Origin: Candidatus Omnitrophota bacterium
GTDB lineage: Bacteria; Omnitrophota; Gorgyraeia; Gorgyraeales; Gorgyraeaceae
Reading direction: 5' to 3'
Assembly: GCA_042571405.1 (NCBI GenBank)
Contig: JBHPHU010000002.1
Coordinates: 2,787 to 66,786, forward strand
Length of the DNA stretch: 64,000 nucleotides
Shown here: positions 1 through 64,000 of the stretch, one piece after another
How positions within the stretch are numbered: position 1 is the stretch's first letter
Layout: each line of letters opens with the position of its first letter
The notes under the pieces: generated by a model
Database searches by the model: none
Told to the model about the DNA's origin: nothing
What the model saw: the letters and a program-made list of their open reading frames with translations, nothing else
Position numbers and translations under genes: made by a program

Positions 1-546
1 GACTATGTGTTTGACGGAAAAAGCGGGCCTTACATGGAAGAAGATAAGCCTTGCCCTGTAAATGTATACGGCAGGACAAAGTTAGAGGGTGAGAGAATCG
101 TTGAGTCCAGGTTGAAAGATTATCTTATAGTGCGCACTGCCCAGCTATATGGCATGGATCATAACGCCAGGAATTTCGCTATTAAGATAATCCAGCGCAT
201 GCGAAATAATCAAGAGGTCTATGCGGCAGATGATTTTTATTGTACGCCCACTTATGTTACGGATCTGTCAGACGCTGTCATAAAACTTCTGGAGGATGGC
301 AAAAAAGGGATCTTTAACGTGGCCGGCACTGATTTTATAGATCGATATGAATATGTTGAAAAGATAGCGGATATATTTGGTTTGAAAAAGTCTCTGATAA
401 AAAAAACAAAACTAAAAGATCTGAGCCTAAAGGCAGTTAGGCCCCAGAGAGCTGGTCTTAAGGTTGATAAAGCAGTCAAGGAGCTCGACATTAGACTATC
501 AAACTGCAAGCATGGCCTGGAGCTGCTTAGAAAGGAAGCGCAATGA
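1..546 (+). CDS. RmlD-family NAD(P)H-dependent sugar reductase (dTDP-4-dehydrorhamnose reductase-like), 5' end cut by window edge
   Basis: Frame is open from nt 1 (DYVFDG...). YGRTK matches the YxxxK catalytic motif, and the C-terminal region is RmlD-like. The stop overlaps the next start (ATGA at 543-546). Confidence 0.75.
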   Translation, partial: DYVFDGKSGPYMEEDKPCPVNVYGRTKLEGERIVESRLKDYLIVRTAQLYGMDHNARNFAIKIIQRMRNNQEVYAADDFYCTPTYVTDLSDAVIKLLEDGKKGIFNVAGTDFIDRYEYVEKIADIFGLKKSLIKKTKLKDLSLKAVRPQRAGLKVDKAVKELDIRLSNCKHGLELLRKEAQ

Positions 547-1088
547 GAGCGTCTAATTTTTTAGAATTTTTTTATGCATGGCTTGCATGTAAGACTTCCA
601 GAATAGACAGGATTAACGCTATCGTGAGCAGATCTGACCGCTTGGTCGTGGAGTTTATGCTGAGACTGATGAATTCCAAAATAGGAAAAGACGCGGATAT
701 CGAGTCATATCTTAAGATTCATGGCGCTTCCAGAGATTATTCAAATCTTAGAATAGGAAATGCCTGTCATATAGGAAAGGACGTGTTTCTGGATTTGACA
801 GCGCCTATTATTATTGAAGACGAAGTGACGATTTCTATGCGCACCACTATATTGACACATATAGATGTTGGCAAAAGCCCTTTAGGAAAGAAGCTCTATC
901 CTACAGAGAAAAAGGGTGTTGTGCTTCGTAAAGGATGCTACATAGGCGCGAACGTTACTATACTCATGGGCGTGACAGTAGGTGAATGCGCTGTTGTTGG
1001 CGCCGGTTCAGTTATAACAAAGGATGTCCCGGCTAATACAGTAGTCGTAGGTTATCATGCAAAAGTAGCAAAGGAGCTTAAGTTATGA
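543..1088 (+). CDS. Hexapeptide-repeat (left-handed beta-helix) sugar acetyltransferase
   Basis: C-terminal LbH repeats (GCYIGANVTILMGVTVGECAVVGAGSVITKDVP). Translationally coupled on both sides (ATGA overlaps). Confidence 0.8.
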   Translation: MRASNFLEFFYAWLACKTSRIDRINAIVSRSDRLVVEFMLRLMNSKIGKDADIESYLKIHGASRDYSNLRIGNACHIGKDVFLDLTAPIIIEDEVTISMRTTILTHIDVGKSPLGKKLYPTEKKGVVLRKGCYIGANVTILMGVTVGECAVVGAGSVITKDVPANTVVVGYHAKVAKELKL

Positions 1089-2191
1089 TACCTGTGTTTA
1101 AACCTTCTTATGGAAAAGAGGAATTAGACGCACTGAAAGAAGTTTTATCTTCCGGTTGGGTGGGTCTCGGGCCAAAAACCCAGGAGTTTGAAGAAGAATT
1201 TGCTAAATATATCGGCACGAAGTATGCTGTTGCGCTTAATTCATGTACCGCAGCATTGCATTTGGCTTTAAAAGTGATGGGCGTAGAAGACAAAGAGGTG
1301 ATAACGACTCCTATCAGTTTTGTTTCTACTAACCATGCTATTCTCTATAATAACGCAGTCCCTGTATTTTCGGATGTATATCCTGATACGCTGAATATTA
1401 GCGTGGAGGAAATAGAAAAAAATATTACTCCTAATACAAAGGCAATCATAACAGTGCATTACGGCGGTCACCCCTGTGACATAGATCCTATTGTAGAGCT
1501 GACAAAGAAGCATGATCTAAAACTTATTGAAGATGCCGCGCATGGATGCGGCGGAGAATATAAGGGCCGCAAGATAGGTTCTCTGGGAGACATTGCCTGT
1601 TTTTCTTTTCATGCCGTAAAAAACCTGGCCACCGGAGAAGGCGGTATGATAACTACCAATGAAAAGGATGTTTATGAGAGGCTGAAAAAATTGAGATGGC
1701 TTGGGATCAATAAAGGCACATGGGATCGGGAGGCTGATGACAGAAAGTATTCCTGGTATTACGATGTGGAAGAATTGGGATTTAAATGTCATATGAATGA
1801 CATACCGGCGGCTATCGGACTGGCGCAGCTTAAAAAATTAGATAGACTCAATGAGAAAAGGAAGGCGTTCGCCAATAGATATAACAAGGCTTTTCAGGAG
1901 CTAGAATGGATTGAGGCGCCAGTGGAGAAAAAATACGCAAAGAGCGCCTTTCATAATTATGTTATAAAGTTAGACGATAGGGATGGTTTGAACCTGCATT
2001 TACAAAAGAAAGGCATCTCTACGGGAGTCCATTATGTTCCAAATCATCATTATGGGATGTATAAGAAATACAGGGCGCAATGCCCTGTGGCAGACAAGGT
2101 ATGGAAAAGACTTTTGACCCTGCCTCTATATCCAGACCTGTCGGATTCAGATTTCAATAAAATAGTTGAGGCAGTAAAGGAGTATAAATAG
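1085..2191 (+). CDS. DegT/DnrJ/EryC1/StrS-family PLP-dependent sugar aminotransferase
   Basis: Family-typical N-terminus (PxxGxEE..A), 'DAAHG', and 'SFHAVKNL' with the PLP-binding lysine. 368 aa. Confidence 0.9.
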   Translation: MIPVFKPSYGKEELDALKEVLSSGWVGLGPKTQEFEEEFAKYIGTKYAVALNSCTAALHLALKVMGVEDKEVITTPISFVSTNHAILYNNAVPVFSDVYPDTLNISVEEIEKNITPNTKAIITVHYGGHPCDIDPIVELTKKHDLKLIEDAAHGCGGEYKGRKIGSLGDIACFSFHAVKNLATGEGGMITTNEKDVYERLKKLRWLGINKGTWDREADDRKYSWYYDVEELGFKCHMNDIPAAIGLAQLKKLDRLNEKRKAFANRYNKAFQELEWIEAPVEKKYAKSAFHNYVIKLDDRDGLNLHLQKKGISTGVHYVPNHHYGMYKKYRAQCPVADKVWKRLLTLPLYPDLSDSDFNKIVEAVKEYK

Positions 2192-3225
2192 TGAAGTGTG
2201 ACATTATTATACCAGTCTGGAATTTGAAGGAATATACCCAGAAGTGCGTAGAGAGCCTTATTAAGAATACTGACTATTCATTTCGGTTGATTATGGTAGA
2301 TAATGGAAGCGAAAAAGAGACAAAAGAATATCTGGAGAGCTTAAAAGCAGATACGAGGTTAAATGATTATGCCCTTATCAGGAATGAGAAAAATCTTGGA
2401 TATACAAAAGCGACTAATCAAGGAATGAAAATAGCCGCTTCAGAATATGTATGTTTATTAAATAACGATACGCTTTTACTTGAGGGATGGCTTAGTGAAA
2501 TGATAAAAGTAGCAGAATCCGCAGATGATATAGGCATAGTTAATCCTTCGAGTAATAATCTAGGCGATTATAAGCCCTGGCGTCTGTCACTGGAAAATTA
2601 TGCTCTGGAACTTAGGCGGAAATATTCCGGCCAGTATATAGAGATGGCAACAGCAATAGGCTTTTGCTTTCTCATAAAAAGAGAGGTAATTGAAAAATTA
2701 GGAATACTTAGCGATGAGTATGGAGATGGTAATTTTGAGGATACCGAGTATGCTATAAGGGCTATGCGTAATGGTTATAAATCAGTGATTGCCAGAGGCT
2801 CCTATGTGTATCACAGAGAGCATGCCTCCTTTAACATGATAAAAGACTGGGAAGACATGTTTGTGGATAATCAGAAGCTGTTTCATAAATTATTCGGGAG
2901 CCCTAAAAGAATTTTATACGTATTGACAAAAGAGAATAAAGATTATTTTAAAGAACTAAAACAAGAGACATATGATTTAGCCAGCAAGTGCAATTGGGTA
3001 ACAGTTTTTATAAAAGATTCTATCCCCAAGCTGGATTTGGCGGAACATACCAATATAAGGATTATTGGAATGATGGGGGCGTTTTTTAGATGGCGCTGCG
3101 TACACAGAGTTTTGATAAAAAAGAAGAGATACAGTCATATTTTTACAGATGACAAAAAATTATTCAATATTCTTAAGAGATCAGAAGGACTGCATAAAGC
3201 AGAGGTAAAATGCCAGGCAGGTTAA
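2191..3225 (+). CDS. Family 2 glycosyltransferase
   Basis: GT-A signature IIIPVWN...MVDNGS...LLNNDT (DxD-like). GTG start abuts the previous stop. Confidence 0.85.
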   Translation: MKCDIIIPVWNLKEYTQKCVESLIKNTDYSFRLIMVDNGSEKETKEYLESLKADTRLNDYALIRNEKNLGYTKATNQGMKIAASEYVCLLNNDTLLLEGWLSEMIKVAESADDIGIVNPSSNNLGDYKPWRLSLENYALELRRKYSGQYIEMATAIGFCFLIKREVIEKLGILSDEYGDGNFEDTEYAIRAMRNGYKSVIARGSYVYHREHASFNMIKDWEDMFVDNQKLFHKLFGSPKRILYVLTKENKDYFKELKQETYDLASKCNWVTVFIKDSIPKLDLAEHTNIRIIGMMGAFFRWRCVHRVLIKKKRYSHIFTDDKKLFNILKRSEGLHKAEVKCQAG

Positions 3226-5024
3226 AGCAATTTTATAATAATTCCGGATTATTGAATGCGGCAAGGGCCCAAATAACACCCTTTAGAATTAAAAAGAGGA
3301 GGTCTTTGCTTTTATTTGATGATTCCAGATTTTACAGGTTAAATCTTAATTGCCGCGGTGACGCCTATCATGGATACGTAAATATAGAGGACACCAGGAC
3401 AAAGGGCCGGGTGTTTGTTTCCAAACTATGGAAACTGCCTTTTTCCGATAATGAAGCAAAATTCGCATTTATTGATTTTGAGACAGTAAAAGAAAACAAG
3501 AATTTATCGCGCATATTTAAAGAATTGGCAAGGGTAATGGTCCCAAATGGCATATTGACAATTGATAATATAGAGATAGATACGGAGATATCTTCGCTGC
3601 TAAATGATGTTGGTTTCAGCCAGGTATTTTCTGGATCTCAGAAAAACTTGCCGGTCGCCCATTTTGTTAATAGTCCAAGAGAGAATTTTTATGATCTAGC
3701 AGAGTTTGATTGCAGAAAAGATAGAGGTTGCCTTATAATTTCAAGTGACAGACTGGAAGGTTCAAAGAAGATAAAACTGGAAGAGTTCAACCCCGAAGCA
3801 GAGAGCTTAGACGGCATAAAGTTAGTTAATGCCCTGGCATATGTTTTTCCGGAATCAATGGAGAGCTTACTTCTTAAATTAAAAAAGTTTTTGAATAAAG
3901 ATGCTGTATTAGAGATCTCAGTAAGAAATGAATGCTTTTCCGAGAACGGGAAATTCATAAGTTTTTTTGACAAGGCTAATTTAGCGCAGTATTTGACAGA
4001 GACCGGTTTTTTAATTGAAAGACTTGAGTTGCAGGACGGCATTATCAAGGCAATTGCGAGAAAGAAGGGAATGCCGGAAAAATTAGAGGTAAAGATAGAG
4101 AAAAAGAAACGCATATGCTGTATAGGTCAGTATATGCTAAACAGGTATAATCAATTAGGTTTTGGCTGGGATGCGATACCCCGGGCCTTGGATGAATTAG
4201 GAATAGATTATCTTCTGCTTGAAGGGATGAGGAATATAGATAAGAAGGCTTTGCATGAGGCGATACTTTCTTTTAAGCCTGATTATTTGCTTTTGATTCT
4301 AAAAGAGACCATACCGCTTTTATTTGATATCGTACCTGAATTAAAAAAAATGGGGACGAAGATCATTTACTGGTTCTGTGATCCGGAGCACCCCGTTAAA
4401 CAGGATCTAGGGCATATAATTGATGTGATGTTTTTGAGCAATCGCGGTCAATTAGATGAATATAAAGAGGCGTATAACCTTAAGAGGGTATATTATATGC
4501 CGCAGGGCGGTTCTCCGTCTATCTTGTACCATAGAGACATTCCTGAAATCTATGATGTTGGTTTTACGGGAGCGTTGAGTAAGGCGTCTCTGCACAATAC
4601 GCGCAGGAAGATTTTTAGTGAATTGTTTAAAAGGTATACCGTGTCAGTCAGAAACAACGTGAGGAATAATGTGCCTGAATTTTACTCGCAATCCAAGACA
4701 GTGCTTGGCGGGAGCGATTTTGATTACGAACTTTGTACGTCCAATCGTTTCTATGTGGCGCTCGGGTGCGGCGCGTGTTATGTCACCAAACATTTTAAAG
4801 GCATAGAGCTTTTGGCTGAAAACAAAAAACACCTGTTGTGGTTTAAAGAAATAAAAGAGCTTTTTGACATCTTGGAATATTATATTAAGCATGATTCAGA
4901 GCGGAACAAGGTCAGGCAGGCTGCCTCAAGGTTGTCTCTGGAAAAACACACGTATAAACACAGGTTGCAAAATATTCTGGATATCGTTGATGGCAAGACA
5001 GAAAGTTTTTATGGATTCCTCTGA
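3210..5024 (+). CDS. Multidomain glycan-modification protein: N-terminal methyltransferase-like segments plus a C-terminal CgeB/DUF3880-like glycosyltransferase domain
   Basis: 604 aa. The C-terminal third (YWFCDPEHP...FLSNRG...GFTGAL) resembles CgeB-type GT-B domains. The N-terminal MTase-like resemblance is weak. Confidence 0.5.
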   Translation: MPGRLKQFYNNSGLLNAARAQITPFRIKKRRSLLLFDDSRFYRLNLNCRGDAYHGYVNIEDTRTKGRVFVSKLWKLPFSDNEAKFAFIDFETVKENKNLSRIFKELARVMVPNGILTIDNIEIDTEISSLLNDVGFSQVFSGSQKNLPVAHFVNSPRENFYDLAEFDCRKDRGCLIISSDRLEGSKKIKLEEFNPEAESLDGIKLVNALAYVFPESMESLLLKLKKFLNKDAVLEISVRNECFSENGKFISFFDKANLAQYLTETGFLIERLELQDGIIKAIARKKGMPEKLEVKIEKKKRICCIGQYMLNRYNQLGFGWDAIPRALDELGIDYLLLEGMRNIDKKALHEAILSFKPDYLLLILKETIPLLFDIVPELKKMGTKIIYWFCDPEHPVKQDLGHIIDVMFLSNRGQLDEYKEAYNLKRVYYMPQGGSPSILYHRDIPEIYDVGFTGALSKASLHNTRRKIFSELFKRYTVSVRNNVRNNVPEFYSQSKTVLGGSDFDYELCTSNRFYVALGCGACYVTKHFKGIELLAENKKHLLWFKEIKELFDILEYYIKHDSERNKVRQAASRLSLEKHTYKHRLQNILDIVDGKTESFYGFL

Positions 5025-5727
5025 TGTTTTAAGGCCGGGCGGTTCTGGCATTTTGCCGGAAGAGACGCCTTCTAAGTTTTTAGCAAGGCATCTTAGCTCT
5101 TATCACTTTGCGCTGCCTTATCTAAAGGGCAAGCATGTCTTGGAGATAGGGTTTGGCGATGGTTATGGCGCGAATTTTCTAGCAGGCCATGTTGGGAGCA
5201 TAAAGGCCGTAGACGTCTTGGAAAAAAATGTAAAACTAGCTTCGAATAAATATAATGCCCCTAATTTGGAATTTAGACAGATGTCTGCCACGGATTTATA
5301 TTTTGACGATAATAGCTTTGATGTGATTTTGAGTTTTCAGGTAATAGAGCATATAGAAGAAGAAAAGCTTGTAAGATATCTGGAAGAGATAAAAAGGGTT
5401 TTAAAAAAAGGAGGTCTTGCCTTTATCTCCACCTTAAATCTGGACAAGAATAGAAAACCAGGCAAGACTTATAATAAAAACCCTTTTCATGTCAAAGAAT
5501 TTAATTATGACGAGTTCAGTTCATTGATTAAGAAAGTATTCGATGATTGCCAAATACACGGGCTTTTTTATAGCGCGAGGCTTAGATTTTACGAGAGATT
5601 GAAGAAGATAGGTTTTTCTGTGGACAGATTCTATGATAACATAAGAGTAGATGAGTTTATCTGGAAGGATAAAAAGCTGACCCGATGCATAGATTTTATG
5701 GCAGGATGCAGAAAGACAGGGAGGTAG
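5011..5727 (+). CDS. Class I SAM-dependent methyltransferase
   Basis: Motif I VLEIGFGDGYG, then post-I and motif II (FDVILSFQVIEH). The track ORF begins at 4864 inside the upstream gene. The ATG at 5011 (MDSSDV) overlaps the upstream stop by 14 nt and is the likelier start. Confidence 0.8.
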   Translation: MDSSDVLRPGGSGILPEETPSKFLARHLSSYHFALPYLKGKHVLEIGFGDGYGANFLAGHVGSIKAVDVLEKNVKLASNKYNAPNLEFRQMSATDLYFDDNSFDVILSFQVIEHIEEEKLVRYLEEIKRVLKKGGLAFISTLNLDKNRKPGKTYNKNPFHVKEFNYDEFSSLIKKVFDDCQIHGLFYSARLRFYERLKKIGFSVDRFYDNIRVDEFIWKDKKLTRCIDFMAGCRKTGR

Positions 5728-5731
5728 TCAT

Positions 5732-6664
5732 ATGAGAGAAAAAGTCCTTATAGTTAAATTAGGGTTTACAGAGACTATAGACGCGAGCATTTCTACGGAT
5801 AGTGTTAGTCTGGGCGATGTCTTTAGGACTACGGCGATATTGCACCCATTCCAGAAACATGATGTAACGTGGCTAACTACAAAAGAAGCCGCACCTCTTT
5901 TAGTAAACAATCCATTTATAGATAGATTACTGGTGTACGATCTTACCTCAGTTCTTCAGCTTCAGGCAGAGCATTTTGATGTGGTTATAAATTTGGAAAA
6001 ACTTCCTGGTGTGTGCGCTTTGACAGATTCTATACATGCATGGAGGAGATATGGCTTTAGGTTTGACCCAAAGAAAGGCACATCAGAGGCGTATGAACAT
6101 TCATATGAGGTAGTGGCAAATTCAGAAGACCCGAAGTTACGCAAGAAGATAAAAAAGAACTGGGTAGAGATGCTTTATGGTATGATGGACAAAAAATGGC
6201 AGGGTCAGGGGTATGTATTAGGCTATAAGTCAAAGGTTAAAGAGAAGTTTGATATAGGGTTTAATATCAAGGTAGGGAAACGATGGCCTAATAAGGCATG
6301 GCCGGAAGAGAACTGGAAGAGATTAGAGGAGCTGACAAGCAAGAAGTTTTCTGTTACGCATCAGCAGTCCTTGAATGACATAGCAGGATATCTTGACTGG
6401 CTTAATAGCTGCAGACTTATAGTTACAAATGATTCGCTGGGATTGCATTTGAGCATAGCATTGAAAAAGAAGATAATCGCGCTCTTTGGTCCCACTTCAG
6501 AAAAAGAGATTTTTCTTTTTAACAGAGGAGTGGTGGTAAAGCCTGAGAAAAAGCTGAAATGCATACCTTGTTTTAATACGCGGTGTAAATATGAAAAAAG
6601 TTGTATGCATTATATTAAGCCAGAGACAGTATATAGAGATATTGTTAGATTATTGAAACAATAG
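5732..6664 (+). CDS. Family 9 glycosyltransferase (ADP-heptose:LPS heptosyltransferase-like)
   Basis: GT9-type C-terminal motif TNDSLGLHLSIALKKKIIALFGPTS, with family-typical length and layout. Confidence 0.8.
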   Translation: MREKVLIVKLGFTETIDASISTDSVSLGDVFRTTAILHPFQKHDVTWLTTKEAAPLLVNNPFIDRLLVYDLTSVLQLQAEHFDVVINLEKLPGVCALTDSIHAWRRYGFRFDPKKGTSEAYEHSYEVVANSEDPKLRKKIKKNWVEMLYGMMDKKWQGQGYVLGYKSKVKEKFDIGFNIKVGKRWPNKAWPEENWKRLEELTSKKFSVTHQQSLNDIAGYLDWLNSCRLIVTNDSLGLHLSIALKKKIIALFGPTSEKEIFLFNRGVVVKPEKKLKCIPCFNTRCKYEKSCMHYIKPETVYRDIVRLLKQ

Positions 6665-6676
6665 AGGAGGCTGAAG

Positions 6677-7690
6677 GTGGTAAAGATAGGTATAGTTGGG
6701 TGCGGTTATTGGGGACCTAATTTAATAAGGAATTTTTTTCAAGCCAAAGATTCAGAGCTGTGCGCGCTTTGCGATACGAATGAAAAGAGATTAAAAGAGA
6801 TGAAAGAGACCTATTTCGTAAAGAAGAGCTTTACGGATTATAAGTCCATGCTTAAGGATCCTGAAATAGAGGCTGTTGTTATTGCTACTCCTCCAAAGAC
6901 ACATTATTCGCTTGTGCAAGAGGCACTTTCCAGCAACAAGCATGTCTTGGTCGAAAAACCACTGGCCTTCAACACAAAAGAGTCAAAAGATCTAGTAGAA
7001 TTAGCCAAGACCAAAAAGCGGATCTTAATGGTGGGGCATACATTTGAATTTAATCCTGCAGTGATTAAAATGAAGGAGTGCATCACCAGTGGCGAGTTAG
7101 GAAAGATATCTTATATATATTCCACCAGGGTAAATCTAGGCCGGGTGCAGGAGAATATAAACGCGATCTGGAGTCTTGCCCCTCATGACGTATCCATAAT
7201 CCACTTTATACTGGGATCTATGCCTGTCAGAGTCAGGGCTTATGGCAGTTCACATATAAACAAGGGTATAGAGGATGTAGTTTTTATCAACCTGGAATTT
7301 AAAGATAATGTCATGGCGCATATACACGTGAGCTGGCTGGATCCGAGCAAGATAAGAAAGATGACAGTGGTCGGCTCTAAAAAGATGCTTATATATGATG
7401 ATATTGACAATGAGGGAAAGATAAAGATATACGATAAGGGCGTGGATAGATTTTCTCTGGAAGATAGTTCTTACGGGGTATATCAGACAAAACTCAGAGC
7501 CGGAGATATTACTATGCCAAAGTTGCGGCTCTATGAGCCATTGCGCAGGGAATGCGAACACTTCATAGAGTGTATTATAAATAACAAAAACCCTGATACT
7601 GATGGTGAGAACGGTTTAAGGGTGGTGAGTGTTTTAGAGGCAGCGCAGATGTCTTTGGAACAAGACGGTAAGGTGGTGGAAATAAAATGA
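6677..7690 (+). CDS. Gfo/Idh/MocA-family NAD-dependent sugar oxidoreductase (WbpB-like)
   Basis: N-terminal Rossmann motif KIGIVGCGYWG and EKPLA motif. First gene of an oxidoreductase-acetyltransferase-aminotransferase triad. GTG start. Confidence 0.8.
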   Translation: MVKIGIVGCGYWGPNLIRNFFQAKDSELCALCDTNEKRLKEMKETYFVKKSFTDYKSMLKDPEIEAVVIATPPKTHYSLVQEALSSNKHVLVEKPLAFNTKESKDLVELAKTKKRILMVGHTFEFNPAVIKMKECITSGELGKISYIYSTRVNLGRVQENINAIWSLAPHDVSIIHFILGSMPVRVRAYGSSHINKGIEDVVFINLEFKDNVMAHIHVSWLDPSKIRKMTVVGSKKMLIYDDIDNEGKIKIYDKGVDRFSLEDSSYGVYQTKLRAGDITMPKLRLYEPLRRECEHFIECIINNKNPDTDGENGLRVVSVLEAAQMSLEQDGKVVEIK

Positions 7691-8319
7691 AGAATTATAA
7701 GGTATATCCTAATGTGACTATCGGAGAGGGAGCTGTAATAGGCGACTATGTTCTTATCGGAGTGCCGCCTCGCGGAAAAAAAGAAGGCGAGCTAAAGACT
7801 GTCATAGGTAAGAATGCCGTGATTCGTTCGCACAGTGTTATCTATGCGGGAAACAAGATAGGCGATAATTTTGAAACAGGTCACTACGCTTTTCTGCGAG
7901 AAGAAAATGTAGTAGGGAATAATGTGCGCATAGGCACTTCTTCAGCCGTGCAGCATTGTGTTCGCATAGAGGATAACGTGAGCATGCACACAGGCGTGTT
8001 TGTTCCGGAGTACAGTATACTCGAAGAGGGTTGCTGGCTCGGGCCGCGTGTTGTGCTTACTAATACGCCGCATCCTGTCTGTCCTAGGGCAAAAGAGTGT
8101 TTAAAAAAAGGCTGCAAGGTAGGTAGATTTGCGCAGGTAGGGGCAAACGCAACATTGTTACCGCATATATCTATAGGTGAGTATTCACTTATAGGCGCAG
8201 GTTCAGTCGTTACAAAAGATATCCCTGCTAAAAAAGTAGCAGCAGGTAATCCTGCTAAGATAATAAAGGAGGTAGGAGATCTAAGGTGTCGTTATGACGA
8301 AGCATTTTCACCTTATTGA
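7687..8319 (+). CDS. Hexapeptide-repeat sugar N-acetyltransferase (WbpD-like)
   Basis: LbH repeats run through the whole protein. ATGA overlap with the upstream oxidoreductase. Confidence 0.8.
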   Translation: MKNYKVYPNVTIGEGAVIGDYVLIGVPPRGKKEGELKTVIGKNAVIRSHSVIYAGNKIGDNFETGHYAFLREENVVGNNVRIGTSSAVQHCVRIEDNVSMHTGVFVPEYSILEEGCWLGPRVVLTNTPHPVCPRAKECLKKGCKVGRFAQVGANATLLPHISIGEYSLIGAGSVVTKDIPAKKVAAGNPAKIIKEVGDLRCRYDEAFSPY

Positions 8320-8333
8320 TCTTTTAAGAGCTT

Positions 8334-9437
8334 ATGGGACCTATTCCGTTAGTAGATTTAAAGCTGCAGTATAAGACAATAGAATCAGAGATAAAAAAGG
8401 CCATAGAGGATATCTTTGCGCAAGGTGTCTTTATCTCCGGCAAGCCGCTTGTGGAGTTTGAAAAGGGATTTTCTAAATTTTGCGGAACTAAATATGCGGT
8501 TGGAGTTAGTTCCGGCACGTCAGCGCTCTATTTGGCTTTATTGGCCTGTAATGTTGGAAAAGGAGATGAAGTCATTACAGTGCCTAATACCTTTATTGCC
8601 ACTACAGAAGCAATAACTGCGGCAGGCGCAAGGCCGGTTTTCGTAGATATCGATCCTGAAGATTATACAATAGATGTTTCGAAAATAAAAAAGGCGATTA
8701 GCAAAAAGACCAAAGCAATTATACCAGTGCATATCTACGGTCATCTAGCTAATATGGATGCGATCCTTTCACTTGCCAAAGAACATGGATTAAAAGTAAT
8801 AGAAGACGCAGCCCAATCTCATGGGGCAGAGCACAAAGGTAAAAGGGCAGGTTCTCTGGGTGACGCAGGTTGTTTTAGTTTTTATCCCGGGAAGAATTTA
8901 GGCGCATATGGAGACGCGGGCGCGCTAACTACCAATGACGCGGCCATAGCAGAAAAGGTGAGTCTCTTGAGAAATCATGGCCGTAAGGAAAAATACAGCC
9001 ATATCATAGAGGGATTCAATAATCGCTTGGACACGCTTCAGGCAAAGCTGCTCAGTGTAAAATTAGCCTATTTAGAAGACTGGAATAAAAGCCGCAGGCA
9101 GGTTGCTCAGTGGTATAGGAAGTATTTAAAAGATCTATCACTAAAACTACCTAAAGAAGACAAAGATTACCTGGATGTATATCATCTTTTTGTGATCGAG
9201 ACTGACGATAGGGATGGTTTACTTAGCCATCTAAAGGAAAAAGGGATTTTTGCAGGTATACATTATCCTATACCGCTGCACCTTCAAGAGGCATATAAGT
9301 ATCTTGGCTATAAACAGGGCGATTTTCCTGTTACAGAACATTCGAGTAAAAGAATACTCTCTTTACCCATTTTTCCCGAGTTAGAAGAGAGCAGTGTAGA
9401 GTTTATTTGTAAAACCATAAAGGAATTTATAAGTTAA
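8334..9437 (+). CDS. DegT-family sugar aminotransferase (WbpE-like)
   Basis: DegT signatures (DAAQSHG, SFYPGKNLG with PLP-binding Lys). Paralogous to 1085..2191. Confidence 0.9.
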   Translation: MGPIPLVDLKLQYKTIESEIKKAIEDIFAQGVFISGKPLVEFEKGFSKFCGTKYAVGVSSGTSALYLALLACNVGKGDEVITVPNTFIATTEAITAAGARPVFVDIDPEDYTIDVSKIKKAISKKTKAIIPVHIYGHLANMDAILSLAKEHGLKVIEDAAQSHGAEHKGKRAGSLGDAGCFSFYPGKNLGAYGDAGALTTNDAAIAEKVSLLRNHGRKEKYSHIIEGFNNRLDTLQAKLLSVKLAYLEDWNKSRRQVAQWYRKYLKDLSLKLPKEDKDYLDVYHLFVIETDDRDGLLSHLKEKGIFAGIHYPIPLHLQEAYKYLGYKQGDFPVTEHSSKRILSLPIFPELEESSVEFICKTIKEFIS

Positions 9438-9634
9438 CCCAAAAGGAGACCTGTTCGCTCAGCTGAAAATTTCCCCCTTACGGGGTCGTCTTTTATTCCG
9501 CATTTTGGCGGGACTGAAAAAACTCTACCCACACCATAGGTGTGGGTGTCGAACAGTTTTCAGCCTTTTAAAAACCGCCAAAATACTCCATAAAAGACTA
9601 AATTTTCAATTCGCTCTCAGGTCTCCTTTTGGGT
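9437..9634. repeat. 198-nt long imperfect hairpin / MITE-like element with 17-bp perfect terminal inverted repeats
   Basis: ACCCAAAAGGAGACCTG (9437-9453) pairs with CAGGTCTCCTTTTGGGT (9618-9634). Internal arms also pair (gtcttttat/ataaaagac, cattttggcgg/ccgccaaaat). Central hairpin is cccacacc-atagg-tgtgggtg. Confidence 0.8.
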
Positions 9635-9653
9635 TATAATAGCTACACTATAG

Positions 9654-9811
9654 TTTTGTACCACCCAGCTCAGTACCTTTGGAGGCATCGTTGGACCGAG
9701 CGGGCACGGTGTCCGCCGAAGGCGGACGAGCGAGGGGCAACAATGAGCAAAAATTTCCTCGCTGGGGAAATTTTTGTGTCCTCCAAAGGTACTGAGCTGG
9801 GTGGTGCAAAA
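9654..9811. repeat. 158-nt element closed by a 32-bp inverted repeat (one T/G mismatch) with two internal hairpins
   Basis: TTTTGTACCACCCAGCTCAGTACCTTTGGAGG (9654-9685) pairs with its complement at 9780-9811. Inner hairpins are gtccgcc-gaa-ggcggac (9711-9727) and aaaaatttcc/ggaaattttt (9749-9775). Confidence 0.85.
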
Positions 9812-9848
9812 GCGTTACGCGATGTTGAAAACATTGCATTTATAGAAA

Positions 9849-10913
9849 ATGGATAAGCTTAGAATAGACAGTCATAAGTTAATGTATCACATTGATAGAG
9901 TCGAGAAATGGCAGAAAAATAGACAGGTCTCGCCTATCTACCTTGAGATTGCGCCTTCCGGGGGATGTAACCATCGCTGTGTCTTTTGCGCATTGGATTA
10001 TATAGGATACAAGCCGCAGTTTCTGGACACAGGGGCATTGATGAGGGCGGTTAAAGATGCTGCCCGCTGCGGAGTAAAGAGCATAATGTATGCGGGTGAG
10101 GGCGAACCACTTTTGCATAAAGACATAGCAGATATTGTAAATCGTACAAAGAGATTGGGTATTGATGTTGCCATTACTACGAACGGCGTATTTTTAAATG
10201 ATAAGGTAATAAAGCGTTGCCTCAAAGACCTTTCATGGATAAGGATAAGTTTTAACGCAGCCAGCGCAAAGACATATGAGAAGGTTCATAGATGTCCGAA
10301 GGGTGATTTTGAAAAGACACTTTCTAATCTTAGGCAGGCTGTAGCTTATAAGCGTAAACATAAGTTAGATTGCGTGATCGGCGTACAAATGCTTTTGATC
10401 CCGGAAAATAGAAACGAGGCGCTTAAGCTGGCAAGACTTTTAAAAAAGATAGGCGTGGATTATTTGACAATAAAACCTTTTTCCAAACATCCGATGAGCC
10501 ATTGCAATATGGACAAGGCCTTCAGGTACGGCAGTTTTTTATATCTGGAAAAGGAGCTTGAGAAAATAGCCACAAAAGATTTTGCGATAATATTCCGTTC
10601 GCATACGATGAAGAAGCTGAAGGAAGGTAGATTTTACAGGCATTGTCTGGGGTTGCCTTTTTGGGCTTACATAGACGCGGGAGGCGATGTTTATGCCTGC
10701 AGCGCGTACTTAGGAAATAAGAAATTTATATACGGAAATATCCGTGGACATAGATTTTCAGATATTATAAAGAGCAAAAGACGCAGAGACATTTTAAAAA
10801 TGGCTGCGACAAAACTGGATACGAGCAAGTGCCGCGAGATATGCAGGCTCGATGAGATAAACAGGTATCTCTGGGAACTGAAAAACCCTTCGCCGCATGT
10901 GAATTTTATATAA
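9849..10913 (+). CDS. Radical SAM enzyme with C-terminal SPASM/twitch-like Cys-rich domain
   Basis: CNHRCVFC (CxxxCxxC), GEGEPLL, and C-terminal C..PF...I...G.V..C ... CREIC. Paralog of 15504..16607; both end in HVNFI. Confidence 0.85.
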   Translation: MDKLRIDSHKLMYHIDRVEKWQKNRQVSPIYLEIAPSGGCNHRCVFCALDYIGYKPQFLDTGALMRAVKDAARCGVKSIMYAGEGEPLLHKDIADIVNRTKRLGIDVAITTNGVFLNDKVIKRCLKDLSWIRISFNAASAKTYEKVHRCPKGDFEKTLSNLRQAVAYKRKHKLDCVIGVQMLLIPENRNEALKLARLLKKIGVDYLTIKPFSKHPMSHCNMDKAFRYGSFLYLEKELEKIATKDFAIIFRSHTMKKLKEGRFYRHCLGLPFWAYIDAGGDVYACSAYLGNKKFIYGNIRGHRFSDIIKSKRRRDILKMAATKLDTSKCREICRLDEINRYLWELKNPSPHVNFI

Positions 10914-10927
10914 TTGTATGATAAAAA

Positions 10928-10976
10928 GAAACCACAGAGGACACAGAGATTTTTTAGAATTTTTCTCTGTGACCTC
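10928..10976 (+). repeat. 'CACAGAG' hairpin repeat, copy A
   Basis: GAAACCACAGAGGACACAGAG, then an A/T loop, then TCTCTGTGACCTC. Begins 15 nt after the radical-SAM gene stop. Confidence 0.8.
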
Positions 10977-11131
10977 AAGATAAATGTATTTTATGACACA
11001 ATATAAGTAAATTGAAGATATAGAAAAAATACAATAAAACAAATTTTATAGATTTATAAGTTTTTAGGATTTTATTTTATAAGGTAAGCATCAATAGTGT
11101 TGTTATAAGAAGAAGCTATTTAAATAGAAGA

Positions 11132-11175
11132 GAACACAGAGAAAACCATAAAAACCTCTGTGCTCTCTGTGGTTT
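11132..11175 (-). repeat. 'CACAGAG' hairpin repeat, copy B (inverted relative to A)
   Basis: GAACACAGAG..CCTCTGTGCTCTCTGTGGTTT is the reverse complement of the copy A/C core. Convergent with copy A across about 155 bp of AT-rich spacer. Confidence 0.8.
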
Positions 11176-11180
11176 CATTT

Positions 11181-12155
11181 ATGAAGAAAAAAAAGATCCC
11201 GCAGAAAATTTTGACATGGCTTTTTGAGACAATGCTTAAGATCAGGATGGTCGAGGAGAAGATAATCGAGCTTTATCCTGAGCAGGAGATGCGCTGTCCT
11301 GTACATCTCTGCGTAGGGCAGGAAGCGATTGTTTCAGGTGTCTGCGCAAATCTAAAAAAACGCGATTATGTTTTTAGTAATCACAGGAGCCACGGCCATT
11401 ATATTGCCAATGGTGGCGATTTAAAGGGTTTGATGGCTGAGCTCTATGGTAGGGTTACGGGCTGCTCAAAAGGTAAGGGTGGTTCTATGCATCTTGTGGA
11501 TGTGGAGAATAGTTTTATGGGTAGCTCTGCAATAGTGGGCGGAGGTATTCCTATTGCTGTTGGCGCAGCTCTGGGTTCCCGAATACGCGGAGAAAAGAGG
11601 ATAAGCGTTGTATTTTTTGGTGATGGCGCAGCGGATGAGGGTACTTTTAACGAGAGTTTGAATTTCGCCGCATTGAAGAGATTACCTGTTTTATTTGTAT
11701 GTGAGAATAATTTTTATGCGACAAATTCACCGCAGTCTGCCAGGCACGCAATGGATAATATCTATAAAAAGGGCCTGGTGTATGGAATTGAGGGAGCGAG
11801 AGTGGACGGCAATGATGTTCTAGAGGTTTTTGAGATAGCCAGGGCAGCAGTGGAAAAAATAAGAAAAGGCAAAGGCCCTGCTTTGCTTGAATGCAGGACC
11901 TACAGGTGGAAAGGGCATGTGGGTCCGGATTGTGATTTTGAAAAAGGCTGTAGGCCCAAGGAAGAGCTTGAAATATGGCTTAAGAAGTGCCCCATAGAAA
12001 AATTCGCAAGATCGATTTTGAAAAATAATAACACTTTACAAAAAAATGCGGAGAAGATGCGAAAGAGATTCGAAAAAGAGATCGGAGACGCTGTTTCTTT
12101 TGCGAAAGCCAGTCCGTTTCCGAAAAAACAAGATCTACTGGAGGATGTATATTAA
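11181..12155 (+). CDS. TPP-dependent 2-oxoacid dehydrogenase E1 component, alpha subunit (PDH/acetoin-dehydrogenase type)
   Basis: TPP-binding motif GDGAADEG...LPVLFVCENN. The track start (GTG 11160) lies inside repeat copy B, so ATG 11181 (MKKKKIPQ) is preferred. Confidence 0.85.
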   Translation: MKKKKIPQKILTWLFETMLKIRMVEEKIIELYPEQEMRCPVHLCVGQEAIVSGVCANLKKRDYVFSNHRSHGHYIANGGDLKGLMAELYGRVTGCSKGKGGSMHLVDVENSFMGSSAIVGGGIPIAVGAALGSRIRGEKRISVVFFGDGAADEGTFNESLNFAALKRLPVLFVCENNFYATNSPQSARHAMDNIYKKGLVYGIEGARVDGNDVLEVFEIARAAVEKIRKGKGPALLECRTYRWKGHVGPDCDFEKGCRPKEELEIWLKKCPIEKFARSILKNNNTLQKNAEKMRKRFEKEIGDAVSFAKASPFPKKQDLLEDVY

Positions 12156-13204
12156 TGCCTTGGACAAAGGTCTATCCTGACAGGACAGAGTTTGATAAGG
12201 CCTGCAAAGGCCAGGGTAAGACCCTGCGAGGCCTTACATATAGAGAGGCCATAAAAGAGGCAACCACTCTGGCATTGCAAGAAGATGACAGGGTTTTTTT
12301 AATAGGCGAGGGAATAGATGATGCAGGCGGTGTATTTGGCACTACCAAGGACCTGCATAAAAAATTCGGAAGATCCAGAGTGATTGATATACCCATCGCG
12401 GAGAATGCCATGACTGGTGTCGCGATAGGCGCGGCAATCGCGGGCACAAAACCCATATTTATTCATATGAGGGTAGATTTTTTGCCGATGTCAATGGATC
12501 AGATAGTGAACCATCTCGCGAAATGGAGTTATATGTTCGGCGCAAAGGTCAAGATACCATTGACCATAAGATCCATAATAGGGCGGGGCTGGGGTTCTGC
12601 TGCGCAGCATTCGCAGAGCTTGCAGGCATTGTTCATGCATGTACCTGGGTTAAAGGTTGCGATGCCATCTACACCTTATGATGTCAAAGGCCTGTTACTC
12701 TCTAGCATAAAAGGTAATTGCCCTGTGATTTTTATAGAGCACAGGTGGCTATATGAACATGTGGGTTATGTGCCGGAAGGGATTTACACAGTACCTTTTG
12801 GCAAGGGCTTAGTGCGCAGGGCCGGGAATGATGTTACTCTCGTGGGGATTTCTTATATGTTGTTCGAATCTTTAAAGGCGCAGGAGATATTATCTAAAGA
12901 AGGTGTAAGCGTTGAAGTAATAGACCCGCGCACATTAAATCCTTTGGACGAGGAATTAATCATCGAGTCGGTTAAAAAGACAGGCAGGCTGGTCATAGCT
13001 GATACTGGCTGGAAAAATTGCGGCTCATCAGCTGAGATAAGCGCGCGTGTATCAGAAAAGGCATTTGAACATCTGAGAGCGCCAATTGCAAGAATTGGTT
13101 TGCCTGAAGCGCCCACGCCCGCGTCTCCTGCCCTGGAAAAAGAATTTTACCCAGGTGCAAAAGATATAGTAAGCGCTATCAAGCAAAATCTAGCTTTTCG
13201 CTAG
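12155..13204 (+). CDS. TPP-dependent dehydrogenase E1 component, beta subunit (transketolase-like)
   Basis: Pyrimidine-binding and C-terminal transketolase-like domains (IDIPIAENAMTG, VIDPRTLNPLD). Start overlaps the alpha-subunit stop. Confidence 0.88.
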   Translation: MPWTKVYPDRTEFDKACKGQGKTLRGLTYREAIKEATTLALQEDDRVFLIGEGIDDAGGVFGTTKDLHKKFGRSRVIDIPIAENAMTGVAIGAAIAGTKPIFIHMRVDFLPMSMDQIVNHLAKWSYMFGAKVKIPLTIRSIIGRGWGSAAQHSQSLQALFMHVPGLKVAMPSTPYDVKGLLLSSIKGNCPVIFIEHRWLYEHVGYVPEGIYTVPFGKGLVRRAGNDVTLVGISYMLFESLKAQEILSKEGVSVEVIDPRTLNPLDEELIIESVKKTGRLVIADTGWKNCGSSAEISARVSEKAFEHLRAPIARIGLPEAPTPASPALEKEFYPGAKDIVSAIKQNLAFR

Positions 13205-13230
13205 ATTTTGCGCAGACCTCGCCACGCTTT

Positions 13231-14703
13231 TTGGCGGGTCAGGAAAGTCATGAAGGGGCCGTTTTGAAGATAGCATTTTTACAGGAAACAGTTAATCAGA
13301 ATGTCGGAATAATGTATCTTTCAGCTCTCTTGAAAAGAAAAGGGTACCATTGCGAACTATTTGTAAAATCCCTTGAGAGAAATAATTTTTCCAGAGCAGT
13401 CAGTTCTTATGAGCCGGATATCCTGGGTTTTAGTGTTATCACTGGCTCTCATCATTGGGCCCTGGATACAGCCAGGCATTTCAAGAGATCACTGCCTAAT
13501 GTGTTAGTAATTTTCGGAGGGCCTCACCCTACCTATTTTCCGGAAATAGTAAATGAAGAAATGGTAGATGTTATCGCGCGCGGGGAGTCTGAGGTTTCTT
13601 TCCCTGAATTGGCGAAGAGAGTGGAAGAAGGGAGAGACTTTTCTGATATTCTGGGTCTATGGGTGAATAAAGGTGGTCATGTGCACAGAAATGATGTCGC
13701 CCCTTTAGTGGAAGATCTCTCGTCATTGCCTCATCCTGATCATTCCCTATACTTGAAATACGGATTTTACAAGGAGCAGACAGAGGTCCCTTTCAGTACC
13801 ATACGCGGATGTCCTTTTAAGTGCGCTTTTTGTTATAATCATACCAAGGCCGGACTCTATCGCGGCAAGGGCCGTTTTGTGCGCACCAGAGAGGTAAGAG
13901 ATGTGATAGAAGAGATGAGAGCGGCTCGCCATCTCTATCCGAATATGCAAACAGTCATTCTTTATGATGACATTGTCGGGATGAATAAAGAATGGCTTGT
14001 CAGATTTTGCGATGAATATATAAAGTATATTGATATGCCCTGGTTTACCAGTTTAAGACCTGATATGGCCGATGAATCTATAATCAAGAAAATGTCAGAG
14101 GCAAAGTGTTTCTGTCTTTCAATGGGCGTTGAGACAGGGGATGAGGAGCTAAGGAGTAGGATATTATGCAAGAAGATACCCAACTCTAAATACATCGAGG
14201 TCGCAGGCCTTATCCATAAATTCGGAATAAAGGTCAGGACATCAAATATGTTCTTTCTACCCGGAGAGGATATCCAAAAGGCCATTAAAACCGTTGAGAT
14301 CAATCGTCAGATGGCGACTGATTTTGCGTGGGGTTATACACTGCAACCATACCCAGGCACAGATATACATGAATATTCTGTAAAAAACGGCTATCTTTCT
14401 CCAGACTTTCAATTTGATGATATAGATCCATTGGGTCTCACCAAACAGATTGTAGAGACGAAGGATAAAAATAAGATTACTGTTTTGCATCGCCTCTTTC
14501 AGTTAGCCGTACATAACGGGTTTATATACAGGATGATCAAAAACCTGGTTATTATTCCTCCTAATCCTGTGTTTGATTTTCTATATTATTATTCGTTGAT
14601 CGCGAGTTATTCCAGGTATCATAATGTGAGTTTCTGGCGCGCGCTTTCTGTAGCATGGAGTAATTACATGGAGACCAGAAAAAAGAGCAGGGCCTTTGCG
14701 TGA
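13231..14703 (+). CDS. B12-binding-domain radical SAM enzyme (class B, methyltransferase-like)
   Basis: N-terminal cobalamin-binding-like domain (IAFLQE..GIMYLSALLKRKGY, DILGFSV) plus RGCPFKCAFC. Start is uncertain: TTG 13231 or TTG 13264. Confidence 0.8.
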   Translation: MAGQESHEGAVLKIAFLQETVNQNVGIMYLSALLKRKGYHCELFVKSLERNNFSRAVSSYEPDILGFSVITGSHHWALDTARHFKRSLPNVLVIFGGPHPTYFPEIVNEEMVDVIARGESEVSFPELAKRVEEGRDFSDILGLWVNKGGHVHRNDVAPLVEDLSSLPHPDHSLYLKYGFYKEQTEVPFSTIRGCPFKCAFCYNHTKAGLYRGKGRFVRTREVRDVIEEMRAARHLYPNMQTVILYDDIVGMNKEWLVRFCDEYIKYIDMPWFTSLRPDMADESIIKKMSEAKCFCLSMGVETGDEELRSRILCKKIPNSKYIEVAGLIHKFGIKVRTSNMFFLPGEDIQKAIKTVEINRQMATDFAWGYTLQPYPGTDIHEYSVKNGYLSPDFQFDDIDPLGLTKQIVETKDKNKITVLHRLFQLAVHNGFIYRMIKNLVIIPPNPVFDFLYYYSLIASYSRYHNVSFWRALSVAWSNYMETRKKSRAFA

Positions 14704-14733
14704 GCATCGGGTCTGAACAGGAGATATAATTAA

Positions 14734-15507
14734 GTGAATTCGTCTAAATTTTTCATGAGTATTGTAATGCCTACACTGAACGAGGAGAGCAACATCAGAG
14801 CCGCTATTGAAAGGACGCTGTCAGCGTTTGATAGTTTCAGTATAGACGGGGAGCTCATCGTAATCAATGATGGCAGCACGGACAGTACTTCCCGCATAGT
14901 CAGTGAAAAAATAAAAGGCGATAATCGCGTCAGGGTAATAAATCACAAGAGTCCACAGGGTATGGGCGCGAGTTTTTGGGATGGGGTCGACATGGCCAGG
15001 GGTGATATCGTGACTATGCTTCCGGGAGATAATGAGAATGATCCTTCTGAGACGTTGTGTTATGCCGGCTTAATGGATGATGTTGATATTGTCATTCCGT
15101 TTGCTTACAATAAAGAGGTGCGCAGCTTTTTCAGAAATTTTCTGTCAGATTTGTATCGTTTTATTATAAACCTGACGTTCATGACAAGTTTTAACCACAC
15201 TAACAGCACGGTTATTTGTCGTAAATCCATATTAAAGCAATTATCTCACAGGGATAGCAGCTTTTTTTATCAAACAGACATATTGATAAGGTCCGCCAAG
15301 ATGGGCTATCTTTTCTGCGAGGTGCCTTATCGTCTCGGATTAAGGGATACGGGAAGATCAAAGGCAACTTCATTCTCATCATTGTGCCAGATAATAAAGG
15401 GGTATATCGGATTGGTAAAAGATGTCTATTTTAAAAGAAAAAGAAAGCATGAGTTCACGGCTGATTCCCTGACTCTAAAACGATATAAGGGCAAGAGTGA
15501 GAAATGA
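14734..15507 (+). CDS. Family 2 glycosyltransferase (polyprenyl-phosphate sugar synthase-like)
   Basis: SIVMPTLNEE...VINDGSTD...LPGDNE (DxD). Alternative start is ATG 14755. Confidence 0.82.
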   Translation: MNSSKFFMSIVMPTLNEESNIRAAIERTLSAFDSFSIDGELIVINDGSTDSTSRIVSEKIKGDNRVRVINHKSPQGMGASFWDGVDMARGDIVTMLPGDNENDPSETLCYAGLMDDVDIVIPFAYNKEVRSFFRNFLSDLYRFIINLTFMTSFNHTNSTVICRKSILKQLSHRDSSFFYQTDILIRSAKMGYLFCEVPYRLGLRDTGRSKATSFSSLCQIIKGYIGLVKDVYFKRKRKHEFTADSLTLKRYKGKSEK

Positions 15508-16607
15508 GCGGACTAGTGTTGGACGGACATAAGCTACTCTGGCATAAAGACCGGGTGGATGCATGGTTGAGGGGGGAGAGGATAGCCCCGATTACTATGG
15601 ACTGCGCGCTGACAAGACGCTGTACTTACAAATGCGTCTATTGTTACGGCCAGCTGCAGGCCAATGACGAGAAGAGAATGACCAGGGACGTCATCTTTCG
15701 ATTTCTGGACGATGCGGCTGAGATAGGCGTAAAGGCTATAAGTTTTGTCAGTGACGGAGAAAGTAGTTGTTCGCCGCATCTATACGATGCCATAGCAAGA
15801 GGCAAAGCAAATGGACTTGATATGGCGCTTGGCACAAATGGCTATCTTTTGAAAGAGCATGGATTGGAAAAAGCCCTGACAGAGCTTACATATCTGAGAT
15901 TTAATGTTTCAGCCGGAGAGCCTGACAGGTATGCCGAGATCATGGGATGCAAGAAAGAATGTTTTCATAAGGTCCGCGACATCATAAAGAAATGCGTAAG
16001 CATAAAAAAGGAAAAAAAATTAGATGTTACGCTTGGTTTACAAATGGTGCTGATGCCTGAATTCGCGGATCAGATAATTCCCGTTGTAATGCTTGGCAGG
16101 GAATTGGGCGTTGACTATGTAATTATAAAACACTGCAGTGATGATGAGACTGGCGCCCTGGGAGTTGATTATTCTAAGTATGAGAAGTTGACGGATTTAT
16201 TGAAAGAGGCAGAGGCGCATTCACAGCCTGGGTATTTAGTAAAGGCGAAATGGTCAAAGATCTTAAGTAAGGGCAGGCGCAGGTATTCTCAATGTTATGG
16301 CCCGCCTTTTATCATACAGCTTTCCGGTTCGGGTCTTGTAGCGCCATGCGGCATGTTGTTTAACACAAAATACAAAAAATATCATATAGGCAATATCGCT
16401 GATACATCATTTAAACAGCTTTGGGAGAGCAAACGTTACTGGGATATCATGGATCTAATCGCTTCCAGGGAATTTGACGCCAAGACAATGTGCGGTACTC
16501 TATGTCTTCAACACAAGGTCAATGAATTTTTGTGGGACTTGAAAAATGAAAAGGTTGATTCAGAAGACGTGAAAGGCCAAGAGCCTATGCATGTCAATTT
16601 TATTTAG
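15504..16607 (+). CDS. Radical SAM enzyme with SPASM/twitch-like C-terminal domain (paralog of 9849..10913)
   Basis: CTYKCVYC, SDGESS, and C..PF....SGSG.V.PC ... MCGTLC. Shares the N-terminal 'HKL.(W/Y)H.DRV..W' and C-terminal 'HVNFI' with its paralog. Confidence 0.85.
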   Translation: MSGLVLDGHKLLWHKDRVDAWLRGERIAPITMDCALTRRCTYKCVYCYGQLQANDEKRMTRDVIFRFLDDAAEIGVKAISFVSDGESSCSPHLYDAIARGKANGLDMALGTNGYLLKEHGLEKALTELTYLRFNVSAGEPDRYAEIMGCKKECFHKVRDIIKKCVSIKKEKKLDVTLGLQMVLMPEFADQIIPVVMLGRELGVDYVIIKHCSDDETGALGVDYSKYEKLTDLLKEAEAHSQPGYLVKAKWSKILSKGRRRYSQCYGPPFIIQLSGSGLVAPCGMLFNTKYKKYHIGNIADTSFKQLWESKRYWDIMDLIASREFDAKTMCGTLCLQHKVNEFLWDLKNEKVDSEDVKGQEPMHVNFI

Positions 16608-16654
16608 CTGTACAGACGCGTTGTCTGCCGGAGGCAGACAACGCGTCTGTACAG
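16608..16654. repeat. 22-bp-stem perfect palindrome ('CTGTACAGACGCG' family, copy 1); probable terminator or REP-like element
   Basis: CTGTACAGACGCGTTGTCTGCC-gga-GGCAGACAACGCGTCTGTACAG starts at the base immediately after the stop codon of 15504..16607. No T-tract follows. Confidence 0.85.
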
Positions 16655-16664
16655 GGTCTAATTT

Positions 16665-17519
16665 ATGAAAGATATTATCATACCTAAAACCTATAATTAT
16701 ACAGCTATTTTTTTGACGCTAGCGTGCAATTACCGCTGCAGCTATTGCATAAATTATTTTGAAAACGGGAAATTCGATAAAAGAATTATAAGTGGTAAAG
16801 AATGGGTAGAGGGTCTTAATAGGATTATTTCACGTGATGACCTACCTATTACTCTGCAAGGAGGAGAGCCGACCTTACACAGGGATTTTATTTATATCGT
16901 GAATAATATAAAGCCGTCATTAAAAATAGACATGCTTACGAACATACAGTTTGACGTGGATAAATTTATAAAAGAAGTCAAACCCGGTAAGCTAAAGAGG
17001 GACGCGCCTTATGCCTCTATCAGAGTCAGTTTTCATCCTGAGGTCATGCGCCTGGATGAGACGCTTTTAAAGGTCTTAAAGATGCAGGATGCCGGGTTTA
17101 GTATTGGCATCTGGGGTGTGCTCCATCCTTTACAAAAAGACATTATCCTGAGGGCTCAAGAGAAGGCAAAGGGTATGGGCATAGATTTCAGGACAAAGGA
17201 ATTTTTAGGAGATTACGGCGAAGCGCTTCACGGCACTTATAGATATGAAGGCGCATGCGATAAAAAATTCAGAAAGAATTGCATGTGCAGGACCACGGAA
17301 TTTATAATCGGGCCTTCTGGCGCGGTATACAGGTGTCACAGTGACTTATACGAGGGCCGTAAGAGTGTAGGCAGTATTCTGGATCCTGAATTTGAGTTAG
17401 AATACGCGTTCAGGCCATGTGATTGGTTTGGCTATTGCAATCCTTGTGATATAAAGGTGAAGACAAACAGGTTTCAGAAGTTTGGGCATACCTCCGCGGA
17501 GGTAAAGGATATAAAGTGA
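16665..17519 (+). CDS. Radical SAM enzyme (small, single-domain)
   Basis: CNYRCSYC cluster motif, LQGGEPTLH, and additional C-terminal cysteines. Confidence 0.8.
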   Translation: MKDIIIPKTYNYTAIFLTLACNYRCSYCINYFENGKFDKRIISGKEWVEGLNRIISRDDLPITLQGGEPTLHRDFIYIVNNIKPSLKIDMLTNIQFDVDKFIKEVKPGKLKRDAPYASIRVSFHPEVMRLDETLLKVLKMQDAGFSIGIWGVLHPLQKDIILRAQEKAKGMGIDFRTKEFLGDYGEALHGTYRYEGACDKKFRKNCMCRTTEFIIGPSGAVYRCHSDLYEGRKSVGSILDPEFELEYAFRPCDWFGYCNPCDIKVKTNRFQKFGHTSAEVKDIK

Positions 17520-19162
17520 AGAGATCCCGCATCTTGGATTATATATTGTTAGCGTCTCTGGTGTCATTTATCACCATTCAACCGCATTTTATGCATGGCG
17601 CGATAAATTTCTATGAAACAGGACTGTATCTTCCCAGCATAAGCCAGTTGTTTCACGGAGCTATACCTTATAAAGATATGTTTGTTATGAGAGGGCCTCT
17701 GGAAATATTGATGCCGGCGTTTTTAATGAGCGTGCTTGGTAAACATATAGGTGTATTAAACGCCTATTTTTATTTTGGCACAGTTTTGACCCTTATAATC
17801 TATGCGTTTTTCGCTTTAAGGATTTTCAATACAAGGGGGTTCGCTTATCTCTTTACTATGGTTTTGACGGCCAGGACTTTTCCAAGAGTTACTTTTAATA
17901 TGTGGGGCGGGATAAGGTTTGGTCTGGGAATATTGGCCTTACTTTTAGCCGTAAATTTTTTAAGGAAGAAAAGGAAAACATGGTTATTGATGGCTGGTAT
18001 TGTCTCTGGTCTTGCGTTCTGGACAAGTTTTGAGATAGGGACGTTCAGTTTTGTTGCGATATTCGCGATGCTCGGATTTTTAGGATATTTCGAAAAGGAT
18101 GTAAAGGTTTTTGCAAAAGGACTGTTTACATATGCACTCGGAAGCTTTTTAGTTTTTATACCTTTCTTGTTGTACCTGCTTTTAAACAAAGCATTTTTAA
18201 GCTATAGCTCTACCTTAAAGGTAGTTTTAACGGGGATGACAGATGTGTTTGATGCCTCGCTCAGCTTTGAAACGCCTAGAAATTTTAAGGAGTTTTTATT
18301 CGCGTTGTCTCCTTTGAACCATAGCTTTAAATATACTTTGCCTTTTTTATTTTATCTTTCCATCGGGGTATATCAGCTAAGAAGGATCTTGAGGAAAAAT
18401 TTTTCAATAAAGGACCTCTCTATCACCCCTTTATTTATTTACGGTGTTTTCTTGTATCAGGGTTCATTCAGAGATATTGAAGGACCACAGTACAGGATGG
18501 CGTTACAACCTGTACTGCTCATAATGTTTTTCTATCTCGAAAGGCTGTATGTCCATGTTAAAAATATGAAATATGCCAATGGTTTTAAAAAGGCCGTCGC
18601 GTTTTTCTTCATTATAATGGTGCCATTTTATTCGGTAATGTTCTCTCTCTATAAATACAACAAGAGATTTTTTATTTTTAGAGAGATAAAAAGTTATGTA
18701 AAAGATAAAAGACCTCTTGATATTCCTTATGCTGGCCCGGAACCTCGCGCGATCACATCTATTCGCGCAAAGGGCGTAATAGTGCCTATGCACCAGGCAG
18801 AAGAAATAGACGGGGTCGTGGAATATATAATCTCGAATACTAAAAGAGATGACACAGTGTTTACATTTCCTGATATGGGCACTTATAATTTTCTTACTGA
18901 CAGGCCTCCTCTGGGGAAGTTTTATGCGGCAGAGCTATCTTTCTTTCATCCGGAATGGTTTGAAGAAATGATGACGGAATTAAGGGGTAAAAGGCCAGAA
19001 TTTGTTATCTGCGCCAAATATCTTTCAAGGCTCGAACAGTTTAGGCCGACAGTCGGAGCATATATTGACGAGGTAATGGAGTTTTTGGATAATAACTACG
19101 AGATAGCAAGGGAATATGATAAGGTCAATGTACTTAAACTCAAGGAAGACGCGGGGTATTAA
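17516..19162 (+). CDS. Polytopic membrane protein with C-terminal soluble domain (GT-C/ArnT-like glycosyltransferase or glycan polymerase candidate)
   Basis: At least 10 hydrophobic segments across about 380 aa, then a hydrophilic tail of about 160 aa. Sits in a glycan cluster. The functional assignment is inferred. Confidence 0.5.
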   Translation: MKRSRILDYILLASLVSFITIQPHFMHGAINFYETGLYLPSISQLFHGAIPYKDMFVMRGPLEILMPAFLMSVLGKHIGVLNAYFYFGTVLTLIIYAFFALRIFNTRGFAYLFTMVLTARTFPRVTFNMWGGIRFGLGILALLLAVNFLRKKRKTWLLMAGIVSGLAFWTSFEIGTFSFVAIFAMLGFLGYFEKDVKVFAKGLFTYALGSFLVFIPFLLYLLLNKAFLSYSSTLKVVLTGMTDVFDASLSFETPRNFKEFLFALSPLNHSFKYTLPFLFYLSIGVYQLRRILRKNFSIKDLSITPLFIYGVFLYQGSFRDIEGPQYRMALQPVLLIMFFYLERLYVHVKNMKYANGFKKAVAFFFIIMVPFYSVMFSLYKYNKRFFIFREIKSYVKDKRPLDIPYAGPEPRAITSIRAKGVIVPMHQAEEIDGVVEYIISNTKRDDTVFTFPDMGTYNFLTDRPPLGKFYAAELSFFHPEWFEEMMTELRGKRPEFVICAKYLSRLEQFRPTVGAYIDEVMEFLDNNYEIAREYDKVNVLKLKEDAGY

Positions 19163-19948
19163 ATGGCAGATGATAGGTTAGCTTTGTCTGTGGTGACGAT
19201 TGCGTACAATGAAGCACATAGAATAGGTGATTGCCTTAAGAGTACGCAGGGTTGGGCAGATGAGCATATAGTGGTGGATGATTTTAGCTCTGATAAGACA
19301 GTGGAGATTACAAAAAAATTTACAGATAAGGTTTTTCAGAGAAAGATGGATGTCGAGGGCGTGCATCGAAACTGGGCCTACCAGAAGGCAAAGAACGAAT
19401 GGGTGCTGAGCCTGGATGCAGATGAGACTGTTACAGAAGAGTTGAAACAGGAGATAAAAGATGCTATAAAGGGTGATGCGGGATTTAATGCCTATAGTAT
19501 ACCGCTAAGGACATATATCGGGGATTATTGGGTGCAGCATGGCGGCTGGTATCCTGCTGGAAAGCTCCGTCTTTTTAAGAGATCAAGGTTTAAGTACGAG
19601 GAGGTTGGCGTGCATCCAAGGATAATTCTCGACGGTAAATGCGGGCATCTGACAAAGGATATTATACATAGGGGTTATGTGGATTTTTCAGACCTTTTTT
19701 CTGGACTTAATCGCCAGACAGATCTTGAGGCAGAGAAGTGGTTTAATGAGAAACGAAAGATCGGTGGTTTAAAGATGTTCCGGAAGGCCTGTGACAGGTT
19801 TTTCCGCAGCTATGTTAGAAAAAAAGGATATAAAGACGGAGTAGTAGGCTTTGTTATAGCAACTCATGGCGCAATGTATCAAATTTTAAGTTTCGCAAAA
19901 TACTGGGAAAAGCAAAGAAACCACAGAGAGCACAGAGAAATGTTATAG
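19163..19948 (+). CDS. Family 2 glycosyltransferase
   Basis: LSVVTIAYNE...VVDDFSSD...LDADE (DxD). The last ~11 codons (KQRNHREHREML) are encoded by the CACAGAG repeat. Confidence 0.85.
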   Translation: MADDRLALSVVTIAYNEAHRIGDCLKSTQGWADEHIVVDDFSSDKTVEITKKFTDKVFQRKMDVEGVHRNWAYQKAKNEWVLSLDADETVTEELKQEIKDAIKGDAGFNAYSIPLRTYIGDYWVQHGGWYPAGKLRLFKRSRFKYEEVGVHPRIILDGKCGHLTKDIIHRGYVDFSDLFSGLNRQTDLEAEKWFNEKRKIGGLKMFRKACDRFFRSYVRKKGYKDGVVGFVIATHGAMYQILSFAKYWEKQRNHREHREML

Positions 19949-19971
19949 TTTAAAAAAATCTCTGTGGTCTC
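19917..19971 (+). repeat. 'CACAGAG' hairpin repeat, copy C
   Basis: GAAACCACAGAGAGCACAGAG...CTCTGTGGTCTC. Overlaps the 3' end and stop codon of the GT2 gene. Confidence 0.8.
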
Positions 19972-19976
19972 GTATT

Positions 19977-20118
19977 TTGCTTAAATGCGAATATCGAAAT
20001 CCGAATCTCGAAACAAATTCGAAATTGAAAATTCTAAATCTTAAATACTATGTTTAGAATTTTAGATTTAGAATTTATAATTTGTTTCGAATTTCGATAT
20101 TCGAATTTCGGATTTAAA
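19977..20118. repeat. ~140-bp 'CGAAAT' long palindromic element, copy a
   Basis: Left arm is ttaaatgcgaatatcgaaatccgaatctcgaaacaaattcgaaatt. Right arm is aatttgtttcgaatttcgatattcgaatttcggatttaa. The right half closely matches copies b and c. Confidence 0.85.
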
Positions 20119-20130
20119 CATATATTATTA

Positions 20131-20178
20131 GAGCACACAGAGAAAAACTATAAAAAACCTCTGCGTACTCTGTGGTAT
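20131..20178 (-). repeat. 'CACAGAG' hairpin repeat, copy D (inverted relative to C)
   Basis: GAGCACACAGAG...CCTCTGCGTACTCTGTGGTAT. Convergent with copy C; the pair brackets CGAAAT element a. Confidence 0.75.
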
Positions 20179-20217
20179 ATTTTTTTGACAATACGGAAGA
20201 CAACGAAAGGAGAAAAA

Positions 20218-21258
20218 ATGAAAATATTGGTTACTGGCGGTGCCGGGCTTGTGGGCTCTCATACCGCGGAATATTATTCCAAAAAGGGCGACGAGGTTAT
20301 CGTGCTGGATAATTTAATGAGGTCCAATTTATTTGGATACAACAAAGAGAGCGTGGAGTTTAACTGGAATTATCTGGGAGAACTCGAGAATGTAAAGCGG
20401 ATAAAGGGAGATGTGAGGGAAGAAAAGGATGTGATGAAGGCGCTTGGCAGCGGAGTAGATGTGGTCATACATACTGCAGGTCAGCCTGGAGTGCCTCTTT
20501 CCATGAAGATTCCAAGAGAGGACTTTAGCATAAATGCCTATGGCACACTTAATGTTCTCGAATGCCTCAGGCAGGTATCTCCAAAGGCCGCATTTGTGTA
20601 TTGCTCCACAAATAAAATTTACGGAGAGAATGTGGATAGTATTAGCCTGGAAGAAGAGGAAACAAGATACAGGTATAAAACTAAAAAAGGTGTCCCTGAG
20701 ACGCTATCTATGGATTTGACCGGACATACCCCATACGGCGCTTCAAAATACACAGGCGATATCTATACGCAGGAATACGGACATCTCTACGGTATGAAGA
20801 CAGCGGTATTTCGCATGTCGTGTATCTACGGCACCAGGCAGTTTGGTTTTGAGGATCAAGGTTGGGTGGCGTGGTTTGTCATAGCGAACCTGACAGGTCA
20901 GCCCATAGTTGTTTATGGCGACGGTAAGCAGGTAAGGGATTTATTGTACGTGGATGATTTAGTAGAGGCCTATGATAAGTTTATACACGGCGAGGTAAGG
21001 CATGATGTATTTAATATTGGCGGCGGGCCAAGGAATACCACTTCACTGCTGGAGTTTATAGCGTTAATAGAAAATAAAACAGGTATTAAGTTCAGGAAAG
21101 TGGATTATAAAGAGTGGCGGCCAAGCGACCAGAAGGTATACATATCAGATATTAGCAAGGTTTCGAAGGCGCTCAGCTGGAAACCAAAGATTACGCCTGA
21201 GAAAGGGTTGGAAAAATTGGTCGAATGGGTAGGCGGCAATACGAAATACTTTATATGA
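20218..21258 (+). CDS. NAD-dependent sugar epimerase/dehydratase (SDR family)
   Basis: ILVTGGAGLVGSH and YGASKYTGD (YxxxK). AAAGGAG RBS precedes ATG 20218. The track's 5' extension (20050-20217) is read-through of repeats. Confidence 0.88.
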   Translation: MKILVTGGAGLVGSHTAEYYSKKGDEVIVLDNLMRSNLFGYNKESVEFNWNYLGELENVKRIKGDVREEKDVMKALGSGVDVVIHTAGQPGVPLSMKIPREDFSINAYGTLNVLECLRQVSPKAAFVYCSTNKIYGENVDSISLEEEETRYRYKTKKGVPETLSMDLTGHTPYGASKYTGDIYTQEYGHLYGMKTAVFRMSCIYGTRQFGFEDQGWVAWFVIANLTGQPIVVYGDGKQVRDLLYVDDLVEAYDKFIHGEVRHDVFNIGGGPRNTTSLLEFIALIENKTGIKFRKVDYKEWRPSDQKVYISDISKVSKALSWKPKITPEKGLEKLVEWVGGNTKYFI

Positions 21259-21272
21259 CACAGTTATATTAG

Positions 21273-21353
21273 TTCTCGACTTCGCTCGAACAATATTGGA
21301 CCCCGAGCAGCGTCGAGGGGCTTCGAGCGAAGGCCGAAGGCCTGAGTCGAGAA
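21273..21353. repeat. 'TTCTCGACTTCGCTCGAA' palindromic element, copy 1 (expanded)
   Basis: Left arm at 21273-21290. Right arm is split (cttcgagcgaag ... gtcgagaa) by an inserted ggcc-gaa-ggcc hairpin. Shares 25 nt (gttctcgacttcgctcgaacaatatt) with copy 2. Confidence 0.8.
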
Positions 21354-21367
21354 GATAGGAAAAATTC

Positions 21368-21919
21368 ATGAAAGTCATATTTTTAGACAGAGATGGGGTA
21401 ATAAATAAGGATCCTGGCGGTGGAGATTATATAAAGTCATGGAAGGAGTTTGAGTTTTGGCCGGGCTCTATAGAGGCCATAAAAAAACTAAACGCAAATG
21501 GCTACGAGATCTTTGTGATATCTAACCAGGCAGGAGTCGGCAGGGGGATTTATTCGCAAGCTTCACTTGATGAGCTTACAAAAAATATGCTCAGCGAGAT
21601 TGAAAAGCAGGGCGGGAGGATAAGATCTGTTAGTTATTGCACGCATAAGCCGGATGCGGGCTGTGAATGCAGAAAACCAAAAACAGGCATGATAAAGAAG
21701 GCGACAGAGGGGCTTGACGTGGATTTTAAAAATACGTATTTTATAGGTGACTCACATCGTGATGTGGGCGCCGGCAATGGCATGGGGTGCAAGACTATAC
21801 TTTTATTGACGGGAAAAGAGGATGCTGACGATGCGAAGAACTGGACGCTCAAACCTGATCTCATAAAAAGAGATTTAATGGAGGCGGTTGAATGGATATT
21901 AAAGCAAGAACGAGAATAA
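21368..21919 (+). CDS. gmhB: D-glycero-D-manno-heptose 1,7-bisphosphate phosphatase
   Basis: HAD motif FLDRDGVIN, Zn-binding CTHKPDAGCECRKPKTGM, and GDSHRD. Confidence 0.88.
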   Translation: MKVIFLDRDGVINKDPGGGDYIKSWKEFEFWPGSIEAIKKLNANGYEIFVISNQAGVGRGIYSQASLDELTKNMLSEIEKQGGRIRSVSYCTHKPDAGCECRKPKTGMIKKATEGLDVDFKNTYFIGDSHRDVGAGNGMGCKTILLLTGKEDADDAKNWTLKPDLIKRDLMEAVEWILKQERE

Positions 21920-22059
21920 TAGGAGAGCTTTTTAAATTTTTGTGGGAAAGAAAATTGTGGTGGATGATCCCGATAGTGGTGGTACTTTTGTTGTTCGGGC
22001 TTTTGATATTTTTCACGCAATCATCAGCGGTAGCTCCTTTTATTTATACATTATTTTAA
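21892..22059 (+). CDS. Small membrane protein, DUF5989-like (55 aa; not in supplied ORF track)
   Basis: My translation: MDIKARTRIIGELFKFLWERKLWWMIPIVVVLLLFGLLIFFTQSSAVAPFIYTLF*. It has an amphipathic N-terminus, one TM segment and the family-like C-terminal APFIYTLF. GAGG lies upstream of the ATG. Overlaps the gmhB 3' end by 28 nt. Confidence 0.6.
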   Translation: MDIKARTRIIGELFKFLWERKLWWMIPIVVVLLLFGLLIFFTQSSAVAPFIYTLF

Positions 22060-22077
22060 ATTTATAGCATGTTTTTA

Positions 22078-22220
22078 TTGCTTAAATCCGAAATACGAAA
22101 TCCGAATTTCGAAACAAATTCGAAATTAAAAATTGGAAGGCCTTAAACAATGTGTTTTGAATTTTGGATTTAGAATTTATGATTTGTTTCGGATTTCGAT
22201 ATTCGATTTTCGGATTTATA
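22078..22220. repeat. ~140-bp 'CGAAAT' long palindromic element, copy b
   Basis: ttgcttaaatccgaaatacgaaatccgaatttcgaaacaaattcgaaatt ... gatttgtttcggatttcgatattcgattttcggatttataaa. Confidence 0.85.
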
Positions 22221-22252
22221 AATATATTGTTTAGAAGAAAGCTTTAATTTAT

Positions 22253-23374
22253 ATGAAAATATTAGTTGTACACGCATATGCGGGAATTGGACACAAGAAG
22301 GCAGCAGAGGCAATAGGAAAGGCCTTGCTTGATGCTGGAGCTGAAACTAAAGTTATAGATGTATTGGACTATACAAACGCCTTTTTCAAATTTTCGTATC
22401 CCAGAGTTTATCTATTCCTTATAAACAAGATACCTTTTTTATGGGGGTGCTTGTATTATTTCTTTGATCTCAGATTAGTGGATTTCTTTTGTGCTCCGGT
22501 GAGAAGATTTTTTCATAATCTGCAGGCAGATGAATTCATAAGGTTTGTGATTGAGAAAAATCCTGATGTTATAGTCTGCACGCATTTTCTTCCCGCGGAA
22601 GTAGTCTCCGCATTAAAGAAAAAAAACATTTTTAATGGCAGGCTCGTAACAGTCATTACGGATTTTTTACCACATTCTTTTTGGCTGGCAAGGCAATCAG
22701 ATTATTTTATAGGCGCGGTAGAAAAGACAAAGAAAGAACTAATAAAGCGGGGGATAGAGAAGGAGCGTATAAAGACATTCGGCATCCCAACAGACTCTGT
22801 GTTCAGTGTTTCAAAAGGCCGTAAGCCCTTAATAAAAAGACTGGGCCTTAAAGAAAATTGTTTCAACCTCCTCATTATGGGTGGCGGATTTGGAACAGGT
22901 CCTGTAAAAGAGGTAGTTAATGCTATTTCTAATCTGGGATCAAAGATGAAGGATGGTTTGCAGGTAGTGGTTATATGCGGGAAAAATAAGGCCTTGCTTA
23001 AAGATTTAAAAAAGATAGGCGCAAGTTCAGAGATTGAGCTGAGCGTTTTTGGTTATATGAATAATATTGACGAGTTTATGGAGGTGAGCGATTTAATAAT
23101 AACAAAGTCTGGCGGACTAACTGTTTCAGAGTCGCTTTCAAAGAGATTGCCTATGATAATAATACAGCCGATACCCGGACAGGAGACAAAAAACTGTAAA
23201 ATACTCGAGAGCTACGGCGTGGCAGTGCGCGCGAATACAGTAGGCCAGATAATGGATCATATAAGATATTTTGTATCTGATCCAAAGAAGATAACAGGTA
23301 TGAAGACCCAGATAAATCTACTGGCATATCCTGATGCCGCAAAGGACATAGCGGACCTGGTGATGAATATATGA
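22253..23374 (+). CDS. MGDG-synthase-family (GT28-like) diacylglycerol glycosyltransferase
   Basis: N-terminal MKILVVHAYAGIGHKKAAEAI is typical of the MGDG_synth/UgtP-like domain. C-terminal GT-B half has TKSGGLTVSE. Confidence 0.75.
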   Translation: MKILVVHAYAGIGHKKAAEAIGKALLDAGAETKVIDVLDYTNAFFKFSYPRVYLFLINKIPFLWGCLYYFFDLRLVDFFCAPVRRFFHNLQADEFIRFVIEKNPDVIVCTHFLPAEVVSALKKKNIFNGRLVTVITDFLPHSFWLARQSDYFIGAVEKTKKELIKRGIEKERIKTFGIPTDSVFSVSKGRKPLIKRLGLKENCFNLLIMGGGFGTGPVKEVVNAISNLGSKMKDGLQVVVICGKNKALLKDLKKIGASSEIELSVFGYMNNIDEFMEVSDLIITKSGGLTVSESLSKRLPMIIIQPIPGQETKNCKILESYGVAVRANTVGQIMDHIRYFVSDPKKITGMKTQINLLAYPDAAKDIADLVMNI

Positions 23375-24090
23375 AAATAGATATAGTGAAAAAAACATCC
23401 GGAAAAGTTTTAAGCCTTGTTAAGATCTTGGGGAGGATTGCAGATGAAGAGGGCGCGCGTGTTTATATAGTAGGCGGTCCTGTACGGGATATGCTGCTTG
23501 GCGTCTCTAATTACGATCTGGATTTTGTTGTAGAGGCAGACGCCATAAAATTCAGCGAAGTTTTAAATAAGACCTTGAAGGGGAGATTGACTGTCCATAA
23601 GGCCTTTGGCACAGCTACGATCGCGTATAAAGATTTCAGGATAGATGTAGTGACTGCGAGAAGCGAATCCTATGAACATCCTGCCGCTTATCCTGATGTG
23701 GAGCCAGCGACAATAAAGGAGGATTTGTTCAGGAGAGATTTTACTATAAACGCCATGGCCATAATTATAAATAAGAAGGGTTTCGGAGAGCTGATTGATT
23801 TTTATGGCGGCCTGAAAGACCTGAAAAAAGGTATTGTAAGAGTCATGCATGATAAAAGTTTTATGGATGACCCGACTCGCATATTCAGGGCTGTCAGGTT
23901 TTCGAGCAGGTTTAATTTTAAGATAGAATCTCATACAAAAAAATTAATGAAAGAGGCAGTCCTTGCGGGTTTTTTGGGAGAGGTGAACCGCGGAAGGATT
24001 AAGAAAGAGATGGAACTATTTTTAAAAGAAGATGATCCATTGAAATACCTAAGGGTATTTTCTAGGTTGATAGCACGTTTTAACCACTAA
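23371..24090 (+). CDS. tRNA nucleotidyltransferase/poly(A) polymerase-family protein (head and neck only, short)
   Basis: GGPVRDMLLG...DLDFVV catalytic head and RRDFTINAMA motif. Only 239 aa, ending immediately before CGAAAT element c. Confidence 0.7.
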   Translation: MKIDIVKKTSGKVLSLVKILGRIADEEGARVYIVGGPVRDMLLGVSNYDLDFVVEADAIKFSEVLNKTLKGRLTVHKAFGTATIAYKDFRIDVVTARSESYEHPAAYPDVEPATIKEDLFRRDFTINAMAIIINKKGFGELIDFYGGLKDLKKGIVRVMHDKSFMDDPTRIFRAVRFSSRFNFKIESHTKKLMKEAVLAGFLGEVNRGRIKKEMELFLKEDDPLKYLRVFSRLIARFNH

Positions 24091-24095
24091 TATGT

Positions 24096-24223
24096 ATATA
24101 AATCCGAAACTCGAAATCCGAAATCCGAGACAAATTCGAAATTCGAAGTTCGAATGTTTTGAATTTTGGATTTAGAATTTATGATTTGTTTCGAATTTCG
24201 ATATTCGTATTTCGAATTTAAGT
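24096..24223. repeat. ~130-bp 'CGAAAT' long palindromic element, copy c
   Basis: tataaatccgaaactcgaaatccgaaatccgagacaaattcgaaatt ... gatttgtttcgaatttcgatattcgtatttcgaatttaag. Ends 8 nt before the rbfA RBS. Confidence 0.85.
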
Positions 24224-24241
24224 AATAAATAGGAGGAAGAT

Positions 24242-24595
24242 ATGAGCGTAAGGACAGATAGAGTGCGGAAGCAGTTAAAAAAAGAACTTTCGATGATATT
24301 GCAGGAGGAATTAAAGGATCCTCGCATAGGGTTTGTCACGATCACCAGAATCGATCTTACCGGGGATCTGAGATATGCAAAGATTTATTTTAGCGTGCTT
24401 GGAGATGAATCAAACCAAGAAACCAGTCTTGAGGGTATTAACAGCGCGGCAGGTTATATTCGCAGACTTGTAGGAGAAAGACTAAAGTTAAAATATGTGC
24501 CAGAGCTTTCATTCAGGCTTGATAAATCAGCTGAATACACCATGGAACTCGAAAAGACATTTGAGAGGTTAAGAGATGAGCGCAAGATCGATTAA
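24242..24595 (+). CDS. rbfA: Ribosome-binding factor A
   Basis: Family-typical sequence (RVRKQLKKELSMIL..DPR..FVTIT.IDLT.DLR.AKIYFS). AGGAGG RBS. Confidence 0.92.
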   Translation: MSVRTDRVRKQLKKELSMILQEELKDPRIGFVTITRIDLTGDLRYAKIYFSVLGDESNQETSLEGINSAAGYIRRLVGERLKLKYVPELSFRLDKSAEYTMELEKTFERLRDERKID

Positions 24596-25538
24596 AAAAA
24601 TTATAAAAAAATTTGATACATTCCTTATTTCAGCCCACATAAATCCTGAAGGCGATTCGGTGGGCAGTCAGATTGCCCTCGCGTCTTTATTGAAGCGATT
24701 AGGGAAAAAGGTCATAATCGTAAACGAAAGCCCTGTGCCGCATATATTGCGATTCATGAATGGTGTTGACGGTATTTTAAAAGAATTGCCTCGCAATGTT
24801 GATTTTCAAGCTGCAGTTGTTCTGGATTGTCCGGATATGAGTCGCATTGGAAAGATCTCAGAGTACGTAACAAAGGATAAAGCGGTCATAAATATAGACC
24901 ATCATATTTCCAACCAGAAATTTGGCCGGCATAATTGGGTGGACGCAAAGGCATCGAGCGCGGGTGAGATGGTCTTCGAATTATTTAAAGAATTTAAATT
25001 GAAGATAAAATACGATGAAGCAGTAGCTATATATGTGGCGATTATGACGGATACAGGTTCGTTTAAATATACCAACACATCTTCAGAGACTCACAGAATA
25101 ATAGCGGAACTGATGGATGCGGGTATAGAGCCTTATGATATATATAGCAAGATCTACGAGATGAGCAGTCTTCAGGATACGAGTTTATTGGGTTGCGCGC
25201 TCCAGACATTGAAGGTGTCAGAGGATGGTACTATCGCATGGCTATGGGTTACAAAGGAGATGCTTAAAAAAACTAAGGCATCGTTGGAAGGCACGGAGGG
25301 CATAATAAATTTTGCGCGTTCCATAGGGGGCGTAGAGATTGCGGCATTTTTCAGAGAGACAGGCACAGAGAACAGGATAAAGGTAAGCTTTCGTTCAAAA
25401 GGTAAGGCAGATGTAAATAAGCTTGCTTCTTTTTTTAATGGCGGAGGCCATGTCACAGCAAGTGGATGTACTGTTTTTGGTAAGATGGAAGAGGTAGAGA
25501 AAAAAGTATTAGAGAAAGCTAAAGAGATATTGGCATAG
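24576..25538 (+). CDS. nrnA: DHH/DHHA1-family phosphoesterase (NrnA-like oligoribonuclease/pAp phosphatase)
   Basis: DHH motif (NIDHHISN), DHHA1 GGGH motif (FNGGGHVTASG), and conserved position between rbfA and truB. Confidence 0.8.
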   Translation: MSARSIKKIIKKFDTFLISAHINPEGDSVGSQIALASLLKRLGKKVIIVNESPVPHILRFMNGVDGILKELPRNVDFQAAVVLDCPDMSRIGKISEYVTKDKAVINIDHHISNQKFGRHNWVDAKASSAGEMVFELFKEFKLKIKYDEAVAIYVAIMTDTGSFKYTNTSSETHRIIAELMDAGIEPYDIYSKIYEMSSLQDTSLLGCALQTLKVSEDGTIAWLWVTKEMLKKTKASLEGTEGIINFARSIGGVEIAAFFRETGTENRIKVSFRSKGKADVNKLASFFNGGGHVTASGCTVFGKMEEVEKKVLEKAKEILA

Positions 25539-25591
25539 ATTCCCGCCTGCCTAGCGGCAAGGCCGTTGGCTTTCGCGGGAATGACAATACC

Positions 25592-26242
25592 ATGGATGGT
25601 ATATTAGTCGTAGACAAACCTAAAGGCATGACGTCGCATGATGTGGTGGATGTTGTGAGGCGAAGATTTGGGGTGAGGCGCGTTGGTCATGCAGGTACGC
25701 TCGACCCGATGGCTACAGGTGTGCTTGTGATGTTGATAGGCCGCTCCACAAAGTTAGCGGATACATTTTTAAAGGATGACAAGGAGTACGTAGCCACGCT
25801 TTTTTTTGGAAAATCTACAGATACACAAGACGCCACTGGTAAAGTTCTCGAAGAAAAAGACGCTGATGACCTAGATGTTAATACTGTAAAAAAAGCGCTA
25901 GGGAGTTTTAAAGGAAGAATGGAGCAGATACCGCCAATGGTCTCTGCAAAGAAATATAAAGGCAAGAAACTATATCAACTCGCGCGTAAAGGTAAGACTG
26001 TCCCAAGAAAACCCTGCCCAATAACGATATACGAAATAGAAGCCCTGGAATTTAATCTGCCTGAGGTCATTTTTCGCGTGAAGTGTTCAAAAGGCACGTA
26101 CGTAAGGGCATTGTGCGAGGATATAGGCAGGTCCTTAGGTTATCCTGCGCACATGTCAGCGCTTAGAAGGACACAGTCAGGGAGGTTTTCTCTGAAAGAA
26201 GCCTGCTGTCTGGATAATATTAATGAAAAAGACATCCAATAA
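25592..26242 (+). CDS. truB: tRNA pseudouridine(55) synthase
   Basis: GILVVDKPKGMTSHDVV and GHAGTLDPMATGVL (catalytic Asp). Confidence 0.93.
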   Translation: MDGILVVDKPKGMTSHDVVDVVRRRFGVRRVGHAGTLDPMATGVLVMLIGRSTKLADTFLKDDKEYVATLFFGKSTDTQDATGKVLEEKDADDLDVNTVKKALGSFKGRMEQIPPMVSAKKYKGKKLYQLARKGKTVPRKPCPITIYEIEALEFNLPEVIFRVKCSKGTYVRALCEDIGRSLGYPAHMSALRRTQSGRFSLKEACCLDNINEKDIQ

Positions 26243-27146
26243 ATCCGTAGCTGCTATAGGGATATTTGACGGTGTCCATCGCGGACACCAGAAGATATTA
26301 AAAAAGCTTACTAAAGAAGCATCCCGCAATAACGCCAGAAGTCTTCTTGTAACCTTTTACCCGCATCCTCGCGAAGTTTTAACAGGCGCGAAGTCTCGCC
26401 TGCTAATTTCATTGAAACACAGGGCTAAATTAATAAAGTCATCAGGCGTTGATGTCTTGCGTGTCATAAGTTTTACAAAGACATTTTCGCGTATGAGACA
26501 GGATGCTTTTATAAAAAATATTTTGATAGACAGGTTAAAGATAAAGATACTTGTCGTGGGTGAAAATTTTTTATTCGGGCGCAATGGAAAAGGAAATTTT
26601 GCTTTTTTGAAAAAAGCAAGCAAGAGATATGGATTTAAATTATTTGGGATAGCCCCTTTAAAACTAAAACAATCTTTAATTTCCAGTACGCGCATACGCC
26701 ACGCGATTGAAAAAGGGGATTTAAAAAATGCGGCAGCGATGTTAGGCAGACCTGTCGTGGTCCTTGGCACTGTGGTAAAAGGCAGGCGCATAGGAAGAAG
26801 ACTCGGTTTTCCTACCGCAAACATTGATCCTCATCATGAGATAATCCCGCCCAGCGGTGTCTATACTGTCGATGTTATTATAAATAAAAAATACTATAAG
26901 GGTATTTTGAATATTGGCACCAGGCCTACATTTGGCCTGCCCCGTACCCGAGCAAAGCGAGTGGTACGTGGTAAGGATACGGACCCTACTATTGAATTAC
27001 ATATATTTAATTTTAAGAAGACTATATACGGGAAAGACGTAGAGATAGCATTCAAGAAAAAGATAAGAAATGAAAGAAGATTCAAGTCTGCCGAAGCACT
27101 GCGAAAACAGATACAGAAGGATATAATCCTGAGCAAGCGAACATAA
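26223..27146 (+). CDS. ribF: Bifunctional riboflavin kinase / FMN adenylyltransferase
   Basis: GIFDGVHRGHQKIL, a riboflavin-kinase C-terminus (GFPTANI...GVY), and truB-ribF synteny. Confidence 0.92.
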   Translation: MKKTSNKSVAAIGIFDGVHRGHQKILKKLTKEASRNNARSLLVTFYPHPREVLTGAKSRLLISLKHRAKLIKSSGVDVLRVISFTKTFSRMRQDAFIKNILIDRLKIKILVVGENFLFGRNGKGNFAFLKKASKRYGFKLFGIAPLKLKQSLISSTRIRHAIEKGDLKNAAAMLGRPVVVLGTVVKGRRIGRRLGFPTANIDPHHEIIPPSGVYTVDVIINKKYYKGILNIGTRPTFGLPRTRAKRVVRGKDTDPTIELHIFNFKKTIYGKDVEIAFKKKIRNERRFKSAEALRKQIQKDIILSKRT

Positions 27147-27234
27147 TGAACGCGTCGAAGGACCCCACATTTAGCATACCGCTGATTTTATAACCCCACT
27201 ATATTGTATAGGTTGAAAAAAGCAAACTTTTACC

Positions 27235-27263
27235 TTGACATAAAAACGTCATTCGTGTAAACT
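27235..27263 (+). promoter_or_regulatory. Putative sigma70-type promoter of the dcw operon (Pmra-like)
   Basis: TTGACA (27235-27240), 17-nt spacer, TAAACT (27258-27263), upstream of mraZ. Confidence 0.55.
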
Positions 27264-27275
27264 TTTAATTATCAA

Positions 27276-27299
27276 GTGGCGTAAAGTGGAGTGAAGTGG
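27276..27299 (+). promoter_or_regulatory. Putative MraZ operator: three direct GTGG repeats at exact 10-bp spacing
   Basis: aaGTGGcgtaaaGTGGagtgaaGTGGag, with GTGG at 27276, 27286 and 27296, between the predicted -10 and the mraZ ATG. Confidence 0.6.
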
Positions 27300-27307
27300 A
27301 GGAAGTT

Positions 27308-27748
27308 ATGTTTTACGGTGAGTTTGAACATGCGTTGGATAGAAAAGGCAGGCTCATAATTCCCTCTAAGTTTAGAGACGCGCTCAAGGAGCATTATATC
27401 GAACGCTTTTTTATTACCCGCGGACTCGACAAATGTTTATTTATGTTTGGAGAAGATGAATGGAAAACGCAGGAACAGAAGTTTAAGGCCATGTCGTTTA
27501 CAAAATCAGAATACAGGCGATTCAATAGACTCTATTTTTCAGGCGCTTGCGAACTCACTCCTGATAAACAGGGAAGGATACTCGTACCTTCTTATTTAAA
27601 AAGTTACGCTAGTATCAGAAAAGACGTATATATTATCGGCGTTTCAAACAGAATTGAAATTTGGTCTCGTGACATGTGGAAGGATTATTATTCTACGTCA
27701 AAAGATTCGTTTGAGGAAGTAGCGGAAAAATTAATAGATTTAGAATAG
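27308..27748 (+). CDS. mraZ: Transcriptional regulator MraZ
   Basis: MFYGEFEHALDRKGRLIIPSKFR with duplicated SpoVT/AbrB-like halves (DKQGRILVP). GGAGG RBS. ATG 27308 is preferred over the track's GTG 27296. Confidence 0.93.
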   Translation: MFYGEFEHALDRKGRLIIPSKFRDALKEHYIERFFITRGLDKCLFMFGEDEWKTQEQKFKAMSFTKSEYRRFNRLYFSGACELTPDKQGRILVPSYLKSYASIRKDVYIIGVSNRIEIWSRDMWKDYYSTSKDSFEEVAEKLIDLE

Positions 27749-27756
27749 GAGGTTCC

Positions 27757-27939
27757 ATGCCCCATCGCATTCATACTACTCATGCAAAGTCAAAACGAAA
27801 TCGCGTACATTCTTTCAACATACCGATCGAATGCATACGAAAGACCAGGTCTCTTAATCTCGATAGCCACTCTTGCAATGTAAGTCGGGAAATATATAAA
27901 ATAATAAAGAGCAATAATGGGAGAAAACTTTTTACATAA
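27757..27939 (+). CDS. Small, very basic hypothetical ORF between mraZ and rsmH (60 aa)
   Basis: AGGAGG lies 4 nt before the ATG. The ORF fills the 168-nt mraZ-rsmH gap and overlaps the rsmH start by 23 nt. No recognisable family. Confidence 0.3.
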   Translation: MPHRIHTTHAKSKRNRVHSFNIPIECIRKTRSLNLDSHSCNVSREIYKIIKSNNGRKLFT

Positions 27940-28813
27940 GCCGGTCCTCTCGCGGGAGGTCATGCATTTCTTAAATCCCGCGGTCGGCGATGTGGTTGTA
28001 GACGCTACTATAGGCGGCGCAGGTCATGCCAAAGAGATCTTGCGCAGGATAGGTCCCAGCGGTTTATTGATAGGAATAGACAGAGATAAAGAGTCGTTAC
28101 AAATAGCAGATGGACAACTTAAATCCTCAGAAGGTTCTTTCAGGCTCATGAACGGTAATTTCAAAGACCTCAAGAGTATCTTACGGGATTCAGAAACAGG
28201 AGAAGTAGATGGAATTTTATTTGATTTGGGCATATCTAGTATCCAGATGGAGTCGGCTGAACGGGGATTCAGCATAAAGAATTCAGGTCCTTTGGATATG
28301 AGGATGGATAAGACGCAGCATCTTACGGCAGCCATATTAGTAAATAATTCGAGTGAATTCGAACTTTCGCGCTTGATAAAGGATTTTGGCGAAGAGCGCT
28401 TTCATAGGAGGGTAGCGGCTTCAATACTCAGGGCGCGCAGGGAGAAGAGGATAGAGACTACCGCTGAGTTGGCGCAGATAATTTCTCGGAGCATGCCTTA
28501 CGGAAGACGCAGGGAGCGGATTCATCCGGCTACGCGCACATTCCAGGCGCTTCGAATAAAGGTGAATGATGAGCTTTCTGCCATGGAATACGCGCTTAAG
28601 GATACGCCATCCATTCTTAAAAAAGGCGGCAGGTTATGCGTGATCTCATTTCATTCCCTGGAAGACAGGATCGCGAAGAATACTTTTAAAGAATTTTCCG
28701 CGCAGGATGTCTTTCAGATCCTTACTAAGAAGCCTGTTGTGGCAGAAGGGGATGAACTTATGGAGAACCCGCGCGCACGGAGCGCGAAGCTGAGAGCAGT
28801 AATGAAGTTGTAA
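27917..28813 (+). CDS. rsmH: 16S rRNA (cytosine1402-N4)-methyltransferase
   Basis: HKPVLSREV, DATIGGAGHA, DLGISS, and position after mraZ. Confidence 0.95.
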   Translation: MGENFLHKPVLSREVMHFLNPAVGDVVVDATIGGAGHAKEILRRIGPSGLLIGIDRDKESLQIADGQLKSSEGSFRLMNGNFKDLKSILRDSETGEVDGILFDLGISSIQMESAERGFSIKNSGPLDMRMDKTQHLTAAILVNNSSEFELSRLIKDFGEERFHRRVAASILRARREKRIETTAELAQIISRSMPYGRRRERIHPATRTFQALRIKVNDELSAMEYALKDTPSILKKGGRLCVISFHSLEDRIAKNTFKEFSAQDVFQILTKKPVVAEGDELMENPRARSAKLRAVMKL

Positions 28814-28901
28814 AAAGCGAAGTCCGCCATGTCTTTTGGCGGGCTAAGAGCAGCAGTCAAAATTTAGACCTATCCGACCTACGAGGTCGGATGGTAAAAT
28901 T

Positions 28902-29291
28902 ATGATAAAAAATAGCTTTAAGACATACAAAATTATAATAGGTGTCTTTACGCTGACATTGATCGCGCTTTTATATGTCAATCAGCAGGTGCTTATATAT
29001 CAGATGGGCTTGAAGATCAAGGATAACCATCAAGTCTATTCAAAGATTGTTGACCGCAATAGGATCTTAGTATATAATGTACTTAATTTAAAATCACCTG
29101 TCAGCCTCGAGGAGAAACTTTTAGCAAAGAAGGTCGAGTTGGGCATGCCCCACAAATGGCAGGTGGTCAAACTTGAGAGTTCCCCAAAGAAGTTTGTTAG
29201 CAAAACGATAGTAAGAAAAGGTCTCTTTGCCAATCTGTTTGCAGTAAGTAGGGAAGCTGAGGCCAGCCCGATTGTTAATTTTATTAAATAA
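28902..29291 (+). CDS. ftsL: Cell-division protein FtsL-like (small bitopic membrane protein)
   Basis: Single N-terminal TM segment (IIIGVFTLTLIALLYV), 129 aa, in the canonical slot between rsmH and ftsI. Confidence 0.65.
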   Translation: MIKNSFKTYKIIIGVFTLTLIALLYVNQQVLIYQMGLKIKDNHQVYSKIVDRNRILVYNVLNLKSPVSLEEKLLAKKVELGMPHKWQVVKLESSPKKFVSKTIVRKGLFANLFAVSREAEASPIVNFIK

Positions 29292-29294
29292 ATG

Positions 29295-29397
29295 CACAGA
29301 TGATCACAGATAAAAAAAATACAGATGATCACAAATAAAGTTATCTGCGATCATCTGTAAAGCTTTGCAGTTGCTATGCAATCTGCGATCATCTGTG
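29295..29397. repeat. Nested inverted-repeat element built from four ~16-nt 'ACAGATGATCRCAGAT' units
   Basis: Direct units at 29295-29311 and 29321-29336; inverted units (ATCTGCGATCATCTGT) at 29343-29358 and 29381-29397. Each has a GATC core. Lies in the ftsL-ftsI gap. Confidence 0.8.
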
Positions 29398-29425
29398 TAT
29401 TAACGAACGAAGTGAGTTAATAGCT

Positions 29426-31114
29426 GTGCAAAAGCTAATTACCCCCCGAATTAGAAAGCTTCTTTATTGTTTACTGGTTTTATTCGTGCTTTTAGGAGCC
29501 AGACTCTTTTGTGTCCAGCTTGGCGCCGCAAAACCATTATCAAAAATAGCCTCGAGTCAATATAAGACCTTTTCCTGCATACTTCCCAGGCGCGGCGTAA
29601 TTTACGACCGCAATCTAAAAGAACTAGCCGGTTCCATTAATCTTAACTCTATATTTATAGATCCGCTCATGATGGAAGACAAAGGATCTGCAGTCGCAAG
29701 TCTTGCTAAGGTCCTGGATATTGATGCAGGTAAATTGCTCCATAAACTCAATAACCAGAAACGCTTCGTATGGGTGGCCCGCAAGATTTCACCTGATAAG
29801 GAAATGGCTCTCAGACGCCTATCTATTAAAGGAGTGGGTTTTGTCAAAGAGCCTCAGAGAGTTTACCCTAATGCTACCCTTGCCAGTCACATAATAGGAT
29901 TTGTTGGCGTGGATGACGATGGTCTTGAGGGTATTGAGTTAAAATTCGATAAATTCCTTAAGGGTACAGTGGGATGGAGATATGGTATAAGGGACGCGAA
30001 GAAACGTGAGGTGCCTGGTTATGAATACAGAGAGATTCCGCCTGCTGATGGAAATGATGTAGTACTGACCATTGACAGCATAGTGCAGGCATTTGCAGAA
30101 AGGGAACTGGGTAATGCGTTTAAAGATCGCAATGCGCAGGGCGCTATGATAGTAGCGATGGACCCTTATACGGGTGATATATTGGCGCTTGCCAACAGAC
30201 CGACCTATGATCCGAATAAAATCCAGGAATATCCTGTTGAGGCAAGGAGAAATCGCGTGATATGTGATTTTTTTGAGCCAGGTTCGAGTTTTAAAACAGT
30301 GACTGCGAGTGCTGTGCTGGCGGAAGGCGTAGTTAAGCCAGAGGATGAGTTTTTTTGCGAAAATGGAGAGTTTAAATGGTCCAGGCACACCTATCATGAC
30401 CACAAACCGCATGGCTGGCTTGCTTTCAAAGATGTAATTAAGTATTCTTCGAATATCGGTACCATGAAATCAGCGATTAAGCTAGGAGAGAAGAGATTAT
30501 ACAGGTATATCAAGCGTTTTGGTTTTGGGAAAAAAACAGGTATAGCGCTTCCGGGTGAAGTAGAGGGAATAATCAGGCATCCCAGGCAGTGGTCAAAGCT
30601 TTCGCTCTGCAGTATCTCTATGGGGCAGGAATTAACAGTAAACGCGCTTCAACTTGCGTGCGCAATATCCACTGTGGCAAATGGCGGCTATTATGTGAAA
30701 CCAAGGATTGTCAGCAGAGTACAGGACAAGGCCGGAGGCGTGATAGAAAAGTTTGAGCCAAAGAAGATGCACAGGGTTATTCCTGAAAAGACCGCGTTTG
30801 AGCTAAGAGAGATTTTAAGAGGTGTTGTAGAGGATGGCACAGGTAAGCGTGCTGAGGTGGACGGGTATTTTCCCGCAGGCAAGACCGGCACTGCGCAAAA
30901 GATAGAGCCAGACGGCACTTATTCGCACAGGAAATTCACGGCATCATTCGTAGGCTTTTTACCTTTTGATAAACCCCGTTTTGTTCTTGTGGTTATAATG
31001 GACGAGCCCAGGCCGGCTTACTACGGCGGCACTGTGTGCGCTCCTGTATTTCAAAAAGTAGCAGGTGAATTAATGCGTTACTATAAGATAGAACCTAAAC
31101 GAGATGAGACTTAA
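29426..31114 (+). CDS. ftsI: Peptidoglycan D,D-transpeptidase FtsI (class B PBP)
   Basis: SxxK (GSSFKT), SxN (YSSNIG), KTG (GKTGTA), and an N-terminal TM segment. GTG start. Confidence 0.92.
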   Translation: MQKLITPRIRKLLYCLLVLFVLLGARLFCVQLGAAKPLSKIASSQYKTFSCILPRRGVIYDRNLKELAGSINLNSIFIDPLMMEDKGSAVASLAKVLDIDAGKLLHKLNNQKRFVWVARKISPDKEMALRRLSIKGVGFVKEPQRVYPNATLASHIIGFVGVDDDGLEGIELKFDKFLKGTVGWRYGIRDAKKREVPGYEYREIPPADGNDVVLTIDSIVQAFAERELGNAFKDRNAQGAMIVAMDPYTGDILALANRPTYDPNKIQEYPVEARRNRVICDFFEPGSSFKTVTASAVLAEGVVKPEDEFFCENGEFKWSRHTYHDHKPHGWLAFKDVIKYSSNIGTMKSAIKLGEKRLYRYIKRFGFGKKTGIALPGEVEGIIRHPRQWSKLSLCSISMGQELTVNALQLACAISTVANGGYYVKPRIVSRVQDKAGGVIEKFEPKKMHRVIPEKTAFELREILRGVVEDGTGKRAEVDGYFPAGKTGTAQKIEPDGTYSHRKFTASFVGFLPFDKPRFVLVVIMDEPRPAYYGGTVCAPVFQKVAGELMRYYKIEPKRDET

Positions 31115-32552
31115 GAAGATCATAGATGCTCTTGGCGATGTGAAAAAAATAGAGGGCAAGGTCTCTCTGGAGGTAAAAGGTATTGCCTGTAATTCAAAAG
31201 AAGTAAGGGAGGACTATGTCTTTATAGCTCTTAAAGGCTCGCGTTTTAAAGGCGCAGACTTTATAGCTGAGGCTATAGATAGGGGCGCTTGCGCAGTGAT
31301 ACTGGAGCAAGGCAATACATCTATATTTAGAAGGGGGCGTACCTTTATATATACAGGGAACGCAAGACACAGCATGTCTGAAGCTGCCAGGGCCTTTTAT
31401 GGAGACATCTCCAGCAAGATGCGGCTTATAGGCATTACCGGCACAAATGGCAAAACCACAACCACATATTTAATAGAAGCTCTATTCAATGCGACATCCC
31501 GGAAAACAGGTGTGATCGGCACCATAAACTACAGGTTTGGAAATCGTCTTATACCGGCGTTAAATACGACTCCCGGGGTCTTGAATCTTTATTCTCTTTT
31601 GTTTGAGATGCGTAAAGATGCAATAAAGAATTGCATACTAGAAGTCTCTTCTCATTCGCTGGACCAGGGTCGCGTGGACACATTGAATTTTGACATAGCG
31701 GTATTTACAAATTTGACATCCGAGCACATGGATTATCATAAAAAAATGGAAAATTATCTAGCCTCAAAGATGAAGTTATTTACAAAGATAAAAATGGGAG
31801 GCCATGCGATCATAAACATAGACGATCCGCACGCAAATAAGTTTATAGAGCTGGTTAAGAAAGAGGGCAAGGCCAGAATAATAACATATGGCATTGAAAA
31901 TCCAGCTGATGTGCGTCCGGGTGATATGGATATTAAATCTTCTCTTATTGGCCGGCACAATGTATATAATGTTCTGGCCAGTGTATCATGCGGTATTGCC
32001 ATGGGTATGAGTCGTGAGGAGATTGCGCAAGGCATAGAGAGCGTAGTATCTTTGCCTGGCAGGCTAGAGAAGATAGATTGTGGTCAGGATTTTTTAGTGT
32101 TTGTAGATTACGCGCATACAGAAAATGGCATTGAGAATGCGTTAAAGACGCTAAGGGAATTAAAGCCAAATAGACTTATTACTGTGTTTGGTTGCGGCGG
32201 GGATAGAGATAGATCTAAAAGACCTGAGATAGGCAGGGTATCTTCTAAGCTGTCCGATAAGATATTTATCACAAGCGATAATCCAAGAGGCGAAGAGCCA
32301 TCGAATATTATAAAGGATATAATTAAAGGTATTCCGGCCCGGAAAAAAAATTATGTCATTGAAAAGGATAGGGCCAGGGCGATTGAACTGGCTTTGAAGG
32401 ACGCGAAGAGCAGGGATATTGTGCTTGTTGCAGGCAAAGGTCACGAGACATATCAGATATTTAAGGACATTACCATTCCCTTTGATGACAGGGAAGTGGT
32501 AAGAAAAAACTTAAAGGAGATGTCGAAATGTTTACAGTCAAAGATGCCTTAA
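31104..32552 (+). CDS. murE: UDP-N-acetylmuramoyl-L-alanyl-D-glutamate--2,6-diaminopimelate ligase-type MurE
   Basis: GITGTNGKTTT, Mur ligase middle and C-terminal domains, dcw position. Confidence 0.93.
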   Translation: MRLKKIIDALGDVKKIEGKVSLEVKGIACNSKEVREDYVFIALKGSRFKGADFIAEAIDRGACAVILEQGNTSIFRRGRTFIYTGNARHSMSEAARAFYGDISSKMRLIGITGTNGKTTTTYLIEALFNATSRKTGVIGTINYRFGNRLIPALNTTPGVLNLYSLLFEMRKDAIKNCILEVSSHSLDQGRVDTLNFDIAVFTNLTSEHMDYHKKMENYLASKMKLFTKIKMGGHAIINIDDPHANKFIELVKKEGKARIITYGIENPADVRPGDMDIKSSLIGRHNVYNVLASVSCGIAMGMSREEIAQGIESVVSLPGRLEKIDCGQDFLVFVDYAHTENGIENALKTLRELKPNRLITVFGCGGDRDRSKRPEIGRVSSKLSDKIFITSDNPRGEEPSNIIKDIIKGIPARKKNYVIEKDRARAIELALKDAKSRDIVLVAGKGHETYQIFKDITIPFDDREVVRKNLKEMSKCLQSKMP

Positions 32553-33904
32553 TGTCTACAAAAGGTAGGCTGATATCAGGAAACGAGAATGACATGCTAA
32601 TGGGTATATCTACGGACACCCGCCGCATAAAAGGCGGAGAACTTTTTCTGGCCATTAAAGGTCAGAGATTTGACGGGCATAATTTTCTATTGGACGCGGT
32701 CTCGAGGGGCGCGGGCGGCGTGCTTGTGCAGGACGGCTGTATCGCTAATTCCAAATTTAAATTGCCTGAGGTCTCATTTATCTCTGTGCCTGATAGCATA
32801 AAGGCGCTCGGCGACATAGCGCTTTTCCACAGGTCGAGATTTAAAATACCTGTCATAGGTATCACCGGTTCCAACGGAAAGACCACCACAAAGGAAATGA
32901 CAGCCGCCATCCTCAATAAAAGTTTCAATGTCCTTAAGAATTTTGGGACAGAGAATAATCATATCGGAGTGCCTCTTACGCTTATGCGGCTTAAACCCGA
33001 GCACAAGATCGCTATTCTGGAGATGGGAACGAATCATCTTGGCGAGGTCAAGAGGCTTTCAGAGATAGCAAAGCCCAGCGTGGCGCTTATTACCAATATA
33101 GGGCCGTCACATCTTGAGCATCTAAAGGATATTGATACGGTCTTGAAGGCGAAGATAGAGATATTGGATTTTTTGGATAAAGACGCAAGGGTCATCGTAA
33201 ATGCCGACGACGAATACCTGAAGAAGATAAAAACAAAATCGAAGCTGATAAAATTTGGACTTGATAAAAAGGCGGATTTTGTCGCAGACAAAGTAAATGT
33301 CGAACCAGATGGTATTAGTTTTAGGTTGAACGGAAAATGGAAGATAGAGATGAGCGTAGCGGGCCGCCACAGTGTTTACAATGCCCTTGCGGCAATAGCT
33401 GCCAGTTGGGACTTTGGCCTTTCAATCGAAGAGATTACAGAGGCATTGCGGGAGTTTAAAGGGCCGAGCATGAGGATGGAGGTCAAGAGACTTGGCGACA
33501 TAAAGATAATAAACGATACATATAATTCCAACCCTCTCTCAATGAGGCAGGCAATAGAGGCATTAAAAGATATGACCACTAAGGGCAGGAAAATACTTGT
33601 GGCGGGAGACATGCTTGAATTAGGGAATCTATCCGGCAGGTTTCATCATCTGGTTGGCAGGCAAGCTGCTGAGTCAGGCATTGATTTGATAGTCGCTGTA
33701 GGTAAACTTGCTGAGCATGTGTCCAGAGGCGCTCAGGAGGCGGGTATGAGCCAGAAGAAGATCAAGATGTTCAATGTAACTAAAGACGCGCGCGAGACCA
33801 TGACGAATTTAGTTAAAAAAGGTGATGTAGTTTTGGTCAAAGGTTCGCGCGCAATGAAGATGGAAGAAATAGTGCGGGGCTTGGAGACCCTGTTTAAGAC
33901 CTAA
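32528..33904 (+). CDS. murF: UDP-N-acetylmuramoyl-tripeptide--D-alanyl-D-alanine ligase
   Basis: GITGSNGKTTTKE, DTYNSNP, dcw position. Confidence 0.93.
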   Translation: MFTVKDALMSTKGRLISGNENDMLMGISTDTRRIKGGELFLAIKGQRFDGHNFLLDAVSRGAGGVLVQDGCIANSKFKLPEVSFISVPDSIKALGDIALFHRSRFKIPVIGITGSNGKTTTKEMTAAILNKSFNVLKNFGTENNHIGVPLTLMRLKPEHKIAILEMGTNHLGEVKRLSEIAKPSVALITNIGPSHLEHLKDIDTVLKAKIEILDFLDKDARVIVNADDEYLKKIKTKSKLIKFGLDKKADFVADKVNVEPDGISFRLNGKWKIEMSVAGRHSVYNALAAIAASWDFGLSIEEITEALREFKGPSMRMEVKRLGDIKIINDTYNSNPLSMRQAIEALKDMTTKGRKILVAGDMLELGNLSGRFHHLVGRQAAESGIDLIVAVGKLAEHVSRGAQEAGMSQKKIKMFNVTKDARETMTNLVKKGDVVLVKGSRAMKMEEIVRGLETLFKT

Positions 33905-33906
33905 CT

Positions 33907-35004
33907 ATGCTATATTATATATTATATCCTTTAAGAGAATATTTCTTTGTTTTCAATGTCTTTAAGTACATCACATTCAGGGCTGCGTTTGCCGGTGTCA
34001 CTGCGTTTTTAATTACGATTATATTTGCGCCACCCATCATCAGGAAATTAGAGGCCCTTAAGATAGGAGAGACTGTAAGAAAAAAGGAATGTCCGGACCT
34101 TTATAATCTGCACAAGGATAAACAGGGTACTCCTACTATGGGTGGGATTTTGATTTTACTGGGAATCGGACTGTCCACACTTTTATGGGCTGATGTAAAG
34201 AATAGTTTTGTGCTTTTGGCCCTTATGGTGACTGGCTGGCTGGGTGGTATAGGATTTTTAGATGATTATAAGAAGTTAAATCCCGGCTCTAAGTCAGGCA
34301 AGAGAGGCTTAACTAAGAGGACAAAGCTTTTCGCTCAGATCCTGGCAGGATTTATTGTAGGGCTTTTTTTATACATAAATCCAAAGGCTACTACCATGCT
34401 TGAGATGCCATTTTTTAAGGCTATGGCAATAGATCTGGGCATTTTTTATATACCGTTTGTGATATTGGTCATTACTGCCGCTTCGAACGCGGTAAATCTT
34501 ACTGATGGCCTGGACGGACTGGCAATAGGGTGCGTTGTCTTGACTGCGGTGGCATACGCCGGCATGAGTTATGTGACAGGTCATATTGATTTTGCTAATT
34601 ATCTGGGCATTTACTATCTCCCGGAAGCAGGTGAGCTTACTGTGTTTTGCGCCGCTATATTAGGGGCGGGCCTGGGATTTTTGTGGTACAATTCTTTTCC
34701 GGCGTCGATATTCATGGGTGATACAGGCGCGCTTGCGCTTGGCGGCGCTATTGGGACAGTAGCTGTTTTTGTAAAGAAAGAGATGCTCTTGCTTTTGGTT
34801 GGAGGTATATTTGTCATAGAGGCGCTTTCTGTGTTACTGCAGATAATCTCATTCAGGTCTACTGGTAAAAGGATATTTAAGATAGCGCCCATACATCATC
34901 ATTTTGAGATGTGTGGCTGGGCTGAGTCAAAGGTAACCGTGAGGTTCTGGATAATCGCGATTATTTTAGTGCTTTTAAGCTTTGCTACCTTAAAACTAAG
35001 GTAA
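33907..35004 (+). CDS. mraY: Phospho-N-acetylmuramoyl-pentapeptide transferase
   Basis: Polytopic membrane protein with NAVNLTDGLDGLA and the HHHFE motif. Confidence 0.96.
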   Translation: MLYYILYPLREYFFVFNVFKYITFRAAFAGVTAFLITIIFAPPIIRKLEALKIGETVRKKECPDLYNLHKDKQGTPTMGGILILLGIGLSTLLWADVKNSFVLLALMVTGWLGGIGFLDDYKKLNPGSKSGKRGLTKRTKLFAQILAGFIVGLFLYINPKATTMLEMPFFKAMAIDLGIFYIPFVILVITAASNAVNLTDGLDGLAIGCVVLTAVAYAGMSYVTGHIDFANYLGIYYLPEAGELTVFCAAILGAGLGFLWYNSFPASIFMGDTGALALGGAIGTVAVFVKKEMLLLLVGGIFVIEALSVLLQIISFRSTGKRIFKIAPIHHHFEMCGWAESKVTVRFWIIAIILVLLSFATLKLR

Positions 35005-35006
35005 TT

Positions 35007-36284
35007 ATGAATAAAGTAGTTGTAGTTGGACTTGGAAGGAGCGGAGTAGGGGCTGCGAAACTTTTGGCAGGTCGGGGGGATACTGTTTTAATCACAGAGA
35101 TAAAAGATACTCCTGTCGTAAGGGATACTGTAAAAGAACTGATCAAGGATGGTATTATTGAGCAAGGCAATGTTGAACTAGGCTGTCATACGGAGAGATT
35201 TATGAAAGATAGTGATCTCATAGTGGTCAGTCCTGGCGCAAAGTTGGCGGAGAATAACGGCATACCTGTAATAAGTGAGTTGGAGCTAGCCTATTCAATG
35301 TGCCCCGCGCCTATTATTGCTGTAACGGGTACTAGCGGGAAGACTACTGTTACTACTCTGATAGGTCAGATGCTTGTCTCTTTGGGCAGGGATGTGATTG
35401 TGTGCGGTAATATCGGTAATCCCCTGAGCGGAGAGATAAAGAGGATAAAAAAGGATTCTATTGTTGTAGTCGAGGTTAGCTCTTTTCAGCTCGAGAGGAC
35501 AAGGAGTTTTAGGCCAAAGACAAGTATTATTTTAAATATATCCGAGAATCATCTCGACAGGCACAGTGATATGGAGGAATACGTTTCTGCAAAACTAAGG
35601 ATATTTTCTAATCAAGATGCGGATGATGTATTATTTTTAAATGCAATGGATAAATTATCGAAGAAGATTTCCGATAAATCTAAGTGCAGGGTGGAGTTTT
35701 TTGACAAATATAAGGATTTCAGAAAAAGATATCACATAGAGAATGAGAATTTTCTAGCAGCCATGTCTGTGGCATCCTTGGAAGGTGTTAGCGAGGATGT
35801 CATGCTGAAGGTCATCTCGGAATTTAAAGGCATAGAGCACAGGCTGGAGCACGTATCTACGATCAATGGCGTAGATTTTATCAATGATTCAAAGGCCACC
35901 ACTGTCTCTAGCGTAGAGTGGGCATTGAAATCCCTCGATGAGAAGATCATCCTGATCATGGGAGGCAGATATAAAGGAGGAGATTTCAGCAGGCTAAAGG
36001 ACTTTGTTAATAAAAAAGTAAATTATATTATTGCCATAGGAGAGGCAAGGCCGCAGATTAAAAAAGGCCTTGCGGGGACAAAAGAAATTTTCGAAGAAGA
36101 GGATCTAAAAAAAGCAGTCTGTGCCGCGTTTAAAAAGGCAGATAAGGGAGACAAGATTTTACTTTCTCCTGGATGCTCAAGTTTCGACATGTTTAAAAAC
36201 TATGAGGACCGCGGCAGGGTTTTTAAAGAGATCGTACTGTCATTGCGAGGCAGCCGCCTACGGCTGCCTCGCAATGATACTTAG
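35007..36284 (+). CDS. murD: UDP-N-acetylmuramoylalanine--D-glutamate ligase
   Basis: VVGLGRSG and VTGTSGKTTV. The C-terminal 14 aa (SLRGSRLRLPRNDT) are encoded by a perfect 16-bp hairpin. Confidence 0.93.
   Translation: MNKVVVVGLGRSGVGAAKLLAGRGDTVLITEIKDTPVVRDTVKELIKDGIIEQGNVELGCHTERFMKDSDLIVVSPGAKLAENNGIPVISELELAYSMCPAPIIAVTGTSGKTTVTTLIGQMLVSLGRDVIVCGNIGNPLSGEIKRIKKDSIVVVEVSSFQLERTRSFRPKTSIILNISENHLDRHSDMEEYVSAKLRIFSNQDADDVLFLNAMDKLSKKISDKSKCRVEFFDKYKDFRKRYHIENENFLAAMSVASLEGVSEDVMLKVISEFKGIEHRLEHVSTINGVDFINDSKATTVSSVEWALKSLDEKIILIMGGRYKGGDFSRLKDFVNKKVNYIIAIGEARPQIKKGLAGTKEIFEEEDLKKAVCAAFKKADKGDKILLSPGCSSFDMFKNYEDRGRVFKEIVLSLRGSRLRLPRNDT
36241..36276. repeat. Perfect 16-bp-stem hairpin embedded in the last codons of murD
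   Basis: CATTGCGAGGCAGCCG-ccta-CGGCTGCCTCGCAATG. Ends 5 nt before the murD stop codon and 11 nt before the ftsW ATG. Confidence 0.85.
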
Positions 36285-36287
36285 AAT

Positions 36288-37367
36288 ATGAAAAAAGAAG
36301 CCAATAACCTTTTAATAATAGCAACAATTCTTATATGCGCTGGTATTATCATGGTCTATTCTTCGTCGAGTTACCACGCGTACGAGACGTTTTACGACAG
36401 CGCCTATTATTTAAAGAGGCATATATTTCATTTTATAGTCGGATTGATACTCGCGGGATTTACGCTAAAGTTTGATTACAGGAAACTAAGAAAATTTTCC
36501 AGGCCTTTACTTGGTATGTCTATAGCTATTCTTGTGCTTGTACTTTTACCTGGCATTGGCCATGAGGCAGGCGGCGCAAGGAGATGGATCAGGATAGGGT
36601 TTTTGGGGTTTCAGCCATCGGAGCTTGCGGGACTTTGTTTGACTATTTATCTGGCTGATGCCCTGGATAGAAAACAAGGCCGCATCAGGAGTTTTTATTA
36701 TGGTTTAATGCCGTTACTACTGATATCAGGGCTAATAGTTTTGTTAGTGCTGTTGCAGCCTGACCTGGGAAGCGCAGTCGCGCTTTTAATAGTAGCCATC
36801 CTTATGCTTTTTGTAGGAGGCGTAAATGTAACCCAAATTGTGCCATTTGCCATTAGCGCTGTACCTATATTTTATTTTTTGATATGGAAAGTCCCTTATA
36901 GATTAAAACGCATAGTGGGGTATCTTGATCCATGGAGCAGGGCGGAAGATGCCGGGTTTCAGATAGTGCAGTCTTTTTTAGCGCTTGGTTCAGGCGGTAT
37001 TTTTGGGTTGGGGCTGGGGTGCTCAAGACAAAAACTCTTTTATCTTCCGCAGGCGCATACAGATTTTATATTTTCCATAATAGGGGAAGAGCTGGGTCTC
37101 ATAGGCACGCTTGGCATAGTATTTCTTTTTGGTCTATTTGTTTGGCAGGGTATGCGGATTGCTATAAAGGCGAGTGATTTGTTCTCAAAATTTCTCGCAA
37201 CGGGCATTACGATGAGCATAGGATTGAAGGCAATCATAAATATAGCGGTTTCAACGGGAGCTATACCTACAAAAGGCTTACCTTTGCCTTTTATCAGTTA
37301 TGGAGGAACCGCGCTTATCTTTAACATGGTAGGAGTGGCGCTGTTACTAAGCATCGCGAATAAATAA
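36288..37367 (+). CDS. ftsW: SEDS-family peptidoglycan glycosyltransferase FtsW
   Basis: 10-TM SEDS topology with QPSE, HTDFIFS and PFISYGG motifs. Confidence 0.93.
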   Translation: MKKEANNLLIIATILICAGIIMVYSSSSYHAYETFYDSAYYLKRHIFHFIVGLILAGFTLKFDYRKLRKFSRPLLGMSIAILVLVLLPGIGHEAGGARRWIRIGFLGFQPSELAGLCLTIYLADALDRKQGRIRSFYYGLMPLLLISGLIVLLVLLQPDLGSAVALLIVAILMLFVGGVNVTQIVPFAISAVPIFYFLIWKVPYRLKRIVGYLDPWSRAEDAGFQIVQSFLALGSGGIFGLGLGCSRQKLFYLPQAHTDFIFSIIGEELGLIGTLGIVFLFGLFVWQGMRIAIKASDLFSKFLATGITMSIGLKAIINIAVSTGAIPTKGLPLPFISYGGTALIFNMVGVALLLSIANK

Positions 37368-37399
37368 AGCTCTCGGCTTTTGCTTCTCAGCTGTCAGCA

Positions 37400-37430
37400 G
37401 CTGAAGGCTGAAGGCTGAAGGCTGAAGGCT
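37400..37430 (+). repeat. Tandem heptamer (GCTGAAG) x4.4 preceded by its partial inverse
   Basis: gcttctcagctg-tcag-cagCTGAAGGCTGAAGGCTGAAGGCTGAAGGCT ends 1 nt before the murG ATG (37432). Confidence 0.85.
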
Positions 37431-37431
37431 T

Positions 37432-38478
37432 ATGAAAATACTAATAGTTGCAGGAGGGACCGGCGGGCATTTGTTTCCGGCTATCAGGCTGGGTGAGGAG
37501 CTTATCCTGCGCGGCTACAATGAGGTGATTTTTGTGACATCGTCTCGTAAACGCGACAAAGAGATATTAAAGAAGGAGTGCGCGACACTACCTATAATTC
37601 CGCTTCAGTCAAAAAATCCTCGGGCTATTTTGAATTTTATAATCCGCCTTTTTGCCGGCACCATAAAGTCATTATTTTTACTTTTGCGCTTAAGGCCGGA
37701 TGCGGTGGTGGGTTTTGGCGGATATGTAACAGGGCCAATAGTTTTGTTGTCAGCGTTGCTTGGAAAAAAGACCGTTATACACGAACAGAATGTCTTTCCC
37801 GGAAAGACGAACAGGATGTTAGCGGGTTTTGTTGATAAGATCGCTGTAAGTTTTTCAGAGACCCTGAATTATTTAAAGAGATTCGAATCAAAGATTATTG
37901 TCTCAGGAAATCTTCTTCGTCGTGAGTTAAAGAAAACTCAGCGCGCAAAGGAAAGTTTTACGATACTTGCAATGGGAGGCAGCCAGGGCGCTCATGCATT
38001 AAATAAACTTATACCGGAGGCAGTCGGTTTGATGGATGACGAAAAAAAGCCCCTGCTGGAAATGATACATATCACAGGACGCAAGGATGAAGAAGATGTG
38101 AAACGCTTGTACAAAGCTAAAGGGATAAATAATAGGGTTTTTTCTTTTACAGAAGATATTGCCAGGCTTTATAGCGAATGCGATTTTGTAATTGGCCGCT
38201 CGGGCGCTACGACTGTATCAGAATTATTATACCTTGATAAGCCATCAATATTGATACCATATCCGCATGGAAATGGTCATCAGCGGCTTAACGCGAAGAT
38301 CATGGAGGACAGGGGCGATGCCCTTTTACTTGAGGAAAAAGGACTCAAGGCTGAGTATTTGCGTGACGCTATAATGAAATTCATGGATAAAGACATGCTT
38401 AAAGAAATGTCCGCGAGAGCAAAAAGCAGCAATGCGATAAATGCGTGTGATACCTTGATCAAGGCGGTGATTGGATGA
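37432..38478 (+). CDS. murG: UDP-N-acetylglucosamine--N-acetylmuramyl-(pentapeptide) pyrophosphoryl-undecaprenol GlcNAc transferase
   Basis: AGGTGGHLFPA and the GT28 C-terminal half (GRSGATTVSEL). Confidence 0.94.
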   Translation: MKILIVAGGTGGHLFPAIRLGEELILRGYNEVIFVTSSRKRDKEILKKECATLPIIPLQSKNPRAILNFIIRLFAGTIKSLFLLLRLRPDAVVGFGGYVTGPIVLLSALLGKKTVIHEQNVFPGKTNRMLAGFVDKIAVSFSETLNYLKRFESKIIVSGNLLRRELKKTQRAKESFTILAMGGSQGAHALNKLIPEAVGLMDDEKKPLLEMIHITGRKDEEDVKRLYKAKGINNRVFSFTEDIARLYSECDFVIGRSGATTVSELLYLDKPSILIPYPHGNGHQRLNAKIMEDRGDALLLEEKGLKAEYLRDAIMKFMDKDMLKEMSARAKSSNAINACDTLIKAVIG

Positions 38479-39851
38479 AGGAAAGACTTCATTTTATAGG
38501 AATAGGCGGCGCTGGTATGAGTGGACTTGCGGAAGTCTTTCATTCGAGGGGTTATAGCGTGCAAGGTTCTGACATAAAAAAAACAAGGGTTACGGATAGA
38601 CTTGAGGCCAGAGGCATACGAGTCATGGAAGGTCATTTTGCTGAAAATGTAAATGGCGCGGCCAGGGTCATATATTCTTCGTGCATAAGGGATGACAATG
38701 CCGAGATCCAAGAGGCAAGGCGCAGAGGTATTCCCGTGGCGCGTCGTATAGAGGCCCTAAACATGATTGCGCGGGATAAGGATCTTATAGCGATCTCAGG
38801 CGCGCATGGAAAGACTACCACGACTTCTCTTGTAGCGCATCTTTTGATTTCAGCGGGTCTGGACCCTACGGTATTTATAGGCGCTGATGTAGGTTTTCTT
38901 GGCGGTAATGCCCGCTGCGGCCAGGGTAAGATGGTTGTTGCGGAGGCAGACGAATCAGATGGATCGTTTCTTTTGATCAAGCCATTTTATAGCGTGAGCA
39001 CTAATATCGACAAAGAACATATGGATTATTACTCTTCAATGGATGAAGTAATGGCCTCATATAAAAGATTTATAGAAAACACAGAGGATAAGGGCTCTGC
39101 TTTTATTTGCATTGATGATGATAATTTAAAAAAGATTGCCGGAGAGAGTTCTAAGAGAATAGTTCGATACGGCTTTTCTAAAGACGCCGATATAGTCGCG
39201 GAAGAGGTGGAGTTTTTGGGGCTGGATTGTTCCAAATTTGATTTTATATTTAAAGGTAAGAAGCTCGGCAGGATGGAGATACCTTTAATGGGCCGCCATA
39301 ATGTTCTTAATTCTCTTGCAGCGATTGGTGTTGCAATGGAGCTGGGAGTTAAATTTTCTTTTATAAAAAATTCGATCAAGGGTTTTAAAGGCGCTGAGAG
39401 AAGATTTATAGTAACGCGTCTTAATTCGGATATCCTTGTGATAGATGACTATGCCCATCATCCTACAGAGATAAAAGCTACATTAAAGGTGCTTGAGGAT
39501 TCCGGCAAGCGGATCGTGACCGTGTTTCAGCCGCATAGATATTCCAGGACAAAATATCTAAAGGAACAGTTCGGCAAGTGTTTTGATCTGGCAGATCATT
39601 TGGTTATTACAGATATATATTCAGCGCACGAGGCGCCCATGGAAAACATAAGCGCGTTAGACTTGTGTGAGAGCGCAAAAAGGCACGGCCATAAAAATGT
39701 ATACTTTATTGAGAAGCAGAATATACTGGAACATCTTGTGGAGGTTGTGAAACCGGGAGACGCGATATTTATTCTTGGCGCAGGCGACATAGATGAACTA
39801 CCTGAGAAAATAATGAGGAGTTGGGGTCTGACCCCAAGACGGTTATGTTAA
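38475..39851 (+). CDS. murC: UDP-N-acetylmuramate--L-alanine ligase
   Basis: HFIGIGGAGMSGLAE, GAHGKTTTT, DDYAHHP. Confidence 0.95.
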   Translation: MKERLHFIGIGGAGMSGLAEVFHSRGYSVQGSDIKKTRVTDRLEARGIRVMEGHFAENVNGAARVIYSSCIRDDNAEIQEARRRGIPVARRIEALNMIARDKDLIAISGAHGKTTTTSLVAHLLISAGLDPTVFIGADVGFLGGNARCGQGKMVVAEADESDGSFLLIKPFYSVSTNIDKEHMDYYSSMDEVMASYKRFIENTEDKGSAFICIDDDNLKKIAGESSKRIVRYGFSKDADIVAEEVEFLGLDCSKFDFIFKGKKLGRMEIPLMGRHNVLNSLAAIGVAMELGVKFSFIKNSIKGFKGAERRFIVTRLNSDILVIDDYAHHPTEIKATLKVLEDSGKRIVTVFQPHRYSRTKYLKEQFGKCFDLADHLVITDIYSAHEAPMENISALDLCESAKRHGHKNVYFIEKQNILEHLVEVVKPGDAIFILGAGDIDELPEKIMRSWGLTPRRLC

Positions 39852-40729
39852 AGAGGAATTACAGGAGATTGCTTTCGCGGCACACGAGCCTTAGGATAGG
39901 CGGGCCCGCGTTTTGTTGGTTAGAGCCAGAGGGTTTTGATGATATTCTGGAGGCTATTTCGCTGGCAGGCTTAGATAATAGGTCTTTGACTGTTATTGGA
40001 AATGGCACAAATCTTCTGGCGCAGGATAAAGGTTTTGACGGTTTAATAATGAATCTTGGCGGAAAATTTGACTCGATAGAGAAAGAGACCAACGAGATAG
40101 TGATGGTTGGCGCGGCCACGCCTATTGCGCAGCTGGTGAATAGATGCGCTGAGTTTGGGCTTAGCGGGTGTGAATTTCTCTCGGGCATTCCCGGTTCTTT
40201 TGGGGGAAGTGTATTTATGAACGCAGGGGTACGCGACATAGGAAATCCGGGAGCATGCAGAGAGATCAAGGATATAATAGTAGACGTGGATGTCGTGGAT
40301 TTAAAAGATAAGACGCGAAAAAATATAAAAGCGGACGAGATAGGTTTTAGGTATCGTTCTTCCGGTCTTGACGGAAAATGTATTTTGGGCGCCAGGATTA
40401 GATTGGAAAAAGAGGCAACAAGTGTCATTAACGGCCGCATAGATTCTTTTATGAAAACGCGGCAGTGGATTCAAAAACTAAGTTTTCCGTCAGCGGGAAG
40501 CGTATTTAAAAATCCAGATGCCTCAACCCCCGCGGGAAAATTAATAGACGAGTGTGGATTAAAAGGCGCCCAGGCAGGCGGCGCTGAGATTTCCAGGGTA
40601 CATGCGAATTTTATAGTAAATACCGGCAATGCGATGGCAAAAGATGTGCTGGAATTAATAAGATTAGCGAAAGGGGCCGTTAAAGGCAGGTTTGACATAG
40701 ATCTGGAGCTGGAGTTGAAGATAATATGA
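39845..40729 (+). CDS. murB: UDP-N-acetylenolpyruvoylglucosamine reductase
   Basis: LRIGGPA, an FAD-binding domain, GSVFKNP. ATG 39845 (overlapping the murC stop by 7 nt) is preferred over the track's 39821. Confidence 0.92.
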   Translation: MLKRNYRRLLSRHTSLRIGGPAFCWLEPEGFDDILEAISLAGLDNRSLTVIGNGTNLLAQDKGFDGLIMNLGGKFDSIEKETNEIVMVGAATPIAQLVNRCAEFGLSGCEFLSGIPGSFGGSVFMNAGVRDIGNPGACREIKDIIVDVDVVDLKDKTRKNIKADEIGFRYRSSGLDGKCILGARIRLEKEATSVINGRIDSFMKTRQWIQKLSFPSAGSVFKNPDASTPAGKLIDECGLKGAQAGGAEISRVHANFIVNTGNAMAKDVLELIRLAKGAVKGRFDIDLELELKII

Positions 40730-41679
40730 AAAAGCGCGTTGGCGTTTTAATGGGAGGACCTTCCTCTGAGCATGATATCTCAATAAAATCAGGGAAAGCG
40801 GTCTGCAAGGCCTTACTGAACGAAAATATAGATGTTGTACCTATAGAGTTAGCGAAATTGGCCCAGACCAAGACCATGGATAGTTACAAGGAAGATGTGA
40901 AGCGCCTGATTCAATCGTCTAATATAGAGATTGCTTTTATAGCGCTTCATGGAGGATTTGGCGAGGATGGCGCTATACAAGAACTTCTTGAAGAGATACG
41001 GATGCCTTATACAGGGAGCAATGTATCCGCATCTAAGCTGGGCATAGATAAGATTGGCTCGAGAAATATCTTTAAGAGGTATAATATCCCTATGCCGCGC
41101 TATGTAACAATAAATAAAGACAGTCTTGACAAAATACAAGGTTCAAAGGTATATTTTAAAGAACTAGGCAAGCCGCTTGTTATAAAACCTTCACGTGAAG
41201 GCTCCAGTATCGGGCTTACTATAGTGGATTCTGAAAAAGATTTTCACAAAGCGCTTGATGACGCATTTATATATAGCCAAGATATACTGATAGAGGAATA
41301 CGTGCGGGGTCGTGAGATTACCGTAGGTATATTTGACGATAAGCCATTGCCTGTGGTTGAGATAGTGCCAAAGAATAGATTTTTTGATTTTGAGGCAAAA
41401 TACAAAAAAGATCTTACTGAATACAGGGTGCCAGCGGAAATAGAAAAAGGCAAATACGTAGAGTCTCAGAAAATAGCGCTCATGGCGCACAAGGCTTTGT
41501 CCGCGCGCTTTTTTTCCAGGGTCGATATGATATTGAGTGAAAAGGGCGTGCCTATCGTGTTAGAACTGAATACAATACCGGGCCTTACTGAGATGAGCTT
41601 GCTTCCAAAGGCAGCGCGCTCATCAGGTATTGATTTTCAAAAACTGGTGTTAAAAATTATGGAGTCCGCATCATGGTAA
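40726..41679 (+). CDS. ddl: D-alanine--D-alanine ligase
   Basis: ALHGGFGEDGAIQ and an ATP-grasp domain (EGSSIG, ELNTIPG). Confidence 0.95.
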   Translation: MKKRVGVLMGGPSSEHDISIKSGKAVCKALLNENIDVVPIELAKLAQTKTMDSYKEDVKRLIQSSNIEIAFIALHGGFGEDGAIQELLEEIRMPYTGSNVSASKLGIDKIGSRNIFKRYNIPMPRYVTINKDSLDKIQGSKVYFKELGKPLVIKPSREGSSIGLTIVDSEKDFHKALDDAFIYSQDILIEEYVRGREITVGIFDDKPLPVVEIVPKNRFFDFEAKYKKDLTEYRVPAEIEKGKYVESQKIALMAHKALSARFFSRVDMILSEKGVPIVLELNTIPGLTEMSLLPKAARSSGIDFQKLVLKIMESASW

Positions 41680-42503
41680 AACTAAAAAAACAAAAACCGC
41701 GTTTTAGAAAAAGAAGATTTACATTTTTACCTCGTCCCAGAAATCGATTTATCCTCATACTTAAATTCTTAATTACGGTAGCGGTCGTGGGCGTAGTCGG
41801 TTTTGGTTTCGTCAGACTCAAATACATGTTTAGCGACTCTGGTCAGTTTATGATCAATGGTATTAAGGTAAAGCTATACGATGAAAGTGGTTATTTACGA
41901 GACCTTTCGCTTGCGAACATCTCCAATGAAAATATTATAGGCGCTAACATATTTTTTATGGATCTAAAAGACCTGAAGCAAAAGATAGAGGCTGTTCACC
42001 CAGAGTTCAAGGATATTGAGATCAGGAGACTCTTGCCCAATAAATTGATCGTAAAGGCGAATTTGAGGAAACCGGTTGCGCAGATCCGCTCTGACAGGTA
42101 TTATTTTGTCGACGAAGAAGGGGTTTTGCTGCCGGATGTAAAGAATTTTCCGGACCCGGGCCTTCCTATAATAGGGGGCGTGGGAATAAATCTTGCCAAG
42201 GCGCAGGCCGCTAAGTTCAGTGATTTTGAAAAGGAAAAGATCAACAAGGCGCTTGGTCTTATAGGAGAAATACGCAGTATCGAAGGCCTGGCAGTGTACG
42301 GGCTGAAGGTAGTGGATATAGCTGATCCAGGCAATATATCGTTTTTCTTTGATGATGTTAATATTGAGATAAAGATAGGCAATGAGGATTTTCTTAAGAG
42401 GCTCAATGTGCTCGTAACAGTGCTTGAGCAGATCGATATGGATGTTGATAAGTTTAAATATATTGATCTACGTTTCGAAGATCCTATCATAGGTCCGAGG
42501 TGA
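41673..42503 (+). CDS. ftsQ: Cell-division protein FtsQ (POTRA domain)
   Basis: N-terminal basic tail plus TM segment, then POTRA/FtsQ-type domain. Positioned between ddl and ftsA. Confidence 0.85.
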   Translation: MVKLKKQKPRFRKRRFTFLPRPRNRFILILKFLITVAVVGVVGFGFVRLKYMFSDSGQFMINGIKVKLYDESGYLRDLSLANISNENIIGANIFFMDLKDLKQKIEAVHPEFKDIEIRRLLPNKLIVKANLRKPVAQIRSDRYYFVDEEGVLLPDVKNFPDPGLPIIGGVGINLAKAQAAKFSDFEKEKINKALGLIGEIRSIEGLAVYGLKVVDIADPGNISFFFDDVNIEIKIGNEDFLKRLNVLVTVLEQIDMDVDKFKYIDLRFEDPIIGPR

Positions 42504-42504
42504 T

Positions 42505-43818
42505 GTGATGCGGGTAGATCCTGTTTGCGGATTAGATATTGGCGCTTCATCGATCAGGGCGCTAATGCTAGAGCCAGGGTGTTCAGGCGGCAAAGAGAAG
42601 ATATTGGGATTTGCGGAAATCCCTACAAAGGGTTTTTCAAAAGGCGTAGTCTCTAATCTCGGTCTATTGTCTGATAGAGCAGAAGAGGCGATTTCAAAGG
42701 CAGAGGACAACGCGCATTGTAGGATTAGACAAGTCATTACTAATATCTCCGGCATGCACATAAGGACATTTAAGAGCCGTGGCTCTGTCCATATCTCAGA
42801 TAGGCCCAGCGAGATCACAGAAAAGGATTTAGCCAGGTGTATTGAATCAGCAAAACTTATAGCCATGTCGCTTGATAGAGAAGTAGTCCACATAATACCG
42901 GAGCGGTTTTATATAGACGATAAAATGGAGATCGCCGAACCTGTGGGGCTTTTTGGTTCAAAGCTGGATGTTGATTTGAATATCGTCACATCCCTTGTCA
43001 GTATATTGCAGAACCTTACAAAGGCTGTTAACATGGGAGGTTATGAGGTGGAGGATATAATTACCTCAGGCGCGGCTGCTAGTCTGGCAATATTTGATGA
43101 TAAAGAATTGCAGGAAGGCGCGGTGATTATTGATGTAGGAAAGGATCATACCGAGGCGTCTTTATTTAGTGACAAAAAATTAAGAGATTGTTTTTATTTT
43201 CCATTTGGCAGCAATGACCTTACGCTGGTCCTGCAGGATAGGTTCAGGATGATGTTTGAGGATGCGGAGAAACTGAGAATAAAATGTGGCATCATTACCA
43301 GGCATTCGCAGCAATCTTACGATGACGCGGAGATATTAATACCTTCGCTAAGGAATAAACCGGACCCTGGCCGCGAAGATGCTCAGTCTGATCAAGATAG
43401 ATCGGGGGGAAACTGGGTAGATTCTGATTCATTGTCTGCTGGGGTCCGGCTTTCAAGGCGCGAAGTATCGAATCTTCTTTTTCCTAAAGTAGAAGAGATC
43501 ATGCAGGAAGTCTATAAAAAGATAGAGCCATTCGCAAGACAGAGAAAAAAAGTACCTTATATACGTATTGTGGGTGGGCCGTCAAAGATGGATGGATTCA
43601 TAGAGGCCATAGAAGAGGTTTTTAACATGCCTGTGGAGATGGCCAGGATCCGCGATACCAGCGAAATACAGGATACTACTTTTGCATGTGCGCTTGGCCT
43701 GGCAAGATATGGCGCGTCTAAGAGGTTTGAGAAAAAATCCAGATCTATCGCAAACAATTCTAATCTGGTAGGCAAGGCAATATCTAAGATACAATCATTG
43801 TTGTCGGAATATTTTTAG
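42505..43818 (+). CDS. ftsA: Cell-division protein FtsA (actin-like ATPase)
   Basis: GLDIGASSIRA phosphate-1 motif, an FtsA-type domain, and a C-terminal amphipathic tail. Contains an acidic/Ser-rich low-complexity insert (PDPGREDAQSDQDRSGGNWVDSDS). Confidence 0.9.
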   Translation: MMRVDPVCGLDIGASSIRALMLEPGCSGGKEKILGFAEIPTKGFSKGVVSNLGLLSDRAEEAISKAEDNAHCRIRQVITNISGMHIRTFKSRGSVHISDRPSEITEKDLARCIESAKLIAMSLDREVVHIIPERFYIDDKMEIAEPVGLFGSKLDVDLNIVTSLVSILQNLTKAVNMGGYEVEDIITSGAAASLAIFDDKELQEGAVIIDVGKDHTEASLFSDKKLRDCFYFPFGSNDLTLVLQDRFRMMFEDAEKLRIKCGIITRHSQQSYDDAEILIPSLRNKPDPGREDAQSDQDRSGGNWVDSDSLSAGVRLSRREVSNLLFPKVEEIMQEVYKKIEPFARQRKKVPYIRIVGGPSKMDGFIEAIEEVFNMPVEMARIRDTSEIQDTTFACALGLARYGASKRFEKKSRSIANNSNLVGKAISKIQSLLSEYF

Positions 43819-43837
43819 GTTTAACAAAGGAGTATAT

Positions 43838-44608
43838 ATGATAGGTATAATCGGCGCAGGTAATATGGGAAGCGCAATAGCATTGCGCATAAATCAAAAG
43901 ATTCTCGTAAGTGATACGGCTAAGGTAAGGTTGCGCGCCTTAAAGCGCCGCAGGCGCATTCTGACAAACGCGAACAATATCGATGTAGCCAGGCGATCGA
44001 GCGTTGTTATCCTTGCTGTGAAGCCGCAGCGCATAGTAAGTGTATTGAATGAGATAAGGCCGCATGTAAGAGGAAAGTTAATTATCTCAATAGCCGCCGG
44101 TATAGGAACTGAATTGATAGAAAAGATCCTGAGGGGCTCCAGGGTTGTCAGGGTCATGCCTAACATGCCTTTAGTGGCAGGAAAAGGTATGTCTGCGATT
44201 GCGACTGGCAGAACCGCGAGCAAGAAAGATATTGCCGCGACTCGAAGGATTTTTTCAAGATTTGGCGAAGTCGTAGCTGTCAAAGAATCTTCAATGGACG
44301 CGGTTACCGCTGTTAGCGGTAGCGGCCCCGCGTATTACTTTTTATTTACAGATTTACTGGAAAAGGCCGCGTGCGCGTGCGGATTAAAGAAAGATATTGC
44401 CAGGCAGTTGGCGAAAGCTACTTTCATAGGAGCAGCAGCATGTGCCAGCGCCACTAACACATCTATGCAGGATTTTGTCAAAAAGGTTGCCTCAAAAGGC
44501 GGGACAACTGAAGCAGCGCTTAAGGTATACAAGCAAAAAGGTTTGGAGCGGATTGTAAAACAAGCAGTCAAGGCAGCGGCTACCAGGTCTCGCAAGCTGT
44601 CAAAATAA
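43838..44608 (+). CDS. proC: Pyrroline-5-carboxylate reductase
   Basis: IGIIGAGNMGSAI, VRVMPNMP, SGSGPAY, KGGTTEAAL. Confidence 0.92.
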   Translation: MIGIIGAGNMGSAIALRINQKILVSDTAKVRLRALKRRRRILTNANNIDVARRSSVVILAVKPQRIVSVLNEIRPHVRGKLIISIAAGIGTELIEKILRGSRVVRVMPNMPLVAGKGMSAIATGRTASKKDIAATRRIFSRFGEVVAVKESSMDAVTAVSGSGPAYYFLFTDLLEKAACACGLKKDIARQLAKATFIGAAACASATNTSMQDFVKKVASKGGTTEAALKVYKQKGLERIVKQAVKAAATRSRKLSK

Positions 44609-44630
44609 TTGGTTGTATGGAATTTCAATG

Positions 44631-44674
44631 TTCTCGACTTCGCTCGAACAATATTCTTCGAGCGAAGTCGAGAA
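44631..44674. repeat. 'TTCTCGACTTCGCTCGAA' palindromic element, copy 2 (perfect 18-bp stem)
   Basis: TTCTCGACTTCGCTCGAA-caatatt-(c)TTCGAGCGAAGTCGAGAA lies 23 nt after the proC stop. Confidence 0.85.
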
Positions 44675-44698
44675 GAATTAATTTAAAGGAGAAAGAAG

Positions 44699-45550
44699 AT
44701 GAAAATAGGTATTATAGGAGGCAGCGGGTTATATAATATAGATGGACTAGAGGATGTAAAGGAGGTCAAGGTAAGCACGCCTTTTGGAGAACCGTCCGAT
44801 AGTTATATCGTTGGTAGCCTAGAAGGGTCAGAGGTTGTATTTTTGCCAAGGCATGGCAGAGGTCACAGGATATTACCCACAGAACTTAACTATAAGGCAA
44901 ATATATACGGCATGAAAAAACTTGGTGTTGAACAGATTATATCAATTTCAGCAGTCGGTAGTTTCAAGAAAGAGCTAAAACCTCTGGACATAGTGCTTCC
45001 AGACCAATTCGTTGACAGGACCAATCAGGCGCGCAAGACAACATTCTTTGGTTCTGGTATAGTTGGTCACATAAGTTTCGCAGAGCCTGTTTGCGCGGAT
45101 TTAAAGAAAACTATCTTCAATGCAGGCAAGGACCTGGGTTTGAACCTGCATAATAAAGGTACATACCTTAATATGGAGGGCCCAGCATTCTCCACAAAGG
45201 CAGAGTCACACCTTTATAAAGGCTGGGGCATGGACATAATAGGCATGACAAATATGCCTGAAGCAAGGCTTAGCCGCGAGGCAGAGATATGTTACGCAAC
45301 AGTCGCTTTTATCACTGATTATGACTGCTGGCATGAGGAGATAGTTACCATTGATATGGTGATAGAAAATCTCACCAGGAATGTCGGGACAGCGAAGAAA
45401 CTAATAAAGAAGGTCGTGCCAATGCTCGCAAAAACAAAAAGAGAATGTGCTTGCAAAGACGCATTGAAATACGCTATTATAACTGATAAAAAACTTATCC
45501 CAGACCGCGCAAAAAAGGATCTGGATGTGATAATAGGGAAATACATATAA
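44699..45550 (+). CDS. mtnP: S-methyl-5'-thioadenosine phosphorylase
   Basis: MKIGIIGGSGLY, FLPRHGRGH, and GMT.MPEA motifs of the MTAP/PNP family. Confidence 0.9.
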   Translation: MKIGIIGGSGLYNIDGLEDVKEVKVSTPFGEPSDSYIVGSLEGSEVVFLPRHGRGHRILPTELNYKANIYGMKKLGVEQIISISAVGSFKKELKPLDIVLPDQFVDRTNQARKTTFFGSGIVGHISFAEPVCADLKKTIFNAGKDLGLNLHNKGTYLNMEGPAFSTKAESHLYKGWGMDIIGMTNMPEARLSREAEICYATVAFITDYDCWHEEIVTIDMVIENLTRNVGTAKKLIKKVVPMLAKTKRECACKDALKYAIITDKKLIPDRAKKDLDVIIGKYI

Positions 45551-45574
45551 TTTATTGCATGAGATCTAAATAAT

Positions 45575-45596
45575 GCTTGTGCACTTGTGGCTTGTG
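45575..45596 (-). repeat. Three imperfect GCTTGTG units (reverse complement of the ileS intragenic CACAAGC heptamer)
   Basis: GCTTGTG-CACTTGTG-GCTTGTG lies 30 nt upstream of the ileS ATG. Confidence 0.7.
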
Positions 45597-45625
45597 CGCT
45601 AAGTTGCGACAGCAGGGAGTAACTT

Positions 45626-48373
45626 ATGGATTACAAGAAGACATTAAATTTACCGAAGACTGATTTTCCAATGAGGGGAAGTCTGCCTCAGAAAGAGCCT
45701 GCCATTCTTGCGGAATGGGAGAAGCAGGACATATACACGAAGATTATCGAAAAGCGAAAGTCTTCTCCAAAGTATATACTGCACGATGGCCCGCCATACG
45801 CGAATGGCAATATCCATATAGGCCACGCCTTGAACAAGACTCTAAAAGATATCGTTATAAAATTCAAAACAATGCGCGGCTTCCAGGCTCCATATGTTCC
45901 TGGCTGGGATTGTCACGGCATGCCTATCGAGCACCAATTATTTAAGGAATTAAAGAAGACAAAGCACGACGTAGACCAGGTAGAATTCAGAAAAATGGCG
46001 CATAAATTCGCTATGAAGTTCGTTAATCTGCAGAAGGAAGAATTTAAGCGCCTTGGTATATTTGGAGACTGGGATAATCCGTACCTTACCTTAAAGCCTG
46101 AATATGAAAAGGAAATAGTAGCCAGCTTCAATAAGCTCGCAAAAGACGGCTATGTTTATCGAGGTCTTAAGCCAATCAACTGGTGCGCCAGATGCGAGAC
46201 TGCTCTTGCAGAGGCAGAGGTGGAATATGAAAACCATGTCTCACCGTCGATATTTGTTAGGTTTGCTATAAAGCCACAAGCCACAAGCCACAAGCCACAA
46301 GCCTTTCTTGTGTGGACCACCACTCCATGGACTTTGCTTTCCAATGTTGCGGTTGCTGTGCACCCTGATCTTGAATACATTGAATTCAAAAGCGACAAAG
46401 ATGAAATTCTGATTTTCGCAAAAGACCTGCTCGATGCCGTTAAAGAAAAAACAGGTTTAAAGGGAAGCATAGTAAAAACCTTTAAAGGCAAAACGCTCGA
46501 AGGCCTTGTTGCAAGGCACCCGTTTTTAAATCGCGATTCAAAAGTCGTGCTGGCAGAGTATGTCTCAAATGAGGATGGTACAGGTTGCGTACACATAGCG
46601 CCTGGACATGGCCAGGAAGATTATAATGTGGGCCTGAAATACAATCTCCCTGTTATCATGCCCGTTGATGATAAAGGAAGGTTTGTAAAGCTGAAGGATT
46701 ACGAAATACCCGATTCTATCGCAGGCAAAAATGTCTTTGGATCGAATGAAACAGTTCTTGGAATCCTCAGTGATAAAAAATCTCTTTTATATTCTGAAAA
46801 GACTACGCATTCATATCCGCATTGCTGGCGATGCAAACAACCTCTGTTGTTTCGCGCGACAAAACAGTGGTTTGTCGGAGTAGATAAAAACAATCTTCGC
46901 TCAAAGACTCTCAACGAGATTAAAAAGGTCAAATGGGTGCCTGCTTTTGGCGAAAAACGAATCTCTAGTATGGTGGAACTCAGGCCTGACTGGTGCCTGT
47001 CAAGACAGCGTTACTGGGGCGTGCCAGTACCTATCTTATATTGCTCCTCATGTGATTCCGAGATCATAGATGAAAAAGTTATGAAGAATATCGAAGAGCT
47101 TTTTGGAAAACAAGGCTCTGATATCTGGTTTTTGAAAGACGAAAAGGACCTTCTACCCAAAGGTTTTAAATGTCCGAAATGCAAGGGCGATAAATTTAAA
47201 AAAGAAACAGATATACTGGATGTATGGTTCGAGTCAGGCGCAAGCCATCAAGGTGTCTTAAAAATCCGAAAAAACTTAGGTTTTCCAGCTCAACTTTATC
47301 TTGAGGGCAGTGACCAGCATAGGGGTTGGTTTCAGACTTCTCTATTGGTTGGTATGGGTGTGGCAGGAAGAGCGCCATTTGAAAACGTGCTTACACATGG
47401 TTTTGTCGTTGACGGAGAAGGTAAGAAGATGTCCAAATCATCCGGGAATGTCATTGCGCCGCAAGAAATTATTTCAAAGAGAGGCGCGGATGTATTAAGG
47501 CTGTGGGTAAGTTCTTCATCTTATTTTGACGATGTGAAGATATCCGAGGAGATCCTGCAGCGTACAGTAGAGGCTTACAGAAAATTTAGAAACACGGCAA
47601 AATTTATACTAGGCAACATCTCAGATTTTAACTATGAAAAGGATGCCATTGACAGGAAGGACATGCTTGAGATAGATAGGTGGGCGTTGTCGCGGCTAAA
47701 TTCTGTCTTGAAAGACGTGACAGATGCCTTTGAGAGATTTTCATATCATGAGGTTGTCAGCTCACTATATAGATTTTGTATTATGGACATGTCGAGTTTT
47801 TATCTTGATATCTTAAAGGATAGACTGTATACTTTTGGCCGTGCATCAAAAGCGCGGCGTTCAGCTCAGACAGCGCTCTACCGGATTCTTGATGCGCTGG
47901 TAAGGGAACTTGCTCCGCTTATCCCGTTTACCGCAGAAGAGATTTGGCGGCACTTTAAGGCGGCGGGTTCGGTGCATCTTTTGGATTGGCCAGAGGTAGA
48001 TGAAAAGGCAGTGGACATTGACTTAGAGAAAGATTGGCAAAAATTGAAACAACTCAGAGAAAGCGTCTTAAAGGAGCTCGAAGAAAAACGTATAGCCAAG
48101 ATCATAGGCAGTCCGCTGGATGCAAAAATAATACTTTACATAAAGAATGATTTAGAGTATAATTTGCTCTCTAAATACCTGAATGAGTTACCGTCGCTTT
48201 TTATAGTGTCGCAGGTAGAGTTGAAAAAGGCCGAAGACAGGAAGATCGAGGTCGGCAAAGCAGATGGCAAAAAATGCAGTCGCTGTTGGAACTGGAATGA
48301 TTTTGTAGGTAACGACAGCGTTCATCCAACGCTTTGCAAGAGATGCAAGGATGTTGTAGCGGAAGGGAGCTAA
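45626..48373 (+). CDS. ileS: Isoleucine--tRNA ligase (type 1, C-terminal Zn-finger)
   Basis: HIGH (NIHIGHAL), KMSKS (KKMSKSSGN), a CP1 editing domain, and C-terminal CSRCWN...CKRC. Confidence 0.97.
46272..46303 (+). repeat. In-frame tandem heptanucleotide repeat (AGCCACA x4.5) inside ileS
   Basis: aAGCCACAAGCCACAAGCCACAAGCCACAAGCC is read in rotating frames as [11 protein letters not shown], just before the conserved WTTTPWTL block. Confidence 0.9.
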
Positions 48374-48379
48374 CACATT

Positions 48380-48754
48380 ATGCTAAAGAAACAGACAACT
48401 CAGTATAAAAAGTTACTTTTACAAAAAAGAGAAGACGTGACAAATGAAATCAAAGATATAGCCAGGGAGAGCTTTAAGTCTCAAAAAGAGGCGTCCGGGG
48501 ACCTTTCTGGGTACAGTCACCATATGGCTGACATGGCCAGTGACAGCTACGAAAGGGAGCTCAGTTTAAATATTGCCAGCGGTGAACAGAAAGTGATATA
48601 TGAGATAGATGATGCCCTGAAACGCATAGAAGAGGGCAAATACGGAAAGTGCGTGTCTTGCAGCAAGAAAATACCTTCCAAGCGACTAAAGGCTGTGCCA
48701 CAGGCAAAATATTGCATACAATGCCAGTCAAAAGAAGAGAACGACAAACAGTAA
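48380..48754 (+). CDS. DksA/TraR-family C4 zinc-finger protein
   Basis: CVSCSKKI...CIQCQ four-Cys finger preceded by a coiled-coil-like region. Confidence 0.85.
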   Translation: MLKKQTTQYKKLLLQKREDVTNEIKDIARESFKSQKEASGDLSGYSHHMADMASDSYERELSLNIASGEQKVIYEIDDALKRIEEGKYGKCVSCSKKIPSKRLKAVPQAKYCIQCQSKEENDKQ

Positions 48755-49218
48755 TCTCCGCGTTTTTTATTCTTGTAATTCTCGTCATCGACCAAATTTC
48801 AAAGACTCTGGTTGTTGCCAATCTAACAATAGGTCAGTCTATACCTATAATAAATAATATCCTGCATGTTACATTCGTAAAAAATACAGGCGCAGCATTT
48901 GGGCTTTTCAAAAACAGCACTCCGGTATTTATCGCAATATCGATCATAGCAGTGACCTTTATAGCATGGCTTATTTTAGGCTCTATAAAAAAGGCAAATT
49001 TTTTCTCAAACAAGGCCTTTGACATAGGGCTTATCTTGATACTTTCAGGCGCGCTGGGTAATTTAATAGACAGGCTTAAAGGTGGCTATGTCATTGATTT
49101 CATTGATTTTAGAATATGGCCTGTTTTTAATATAGCTGATACCTCCATAACTCTCGGTACGGCCCTCCTCATAATAAGCTTACATTTTAAGTCTTGCTTT
49201 AAGTGCAAACTTAAATAG
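48721..49218 (+). CDS. lspA: Lipoprotein signal peptidase (signal peptidase II)
   Basis: DQISK, NTGAAFG, FNIADTSI motifs and ileS-lspA linkage. ATG 48721 is preferred over the track's 48649, which overlaps the dksA-like gene. Confidence 0.9.
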   Translation: MPVKRRERQTVISAFFILVILVIDQISKTLVVANLTIGQSIPIINNILHVTFVKNTGAAFGLFKNSTPVFIAISIIAVTFIAWLILGSIKKANFFSNKAFDIGLILILSGALGNLIDRLKGGYVIDFIDFRIWPVFNIADTSITLGTALLIISLHFKSCFKCKLK

Positions 49219-49227
49219 CCCCATGAC

Positions 49228-49255
49228 TTGAAATTCTGGGATTGTGTGATATACT
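49228..49255 (+). promoter_or_regulatory. Putative promoter with extended -10
   Basis: TTGAAA (49228-49233), 16-nt spacer, TGaTATACT (49247-49255), about 80 nt upstream of ORF 49337. Confidence 0.45.
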
Positions 49256-49336
49256 TTATATTGAATAGAAGGATGGCATTTTTTTATTTAGCTCAGTTAA
49301 AAAGATTTAAAAAGTTTTAAGTGAGAGGATTAAGAG

Positions 49337-49702
49337 ATGAGAGAGCTAATTTTTAAGAACCTGACTTCAGGAGATAAGAAGAGAAAAGACCTCTTTATCT
49401 CTGAGACTGTAGAGAAAAAAGGCGTCAAGACTACTACACAGCGCCATTCCATGTACGTAGTCAATAACTGCAACAAATTTGCCACCCAAAAGGAGTTACT
49501 AGAGTGGCAGAACAAGACATGCCAGGATCATAATAAACGCCATATCTTCATATTCAAGAGTCGTGATAGCAAGACAAAAAAGGATAGCTTTGTCTGTGAC
49601 GTAGTGGGTAAGTTTTACGCTGTTGTAAATAATGATGTGTATTCAGTGGCATTCAAGCATTCTTTAGAGATAGATTTTATGAGCGCAAAAAAGGATATTT
49701 AA
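49337..49702 (+). CDS. Hypothetical protein (121 aa, basic, no recognised family)
   Basis: Has its own promoter-like element, a GAGAGGA RBS, and is followed by a strong intrinsic terminator. Confidence 0.6.
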   Translation: MRELIFKNLTSGDKKRKDLFISETVEKKGVKTTTQRHSMYVVNNCNKFATQKELLEWQNKTCQDHNKRHIFIFKSRDSKTKKDSFVCDVVGKFYAVVNNDVYSVAFKHSLEIDFMSAKKDI

Positions 49703-49738
49703 CGCAACGGTGATACTGCACTGCTTTCTCCTTGGTTG

Positions 49739-49773
49739 CCCTGCCCTTTACGAATAAAGGGCAGGGTTTTTTT
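49739..49773 (+). terminator. Rho-independent terminator
   Basis: CCCTGCCCTTTA-cgaa-TAAAGGGCAGGG followed by TTTTTTT. Confidence 0.9.
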
Positions 49774-49780
49774 GTATAAA

Positions 49781-49824
49781 CCCCTGTACAGACGCGGTGT
49801 CTAGACACCGCGTCTGTACAGGGG
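49781..49824. repeat. 44-nt perfect palindrome ('CTGTACAGACGCG' family, copy 2)
   Basis: CCCCTGTACAGACGCGGTGTCT|AGACACCGCGTCTGTACAGGGG. Shares the core CTGTACAGACGCG.TGTCT with 16608-16654. Confidence 0.85.
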
Positions 49825-49883
49825 CTAAGTTCTATTGACTACACTGGCTGTATATGTTAAACTTTACCCATTACGGAGGAAAG

Positions 49884-50876
49884 ATGAAAATAGCTGTATT
49901 AGGAGATGGTAGCTGGGGAACAGCCCTTGCTATACTCTTGAAGAACAAAGGCCTTGATGTTTCTCTCTGGGGAGCATTCAGGGATAACATTGACGCTATA
50001 AAGGAGCATGGAGAAAACAGGAAATTTTTGCCTGGTGTTAAGATCCCTAAGGATATCCAGGTTGCCTCAGATATGACTGTTGTCTGCGAGGATGCAAGTC
50101 TAATTATACTGGCCATACCTTCGCGTTTTTTAAGAGAAATCCTAACGAAACACAGAGACTTGCTAAGAGAATCGAGAGCTATTCTTGTCAGTGTGATAAA
50201 AGGCCTTGAGCAAAAGACGCTTAAAAGGATGAGTGAGGTAATAACCAGTGTTTTAGGAGAGAAAGACCTTGTGGTTCTGTCAGGCCCAAGCATAGCGCCT
50301 GAAGTAGCCAGGGGCATACCAACAGCTGTTACAGTCGCGTCTGAGGATGATGGTTTGGCGCGCAAGGTAAGAGATATTTTCAGGACAGAGACTCTCAGGG
50401 TCTATACAAACAATGATGTTGCGGGCGTAGAGCTTGGAGGCGCGCTCAAGAATATCATAGCGATCGCGGCTGGCATCTCAGATGGTCTTGGCTTTGGCGC
50501 CAATACGAAAGCAGCCATACTTACAAGGGGTCTTATGGAGATGACGCGTCTTGGCATAGCCATAGGCGCAAAGCAGGAAACCTTTAGCGGTTTGAGTGGC
50601 CTGGGTGATCTGGTAACGACCTGCGTAAGTAAAGAAGGTCGTAATCGTAGCTTTGGCGAGGACATAGGAAAAGGCAAGAAACCCGAAGATATTCTAAAGA
50701 AAAGTGTCATGGAAATAGAAGGAGCCTGGACATCAAAAGCAGCGCTTGACTTGGGCAAACTCCGCAAAATAGAACTCCCAATCACACAGCAAGTCTATTC
50801 AGTGATATTCGAACAAAAACCAGCCCTAAAAGCAGTAAACGAACTAATGCTCCGCGAACCCAAGCCCGAATCCTAA
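49884..50876 (+). CDS. gpsA: NAD(P)H-dependent glycerol-3-phosphate dehydrogenase
   Basis: KIAVLGDGSWGTALA and GALKNIIAIAAG. GGAGGA RBS precedes ATG 49884, which is preferred over the track's 49854. Confidence 0.93.
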   Translation: MKIAVLGDGSWGTALAILLKNKGLDVSLWGAFRDNIDAIKEHGENRKFLPGVKIPKDIQVASDMTVVCEDASLIILAIPSRFLREILTKHRDLLRESRAILVSVIKGLEQKTLKRMSEVITSVLGEKDLVVLSGPSIAPEVARGIPTAVTVASEDDGLARKVRDIFRTETLRVYTNNDVAGVELGGALKNIIAIAAGISDGLGFGANTKAAILTRGLMEMTRLGIAIGAKQETFSGLSGLGDLVTTCVSKEGRNRSFGEDIGKGKKPEDILKKSVMEIEGAWTSKAALDLGKLRKIELPITQQVYSVIFEQKPALKAVNELMLREPKPES

Positions 50877-50897
50877 GCCTTCTCAAAAGTCCATTTC

Positions 50898-50969
50898 TGT
50901 GGTATAATTAATATTGATAAGCATAGTAGCTATATAGCCTTACAAGGCTATTTTTATGGGTGGATTATG
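50898..50969 (+). promoter_or_regulatory. Reiterated leader cassette, copy 1 (full: extended -10, hairpin, invariant core, start codon)
   Basis: TGgTATAAT (50900-50908); GCTATATAGC palindrome; hairpin ATAGCC-ttacaa-GGCTAT (50934-50951); TTTTTATGGGTGGATTATGA with uORF ATG at 50956 and main ATG at 50967. Confidence 0.75.
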
Positions 50970-52619
50970 ATGGGGATTGGAAAAGGGTTGAGCTTTAAGA
51001 TTGTAACTATTTGTATGAGCATTTGCTTTATTTTTAATGCCAATGCTTATTCTATGTCTAAATTAAGAATTAATTCAATGGGAGATGATATTGAAGGAAG
51101 TATGGAACGTAAAAGAAAAGAAAGCATGTTATCAGAAATGACAAGAATTAAAATCATAGAGTTTTTGTCAAAGCCTGATAATGATAAGGGATTGATAGAT
51201 AATGGATTGGATTTATTAGATTCAGTACAAGACCCTAGGGATATTATGGAGATTATTGAGAGTGCATTCGCTCGTAGAAAATTGAGATTGTATTTGTGTA
51301 AAAAAGGAATTTTCGGAGACACAGGTACACCTATGGATATAAGTAACATACTAAAGGATAGCATTGAATCAGGGGCTTATAACATAAAAATTATTCCTGA
51401 TGGCGGTAGCGAGATGATAGGCGCACGTGATTTTAGGATAAACGTAAAAAAGAAAATTATGACCTTTTCCGCTGGTTTTATATACGAGGAAAATCTAAGA
51501 GGGAAACGTTTTTTTGGTATGCTCTATAGATGGATGTTTGCATTACCTTGTTTTAGTAATTGTTCTGGATGGGAGTTCAAAATTACAAAAAGCAAATTTA
51601 CTAATGAAGTCACAGAAGATGAGAAATATGAAGAAAATGTTGCAAGTTATATGTCAGCCAGGGCATGGTGGCGCACTAGACTTCCTATAGAGATTACTTC
51701 GAAAAAAGGTATAATAATACAAGATATTGACGAGATTGAACCAGGAGAAGAATATTACATTAAAGGTAGATTTTTAAATTGGGAAGATAGGCTAGCTTAT
51801 CTCGCTTCAATATACACTTCTACTAATGACAAGACAAAGTTTGCGTCGTTCGAGAAACTCCTCACAGAGTTAAAGCCATCTATTATTGAAAAGATGATGG
51901 ATATGCCTACCCTTGTTGCTTTCCTATTAGGTCTTAAGCCGGCGCATTATACGTATAACTCCGAAGAAGATGGCTCAGATGTCATAGAGGCAATTATGGC
52001 AACAACTGCTTCCCAGAAGAAATTCCATACATTTCCTGAACAGTTAAGTAAAAGCTATGTTTTGTATAACCCCGAGGCAGTAAGAAATGCAATTTTTGAA
52101 CTGAACATGTTGACAAAGGACGAAAAAATAGTCGAGCGTGTCATGAAGAATATCTGGGAACTTGCAAATGGTGACTCAAGAAAGATAAACATAGAGATCT
52201 TCAGAGAAAGCGTTGAAAATCTCTTGCCGAAACAATTTCCGGAAGAACCGGAAGAATTTCTGCAGAAAATATTAGATGCATCCGCCCTTCGAGTCGGTTC
52301 TGTAAGGAGCGTTACTCAGGCTGATTCTTTTGCTCGGGGATTTATTCTTGGCATTCCATTTATAGATTCGATATTATTTTGTATTGATAAGAGGGGCCTA
52401 ATATCTGCTGTTTCCACAGAGAAGTCACTTTCTGGTATTCGATATTTAAATAAGGGCCCAATCCATCGCATAGAGTATATTATTTTTTCACAGGAATTTA
52501 TTGAACGTCTAAGAGCATGGGATAAGGCGCTTGAGTTTGCCTATGAATTAATGGAGAGACAACTAGAGGATAAGAAGCTTCAAGAATGGTTACAGAAGGA
52601 ATCCAATATGTGTCTCTGA
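50967..52619 (+). CDS. Leader-family secreted/membrane-anchored protein A (550 aa, no recognised domain)
   Basis: N-terminus MMGIGKGLSFKIV plus hydrophobic segment ...NANAYS..KLRIN is shared with five paralogs. The remainder is novel. Confidence 0.75.
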   Translation: MMGIGKGLSFKIVTICMSICFIFNANAYSMSKLRINSMGDDIEGSMERKRKESMLSEMTRIKIIEFLSKPDNDKGLIDNGLDLLDSVQDPRDIMEIIESAFARRKLRLYLCKKGIFGDTGTPMDISNILKDSIESGAYNIKIIPDGGSEMIGARDFRINVKKKIMTFSAGFIYEENLRGKRFFGMLYRWMFALPCFSNCSGWEFKITKSKFTNEVTEDEKYEENVASYMSARAWWRTRLPIEITSKKGIIIQDIDEIEPGEEYYIKGRFLNWEDRLAYLASIYTSTNDKTKFASFEKLLTELKPSIIEKMMDMPTLVAFLLGLKPAHYTYNSEEDGSDVIEAIMATTASQKKFHTFPEQLSKSYVLYNPEAVRNAIFELNMLTKDEKIVERVMKNIWELANGDSRKINIEIFRESVENLLPKQFPEEPEEFLQKILDASALRVGSVRSVTQADSFARGFILGIPFIDSILFCIDKRGLISAVSTEKSLSGIRYLNKGPIHRIEYIIFSQEFIERLRAWDKALEFAYELMERQLEDKKLQEWLQKESNMCL

Positions 52620-52729
52620 GAACGGATTTTTGGAGATGTCTACCAAGTTGTAAAGGAAGTTGTCTTTGAGGTGTATAGGATTTGGAATTTCAGGGTATTT
52701 GAGGTATAATATGTAAAAAAGGAGGAACC

Positions 52730-53200
52730 ATGAAGAGATTAGCGTTATTCTTATTATGTCTTAGTTTGGTTGGAGGTATTGCTGTTGCGGCAGAGAATGA
52801 ACTTCTTGAAGGGCAGAGGATCTGCGATATGAAATTCCGAAAGGTCGTTATTTTAGGTGAAGGCATAACTAATCAGGTGGCCTTTCAATACTCTACTTCA
52901 TACAGGGCAGTAGTGTGGCATAAAGAAGAGACCAGTCCGGGTATAAAAGAACCAGGCCCTGCCATGAAGGAACTTATAGTCGAACTGCAGGGCATAAATG
53001 CCACAGAAGAAGAGTGGGAATTTATAATTCCCGGAATCGCGGAGGAATTTTTCTTCGTTACTTTGAAGAATATGGATAATGATTCTTTGTCTAAAGTCAA
53101 AGGCACGGTATATCTGCCTGATTCTTCGAAAAATGATTCTATAGAAGCCGGGATTAAAAGAGTCTCCAATGGAAGATTTGTCGTAATATACGGCCGCTAA
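52730..53200 (+). CDS. Small secreted hypothetical protein (156 aa)
   Basis: Classical signal peptide MKRLALFLLCLSLVGGIAVAA|EN. AAGGAGG RBS and a TATAAT box (52703-52708) upstream. Confidence 0.7.
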   Translation: MKRLALFLLCLSLVGGIAVAAENELLEGQRICDMKFRKVVILGEGITNQVAFQYSTSYRAVVWHKEETSPGIKEPGPAMKELIVELQGINATEEEWEFIIPGIAEEFFFVTLKNMDNDSLSKVKGTVYLPDSSKNDSIEAGIKRVSNGRFVVIYGR

Positions 53201-53275
53201 TTTTATAATTGTGTTATTTGGGGTTACGCCACTTGTTGCAGTGCCCGCCTCTTGATACAATAAGATTATTCAGAT

Positions 53276-55930
53276 ATGAAAAAAAATATTATTTTGTGTA
53301 TTATAGCTTTGATTTTATTCTATGGAATAGCGGAAACCTCCGTTAGTCTTTTTAATTTCGACTTAAATCTCCCCAGGTATTTTAAATTTGCGGATCGATT
53401 TCAGGTAGATCCTGGTTTTAGTGGAGGATTTTTTAAAAAAGATAGCCGGGTCTTTTGGCGCGTAAATAAAGATAAATCCGCTGATATTAATTCACAAGGA
53501 TTCAGGGATTCAAAAGAAATAGATTCTTTTAAAAGAAAGGATACTTTTAGAATAGTATGCATAGGAGACTCTGTGACTTTTGGAGTCCCGATAACATTGA
53601 ATAGGAGCAGAGATACCTTTCCTAAGCTATTGGAGAAATCATTAAATCAGCTTCAGATGCGGAAAAATTTTGAAGTTATAAACGCGGGAGTGCCGGGCTT
53701 TACTTCCTATCAAGGTTTGCAATATTTAAAATATTACCTTATAAAATACAAACCAGATTTAGTAATTTCTCAGTTTGAAATTAATGATGCTGCAGAGGCT
53801 CTTTACTTTGCAGATAAAGACCAGAAATTGCAGCCGGACTGGTCGATAGCAGCGCAAAATTTTCTGAACAAAAGTAAATCCTATCGATTATTAGGGAAAA
53901 TTATTTTTTATGTAAAGTATAGATTTTTTTGTAACGCTGACAACTGTAAGGGAAACAAAAAGAGAGTTACTCCTGATGATTACAAGAACAACTTAAGAGA
54001 AATGATAGAAATAGGCAAAGAAAATGGTTTTAAAGTAATATTTTTACCCCCTGTATTTTTCGAACCAACTGAAAAAGAATTAGAAGGAAGAATTTCTACA
54101 AATAAAAAATACTCTTTCCCAAAAGAAGCCTTGTACGTGGATACCTACAGTGCTTTTAAAAAAAGAGAAGCAATAGCAAGAAGCCTTTTTTTCGATGACT
54201 GTCATTTGACCCCCGAGGGGCATAAAATATTAGCAGAAGAGATACTTAAGCATTTGACAGAAGCGACACTTTTATCTAATAATTTTTCCCATCCATCCAA
54301 TCTTAGGGTCCCTATTATAGAGGATGAAGAAAAAATAAAAAAAGCATCAGGCAAGATCAATGCGCGAAAGTTATTAGACGAATATGAGCAGGATATCATG
54401 TATTTTACTGCTATTAGCGAAGTAGCTAGAAAAAAAGGAGACGTATTAGCCATACTAAGGCCTTCTACCAGAAAGATATTTGAAACATTAATTGAGACCC
54501 CAGGAGATGACTTGCAGAAAGTAGTAAATTTTGACGAAAAGCTTTTTTTTGAAGTCCATACTGCCTTGCGCTCAAAATGGGGCATAGAATTTATTAAAGA
54601 GAATCCGCTGCTCGTTAATGAAAAGTTAGAGATAAGTGATTCAAACAAAACAACTGTATTGCTGTTCAGGATCATGCAAGCCTGCGCATTTAAGCGGCTA
54701 AACCTGCCTGAAGACGAAATCAATACACTGCAGCAGTATATAATATTATCGTACGATTCATTAAAAATAGCAGATGAAAAGACTGCCAAAGCAAAGTATT
54801 TGCTTAAAGCAAAAAAGCCGCAACCAGATAAAAAGCTTATTGATAAATATCAAAGTGTTTTTTATGACATGTATGTTACAACGATTAAATACATGGGCAA
54901 GAGAGCGAATGAGAATATGTTTGGATACGGAGATTCAACTGTATTAACGGGATATATTTTTGGAAGCTTTGGAATGGGTAGCTATATAGAAGAATATAAA
55001 CTTATTCATATTATGGCAATGATGGAAGCTTATGGGGGAGTATATGAGCTTCTTAGAGGCAACCCTGAAAGAGCTATAGAGCAATTCAAAACAGCTTTGC
55101 GCTCAGAGGATTTTGATCCAAAGATAATCCGTCTAATTCAAGAAGAATTAAGATGGATGCATGAGAATAATTTAGACGGTGCTGAAGAAGCGATAGAGGG
55201 CATAAATAACTTTCTGGGATCTCTTTACCTTAAAGATGTCACATTGCTTACACTGAAGGAGAAGATTGAATGGAAGGATGAATGGGGTAACCTAAGTACA
55301 AACGCGGTAAAAGCGGCAGAAAAGTACATGCTAGAATGGGAAACAACAGAGGAGGAGGATGATTTATTGGTATTTGATAAGTTTTTACCAGGAGCTAAGT
55401 TTCAGATGCAGCTCGGCAATGATAACATAACTTTACCGTCACCAGAGGCTATAGAGATTTTCCAGGCAACATGTAAGATAAATTTTGATTGGGGTGCCTG
55501 TATGATCGTTACTCCCTATCCCATTGTGCATGGACTAATGGAGTATATAATTCGAACGGATCATGAAAAGGCATATCTGGCCGCAGTCATTGACAGGGCA
55601 ATTGAACTTTTAGATGAAGATCTCAAAGTAAAATGTATAAATAAAATATTTAAAGTAACATATATTAAGAAGGAATTCTTAAATAATTTTGCACGATTAG
55701 TTGGCGTAAAGTTTTTAGCCCTCCTGAAAAATTTAGATGAAAAGAGCTTAGGATTTATTATGAATAATTATTATCTAGATAAGAGGCATTACGAAAAATA
55801 TATTTTTGATGAAGTTTTAGACAAAAAACCAGGTACAATTAGATATCTTGATCCAGGAACTCTCCAATGGCTTGGAATACCCCAAGATATAAACCTCGAT
55901 AAAAATAGAATCATCAACGCGTCTTCCTAA
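53276..55930 (+). CDS. Membrane-anchored SGNH/GDSL hydrolase with long helical middle region and a ~220-aa C-terminal module shared with 60737..62278
   Basis: N-terminal TM segment. SGNH blocks: IGDSVTFG (I), FEINDA (III), DDCHLT (V, DxxH). The C-terminal WKDEWG...LPGAKFQ...FDWGA module is paralogous to gene I. Confidence 0.8.
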   Translation: MKKNIILCIIALILFYGIAETSVSLFNFDLNLPRYFKFADRFQVDPGFSGGFFKKDSRVFWRVNKDKSADINSQGFRDSKEIDSFKRKDTFRIVCIGDSVTFGVPITLNRSRDTFPKLLEKSLNQLQMRKNFEVINAGVPGFTSYQGLQYLKYYLIKYKPDLVISQFEINDAAEALYFADKDQKLQPDWSIAAQNFLNKSKSYRLLGKIIFYVKYRFFCNADNCKGNKKRVTPDDYKNNLREMIEIGKENGFKVIFLPPVFFEPTEKELEGRISTNKKYSFPKEALYVDTYSAFKKREAIARSLFFDDCHLTPEGHKILAEEILKHLTEATLLSNNFSHPSNLRVPIIEDEEKIKKASGKINARKLLDEYEQDIMYFTAISEVARKKGDVLAILRPSTRKIFETLIETPGDDLQKVVNFDEKLFFEVHTALRSKWGIEFIKENPLLVNEKLEISDSNKTTVLLFRIMQACAFKRLNLPEDEINTLQQYIILSYDSLKIADEKTAKAKYLLKAKKPQPDKKLIDKYQSVFYDMYVTTIKYMGKRANENMFGYGDSTVLTGYIFGSFGMGSYIEEYKLIHIMAMMEAYGGVYELLRGNPERAIEQFKTALRSEDFDPKIIRLIQEELRWMHENNLDGAEEAIEGINNFLGSLYLKDVTLLTLKEKIEWKDEWGNLSTNAVKAAEKYMLEWETTEEEDDLLVFDKFLPGAKFQMQLGNDNITLPSPEAIEIFQATCKINFDWGACMIVTPYPIVHGLMEYIIRTDHEKAYLAAVIDRAIELLDEDLKVKCINKIFKVTYIKKEFLNNFARLVGVKFLALLKNLDEKSLGFIMNNYYLDKRHYEKYIFDEVLDKKPGTIRYLDPGTLQWLGIPQDINLDKNRIINASS

Positions 55931-55941
55931 AGTCTTATTTA

Positions 55942-56014
55942 TATGGTATAATTATAGTTAGATAAGCATAGCAGCTATATAGCCTTACAAGGCTATTTTT
56001 ATGGGTGGATTATG
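55942..56014 (+). promoter_or_regulatory. Reiterated leader cassette, copy 2 (full)
   Basis: TGgTATAAT (55944-55952), ataagcatagcaGCTATATAGCCttacaaGGCTATTTTTATGGGTGGATTATGA, main ATG at 56012. Confidence 0.75.
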
Positions 56015-56845
56015 ATTAGGATTGGAAAAGGGTATAATTTGAAGATTACATCTTTAGCAATAGTTATGATACTATCTTTTACAGGGATTGTATATCCAAC
56101 TCCCAATTTAAAACAAATTTTGCGTTTACCTACAGGACAGGCAGATGACACATTTGTCCGAATAAAAGCAGCTTACATCAGAGATGTTTTGCAGCAGCAC
56201 CCAGAACTCAAAGCTTATCTCCTTGATGATAAAAATACAGAAATCCGTCTTGTAGCTTTAGGTGAAAAACCAGCCTATTGGAGTTACGGCGCTAAGGCGC
56301 AAGATGAATTACGAATAATTAAGGAAATCTCAGAAAAACTAGATCTGCGATTTATTCAGTATCAATATGGCACTAAAACTTCATGTTTTATTTACGACCC
56401 TAAATCTTTAGCAAAAGTATTTTTTCAATACAAAGAAGAGCTCTTAGATGAAAATAATTATTTGCCTGCGCAGGAAGCTCTACCGAGTCCTGTAAGTTTT
56501 TTTAAGGCAATAAACTTAGAAACTATTATTACTGATGGAGTATCGGTAGAAAAAGAAACCCAGCTTATGCACCTTGACAAATTCTTAATAGCTATTTGCC
56601 AAAGAGGTAAAGCTAATAGAAGTGAAGGCGAACCTTTTCCAATAGGCATAGCAATGGGCTATAATCTTGAATGGGTGCGGGTAATCTTAGAGAGACGGAA
56701 AGGAAAACACGTTATATATCATAGCATTTCTTCTCGCCGGCATAGTATTTGGTTTTTTTCAGCAGATAAATCATCCGGTGACGCATTATTGGAACGATGG
56801 ATAAAGATGGCAGAGGCAGGAAAAGATATCATTTCTATGATATAG
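56012..56845 (+). CDS. Leader-family secreted protein D (277 aa, no recognised domain)
   Basis: N-terminus MIRIGKGYNLKI plus hydrophobic segment ...VYPTP..LRLP. Confidence 0.75.
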   Translation: MIRIGKGYNLKITSLAIVMILSFTGIVYPTPNLKQILRLPTGQADDTFVRIKAAYIRDVLQQHPELKAYLLDDKNTEIRLVALGEKPAYWSYGAKAQDELRIIKEISEKLDLRFIQYQYGTKTSCFIYDPKSLAKVFFQYKEELLDENNYLPAQEALPSPVSFFKAINLETIITDGVSVEKETQLMHLDKFLIAICQRGKANRSEGEPFPIGIAMGYNLEWVRVILERRKGKHVIYHSISSRRHSIWFFSADKSSGDALLERWIKMAEAGKDIISMI

Positions 56846-56850
56846 TTGCG

Positions 56851-56878
56851 CAGGGGCTATTTTTATGGGTGGATTATG
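56851..56878 (+). promoter_or_regulatory. Reiterated leader cassette, copy 3 (promoter-less, right half only)
   Basis: caggGGCTATTTTTATGGGTGGATTATGA follows directly after the stop of gene D. The left hairpin arm is reduced to ATAG, supplied by D's last codons. Confidence 0.7.
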
Positions 56879-57616
56879 AAAAAGAATAAAAAAGTATTGG
56901 CAGCCATATTTATGCTAATAGAGATAGTTTTTCTGTCTAACCTTGCATATTCAGAAGGAACATTCCTGCGCGTACCGCTTATAACAAACAAGAAATATAT
57001 CGAAATAGTAAAAGAAAACAAGGTTTCGGTTAGGCAAACAGAAGAGCTATATGCAAGAAAGTTTGAAGAAGTTTTATTAAAAATTTTAAACCCATTGTCA
57101 TTTGGGAAGCATGAAATAGAAGTGCCTAAATTTAGATGTGAGTTAGGTTTCTACATGCCTGACTGCGACAATAATCGCAGGGATTTGGCTATTCATGTAG
57201 TGAGGGAATTAGGAAAAAATTTATTAAGTAATTCTAAATCTGAGAGAGAAATACTCCTTCAACATATATACTATGATAACCATAAGGCGATAAGAATAAT
57301 ATCAAGAAACAGGGAAACCATCGAAACACCCATTGAATACTTATTGGACAAAAAAATGAAGATAGATCCTTTTGCTTTTGATGAACTGTCAGGAGCAGCT
57401 CTTTATTGGTTAAAAGAGTTTGCTCACATCAATAAGGGCATATTTTTTACTTTGGATAGCAATGGACAAAAGATGGAAGTTTCTTATGATAATATTGTTG
57501 AAAGCAAAGGAAACTATAAAGGCACAGAAATCCAGATGATAATTTTTACTCCTGCCATAGCCAAAAATACATTTTCGCTCAATGACATTAAAAACATTAC
57601 ACGCAGGGCACTATAA
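56876..57616 (+). CDS. Leader-family secreted protein E (246 aa)
   Basis: The start is fixed by the conserved core (ATG 56876; the track's TTG 56846 reads through the leader). Signal peptide MKKNKKVLAAIFMLIEIVFLSNLAYS..LRVP. Confidence 0.72.
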   Translation: MKKNKKVLAAIFMLIEIVFLSNLAYSEGTFLRVPLITNKKYIEIVKENKVSVRQTEELYARKFEEVLLKILNPLSFGKHEIEVPKFRCELGFYMPDCDNNRRDLAIHVVRELGKNLLSNSKSEREILLQHIYYDNHKAIRIISRNRETIETPIEYLLDKKMKIDPFAFDELSGAALYWLKEFAHINKGIFFTLDSNGQKMEVSYDNIVESKGNYKGTEIQMIIFTPAIAKNTFSLNDIKNITRRAL

Positions 57617-57768
57617 AACATCGCTACGTCTAATCTGGAAACATCTACGCAACTAGAGGGGGTCAGGTCTAGACATTCGTTATTCCGGATACACCCCGCA
57701 GTCTAACCTATGTCCAATCACAATCCCTTACCCACAACCTTCTAAGCCTCTTCCCAAACCCCTATTTA

Positions 57769-57841
57769 TATGATATAATTACATTACAATAAGCATGGGA
57801 GCTATATAGCCTTACAAGGCTATTTTTATGGGTGGATTATG
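57769..57841 (+). promoter_or_regulatory. Reiterated leader cassette, copy 4 (full)
   Basis: TGaTATAAT (57771-57779), ataagcatgggaGCTATATAGCCttacaaGGCTATTTTTATGGGTGGATTATGA, main ATG at 57839. Confidence 0.75.
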
Positions 57842-58267
57842 ATGGGGATTGAAAAAGGGTATAACTGGAAAGTCATGCCTGTGCTATTAGCAATAGTAGT
57901 ATTATATGCAAATATACTCTATTCTGCCCCAGAGTTTAATCTGCGCCCTCTGCTTACATTTTCTATGGAAGGAGACAACGAGAGGAATGAGGAAGAGAAG
58001 TTATTTATACAGCTTGTAGGCGAATCTCCTGTGCTTATGGATGTAGGAACGGATAGGGCAAGCTTTCTTTTTAAGGTTAATAAAATTTTACCCAAATCAA
58101 AGCTTTATGGTATAGATAAACACTCTATTAGTGAAAAGATTAAAATTGAAGCTGCTGGACATGGGATAGCTTTGACGGATCGTAGAGATTATGAAGATTT
58201 ATTAGGGGCTCCAGACCAAAAAGACAAATATGATGTAGTAACTCTTATTGCACCTATGAGCTTTTGT

Positions 58268-59710
58268 CAAATGTTGTGGATGAAGCCTCTAAGCAAAGCA
58301 TCCTTTCAAGTTCCATTTAAGCAGTTATCTCCTCAAGTTTTTCAGATTCCTTAACCATCAAACCATCCTTAAATTTCACACCTTCCCAGACCTGTTTTAT
58401 TTTTCTATGGCCTCTTAATCTGGACCATCGTTTTTGAGCAGATAGAATAAGCTTAAAGACCATTGTTAGTGTTGCGATCCTTGATCCACATCCTTTAGTC
58501 TTTACGGTTCTTAAGCGTACAGTAGAGAACGTGGACTCGATAACATTTGTGCTTCTAAGATGCACCCATTGCTGAGCAGGGTAATTATAAAAGCTAAGGA
58601 GTTTCTCACGATTATTCCTCAAACAGTCAACAGCCTTTGGGTATTTAGCTTCAAATTCTTCTATGAATATATTGAAGGCAATGTCCGCATCTTTTTTTGT
58701 GGGAGCCAGGTATATATTATGAATCATTGTCTTGGCTCTACCTTGAAGACTTTGAGGCAGTTTATCCAAGGCATTGGCTGTTTTATGGATCCAGCATAAT
58801 TGATGATTTGTCTCAGGGAATTCTTCTTGTAAGGCTGCCCAGAAGCCCAAAGAGCCGTCTCCTATTGATAGTTTTGGCCCTTTGGATAATCCCATGCGTT
58901 TTAACTCTCTCATAATAGACTGCCAACTCAACTTTGATTCCCTGAAGCCATCTACTATGGCCACTATCTCTTTTTTCTCTTTTTTACCGTCAGTCCTTGC
59001 GCCTATTATTACTAAGACGCATTGCCTGTCGTCATCAAGCCTCACGTTGAAATATATGCCATCTACCCACCAGTATACGTATTCTGTTTTAGAAAGGTCT
59101 CTATTTATCCATTCGTTATATTCCTTTTCCCAGATTTGTTTTAAGCGGACTATGTTTTGAGCTGATAAGCCTATAACCTGTTTTCCAAGGATAGATTCTA
59201 AAGCTTCTGTAAAGTCTCCAGTGGATATGCCTTTTAAGTATAGTACCGGCAAAAGCTCGTCTATATTCCTTGTTCTCCTTAAGTACGGCGGGATTATGCT
59301 GCTTTTGAAGCGTTTCTCTTTATGTTTAGATAATATCCTATCGTCAACCCTTGGAGTTCTTACTTCAAGCTGGCCTGCGCCTGTAATAATTCTTCTGGAT
59401 TTATTGTGCCCGTTACGCACTACCTGCCTATAGCCGTTATCATCCAGTATATACTGATACCCTTCCAGGAATAAATCCACTTCGATCTCTAATGCTTTTT
59501 TCAGCATCTCTTTGGCGCCTTCCCTTGCGATGTCATCCAGGGATTTTTTAACGATACTTTCCTCTGGACTTACCTTGAATCTAGAGGTATTATTATTCAT
59601 AGAGTATCCTTTCTTTTATGCGTGTCGCCTGACACGCTGGTTTGTGTTGTCTTATTTGAAAGGATACTCTTTTTCTATACTCTTTTCAAGCCTCCAATCC
59701 ACAACATTCG
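58268..59710 (-). mobile_element. IS256-family insertion sequence (~1.44 kb)
   Basis: Imperfect terminal inverted repeats: cAAATGTTGTGGATgaaGcCT (58268-) against the reverse complement of ...AGcCTccAATCCACAACATTcg (-59710). One transposase ORF fills the element. Confidence 0.85.
58317..59600 (-). CDS. IS256-family (Mutator-type) DDE transposase
   Basis: 427 aa. N-terminal ...DDIAREGAKEMLKKALEIEVDLFLE... and overall architecture are typical of the Transposase_mut family. The only credible minus-strand gene in the window. Confidence 0.9.
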   Translation of the reverse strand: MNNNTSRFKVSPEESIVKKSLDDIAREGAKEMLKKALEIEVDLFLEGYQYILDDNGYRQVVRNGHNKSRRIITGAGQLEVRTPRVDDRILSKHKEKRFKSSIIPPYLRRTRNIDELLPVLYLKGISTGDFTEALESILGKQVIGLSAQNIVRLKQIWEKEYNEWINRDLSKTEYVYWWVDGIYFNVRLDDDRQCVLVIIGARTDGKKEKKEIVAIVDGFRESKLSWQSIMRELKRMGLSKGPKLSIGDGSLGFWAALQEEFPETNHQLCWIHKTANALDKLPQSLQGRAKTMIHNIYLAPTKKDADIAFNIFIEEFEAKYPKAVDCLRNNREKLLSFYNYPAQQWVHLRSTNVIESTFSTVRLRTVKTKGCGSRIATLTMVFKLILSAQKRWSRLRGHRKIKQVWEGVKFKDGLMVKESEKLEEITA

Positions 59711-60388
59711 ATTATACCTCTTATGAAAAAGTAACCGAGTTTAAGTTTGTCGGGAATCCCGAAAAAGTAGAATCTAGCTATATGTTACCTGCATTTGAAG
59801 TATCAAAACAATATGAAAGGAATGGTCTTGGGCAGATTCTATTAGCTAAGCTTTGTGAGACAAGCATGAATGATTCAGACATAGGAGACATAATTGTTCT
59901 GGCCGAGGGACTTAGTCCTATAGGCAGGGATTACTTCAGGTCAAAGACAAAGACTGAAACCACTGGTTTTACAATTGAAAAAGGAGGGAAAGAGAGAGCA
60001 TGTAATCGCGTTGTAGATAGGATAGAAGCAGAGAGATTACTTAAACTCGCCTTAAGCAGACAGGATGAATCTAATAGGTTAGAAAAAGTCATTAATCGAA
60101 AAGTGACTAGCAAAACAATAGATTTTAATTTATAAAACTTGTATCTTCCTAACTCACCCAATCCCTCTATCATAATACCATGTCCTCTAACTACGATGAG
60201 CTTGTGTTCTTCTGGAAGGGTAAGGCGATAGTCTATGCCATTATGGCTAAGGATGGGCTCTGGTATGCTGTAGAGGTTAGCCAAGGACGGTTCTCGTGCC
60301 AATCTCAGACCTGTCTCCCAGCCATAATTATCTAACATCTCAGTCTACTCTAATTTAGCCAATATAATTTGAATCCTACAAATATGTA

Positions 60389-60397
60389 TGGTATAAT
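60389..60397 (+). promoter_or_regulatory. Extended -10 promoter element upstream of the tRNA-like fragment
   Basis: TGgTATAAT within aaatatgtaTGgTATAATccc. This is the same promoter flavour as the leader cassettes. Confidence 0.45.
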
Positions 60398-60438
60398 CCC
60401 TATCTGATAGAGTACTTGATTATGTTTAAGAATTTACA

Positions 60439-60478
60439 TCGGGGCGTGGCGCAGTTTGGCTAGCGCGCTTGAATGGGG
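60439..60478 (+). tRNA. Truncated tRNA-like 5' half (acceptor 5' strand, D-arm, 5' anticodon stem and loop; anticodon GGG, so tRNA-Pro-like)
   Basis: CGGGGCG-TG-GCGC-AGTTTGGCTA-GCGC-G-CTTGA-ATGGGGT. U8, the D-stem and G18G19 are intact. No complementary 3' anticodon stem, T-arm or acceptor 3' strand follows anywhere up to 64000. Confidence 0.5.
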
Positions 60479-60670
60479 TTGCCTTCCTGGCATTTTTTGT
60501 AACCCATTGAAATTCTTACAACTACAATAATCTACAATCACTTACAACAAATTTTCAAATGTATGCTCATGCCCCAATATGCCCGATTCTGTACCGTCCA
60601 TAGACACCATATGGACACCAAAAATTAACCTGAAATTAATCCGAAAATTTTCTTTCTAGAACCCCATTTG

Positions 60671-60739
60671 TATGGTATACTCACTTTAGATATACATGCT
60701 ATTATAGCCTTCCAGGGCTATTTTTATGGGTGGATTATG
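60671..60739 (+). promoter_or_regulatory. Reiterated leader cassette, copy 5 (full, divergent upstream half)
   Basis: TGgTATACT (60673-60681), GCTATtATAGCC, hairpin ATAGCC-ttccag-GGCTAT (60704-60721), TTTTTATGGGTGGATTATGA, main ATG at 60737. Confidence 0.72.
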
Positions 60740-62278
60740 AGTGAGATTGGAAAAGGTTATAGCGTGAAAGTCGTATCAGTAGCAATAAGTTTAGTATTAT
60801 TGTTTATGGATATTGGCTTTACATCTTCTCATATTCAAAACCTCCGTCTTCCACTGGGGCAACTTGACAAGGCAGAAGAAAAGAATAGAAAGATTGATAA
60901 TAATGCGAGTGTAAGTAATGGCTTTTCGCTTCCTCTTGTCCTAGCACTACAAGAATATGAGAAAAATATATATACGTTTTCGGAAATGGAAGACAATAGC
61001 GACAGGGAGTCAAAGTTAGTTTTTGAGTATGATAAGATTCTTAGAAGTTTAGCTGCAGAAGGATATTTGGATGGAGTGCTTATATATCCATTCATGGGTT
61101 CAGACTTACTGCCTGCAAAGTATTTTATAGAAACAATTCCTATAAACGACGACGCAAAAGATTTTAAACGTGGAGAGAAAATTATAAAGAGAGTTTATAA
61201 AAAAGCTTCTGAAGAGATTATTGCCTTAATTCGTTCGCGCATACGTTCTCGCAAAGCCTTGGATGTTATGAAAGAAACAACTTATCTAAACCAGGATTTT
61301 TTAAAATCAGATAGACCTAGATTTGTATTTCTTTTAAAGTGTTTCGATGTGTTTTCGGATGAGTATCCAGAAGAGGTAGTGCAAAAAGTGCTTAGAGTTG
61401 TTTTGGAACAGGTGTTACAAAAAGGAGACCGCATTTTAGTTTTACATAAGAAAGATGTATCCTTTATCCCAACTCTTAAAAAAGCAGGTTTTTCCTGTAT
61501 AGCTGAATATTATCCTTCGTCGTTAGCTTCCGAACTTACTATTCTTGTGCAAGAGGGGCCAACCGCTGTGACTTTTCCAGATGTCTTTGTTGTGATGGAA
61601 AAACTTGCGTCAGGTAAGAAGGTGGAATGGAAAGACAAATGGGGTAAACCAGACAGAGAAGCAATGAAGACTGCAAGTAGATACATCAAAGAATGGAAGG
61701 CAAAAAAAATGGAAGATTTGCAGATAATGGATAACCTGTTGCCTGGAGCTAAGTTTCAGCAACAACTCCTAAATGATAAAATCAAACCAGAATCGCAAGA
61801 CGCTATAGAAATTTTCAAAGCAACATGCAAAATAGATTTTGATTGGGGAGCTTCTATGTTATCGACTACTTCCGCAGGATTGCATGAAACAATTCATTAT
61901 ATGATTAAAGTCGATTATAATAGACCATACGTAGTAGCGCTGGTTAATAGAGCTATAGAGTTGCTAGAAGAAACATATAAAGTCGAATGCAAAGATGGAG
62001 TCTTTAATATAGAATATGATTTGATGAAATTCTTAAGCATTTTTTCTCCATTATCGCGGCCAGACATAAAGGGTTTTTTGAGTAAGCTAAATGAAAAAAG
62101 CATAGCATTTATTATAAACCAGTTTCATTTGAATGATAATCTTAGCCTGGATTATATTTTTGAGGCTGTATTAAAGACAAGACCAGAGGCAATTGATTTG
62201 CTTAGTGGAAAGGTTCGTAAACGGCTCAATCTACCCGAGATGAAAATACCAGATAAAGACTTACGGACGGATTCATAG
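60737..62278 (+). CDS. Leader-family secreted protein I (513 aa) with C-terminal module shared with 53276..55930
   Basis: MSEIGKGYSVKV plus hydrophobic segment ...GFTSS..LRLP. The last ~220 aa (VEWKDKWG...LPGAKFQQQL...KIDFDWGAS...) are homologous to the C-terminus of the SGNH protein. The start is set by the conserved core. Confidence 0.78.
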   Translation: MSEIGKGYSVKVVSVAISLVLLFMDIGFTSSHIQNLRLPLGQLDKAEEKNRKIDNNASVSNGFSLPLVLALQEYEKNIYTFSEMEDNSDRESKLVFEYDKILRSLAAEGYLDGVLIYPFMGSDLLPAKYFIETIPINDDAKDFKRGEKIIKRVYKKASEEIIALIRSRIRSRKALDVMKETTYLNQDFLKSDRPRFVFLLKCFDVFSDEYPEEVVQKVLRVVLEQVLQKGDRILVLHKKDVSFIPTLKKAGFSCIAEYYPSSLASELTILVQEGPTAVTFPDVFVVMEKLASGKKVEWKDKWGKPDREAMKTASRYIKEWKAKKMEDLQIMDNLLPGAKFQQQLLNDKIKPESQDAIEIFKATCKIDFDWGASMLSTTSAGLHETIHYMIKVDYNRPYVVALVNRAIELLEETYKVECKDGVFNIEYDLMKFLSIFSPLSRPDIKGFLSKLNEKSIAFIINQFHLNDNLSLDYIFEAVLKTRPEAIDLLSGKVRKRLNLPEMKIPDKDLRTDS

Positions 62279-62366
62279 CACCAGGTGATCTTGGGCTCAG
62301 ACTCGAGAATTGGAAATCAAGATTGATCAAAGATGTTTGCCATGTAGAAGTTACTCAACGAAGCAG

Positions 62367-62387
62367 AATTTTTATGGGTAGATTATG
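62367..62387 (+). promoter_or_regulatory. Reiterated leader cassette, copy 6 (core only)
   Basis: aaTTTTTATGGGTaGATTATGA has one substitution (GGA to AGA). No hairpin or promoter upstream. Confidence 0.65.
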
Positions 62388-63845
62388 ATGAGGATTGGAA
62401 AAGGATGTAAATTAGTTTTGATATTTATAGCAATAATCAGAATAGCCTATTCAGATTTAGGATATTCACAGACGACTTTACTACGCCCTGCCATTAAGTT
62501 TAATAACCTAGAATTATTGCACAGAATATATTCACAAGTTGAAAAAAATCTAAAAAAGCATCTTGATGTGCTTAGCAAGAAATATGAAGGTGGTATAATC
62601 CCAACTTACTTGCCTTTACCGACAGTTAGTTTTTTAACGACTGACAAAACAAATAGATATGAATATAACAGGGTAAAGAATGAAATAGTTTTTTATGTAA
62701 GAGAAGATATTGAAGAGGGAAATTTTAGAAAGATATGCTGGCTGGCTTATGGCGATTGGTTGTCTCAAAATGAAGCTGCCGAATATAACGGCGAAGGCTA
62801 CAATAATAGTGCCTGGAATTCCCCATATATAAATTACGTGAAGAGGAAGAAAAAATATATCAATCCAAATGAAATAAGAGATAAGAATATTCTTGATGTT
62901 GCAACAGGTGTAGGTATACCAGGGATTATATTAGCAGAAAGTGGAGCAGGAAAAGTTACCTGCCTTGATGTCTCAAGCATTATGTTGGAATTAGCAAAGG
63001 AGGAGGCAGATAAAAGGAAACTAGATAACATATTTTTTAAACAGGGTAGCATTTTTAAATTGCCATTTAATGATAATTCTTTTGATATGGTTTTCTTCCA
63101 TCTTTTTCTTGAAAGATCTCCAGAGGAGCTAAGGAGGGTAGCATTGTCAGAGATATTGCGAGTTTTGAAACCAGGAGGAAAGCTTAAATTTATGGAACGT
63201 TACAATGTTAGCCAACCTGCTCTTAATATAACAGGGCTTGGATGGGATAATGAAGACTGGTTGTATGAATTAAAAGAAGCAAAGTTCGAGAAAACATCGA
63301 TTTTATATAAAGAGAAGTTTTATTATGACGATTACCCTTCTGTTCTTAAGTCAGTTTTTTATATTATAGAGGCACATAAGCCACAGAATAATACCCAGAC
63401 AAAACTTGCGTTGGAAGAGGGGGCTACAAAAGAAACAGCAAGGCAATATGCAAAGGAAATCGTTGCAGACTTACAGAATAAATTAGGAAAGCGTTTAAAA
63501 GGTGTGGTATTCTTTAGCGGCATACAACCATTTAAAGGTGATAAAGATTATACAAAAGATATTGATTTATTGATAATAGTTGATGACGGAACTGAAATTC
63601 CAAAGGATTTACCATATTTGGATTCATCTGATTTGATTGTCATCTCTGTTAGTGAAGTCATAGAGCTGCTGGAAGGCAAAGGAAATAGATGGGGTGAACG
63701 CAATGATACTTTTAGGTTAATAATTTTAGGTGGCGGCGAGACATTACATGGACGAGAGTTTATTTTGTTATTAAACAGGTCGCTTGCCACAGATACTATT
63801 GCTGAGGAATTACTTAGTTTAAAAGCTATAAGGAACGATATATAG
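62385..63845 (+). CDS. Leader-family secreted protein J: class I SAM methyltransferase domain plus C-terminal minimal nucleotidyltransferase-like domain
   Basis: MMRIGKGCKLV plus hydrophobic segment ..YSQ..LLRP. MTase motif I ILDVATGVGIPG and VLKPGGKL. C-terminal GVVFFSG...DIDLLIIVDDG resembles the G[SG]-x(n)-DxD motif of pol-beta-type NTases. Confidence 0.78.
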   Translation: MMRIGKGCKLVLIFIAIIRIAYSDLGYSQTTLLRPAIKFNNLELLHRIYSQVEKNLKKHLDVLSKKYEGGIIPTYLPLPTVSFLTTDKTNRYEYNRVKNEIVFYVREDIEEGNFRKICWLAYGDWLSQNEAAEYNGEGYNNSAWNSPYINYVKRKKKYINPNEIRDKNILDVATGVGIPGIILAESGAGKVTCLDVSSIMLELAKEEADKRKLDNIFFKQGSIFKLPFNDNSFDMVFFHLFLERSPEELRRVALSEILRVLKPGGKLKFMERYNVSQPALNITGLGWDNEDWLYELKEAKFEKTSILYKEKFYYDDYPSVLKSVFYIIEAHKPQNNTQTKLALEEGATKETARQYAKEIVADLQNKLGKRLKGVVFFSGIQPFKGDKDYTKDIDLLIIVDDGTEIPKDLPYLDSSDLIVISVSEVIELLEGKGNRWGERNDTFRLIILGGGETLHGREFILLLNRSLATDTIAEELLSLKAIRNDI

Positions 63846-63927
63846 AATGATAAACTCAGAGTCAGACCTGGAAATTGGAAAATTAGCATTTTCTGTGCGC
63901 AGATTCAAAAACCGTTTCTGTTTATGC

Positions 63928-63956
63928 TTGACAAAGCTTTCTTAGTCGTATACACT
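63928..63956 (+). promoter_or_regulatory. Putative sigma70-type promoter
   Basis: TTGACA (63928-63933), 17-nt spacer, TACACT (63951-63956). Confidence 0.5.
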
Positions 63957-63975
63957 TATTTACAGAAAGGCAGAA

Positions 63976-64000
63976 ATGATGAAGCGATTAACTATCGACA
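63976..64000 (+). CDS. Start of an unidentified ORF (MMKRLTID...), truncated by window end
   Basis: GAAAGG lies 5 nt before ATG 63976, downstream of the promoter-like element. Only 8 codons are visible. Confidence 0.3.

Follow-up and report, generated by a model that had tools for sequence, protein, structure and literature searches.

The DNA analyzed here, a 64-kb stretch (the window), belongs to a bacterium of Candidatus Omnitrophota that is close to Ca. Gorgyraea. Its ileS gene contains a short tandem array of a seven-nucleotide unit, and the leader of the gene carries an imperfect copy of the same unit in the opposite orientation. The features on which the analysis turns are the following:

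37400..37430, plus strand: second perfect heptamer array, GCTGAAG x4.4, 31 nt, ending 1 nt before the murG start codon (TRF, sequence)
45551..45625, plus strand: lineage-specific spacer of 75 nt that separates the PNP_UDP_1 gene from ileS, with the inverted copy and, within a small local hairpin, an AGGGAG Shine-Dalgarno sequence
45575..45596, plus strand: imperfect inverted copy of about 3 units, GCTTGTG-CA-CTTGTG-GCTTGTG (best match to the unit in the window; duplex with the array)
45626..48373, plus strand: ileS, isoleucyl-tRNA synthetase (IleRS), 915 aa (ORF, motifs, homologs, exact look-up, PDB IleRS matches)
46271..46303, plus strand: perfect heptanucleotide array AAGCCAC x4.7, 33 nt (TRF, translation, chance controls, codon alignment with relatives)
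46296..46312, plus strand: small predicted hairpin CACAAG-CCTTT-CTTGTG (46296-46301 pair with 46307-46312 in the MFE structure)

The product of ileS is identical to NCBI MFC1620792.1 (Candidatus Omnitrophota bacterium, annotated isoleucine--tRNA ligase). Its translation contains the class Ia bacterial IleRS signatures NIHIGH and KMSKS and the WTTTPWT editing motif, the homologs that match it carry the Pfam domains tRNA-synt_1 and Anticodon_1, and over the 150 residues tested it matches S. aureus IleRS (1FFY) with an E value of 6e-34. The array is located in the loop immediately before WTTTPWT, which the sequence-only reading had described as variable in length among IleS proteins. This description is accurate, since the loop takes 19 distinct lengths among 50 orthologs, the most of any segment. 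In the AlphaFold model, residues 216-224 form a coil between strands 199-215 and 225-231, with a confidence below that of their neighbours, and on the evidence of the model the array-bearing loop is the tip of a β-hairpin that leads into the WTTTPWT motif of the editing domain. Palindromic inserts are also accepted at this position (L003, L166 and L167; P0183, P0185 and P0164). Because it is the most length-variable segment, is modelled as a coil and tolerates palindromic inserts, the loop can be regarded as structurally permissive. The array had also been taken to be an insertion, but relative to IleRS in general a net insertion is ruled out by the solved structures, since the enzymes of S. 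aureus and T. thermophilus hold about 12 residues in the same loop.

TRF reports the array as AAGCCAC x4.7 with 100% matches and a score of 66, and the repeat originally noted, AGCCACA x4.5 (46272-46303), is a rotation of it that lies in frame in ileS. Counting from the ATG at 45626, codon 216 begins at 46271, and the codons AAG CCA CAA GCC ACA AGC CAC AAG CCA CAA GCC encode an 11-residue peptide, residues 216-226, directly before FLVWTTTPW, with the final partial unit AAGCC abutting the conserved Phe codon TTT. Reading the codons from 46271 confirms that the array is translated in all three frames in turn. The accompanying argument about frameshifts is correct by computation: a gain or loss of one or two units leads to a stop within 17-51 codons, while a change of three units keeps the frame. 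The 14-mer pattern of the array, with at most 2 mismatches, occurs 4 times compared with 0.41 expected, a count that none of 100 shuffles reaches. A heptanucleotide SSR comprises at least three head-to-tail 7-nt copies beyond the level of chance, and with 4.7 perfect copies the array belongs to this known and over-represented class of bacterial repeats. In the MFE structure the last unit of the array pairs with the Leu-Val codons directly 3' of it to give the hairpin at 46296..46312.

The history of the array can be followed in related genomes. A scan of genome and metagenome contigs with the N-terminal half of IleS gave, among the matches listed, for the most part distant IleS, with at least 3 loci at ≥73% identity and the others at ≤60%, and the DNA of the closest relatives was obtained via exact-protein look-ups. 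In L161 and L162, whose IleS is 90% identical, the array is AAGGGAC x4.7 at the identical site, in the identical register and of the identical length. Ca. Gorgyraea atricola (L163) carries AAGGGAC x1.7, exactly three units fewer; its sequence is GTG-AAGGGAC-AAGGG-TTT, and L161, whose ileS is 91% identical to that of L163 at the nucleotide level, has three more units there. Close relatives thus differ at an orthologous site by whole units, as is characteristic of an SSR, and the expectation that only three-unit changes are tolerated agrees with this difference of 21 nt and with the finding that every ortholog examined is in frame. Four independent contigs with the AAGGGAC type agree in having 4.7 units, and one further relative has no repeat at the loop site.

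More distant relatives carry arrays of other units in the same loop. At the DNA level these are AAGAAACx2-AAGCAACx2-AAGCC in L002, CAGCCTT x5 in L164, CAGCCAT x4.4 in L165, CGTTCAG x4.4 in L026 and TTCACGN x7 in L168. When the units read from the DNA of the clade are placed in a shared register, CAGCCTT, CAGCCAT, AAGCCAC, AAGCAAC, AAGAAAC and AAGGGAC are neighbours that lie 1-2 substitutions apart; CAGCCCT and GAGCCTC, as deduced from the peptides of P0004 and P0127, would also be neighbours in the series. Third-codon positions differ by 20-28% between these ileS genes, while the arrays remain perfect. Peptides of at least 9 aa that are exactly encodable by a pure heptamer repeat occur in 10 of 120 orthologs, always at residues 216-230 and never elsewhere, and proteins that are at least 90% identical can have wholly different units (KKQETSNKQQA in P0012 versus KPRASSLEPRG in P0127). 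On an NJ tree the array-type loops extend across the whole clade, with the 4-residue loops appearing at scattered tips.

The 3' end of the leader copy lies 29 nt upstream of the ileS ATG and 676 nt upstream of the array. On neither strand of the 64-kb window does any sequence other than the array itself match (AAGCCAC)n as well as the leader copy, whose Smith-Waterman score is 33 compared with 19 for the next match and with a maximum of 25 over 60 simulated windows. The proposal that the leader motif and the loop array represent one heptamer unit in opposite orientations is upheld by these scores. Stretches of 13 nt in the copy match the array's reverse complement exactly, and the middle unit of the copy has one extra base or mismatch. 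The leader motif would fall within the 5' UTR whether transcription starts at a promoter-like site upstream of ileS (45451-45480) or reads through from farther upstream. The 75-nt spacer that contains it has no further copies in the window or in the fetched loci of relatives; the corresponding PNP-ileS spacer is 2 nt long in L001 and L163 and is occupied by an unrelated 54-nt hairpin in L161 and L162.

Heptamer arrays are not confined to ileS. The array at 37400..37430, between genes for FtsW and MurG, has as its reverse complement CAGCCTT, the unit found in the IleS loop of relatives, and it gives minus-strand BLAST matches to the arrays of L164, L166 and L167; in L163 the ftsW-murG spacer has a palindrome in place of the array. 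Arrays thus occur near start codons in either orientation, 1 nt before the ATG in the case of murG and, inverted, in the ileS leader. Within the 64 kb, AAGCCAC is found at two loci (loop and leader) and AAGGCTG at one. Among perfect arrays of at least 2.5 copies in the window there are 3 of period 7 compared with 0.15 expected, and none of periods 5, 6 or 8-12; among perfect arrays of at least 3 copies in 1.04 Mb of related loci there are 15 of period 7 and no more than 1 for any one of periods 5, 6 or 8-12. The clear arrays cluster at 27-37 nt (4-5 units) in coding and non-coding DNA alike, and none is longer in 1.1 Mb. Among long SSRs, heptanucleotide repeats form the most abundant class in the majority of bacterial genomes, and polymerase slippage may be the cause, according to the statements of Mrazek et al. 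2007 as cited in passages of PMC4692102 and PMC4679880, and the period-7 excess seen here matches that statement.

We consider it likely that the array is a heptanucleotide microsatellite in a permissive, hypervariable loop of IleRS, that selection at this position passes steps of 21 nt, and that an inverted sister copy lies nearby. Slipped-strand misalignment of the 7-nt unit would be both the source of the array and the motor of its turnover. IleRS is essential, so that survivors would be limited to three-unit events (21 nt, 7 aa), and if these alone survive, the array states of about 1.7 and about 4.7 units in the clade and of about 7 units in a more distant clade can be understood. Repeated in-frame gain and loss would homogenise the units and give each lineage a perfect array of its own unit, a form of concerted evolution. 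The 1.7-unit state may re-expand with difficulty and decay to an ordinary 4-residue loop. The leader motif would be a slightly decayed inverted copy of the array unit, in a recently acquired spacer specific to the lineage. The units at the ileS site can be ordered as a stepwise mutational series, and three successive unit variants are present in the array of L002, which agrees with evolution in place. The peptide encoded by the array has no conserved sequence and probably lacks a specific function, and the array as a whole, which belongs to a class of bacterial repeat that is already known, probably has no function.

The inverted orientation of the two copies invites a regulatory explanation, in which a helix between leader and array encloses the start site in a loop of about 680 nt and tunes the translation of ileS or the stability of its mRNA. 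Long-range pairing between 5' UTR and coding sequence had been suggested from the sequence alone, and its thermodynamic part stands: the predicted helix has 23 bp and -37.5 kcal/mol, its pairing reaches 45600, the MFE fold of a 790-nt RNA includes it, with a summed pair probability of 19.9 of 22, and the duplex energy of -40.5 lies far outside that of control windows (mean -16.1, minimum -26.6), in addition to which the motif would be within the 5' UTR under either transcription start. The part that does not stand is conserved function. Complementarity between leader and array above controls is seen in none of nine array-bearing relatives (duplex energies are within controls in 9/9), and the units differ among relatives, yet among the ten array-bearing relatives whose DNA was obtained no leader carries a matching complement, so that neither conservation nor covariation supports the pairing. 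The closest relative that keeps the array, L161, has an unrelated 54-nt leader that contains no complement; a missing leader motif in close relatives that retain the array had been named in advance as evidence against the pairing, and this is what is observed. The helix is lineage-specific, because the leader copy is absent in array-bearing relatives and two close relatives, L001 and L163, have 2 nt in place of a leader, and we do not accept the pairing as a conserved element. Occlusion of the RBS by the helix is rejected as well, since the helix leaves the predicted accessibility of the RBS and AUG unchanged (0.51 vs 0.45). Rfam gives no match, to a T-box or any other RNA family, at the gathering threshold in the window and a chance-level hit (E 0.85) in 45400-46400, and the arm in the coding sequence would be unwound by translating ribosomes. 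An inverted copy of a repeat produces complementarity automatically, and the strong pairing is most likely a by-product; regulation through it we judge very unlikely. We give still less credence to a contingency switch, in which slippage by one unit would reversibly frameshift ileS and create an IleRS-less subpopulation in growth arrest or with a starvation signal. Phase-variable genes classically contain an SSR with a non-triplet unit within the coding region, and changes of one or two units would truncate the protein as computed above; but no second ileS copy is found within the 64-kb window for this essential enzyme, 4.7 units are few for a high slippage rate, and all alleles are in frame among the assemblies (as distinct from reads) of the four AAGGGAC x4.7 contigs, the 120 orthologs and the cluster members examined. 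A split ileS, P0180/P0181, was considered as a frameshifted allele and rejected, as its break is near residue 726, away from the array. Tandem repeats are a known cause of assembly errors, and array lengths cluster near 33 nt, a common k-mer size, so that the array or its length could in principle reflect a repeat collapsed by a de Bruijn assembler. This is scarcely credible: equivalent arrays are found across pipelines (MEGAHIT k141 contigs; NCBI, ENA and JGI records), 33 nt is less than the final k of the usual assemblers and the arrays are therefore spanned by unique k-mers, and two ENA samples have the same array with a differing synonymous site in the flank. On the agreement of independent assemblies and assemblers, together with a reading frame that is intact in every case, an artefact is rejected.

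The remaining alternative concerns the origin of the repeat and is unlikely. It holds that the arrays do not arise in place alone but belong to a dispersed, clade-wide family of heptamer repeats with core NAGCCNN which spread between loci by copying or conversion, for instance through ectopic gene conversion, template switching or some mobile-element-like activity, that the ileS loop is one of the few coding sites that tolerate them, and that the leader and loop arrays are products of one copying event. This would account for the derived unit that leader and loop have in common, inverted and far above chance; for a murG-leader array that is the exact reverse complement of the loop arrays of L164, L166 and L167; for orthologous spacers that in close relatives are empty or hold unrelated small elements (a PNP-ileS spacer of 2, 2, 54 or 75 nt, an ftsW-murG spacer with an array here and a palindrome in L163); for unrelated units in proteins at least 90% identical; and for a characteristic array size of 27-37 nt, coding or not. 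It also has species-specific precedents in TAACTGA (Beggiatoaceae), GGGAATC (Xanthomonas) and the Calothrix heptamers. Against it, the 64 kb yields two AAGCCAC loci and one AAGGCTG locus only, the 5-20 kb around each array in L161, L163, L002 and L026, when searched for further occurrences of the local unit, gave chance-level scores alone, the stepwise series of units and the three variants in L002 fit evolution in place, and a candidate enzyme or element was not found. The microsatellite reading meets difficulties of its own on this point. Turning CC into GG in every one of the five copies takes several rounds of mutation and homogenisation, in genes that are just 13% diverged; the presence of CAGCCTT both in relatives' IleS loops and upstream of murG, and of AAGCCAC both in loop and in leader, speaks against purely local slippage; and the clustering of sizes at 27-37 nt is not obviously predicted by a simple slippage equilibrium. 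Allele replacement by recombination or active copying could explain the unit swaps better than local slippage does, and the repetitiveness kept at one site across IleS lineages that are 55-60% identical could reflect selection for a nucleotide-level repeat. It is doubtful, though conceivable, that Omnitrophota have an active mechanism for writing, copying or converting NAGCCNN-type arrays of roughly 30 nt at many genomic sites, with the loop and leader arrays arising from one event; template switching and mobile-element-like or reverse-transcription-like activities may be candidates. Such a mechanism would overwrite sites in essential genes repeatedly, and it would explain how different perfect arrays of the same length and register come to occur in proteins at least 90% identical.

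The filtered microsatellite that we prefer can be compared with several known systems. As described for prokaryotic heptanucleotide SSRs in the passages of PMC4692102 and PMC4679880 that draw on Mrazek, Guo and Shah 2007, the array has a few head-to-tail 7-nt units in a setting of period-7 excess, and its copy number and sequence vary between close relatives at one locus. Such SSRs are described in these passages as mostly intergenic, as is the murG-leader array; unlike the usual SSRs so described, the ileS array lies within an essential coding region, is translated in three frames, changes in three-unit steps only, and is held at one codon position across much of the phylum while its unit is replaced. 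Dispersed heptamer families include the TAACTGA direct repeats of marine Beggiatoaceae and cyanobacteria (PMC4679880), the GGGAATC / GGGGA(T/C)T repeats of Xanthomonas and Nostoc (PMC4692102) and the tandem heptanucleotides of Calothrix PCC7601. These resemble the present arrays in having 2-6 copies, in lying often directly upstream of start codons, in forming occasional inverted pairs, in occurring occasionally inside ORFs in a stop-free orientation, and in being present or absent at orthologous sites. They differ in that a single fixed unit recurs at tens to hundreds of loci in each genome, whereas the unit here varies between lineages and there are two or three arrays in 64 kb, and because the units here are not G-rich there is no quadruplex potential. 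Phase-variable genes of Haemophilus and Neisseria likewise contain a non-triplet unit inside an ORF that slippage by one unit would frameshift, but ileS encodes an essential housekeeping enzyme, its array is short, and an out-of-frame allele was not seen among the assemblies examined. The coding repeats of Borg elements have unit lengths divisible by three; here, by contrast, the unit is 7 nt and the peptide has a period of 7 aa for every three units. In the Borg systems, according to the passages of PMC9879509 that treat them, tandem repeats create disordered segments of proteins, and the present array is similar in that a fast-evolving perfect nucleotide repeat in an ORF adds low-complexity peptide to a tolerant region.

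If the array is a filtered microsatellite, ileS provides a natural experiment in which selection allows only every third product of slippage. The array is long-lived in evolution and perfect, its length class is kept while the sequence of its unit is replaced, and the short state is apparently a dead end. The β-hairpin before the IleRS editing domain is a highly permissive site that could be used as a marker for distinguishing strains in Omnitrophota populations. The compact genomes considered here are rich in small repeats (heptamer arrays as well as small palindromes) that are gained and lost at orthologous spacers. For the annotation of orthologs some caution is indicated, since low-complexity peptides such as QPSAFSLQPSAF are translated repeats and not conserved motifs.

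The ileS gene of the window is an open reading frame that translates into a protein with the isoleucyl-tRNA synthetase (IleRS, or IleS) signatures HIGH, KMSKS and WTTTPWT. Upstream of it stands the dcw cluster of cell-division and cell-wall genes, the order being FtsW, MurG, ..., ProC, PNP_UDP_1 phosphorylase, ileS, DksA, and this synteny is common to relatives. The encoded protein is identical to NCBI MFC1620792.1 (Candidatus Omnitrophota bacterium) and falls with ortholog P0002 in one 90%-identity cluster; P0001 represents the adjacent 90% cluster, of which a Candidatus Gorgyraea atricola protein is a member. The features considered are the following.

45626 (ATG)-48373, + strand: ileS, 915 codons (open reading frame and translation)
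46271-46303, + strand: heptamer array AAGCCAC x4.7 (Tandem Repeats Finder, 100% matches, score 66)
45575-45596, inverted relative to the array: leader motif GCTTGTG-CA-CTTGTG-GCTTGTG (local match to (AAGCCAC)n)
37400-37430, + strand: second perfect array GCTGAAG x4.4, ending 1 nt before the murG ATG (Tandem Repeats Finder)
19975-20125, 22076-22226 and 24092-24228: three copies of an intergenic element of ~140 nt, 88% column identity
44631-44674: 18-bp perfect palindrome TTCTCGACTTCGCTCGAA ... TTCGAGCGAAGTCGAGAA, between proC and the PNP_UDP_1 gene

The array begins with codon 216 of ileS at 46271 and occupies 33 nt in frame, encoding 11 residues (AAG CCA CAA GCC ACA AGC CAC AAG CCA CAA GCC). 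Its 14-mer, with at most two mismatches allowed, occurs four times in the window against an expectation of 0.41, and arrays that are perfect over 2.5 copies or more number three at period 7, where 0.15 are expected, and zero at periods 5, 6 and 8-12 over the whole window. Chance does not account for the array; its repeat matches, its translation and these counts bear out the in-frame heptamer array described by the sequence-only reading. The last array unit (CACAAG) can also pair with the Leu-Val codons CTTGTG 5 nt downstream in a local 6-bp hairpin (46296-46312), and the reverse complement of the unit likewise starts with CTTGT, resembling the Leu-Val codons, in the relatives L161 and L002. 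This resemblance to the flank may be due to chance, or may hint at template switching with it.

The loop before WTTTPWT had been proposed to be variable in length, and this is confirmed by a regional alignment of 120 orthologs, where hypervariability marks the stretch that separates SPSIYVKF from WTTTPW. Compared in 50 orthologs, this stretch has 19 distinct lengths, more than any other protein segment. Many of the loops resemble heptamer repeats in translation. Peptides of at least nine residues that are exactly encodable by a pure 7-nt repeat occur in 10 of the 120 orthologs; all of them fall within residues 216-230, and the rest of these ~900-residue proteins has none. In an AlphaFold model (mean pLDDT 86.5), residues 216-224 form a coil, modelled with lower confidence than the neighbouring blocks, between strands 199-215 and 225-231, so that the array is predicted to encode the tip of a beta-hairpin leading into the editing domain. 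Since the solved IleRS structures of S. aureus and T. thermophilus carry ~12 unrelated residues at this position, the 11-residue loop is of normal length and the four-residue loop found in some relatives is a deletion. The loop peptides share no sequence among orthologs: the loop is permissive, and it is nucleotide repetitiveness rather than the peptide that is conserved.

Other Omnitrophota have small palindromic inserts in this loop (loci L003, L166 and L167), and recurrent translated inserts of the SPNGTAVPFGER type in proteins P0183, P0185 and P0164. These palindromic inserts lie at L003:929-2224 (loop; for example ATGTCCAGCTTCGCAAGTTGCCC-GTCT-GGGCAACTTGCGAAGTTGGACAT), L166:4640-4723 and L167:4640-4711, the last two nested within a heptamer array, and such inserts were also assigned to P0050, P0071 and P0078. 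Cyanobacterial small dispersed repeats have likewise been reported nested in heptamer repeats.

The loop arrays of relatives were verified on fetched DNA, as follows.

L161 and L162 (90% amino acid and 87% nucleotide identity to the window): AAGGGAC x4.7, perfect, with the same start codon and 33-nt length as in the window
L163 (Ca. Gorgyraea atricola, close relative): AAGGGAC-AAGGG, 1.7 units, shorter by exactly 21 nt
L001 (close relative): 12 nt without repeat (GACGATCGGATT)
L002 (75% amino acid identity): AAGAAACx2-AAGCAACx2-AAGCC
L164 (more distant): CAGCCTT x5, one mismatch
L165 (more distant): CAGCCAT x4.4
L166 and L167 (more distant): CAGCCTT arrays broken by inserts of 37 nt and 26 nt
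L168 (more distant): TTCACGN, about seven units
L026 (more distant): CGTTCAG x4.4

Aligned to a common register, the closer clade's units are linked in a network whose neighbours differ by one or two substitutions; the DNA gives six of them (CAGCCTT, CAGCCAT, AAGCCAC, AAGCAAC, AAGAAAC and AAGGGAC), and two more, CAGCCCT (P0004) and GAGCCTC (P0127), are suggested by peptides. Three successive variants stand side by side in the L002 array, whose 3'-terminal AAGCC is that of the window. The arrays are internally perfect despite differences of 20-28% at third codon positions between the surrounding genes. Between the window and L161, CC has become GG in all five copies, and within clusters of at least 90% identity the loop reads KKQETSNKQQA in P0012 and KPRASSLEPRG in P0127. 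Such replacement of whole units between lineages, with the arrays kept perfect, is concerted evolution of a tandem array.

The second element of the proposal, an opposite-orientation GCTTGTG motif in the ileS leader, is real. Over both strands of the whole window it is the top local match to (AAGCCAC)n outside the array, with a score of 33, against 19 for the runner-up and a maximum of 25 in 60 simulated windows. The predicted RNA duplex between 45575-45600 and 46272-46295 comprises 23 bp at -37.5 kcal/mol, is far stronger than in control windows, and is present in the minimum-free-energy fold of a 790-nt transcript (summed pair probability 19.9/22). The long-range pairing that had been suggested nevertheless fails as a conserved mechanism, by the criterion proposed with it, absence of the upstream motif in close relatives that keep the repeat: the spacers before ileS are unrelated among relatives (2 nt in L001 and L163, a 54-nt hairpin in L161/L162, and 75 nt, 45551-45625, in the window), and in nine array-bearing relatives the duplex energy lies inside the control range. 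Allowing or forbidding the helix makes no difference to how accessible the ribosome-binding site is predicted to be (0.51 vs 0.45), and neither the leader region nor the window matches an Rfam family. The pairing may have a young, lineage-specific role. The alternative offered by the same reading, two opposite-orientation copies of one heptamer unit, fits better; AAGCCAC is a lineage-specific unit variant, and the spacer with the inverted copy is a recent acquisition. Spacers between syntenic genes come and go between genomes ~87-91% identical, and that between ileS and dksA measures 6 nt in the window (48374-48379) vs 188 nt with two hairpins in L163.

Heptamer arrays also occur beyond ileS. 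The reverse complement of the murG-leader array (CAGCCTT) is the IleS-loop unit of L164, L166 and L167, and the orthologous ftsW-murG spacer of L163 has a GC-rich palindrome in place of the array, which in the window also provides a Shine-Dalgarno-like GAAGG. Among perfect arrays of three or more copies in the fetched loci (1.04 Mb), 15 have period 7, and each of periods 5, 6 and 8-12 has at most one. Clear period-7 arrays (Tandem Repeats Finder, at least 90% matches) in the loci and window together (1.1 Mb) span 27-37 nt, or 4-5.3 units, in coding and non-coding DNA, with none longer than 37 nt. Some lie inside open reading frames of other genes; since a 232-codon open frame that also contains a YggS-like motif, LSMGMSSDF, harbours a perfect CCAGCCG x4.1 array (L014:1149-1177, reading HQPPAASRQPL), coding arrays are not confined to ileS. 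An array of this size class starts L158, at a contig end, and at L114:5854-6021 four GCACTTC x4.5 arrays of 31-32 nt, each followed by a ~13-nt spacer, form a 45-nt higher-order repeat within an open frame, translated as repeated CTSHFALRTSHPPHP. Heptanucleotide repeats are described as the most abundant class of long simple sequence repeats (SSRs) in most bacterial genomes, possibly owing to polymerase slippage (Mrazek et al. 2007, as cited in PMC4692102 and PMC4679880), and species-specific heptamer families occur near start codons, some as inverted pairs and some inside open reading frames (PMC4692102, PMC4679880). The ileS case therefore belongs to an already described repeat class; what is unusual here is that it sits in an essential gene, that its length is quantised in three-unit steps and that it has long persisted while its unit turned over.

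The most economical mechanism would be slipped-strand misalignment filtered by selection. In ileS, an essential gene, gain or loss of one or two units produces a stop codon within 17-51 codons, so that only 21-nt events survive. The three-unit rule put forward earlier is upheld by the difference of exactly three units between L161 and L163 and by the fact that all alleles seen are in frame. Cycles of in-frame gain and loss would homogenise the units. The 1.7-unit state has too little repeat for a 21-nt slip and should therefore decay, with which the neighbour-joining tree agrees, since its four-residue loops are scattered and unrelated in sequence. Purely local slippage fits poorly with the same unit class at unrelated loci, with wholesale unit replacement in nearly identical proteins, and with the narrow size range of 4-5 units in coding and non-coding arrays alike; these observations leave room for a rival in which arrays are copied or converted between loci, which we consider unlikely. 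The stronger form, an active Omnitrophota mechanism that writes, copies or converts heptamer arrays at many genomic sites, is more doubtful still. The array is probably a heptanucleotide microsatellite without dedicated function, lodged in a permissive loop of IleRS and accompanied by an inverted sister copy in the newly acquired leader. The interpretation first proposed is supported in part: the variable loop, the restriction to three-unit steps and the kinship of the two motifs hold, and conserved pairing does not.

Other small repeats accompany the arrays. The palindrome at 44631-44674 is a small palindromic spacer element, terminator-like by a simple scan. The ~140-nt element, which has no Rfam match, forms a single hairpin, long and imperfect (-45.8 kcal/mol, z -6.4), whose arms are made of heptamer units (AAATCCG-like on the left, CGGATTT-like on the right), and it looks like a heptamer-built REP- or MITE-like (small repetitive palindromic or miniature transposable) element. 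A relative with 76% identity shows the same heptamer-arm architecture in its ileS leader (L167:3908-4000), a hairpin with arms of AGCTNTA heptamer arrays and an A/T-rich loop, unrelated to the CAGCCTT loop array of that locus.

Follow-up and report, generated by a model that had tools for sequence, protein, structure and literature searches.

The question raised by this locus is why one and the same stretch of nucleotides should stand ahead of six genes that are otherwise unrelated. A search of the whole 64-kb stretch of DNA analysed here (the window) places its 20-nt core, TTTTTATGGGTGGATTATGA, exactly at positions 50951, 55996, 56860, 57823 and 60721 and with one mismatch at 62369. All copies (c1 to c6) lie on the + strand, zero further copies occur in the rest of the window, and the number of matches expected by chance is 0.01, against five exact copies out of six. 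The first-pass annotation had described this identity of five copies with a single substitution in the sixth, and had assigned the genes to the ATGs at 50967, 56012, 56876, 57839, 60737 and 62385; both statements hold, and the leader cassette is genuinely reiterated ahead of genes that are otherwise unrelated. The length given for the block was, however, too short: it spans from a conserved -35 region (CTTCCnAAAnCCCnATTTATATGGTATAAT) to ~135 nt inside the coding sequence of the six co-oriented genes. Besides the -35 region, the parts that go beyond that annotation are a coding segment with a signal-peptide-like stretch and LRxP motif, an insertion sequence (IS) interruption, and a tRNA-Pro(GGG) fragment before c5 and c6.

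Four copies (c1, c2, c4, c5) are full length, as originally described: they carry an extended -10 (TGnTATAAT or TGnTATACT), ATAAGCAT or ATATACAT, a GCTAT(T)ATAGC palindrome and an ATAGCC-N6-GGCTAT hairpin. Their predicted promoters, each with a 17-nt spacer, are at 50880-50908 (c1; -35 TTCTCA, extended -10 TGGTATAAT, beginning 4 nt past the gpsA stop codon), 55924-55952 (c2; TTCCTA, TGGTATAAT), 57751-57779 (c4; TTCCCA, TGATATAAT) and 60653-60681 (c5; TTTCTA, TGGTATACT). The c1 hairpin (50934-50951; ATAGCC-TTACAA-GGCTAT, 7 bp with a UACA loop) is followed by a U5 tract and the invariant core (50951-50970), which is laid out as U-tract, GGGTGGA Shine-Dalgarno, ATT spacer and ATGA. The hairpins of c2 (55979-55996), c4 (57806-57823) and c5 (60704-60721) adjoin cores at 55996-56015, 57823-57842 and 60721-60740, and the c5 loop differs from that of c1 (TTCCAG versus TTACAA) with both arms unchanged, as had been noticed. 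Copy c3 (56842-56879) has no promoter of its own and had been credited with the right hairpin arm only; its hairpin (56842-56860, core 56860-56879) is in fact complete, ATAGTT-GCGCAGG-GGCTAT, with two C-G pairs changed to U-G and a left arm that overlaps the c2 stop TAG (56843-56845). Copy c6 (TTTTTATGGGTAGATTATGA, 62369-62388) is indeed a core only, with neither promoter nor canonical hairpin; a G-to-A change places an in-frame TAG two codons ahead of its ATG, and its upstream GAAGCAGAA and T-run are found again in a related genome (L051).

All six genes are on the + strand. Those of c1 (50967-52619, 550 aa, with a signal-peptide-like N-terminal segment) and c2 (56012-56845, 277 aa) encode proteins with no Pfam domain, while the c3 product (56876-57616, 246 aa) has a sub-threshold NleE-like match (E = 0.0026, 17.8 bits versus a cut-off of 27). 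The c4 gene (57839-60135) is interrupted by an IS256/Mutator-family insertion sequence on the - strand (58255-59723; terminal inverted repeats 58255-58281 and 59697-59723, transposase ORF 58317-59600), whose removal restores a frame of roughly 275-297 aa, varying with the excision boundaries chosen. The c5 gene (60737-62278) encodes 513 aa (NCBI ACFL2G_00735), and that of c6 (62385-63845) 486 aa, in which the common N-terminus is followed by a class I SAM methyltransferase domain.

The leader was also found in the related genomes L003, L007 (Candidatus Zapsychrus exili), L024, L042, L047, L048-50, L051, L052-53, L054, L055, L056 and L057. We compared mean pairwise identity per segment, within the window and between genomes, with a baseline of 0.48 for random 60-mers of the array region. 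The core (-15 to +4) gives 1.00 within the window and 0.98 between genomes, the hairpin 0.94 and 0.77, the 5' part of the UTR 0.68 and 0.63, the promoter 0.58 and 0.55, and the segment from +5 to +45 0.68 and 0.67. Beyond +136 the values are 0.50-0.53 and 0.51-0.52: from 136 nt inside the genes onward identity is at the random level (about 0.5). That the core is identical across genomes while the flanks have diverged to random argues against a neutral legacy of recent duplication or gene conversion, a reading that, together with the DNA operator considered below, is already largely refuted and keeps next to no probability. As far as such comparisons go, the similarity of the leaders is due to selection and not to recent duplication, and conservation far exceeds what a recent segmental duplication would leave.

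The core is constrained as nucleotides, not as codons. A coding reading of it was rejected on account of in-frame stops (TAG in c6, TGA in L007b and L048), a 1-nt insertion in the core of L024b, and the lack of an in-frame start codon upstream in c1, c2, c4 and c6. Very improbable, too, is coupling through a four-codon mini-uORF, AUG-GGU-GGA-UUA-UGA, which would hold the Shine-Dalgarno, overlap the main AUG with its stop (AUGA) and hand ribosomes to the main gene. This frame is intact in c1-c6, L003a, L007a/b, L024a/b, L042a, L048 and L055; the core variants leave it open (AGA in c6, GAA in L007b and L048), L047 holds it with UUG and one extra codon, and the A following ATG is kept in all leader copies sequenced here but L056. 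On the other hand, no Shine-Dalgarno precedes the mini-uORF, the ATGA overlap is not universal because some family members begin ME, ML or MV, and the uORF start codon is gone in L024c, L042b, L054, L052 and L056, which leaves an essential mini-uORF unsupported.

In the ATAGCC-loop-GGCTAT stem 97.9% of the cells pair over 16 aligned copies, and RNAalifold, run independently, predicts this single helix only. Substitutions in the aligned stems are one-sided transitions that leave G-U (twice in c3, twice in L003a, and in L024a/b and L054); classical compensation on both sides of the stem was not seen, save for one inserted C:G pair in L057. Stems reach 8 bp in L054, L056 and L057, and loops are mostly 4-7 nt long, with 9 nt in L052 and 13-14 nt in L054, L055 and L056. 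Directly after the stem come 5-7 U in every hairpin-bearing copy of all genomes examined, at a fixed distance to the AUG. The promoter-less c3 keeps its hairpin despite the overlap with the end of the c2 coding sequence. This pattern indicates that the hairpin is maintained at the RNA level. Two readings of the GCTAT motif had been offered, a 5'-UTR RNA hairpin or a DNA operator with three GCTAT half-sites, and the former, supported by the G-U changes and the variable loops, is the best reading of the sequences. In c1, c2 and c4, it is true, GCTATATAGC reads as a perfect palindrome, and the hairpin arms are also an inverted DNA repeat; but in relatives the left half-site is GCAAT or GCCAT, the spacing of the inverted arms ranges from 4-6 up to 14 nt, the arm changes are asymmetric, breaking DNA symmetry yet keeping RNA pairing as G-U, and promoter-less copies retain the hairpin. 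Since the stem lacks two-sided compensation (L057 aside), it may also be recognised by its sequence. Thermodynamic support is modest (-7.4 kcal/mol for the hairpin; whole-leader z-scores of -0.4 to -2.2), and ensemble folds give no clearly open ribosome-binding site: P(unpaired) is 0.28-0.78 at the Shine-Dalgarno and 0.04-0.63 at the AUG, and several copies show predicted pairing between the UUAUG at the start codon and a conserved CAUAG further upstream. Because 11-40 nt of predicted transcript lie 5' of the hairpin, which therefore does not stand at the transcript's 5' end, a classical 5'-terminal stabiliser is unlikely. The first-pass annotation had recognised no known riboswitch, leader or operator class in the motif, and in Rfam the leader has no match at the gathering score or at E<=10; nor was a fitting Rfam, Pfam or NCBIfam model found for the module.

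A hairpin followed by a U-tract is also what a promoter-proximal intrinsic terminator looks like, and a regulated attenuator is a rather unlikely alternative: most transcripts would end ~40 nt past the start, a trans-acting antiterminator or RNA-binding factor would permit coordinated read-through into the family, and the stopped transcript would possibly be released as a small RNA with terminator hairpin and U-tail. Besides the constant 5-7 U, a stem and U-tract kept while loop sequence and length are free have the signature of such a terminator; in L052 and L056 hairpin and U7 outlast the Shine-Dalgarno part, which is wholly replaced; the 8-bp stems exist; and a conserved ACAUAGGAGC segment in the upstream UTR could be a factor-binding site or seed. 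However, the stem is mostly weak (3 G-C pairs), whereas genuine terminators in the same DNA have stems of 13-14 bp; most copies have an interrupted U-tract (UUUUUAU); the leader is merely ~50 nt long and has no conserved alternative (antiterminator) fold; and c6, L051, L047 and L042b, which have no canonical hairpin, retain the U-tract and the ribosome-binding site.

The degree of conservation of the core, well above what a generic ribosome-binding site needs, would fit a translational operator, in which a dedicated RNA-binding protein or small RNA binds the invariant 25 nt (right arm, U-tract, Shine-Dalgarno, AUG) and switches translation of the family on or off. The right arm GGCTAT is nearly invariant while the left arm drifts, and L047 keeps right arm and U-tract although the pairing partner is gone. 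Yet no complementary sequence of at least 11 nt was found elsewhere in the window or in the main related loci, the arrays have no candidate regulator linked to them, the varying sequence and length of the loop show clearly that it is not recognised, and L052 and L056 do not have the Shine-Dalgarno part; we regard this reading as improbable.

In every contig examined (nine other contig sets), the leader is always 5' of a protein with the family N-terminus; in the window, the leader covariance model returns outside the array a single weak match, within an ORF (42998-43048). Across these contigs the leader is strictly tied to one protein family. As had been stated, the six window proteins are alike only over the first ~45 residues. 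The signal-peptide-like segment of a full unit has the plan M-x-[KR]-I-x-K-G-Y, ~18 hydrophobic residues, then [AG]-[YFW]-[SCAT], with an invariant LR(x)P a few residues further on; in each window protein the most hydrophobic 15-residue stretch lies within residues 7-26. A profile of these six N-termini recovers 37 cluster representatives from 1.84 billion proteins, 35 of which align from the first few residues, the other two having an upstream-called N-terminal extension. Towards the C-terminus, where most of them carry no domain, the domains are unrelated to one another (GNAT, Metallophos+FHA, M48 peptidase, beta-propeller, SAM methyltransferase and a weak, sub-threshold HATPase_c match). 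By sequence the family is genuine, and its members are probably exported with cleavage of the signal peptide.

The composition of the array changes between relatives, in line with the cassette turnover anticipated at the outset. A close relative (ileS and gpsA at ~91% amino-acid identity) carries another set of genes at this location, and the c1 gene is missing at its site in L024, a syntenic relative. The c5 protein is a mosaic of two parts, one (residues 6-292) similar to P0002 at 48% identity, the other (residues 294-501) similar at 41% identity to the C-terminus of the GDSL protein encoded at 53276-55930. Mosaic proteins and differences in gene set from relative to relative are thus evident in the sequences. 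Genes c5 and c6 lie after an extended -10 promoter and tRNA-Pro(GGG) 5'-half fragment (60385-60483 on the + strand, the fragment at 60440-60483), ~115 nt past which is the direct-repeat motif AGACACCATATGGACACCA (60602-60620, + strand). L007 and L042 have this motif at an equal spacing, and in L042 the same kind of tRNA-Pro(GGG) fragment flanks an integrated island of family genes. Part of the array is therefore next to a tRNA-Pro(GGG) integration scar.

The closest analogues of the module are the Mycoplasma vsp/vpma loci and also the phytoplasma SVM effectors. In the vpma/vsp loci, the adjacent Xer1 recombinase recombines at a conserved stretch of 72 nt lying 5' of every start codon (PMC2268961), and by this precedent a tyrosine recombinase could use the conserved 5'-UTR as its target to delete, insert or shuffle cassettes. 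Close relatives do differ in array content, and small tyrosine recombinase genes are near family genes in L047 (directly upstream) and L055 (with a Fic gene between). These two recombinases are, however, unrelated to each other, and no homologue of either is in the 64-kb window; the six genes all have the same direction, and four have their own promoter. The c1 presence/absence difference is bounded by the gpsA stop codon and the next gene's promoter, both of them outside the leader, the c5 junction is within coding sequence (residue 293), and the G-U pattern and variable loops indicate RNA, not DNA. We consider a recombination site quite improbable.

The explanation that we prefer, tentatively and with something less than even confidence, is that the block is the common 5' module, for expression and export, of an Omnitrophota-specific family of exported proteins, with a post-transcriptional unit of hairpin, U-tract and ribosome-binding site. 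The full unit consists of a sigma-70-type promoter, predicted to be strong (-35 TTCCCA-like, 17-nt spacer, extended -10 TGnTATAAT); a 5'-UTR of ~45-55 nt, whose sole conserved structure is the 6-8 bp hairpin, ending 16 nt 5' of the AUG and adjoining a U5-7 tract; and GGGUGGA (or AGGUGGA), AUU, AUG and ~45 codons of signal-peptide-like segment. As to the probable role of the hairpin, it would form with the U-tract and the Shine-Dalgarno a fixed unit for translation initiation and insulation in the mRNA, shielding it from upstream RNA (its own UTR, which varies, or in copies that lack a promoter the tail of the ORF before), so that U-rich tract and Shine-Dalgarno stay open to the ribosome. The U-tract speaks for this reading, being kept in the copies that have no canonical hairpin and measuring 7 U in the two (L052, L056) whose Shine-Dalgarno is lost. 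As a side effect, hairpin and U-tract may act as a weak intrinsic terminator that lessens read-through in a tightly packed, co-oriented array with few other terminators. Insulation alone does not account for the invariance of all 19 core positions. Any C-terminal domain recombined behind the module would be expressed and exported alike, and the module, to judge from the genomes compared, is the mark of a variable, partly mobile set of predicted secreted proteins.

The 20-nt core that ends at the start codon (TTTTTATGGGTGGATTATGA) occurs in the window as five exact copies and one copy with a single mismatch, all of them on the + strand between 50951 and 62388, against a chance expectation of 0.01 matches in 64 kb; the six-fold reiteration reported in the first-pass annotation is therefore real. 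Every copy ends in the ATG of an open reading frame (50967, 56012, 56876, 57839, 60737 and 62385 for the genes called here c1 to c6, respectively). An alignment of the six regions also bears out the anatomy claimed for c1, c2, c4 and c5, the copies of full length: first an extended −10 element (TGnTATAAT in c1, c2 and c4, TGnTATACT in c5), the segment ATAAGCAT (ATATACAT in c5) between the −10 and the palindrome GCTAT(T)ATAGC, and then the hairpin ATAGCC-N6-GGCTAT followed by the core. The third copy had been credited only with a right hairpin arm and the core, but it has in fact a full hairpin (ATAGTT-GCGCAGG-GGCTAT, 56842-56860), in which two C-G pairs have become U-G and the left arm shares bases with the TAG that ends c2. 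The block as a whole is present as described, but was drawn too short: its 5' limit is a −35-like TTCCCA within CTTCCnAAAnCCCnATTTATATGGTATAAT, and its 3' limit lies approximately 135 nt inside the coding sequence. The 5'UTR is short (~50 nt). From the end of the hairpin to the AUG there are always 16 nt, which always begin with 5-7 U and continue with GGGUGGA (or AGGUGGA), AUU and the AUG. Since the other genes of the window mostly use a GGAG-type Shine-Dalgarno sequence 6-10 nt before the ATG, the ribosome-binding site of the family is of a distinct type.

We have compared the individual segments of the leader pairwise in 12 full-length copies (4 from the window and 8 from seven other contigs), taking as baseline the identity of random 60-mers of the same region (0.48). 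The identity of the core (−15 to +4) is 1.00 within the window and 0.98 between genomes; the corresponding values are 0.94 and 0.77 for the hairpin, 0.68 and 0.63 for the 5' part of the UTR, 0.58 and 0.55 for the promoter, and 0.68 and 0.67 for codons 2-15. Beyond +136 they fall to 0.50-0.53 and 0.51-0.52. Because the core is 0.98-1.00 identical while its flanks are near the random level, the leader is a conserved island amid diverged sequence, which is the opposite of the trace of a recent segmental duplication; the flanking coding DNA is far from being as identical as the core, and it was equal identity of the two that the first-pass annotation had named as the mark of such a duplication.

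Exact-pattern scans of genome and metagenome collections recovered genuine leaders in four sets of related contigs, namely L003, L007 (identical to L011), L024 with two copies, and L042; L007 belongs to Candidatus Zapsychrus exili (Omnitrophota). The other 19-mer and 20-mer matches in public collections, which were the majority, were chance occurrences inside coding sequence of unrelated genes. When the N-termini of the six window proteins were made into a profile HMM and searched against 1.84 billion cluster representatives, this found 37 proteins with E≤0.001 and lengths of 47-642 aa, six of which are those of the window itself. All match from the first few residues except P0021 and P0034 (35 of 37), in which an N-terminal extension was called upstream. 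The DNA of some of these proteins, and that of the c5 homologue P0002 (contig L047), yielded further leaders, in L047, L048-50, L051, L052-53, L054, L055, L056 and L057, none of which had been selected by nucleotide sequence. Word-indexed protein searches with short N-terminal profiles returned nothing even at E≤10, whereas the exhaustive HMM search succeeded. A covariance model built from 11 copies identified 18 sites in all the sequence examined, each of the 18 upstream of a gene of the family (proteins with a signal-peptide-like N-terminus and an LRxP motif), from which we conclude that the association between leader and family, already proposed for the window, is strict within the available data. 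The model gave no full-length match on the opposite strand of the sequence examined and nothing in the remaining 50 kb of the window, except for a weak intragenic match at 42998-43048 (17.6 bits, E ~0.035; CCTTACAAAGGCTGTTAACATGGGAGGTTATGAGG), inside the long open reading frame 42505-43818. This segment resembles the loop, right arm and core of the leader, and its match is probably due to chance. The Omnitrophota literature has no mention of such a leader or N-terminal family.

The motif had been offered two readings, as an RNA hairpin of the 5'UTR or as a DNA operator with three GCTAT half-sites. Across 16 copies 97.9% of the cells in the helix are paired, and RNAalifold, run independently, returns this helix only. 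The stem substitutions seen in the aligned copies are one-sided transitions, each of which leaves a G-U pair: two C-to-U changes in c3, one C-to-U and one A-to-G change in L003a, an A-to-G change in L024a/b, and an A-to-G with a C-to-U change in L054. By our own estimate, as opposed to a value computed with a tool, the chance that at least five independent stem events all preserve pairing is about 1e-4 to 4e-3, on the assumption that a random stem substitution does so with a probability of ~1/6 to 1/3. In L057, despite an added C:G pair and the right-arm sequence GGGUUG, an 8-bp stem still forms. Most copies have loops of 4-7 nt, but the loop is 9 nt long in L052 and reaches 13-14 nt in L054, L055 and L056; furthermore, c3, which has no promoter, keeps the hairpin despite the overlap with the coding end of c2. 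A dimeric operator is incompatible with these G-U-preserving changes, with the variable loops and with the hairpin of the promoter-less c3: an arm spacing that ranges from 4-6 to 14 nt and the asymmetry of the changes speak against a dimeric DNA-binding protein, and as for the three half-sites, the proposed third one, the left GCTAT, is not conserved, being GCAAT or GCCAT in relatives. That the element is a DNA operator of any kind, or a neutral legacy, we regard as extremely unlikely. The RNA reading is instead supported by the G-U-compatible stem changes, the level of pairing and the free loops, and judging by these sequence patterns the conserved hairpin appears to behave as an RNA element. 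Its folding energy is modest (−7.4 kcal/mol, z = −3.0), and the z-scores of whole leaders are only −0.4 to −2.2. The first-pass annotation had not recognized the element as any known class; accordingly, a search of the whole window against Rfam gave nothing that reached a gathering score, and within 50800-64000 nothing fell on the leaders even with E≤10.

The layout is also that of an intrinsic terminator, a stem of at least 5 bp containing G+C with a U-rich tract directly after it: a consensus scan places such sites at 50934, 55979, 57806 and 60704 (7 pairs, 3 of them G-C, then TTTTAT), and the same layout is present in relatives. The main rival to the reading we prefer is accordingly a regulated promoter-proximal attenuator, in which the hairpin and U-tract would control transcription into the gene. 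As in the intrinsic terminators that serve as 5' leader attenuators, a stem and U-tract stand between promoter and start codon, the loop is free, and the layout is universal; moreover, stem and U-tract survive the loss of the Shine-Dalgarno sequence, as can be seen in L052 (ACCUAUCUU) and L056 (GCCCAGAUU), which retain the hairpin and a U7 tract. However, the stem is very short and weak for an attenuator, the leader is only ~50 nt long with no recognizable ligand- or protein-binding domain, and RNAalifold finds a single helix, with no conserved alternative (antiterminator) fold or upstream sensor. Copies without the canonical hairpin also exist (c6, L051, L047 and L042b), in which the U-tract is kept. 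We consider regulated attenuation unlikely on balance. A nearly identical strong terminator-like hairpin (AAGCCAATCTGGA...TCTGGGTTGGTTTTTT) occurs at ~12200-12260 of L048 and ~2330-2390 of L057, immediately before the ribosome-binding site of genes for small membrane or lipoprotein-like proteins; it represents, in two different contigs, a second conserved hairpin/U-tract/RBS arrangement in these genomes.

Other structures and readings of the leader involve the region around the start codon. In single-sequence folds the outer pairings vary between copies. A conserved CAU 5' of the hairpin could pair with either of two UUAUG (that of an upstream AUG or that of the main AUG), and the resulting outer CAUAG:UUAUG helix is possible in many copies, with 85% of the cells paired; because these are largely purine:U pairs, RNAalifold does not recover the helix, and it is absent in L054 and L047, its existence is tentative. 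The core is not an N-terminal extension of the protein (frame GYFYGWIM): the frame is interrupted by an in-frame TAG in c6, due to a G-to-A variant, and by an in-frame TGA in the variant core of L007b and L048, it is shifted by a 1-nt insertion in L024b, and an upstream in-frame start codon is absent in c1, c2, c4 and c6. The mini-uORF AUG-GGU-GGA-UUA-UGA ends in a stop codon that shares bases with the main AUG, so that translation of the gene might be coupled to that of the uORF; its start codon is lost in L024c, L042b, L054, L052 and L056. The mini-uORF is common but apparently not essential, and coupling is a very improbable explanation of the leader. It is rather improbable, too, that the leader is a translational operator for some dedicated binder. 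Among specific candidates, a trans-acting antisense partner was discarded, as there is no complementary stretch of at least 11 nt in the window or the main related loci. Two further candidates were set aside as well: for a CsrA-type site the GGA lies outside the loop, and for a STAB-SD-like site close to the 5' end the AGGAG has degenerated to AGCAG or AGUAG in the copies of the window.

The interpretation we favor, tentatively and at somewhat less than an even chance, takes the block as a portable module for expression and export, built around a hairpin/U-tract/Shine-Dalgarno unit of the mRNA. A strong promoter would drive each full module; the unit, placed at a constant distance from the start codon, would act at the level of the mRNA and might thereby provide uniform translation initiation regardless of the sequence upstream; incidentally, it could also be a weak terminator in an array with few others. 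The signal peptide and the LRxP motif would be the export part.

The N-terminus of the family consists of M-x-[KR]-[IF]-x-K-G-Y, approximately 18 hydrophobic residues, [AG]-[YFW]-[SCAT], 3-9 further residues, and an invariant LR that usually continues as x-P. By inspection of this layout, the most hydrophobic 15-residue stretch lies within residues 7-26 and has a mean Kyte-Doolittle value of 2.15-2.67. The N-terminus as a whole looks like a Sec/signal-peptidase-I signal peptide plus a conserved motif, and neither Pfam nor NCBIfam has a model for it. A lipobox cysteine is absent in the window proteins, where the equivalent position is S, P, T or A; some relatives have a C there, following F or Y. 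Behind the N-terminus the proteins continue with unrelated domains, for most of which Pfam has no match. The recognizable ones are a SAM methyltransferase (c6), an M48-type peptidase, a beta-propeller, GNAT acetyltransferases and a calcineurin-like phosphoesterase that carries an FHA domain; there are also weak, sub-threshold matches to HATPase_c and, in c3, to an NleE-like domain. For c2 and c3, sequence searches of the PDB brought up nothing meaningful, and an AlphaFold model of c3 made with no alignment was discarded (pLDDT 36). The c5 protein is identical to ACFL2G_00735 of NCBI, which comes from a Candidatus Omnitrophota bacterium MAG and is encoded on a contig of 70,346 bp; exact look-ups of the proteins gpsA, c6 and P0001 matched no record. 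Its residues 6-292 match P0002 with 48% identity and its residues 294-501 match the C-terminus of a neighboring GDSL protein with 41% identity, while the C-terminus of P0002 is different; the domains of the family are thus shuffled. A C-terminal module of ~210 aa is common to the GDSL hydrolase (55259-55885) and c5 (61616-62239), with 41% identity, a similarity that attests to domain exchange between family genes and non-family genes such as the leaderless GDSL gene.

All long open reading frames of the window (1-64000) are on the + strand, and the GC skew is positive throughout. The GC content, about 0.42 in the housekeeping part, is 0.35-0.37 in the array, with a drop from roughly 52 kb onward that coincides with the variable array. 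By sequence inspection, the genes 5' of the array look like ileS, a DksA-like gene, lspA, a small open reading frame and gpsA, and the promoter of c1 begins only 4 nt past the gpsA stop codon. Two leaderless genes, at 52730-53200 and 53276-55930 (the GDSL hydrolase), lie between c1 and c2, each with its own ordinary ribosome-binding region. An IS256/Mutator-family element on the − strand (58255-59723, with imperfect 27-nt inverted repeats at 58255-58281 and 59697-59723 and a transposase frame at 58317-59600) splits c4, whose frame is restored on excision of the element; what is left of c4 looks, by eye, like a methyltransferase-like part plus a GNAT-like part. This transposase is the only mobility gene in the array. 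The close relative L024 (~91% amino-acid identity in ileS and gpsA, same gene order) has at the array site no c1 and three different family genes instead, and the boundaries of the presence or absence of c1 are outside the leader. Between two family genes of L024, at ~6650-6960, there is a long G+C-rich inverted repeat (CCACCCAGACCACTGGCTCTCGGGG ... CCCCGAGAGCCAGTGGTCTGGGTGG), absent from the window, which looks like a MITE or other structured element. Transposase genes adjoin family genes in L052 and L054. Small tyrosine recombinase genes (~203-215 aa, Pfam Phage_integrase) are found in L047 (117-728), directly 5' of a family gene, and in L055 (140-787), where a Fic-domain gene lies between; an integrase shared by these loci was rejected, as the two recombinases are mutually unrelated in sequence and have no homologue in the window.

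In L042 a three-gene family array lies between a left flank with a promoter and a 46-nt 5'-half fragment of tRNA-Pro(GGG) and a right flank with an intact tRNA-Pro(GGG) (5529-5606, minus strand), a layout characteristic of an island that has inserted at the anticodon stem-loop. A corresponding fragment is found in the window at 60440-60483, with an extended −10 promoter at ~60385; only this left fragment is inside the window, and the expected intact tRNA would fall beyond 64000. A 41-nt block, CGGGGCGTGGCGCAGTTTGGCTAGCGCGCTTGAATGGGGTT, is identical in the window (60385-60483) and L007 (296-336). It corresponds to a tRNA-Pro(GGG) cut off at the anticodon loop, in which the 5' half is present behind an extended −10 promoter of its own and the 3' half is missing; neither ARAGORN nor Rfam makes a call on it. 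Such a fragment and the intact tRNA, which flank the three family genes of L042, suggest a scar left by integration at the 5' side of the tRNA. About 115 nt past the window fragment there is a direct-repeat motif, AGACACCATATGGACACCA (60602-60620), followed by c5 and c6, and L007 has the same layout of fragment and direct repeat. The motif (consensus TGGRCACC-N3-4-TGGRCACCA) follows the tRNA-Pro fragment at ~110-118 nt in three contigs (window; L007, ~458-480; L042, ~9020-9041, minus strand), and occurs also in L048 (~9894-9913) and in L055 (~4144-4162 and ~2040-2060), here on both sides of a family gene. Possible roles for this repeat are those of an arm-type site for an integrase or a site for a regulator. 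In tRNA-gene-targeted islands the usual repeat is the 3' half of the tRNA. The L042 array flanked by a tRNA-Pro(GGG) repeat, and the fragment before c5 and c6, resemble such islands, but the repeat here is the 5' half and there is no integrase inside these stretches.

These results can be set against other systems in which a repeated element accompanies divergent genes, the closest being the vsp/vpma loci of Mycoplasma and the SVM signal-peptide effectors of phytoplasmas. Integron cassettes carry an attC at the 3' end of each cassette, in addition to intI and attI; here the repeated element lies at the 5' end of the gene, promoter included, and a repeat scan of 48000-64000 found it there and no repeat at the 3' ends of genes. 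In the vsp/vpma loci of Mycoplasma a near-identical 5'UTR and signal-peptide coding region precedes mature parts that share little or nothing, and the conserved 5'UTR is the DNA target of an adjacent Xer1/Mbr recombinase (PMC2268961). The array shares with these loci (and with vsa) the clustering of a multigene family, a conserved stretch right before the start codon and a rearrangement-prone locus, and it too has a conserved 5'UTR and signal-peptide region before divergent mature parts, so that the leader could be read as a site of recombination. However, the Mycoplasma loci have one promoter each and genes in both orientations, while here 4/6 genes have their own predicted promoter and 6/6 are on the + strand; the Mycoplasma proteins are lipoproteins (AAKC lipobox) with repetitive antigenic parts, while here there is no lipobox and the cargo is enzyme-like; no recombinase was found in the window, and the conserved element behaves as an RNA hairpin. 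A vpma/vsp-like recombination site is, in our judgment, very unlikely. In phytoplasmas, the SVM motif (PF12113; SAP11, SAP54) is a conserved signal-peptide motif that heads many unrelated secreted proteins of these host-dependent bacteria, with the genes in mobile or mosaic regions (PMC8026896). The present family is similar in having a conserved N-terminal signal-peptide motif before otherwise unrelated proteins, but it is not related to SVM in sequence (PF12113 had no match in any Pfam scan) and belongs to another phylum, and SVM is defined without a conserved promoter and 5'UTR hairpin. Overall, the locus has the layout of vsp/vpma and SVM but fails their defining features: a single promoter, inverted genes, a lipobox and a PF12113 match are all absent, and within the window there is no adjacent recombinase; what it adds to them is an RNA hairpin/U-tract element outside every Rfam family.

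The observation itself is solid. The presence of normally cytoplasmic enzyme types behind an export signal suggests, as an inference only, effectors acting on another cell. A more speculative and distinctly unlikely extension of this idea is that leader and N-terminus are an Omnitrophota "effector tag", the hairpin/U-tract being a gated attenuator or translational operator through which one RNA-binding factor would switch horizontally shuffled enzyme effectors, and IGKGY...LRxP a new export or translocation signal, whose layout would resemble that of the host-targeting motifs RxLR and PEXEL. The repertoire would include the methyltransferases, the GNAT acetyltransferases, the phosphatase with FHA domain, metalloproteases and the weak sub-threshold NleE-like match, in organisms suspected to be epibiotic parasites or predators. 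Omnitrophota are uncultivated, and the leader and IGKGY...LRxP tags offer a searchable handle on a candidate secreted-enzyme repertoire, which differs between close relatives and lies in part beside a tRNA-Pro integration scar. If the hairpin/U-tract is a shared post-transcriptional switch, it would be a compact new class of cis-regulatory RNA governing a whole regulon; if it is not, the array would be a natural example of a portable promoter/RBS/signal-peptide module with swapped domains.
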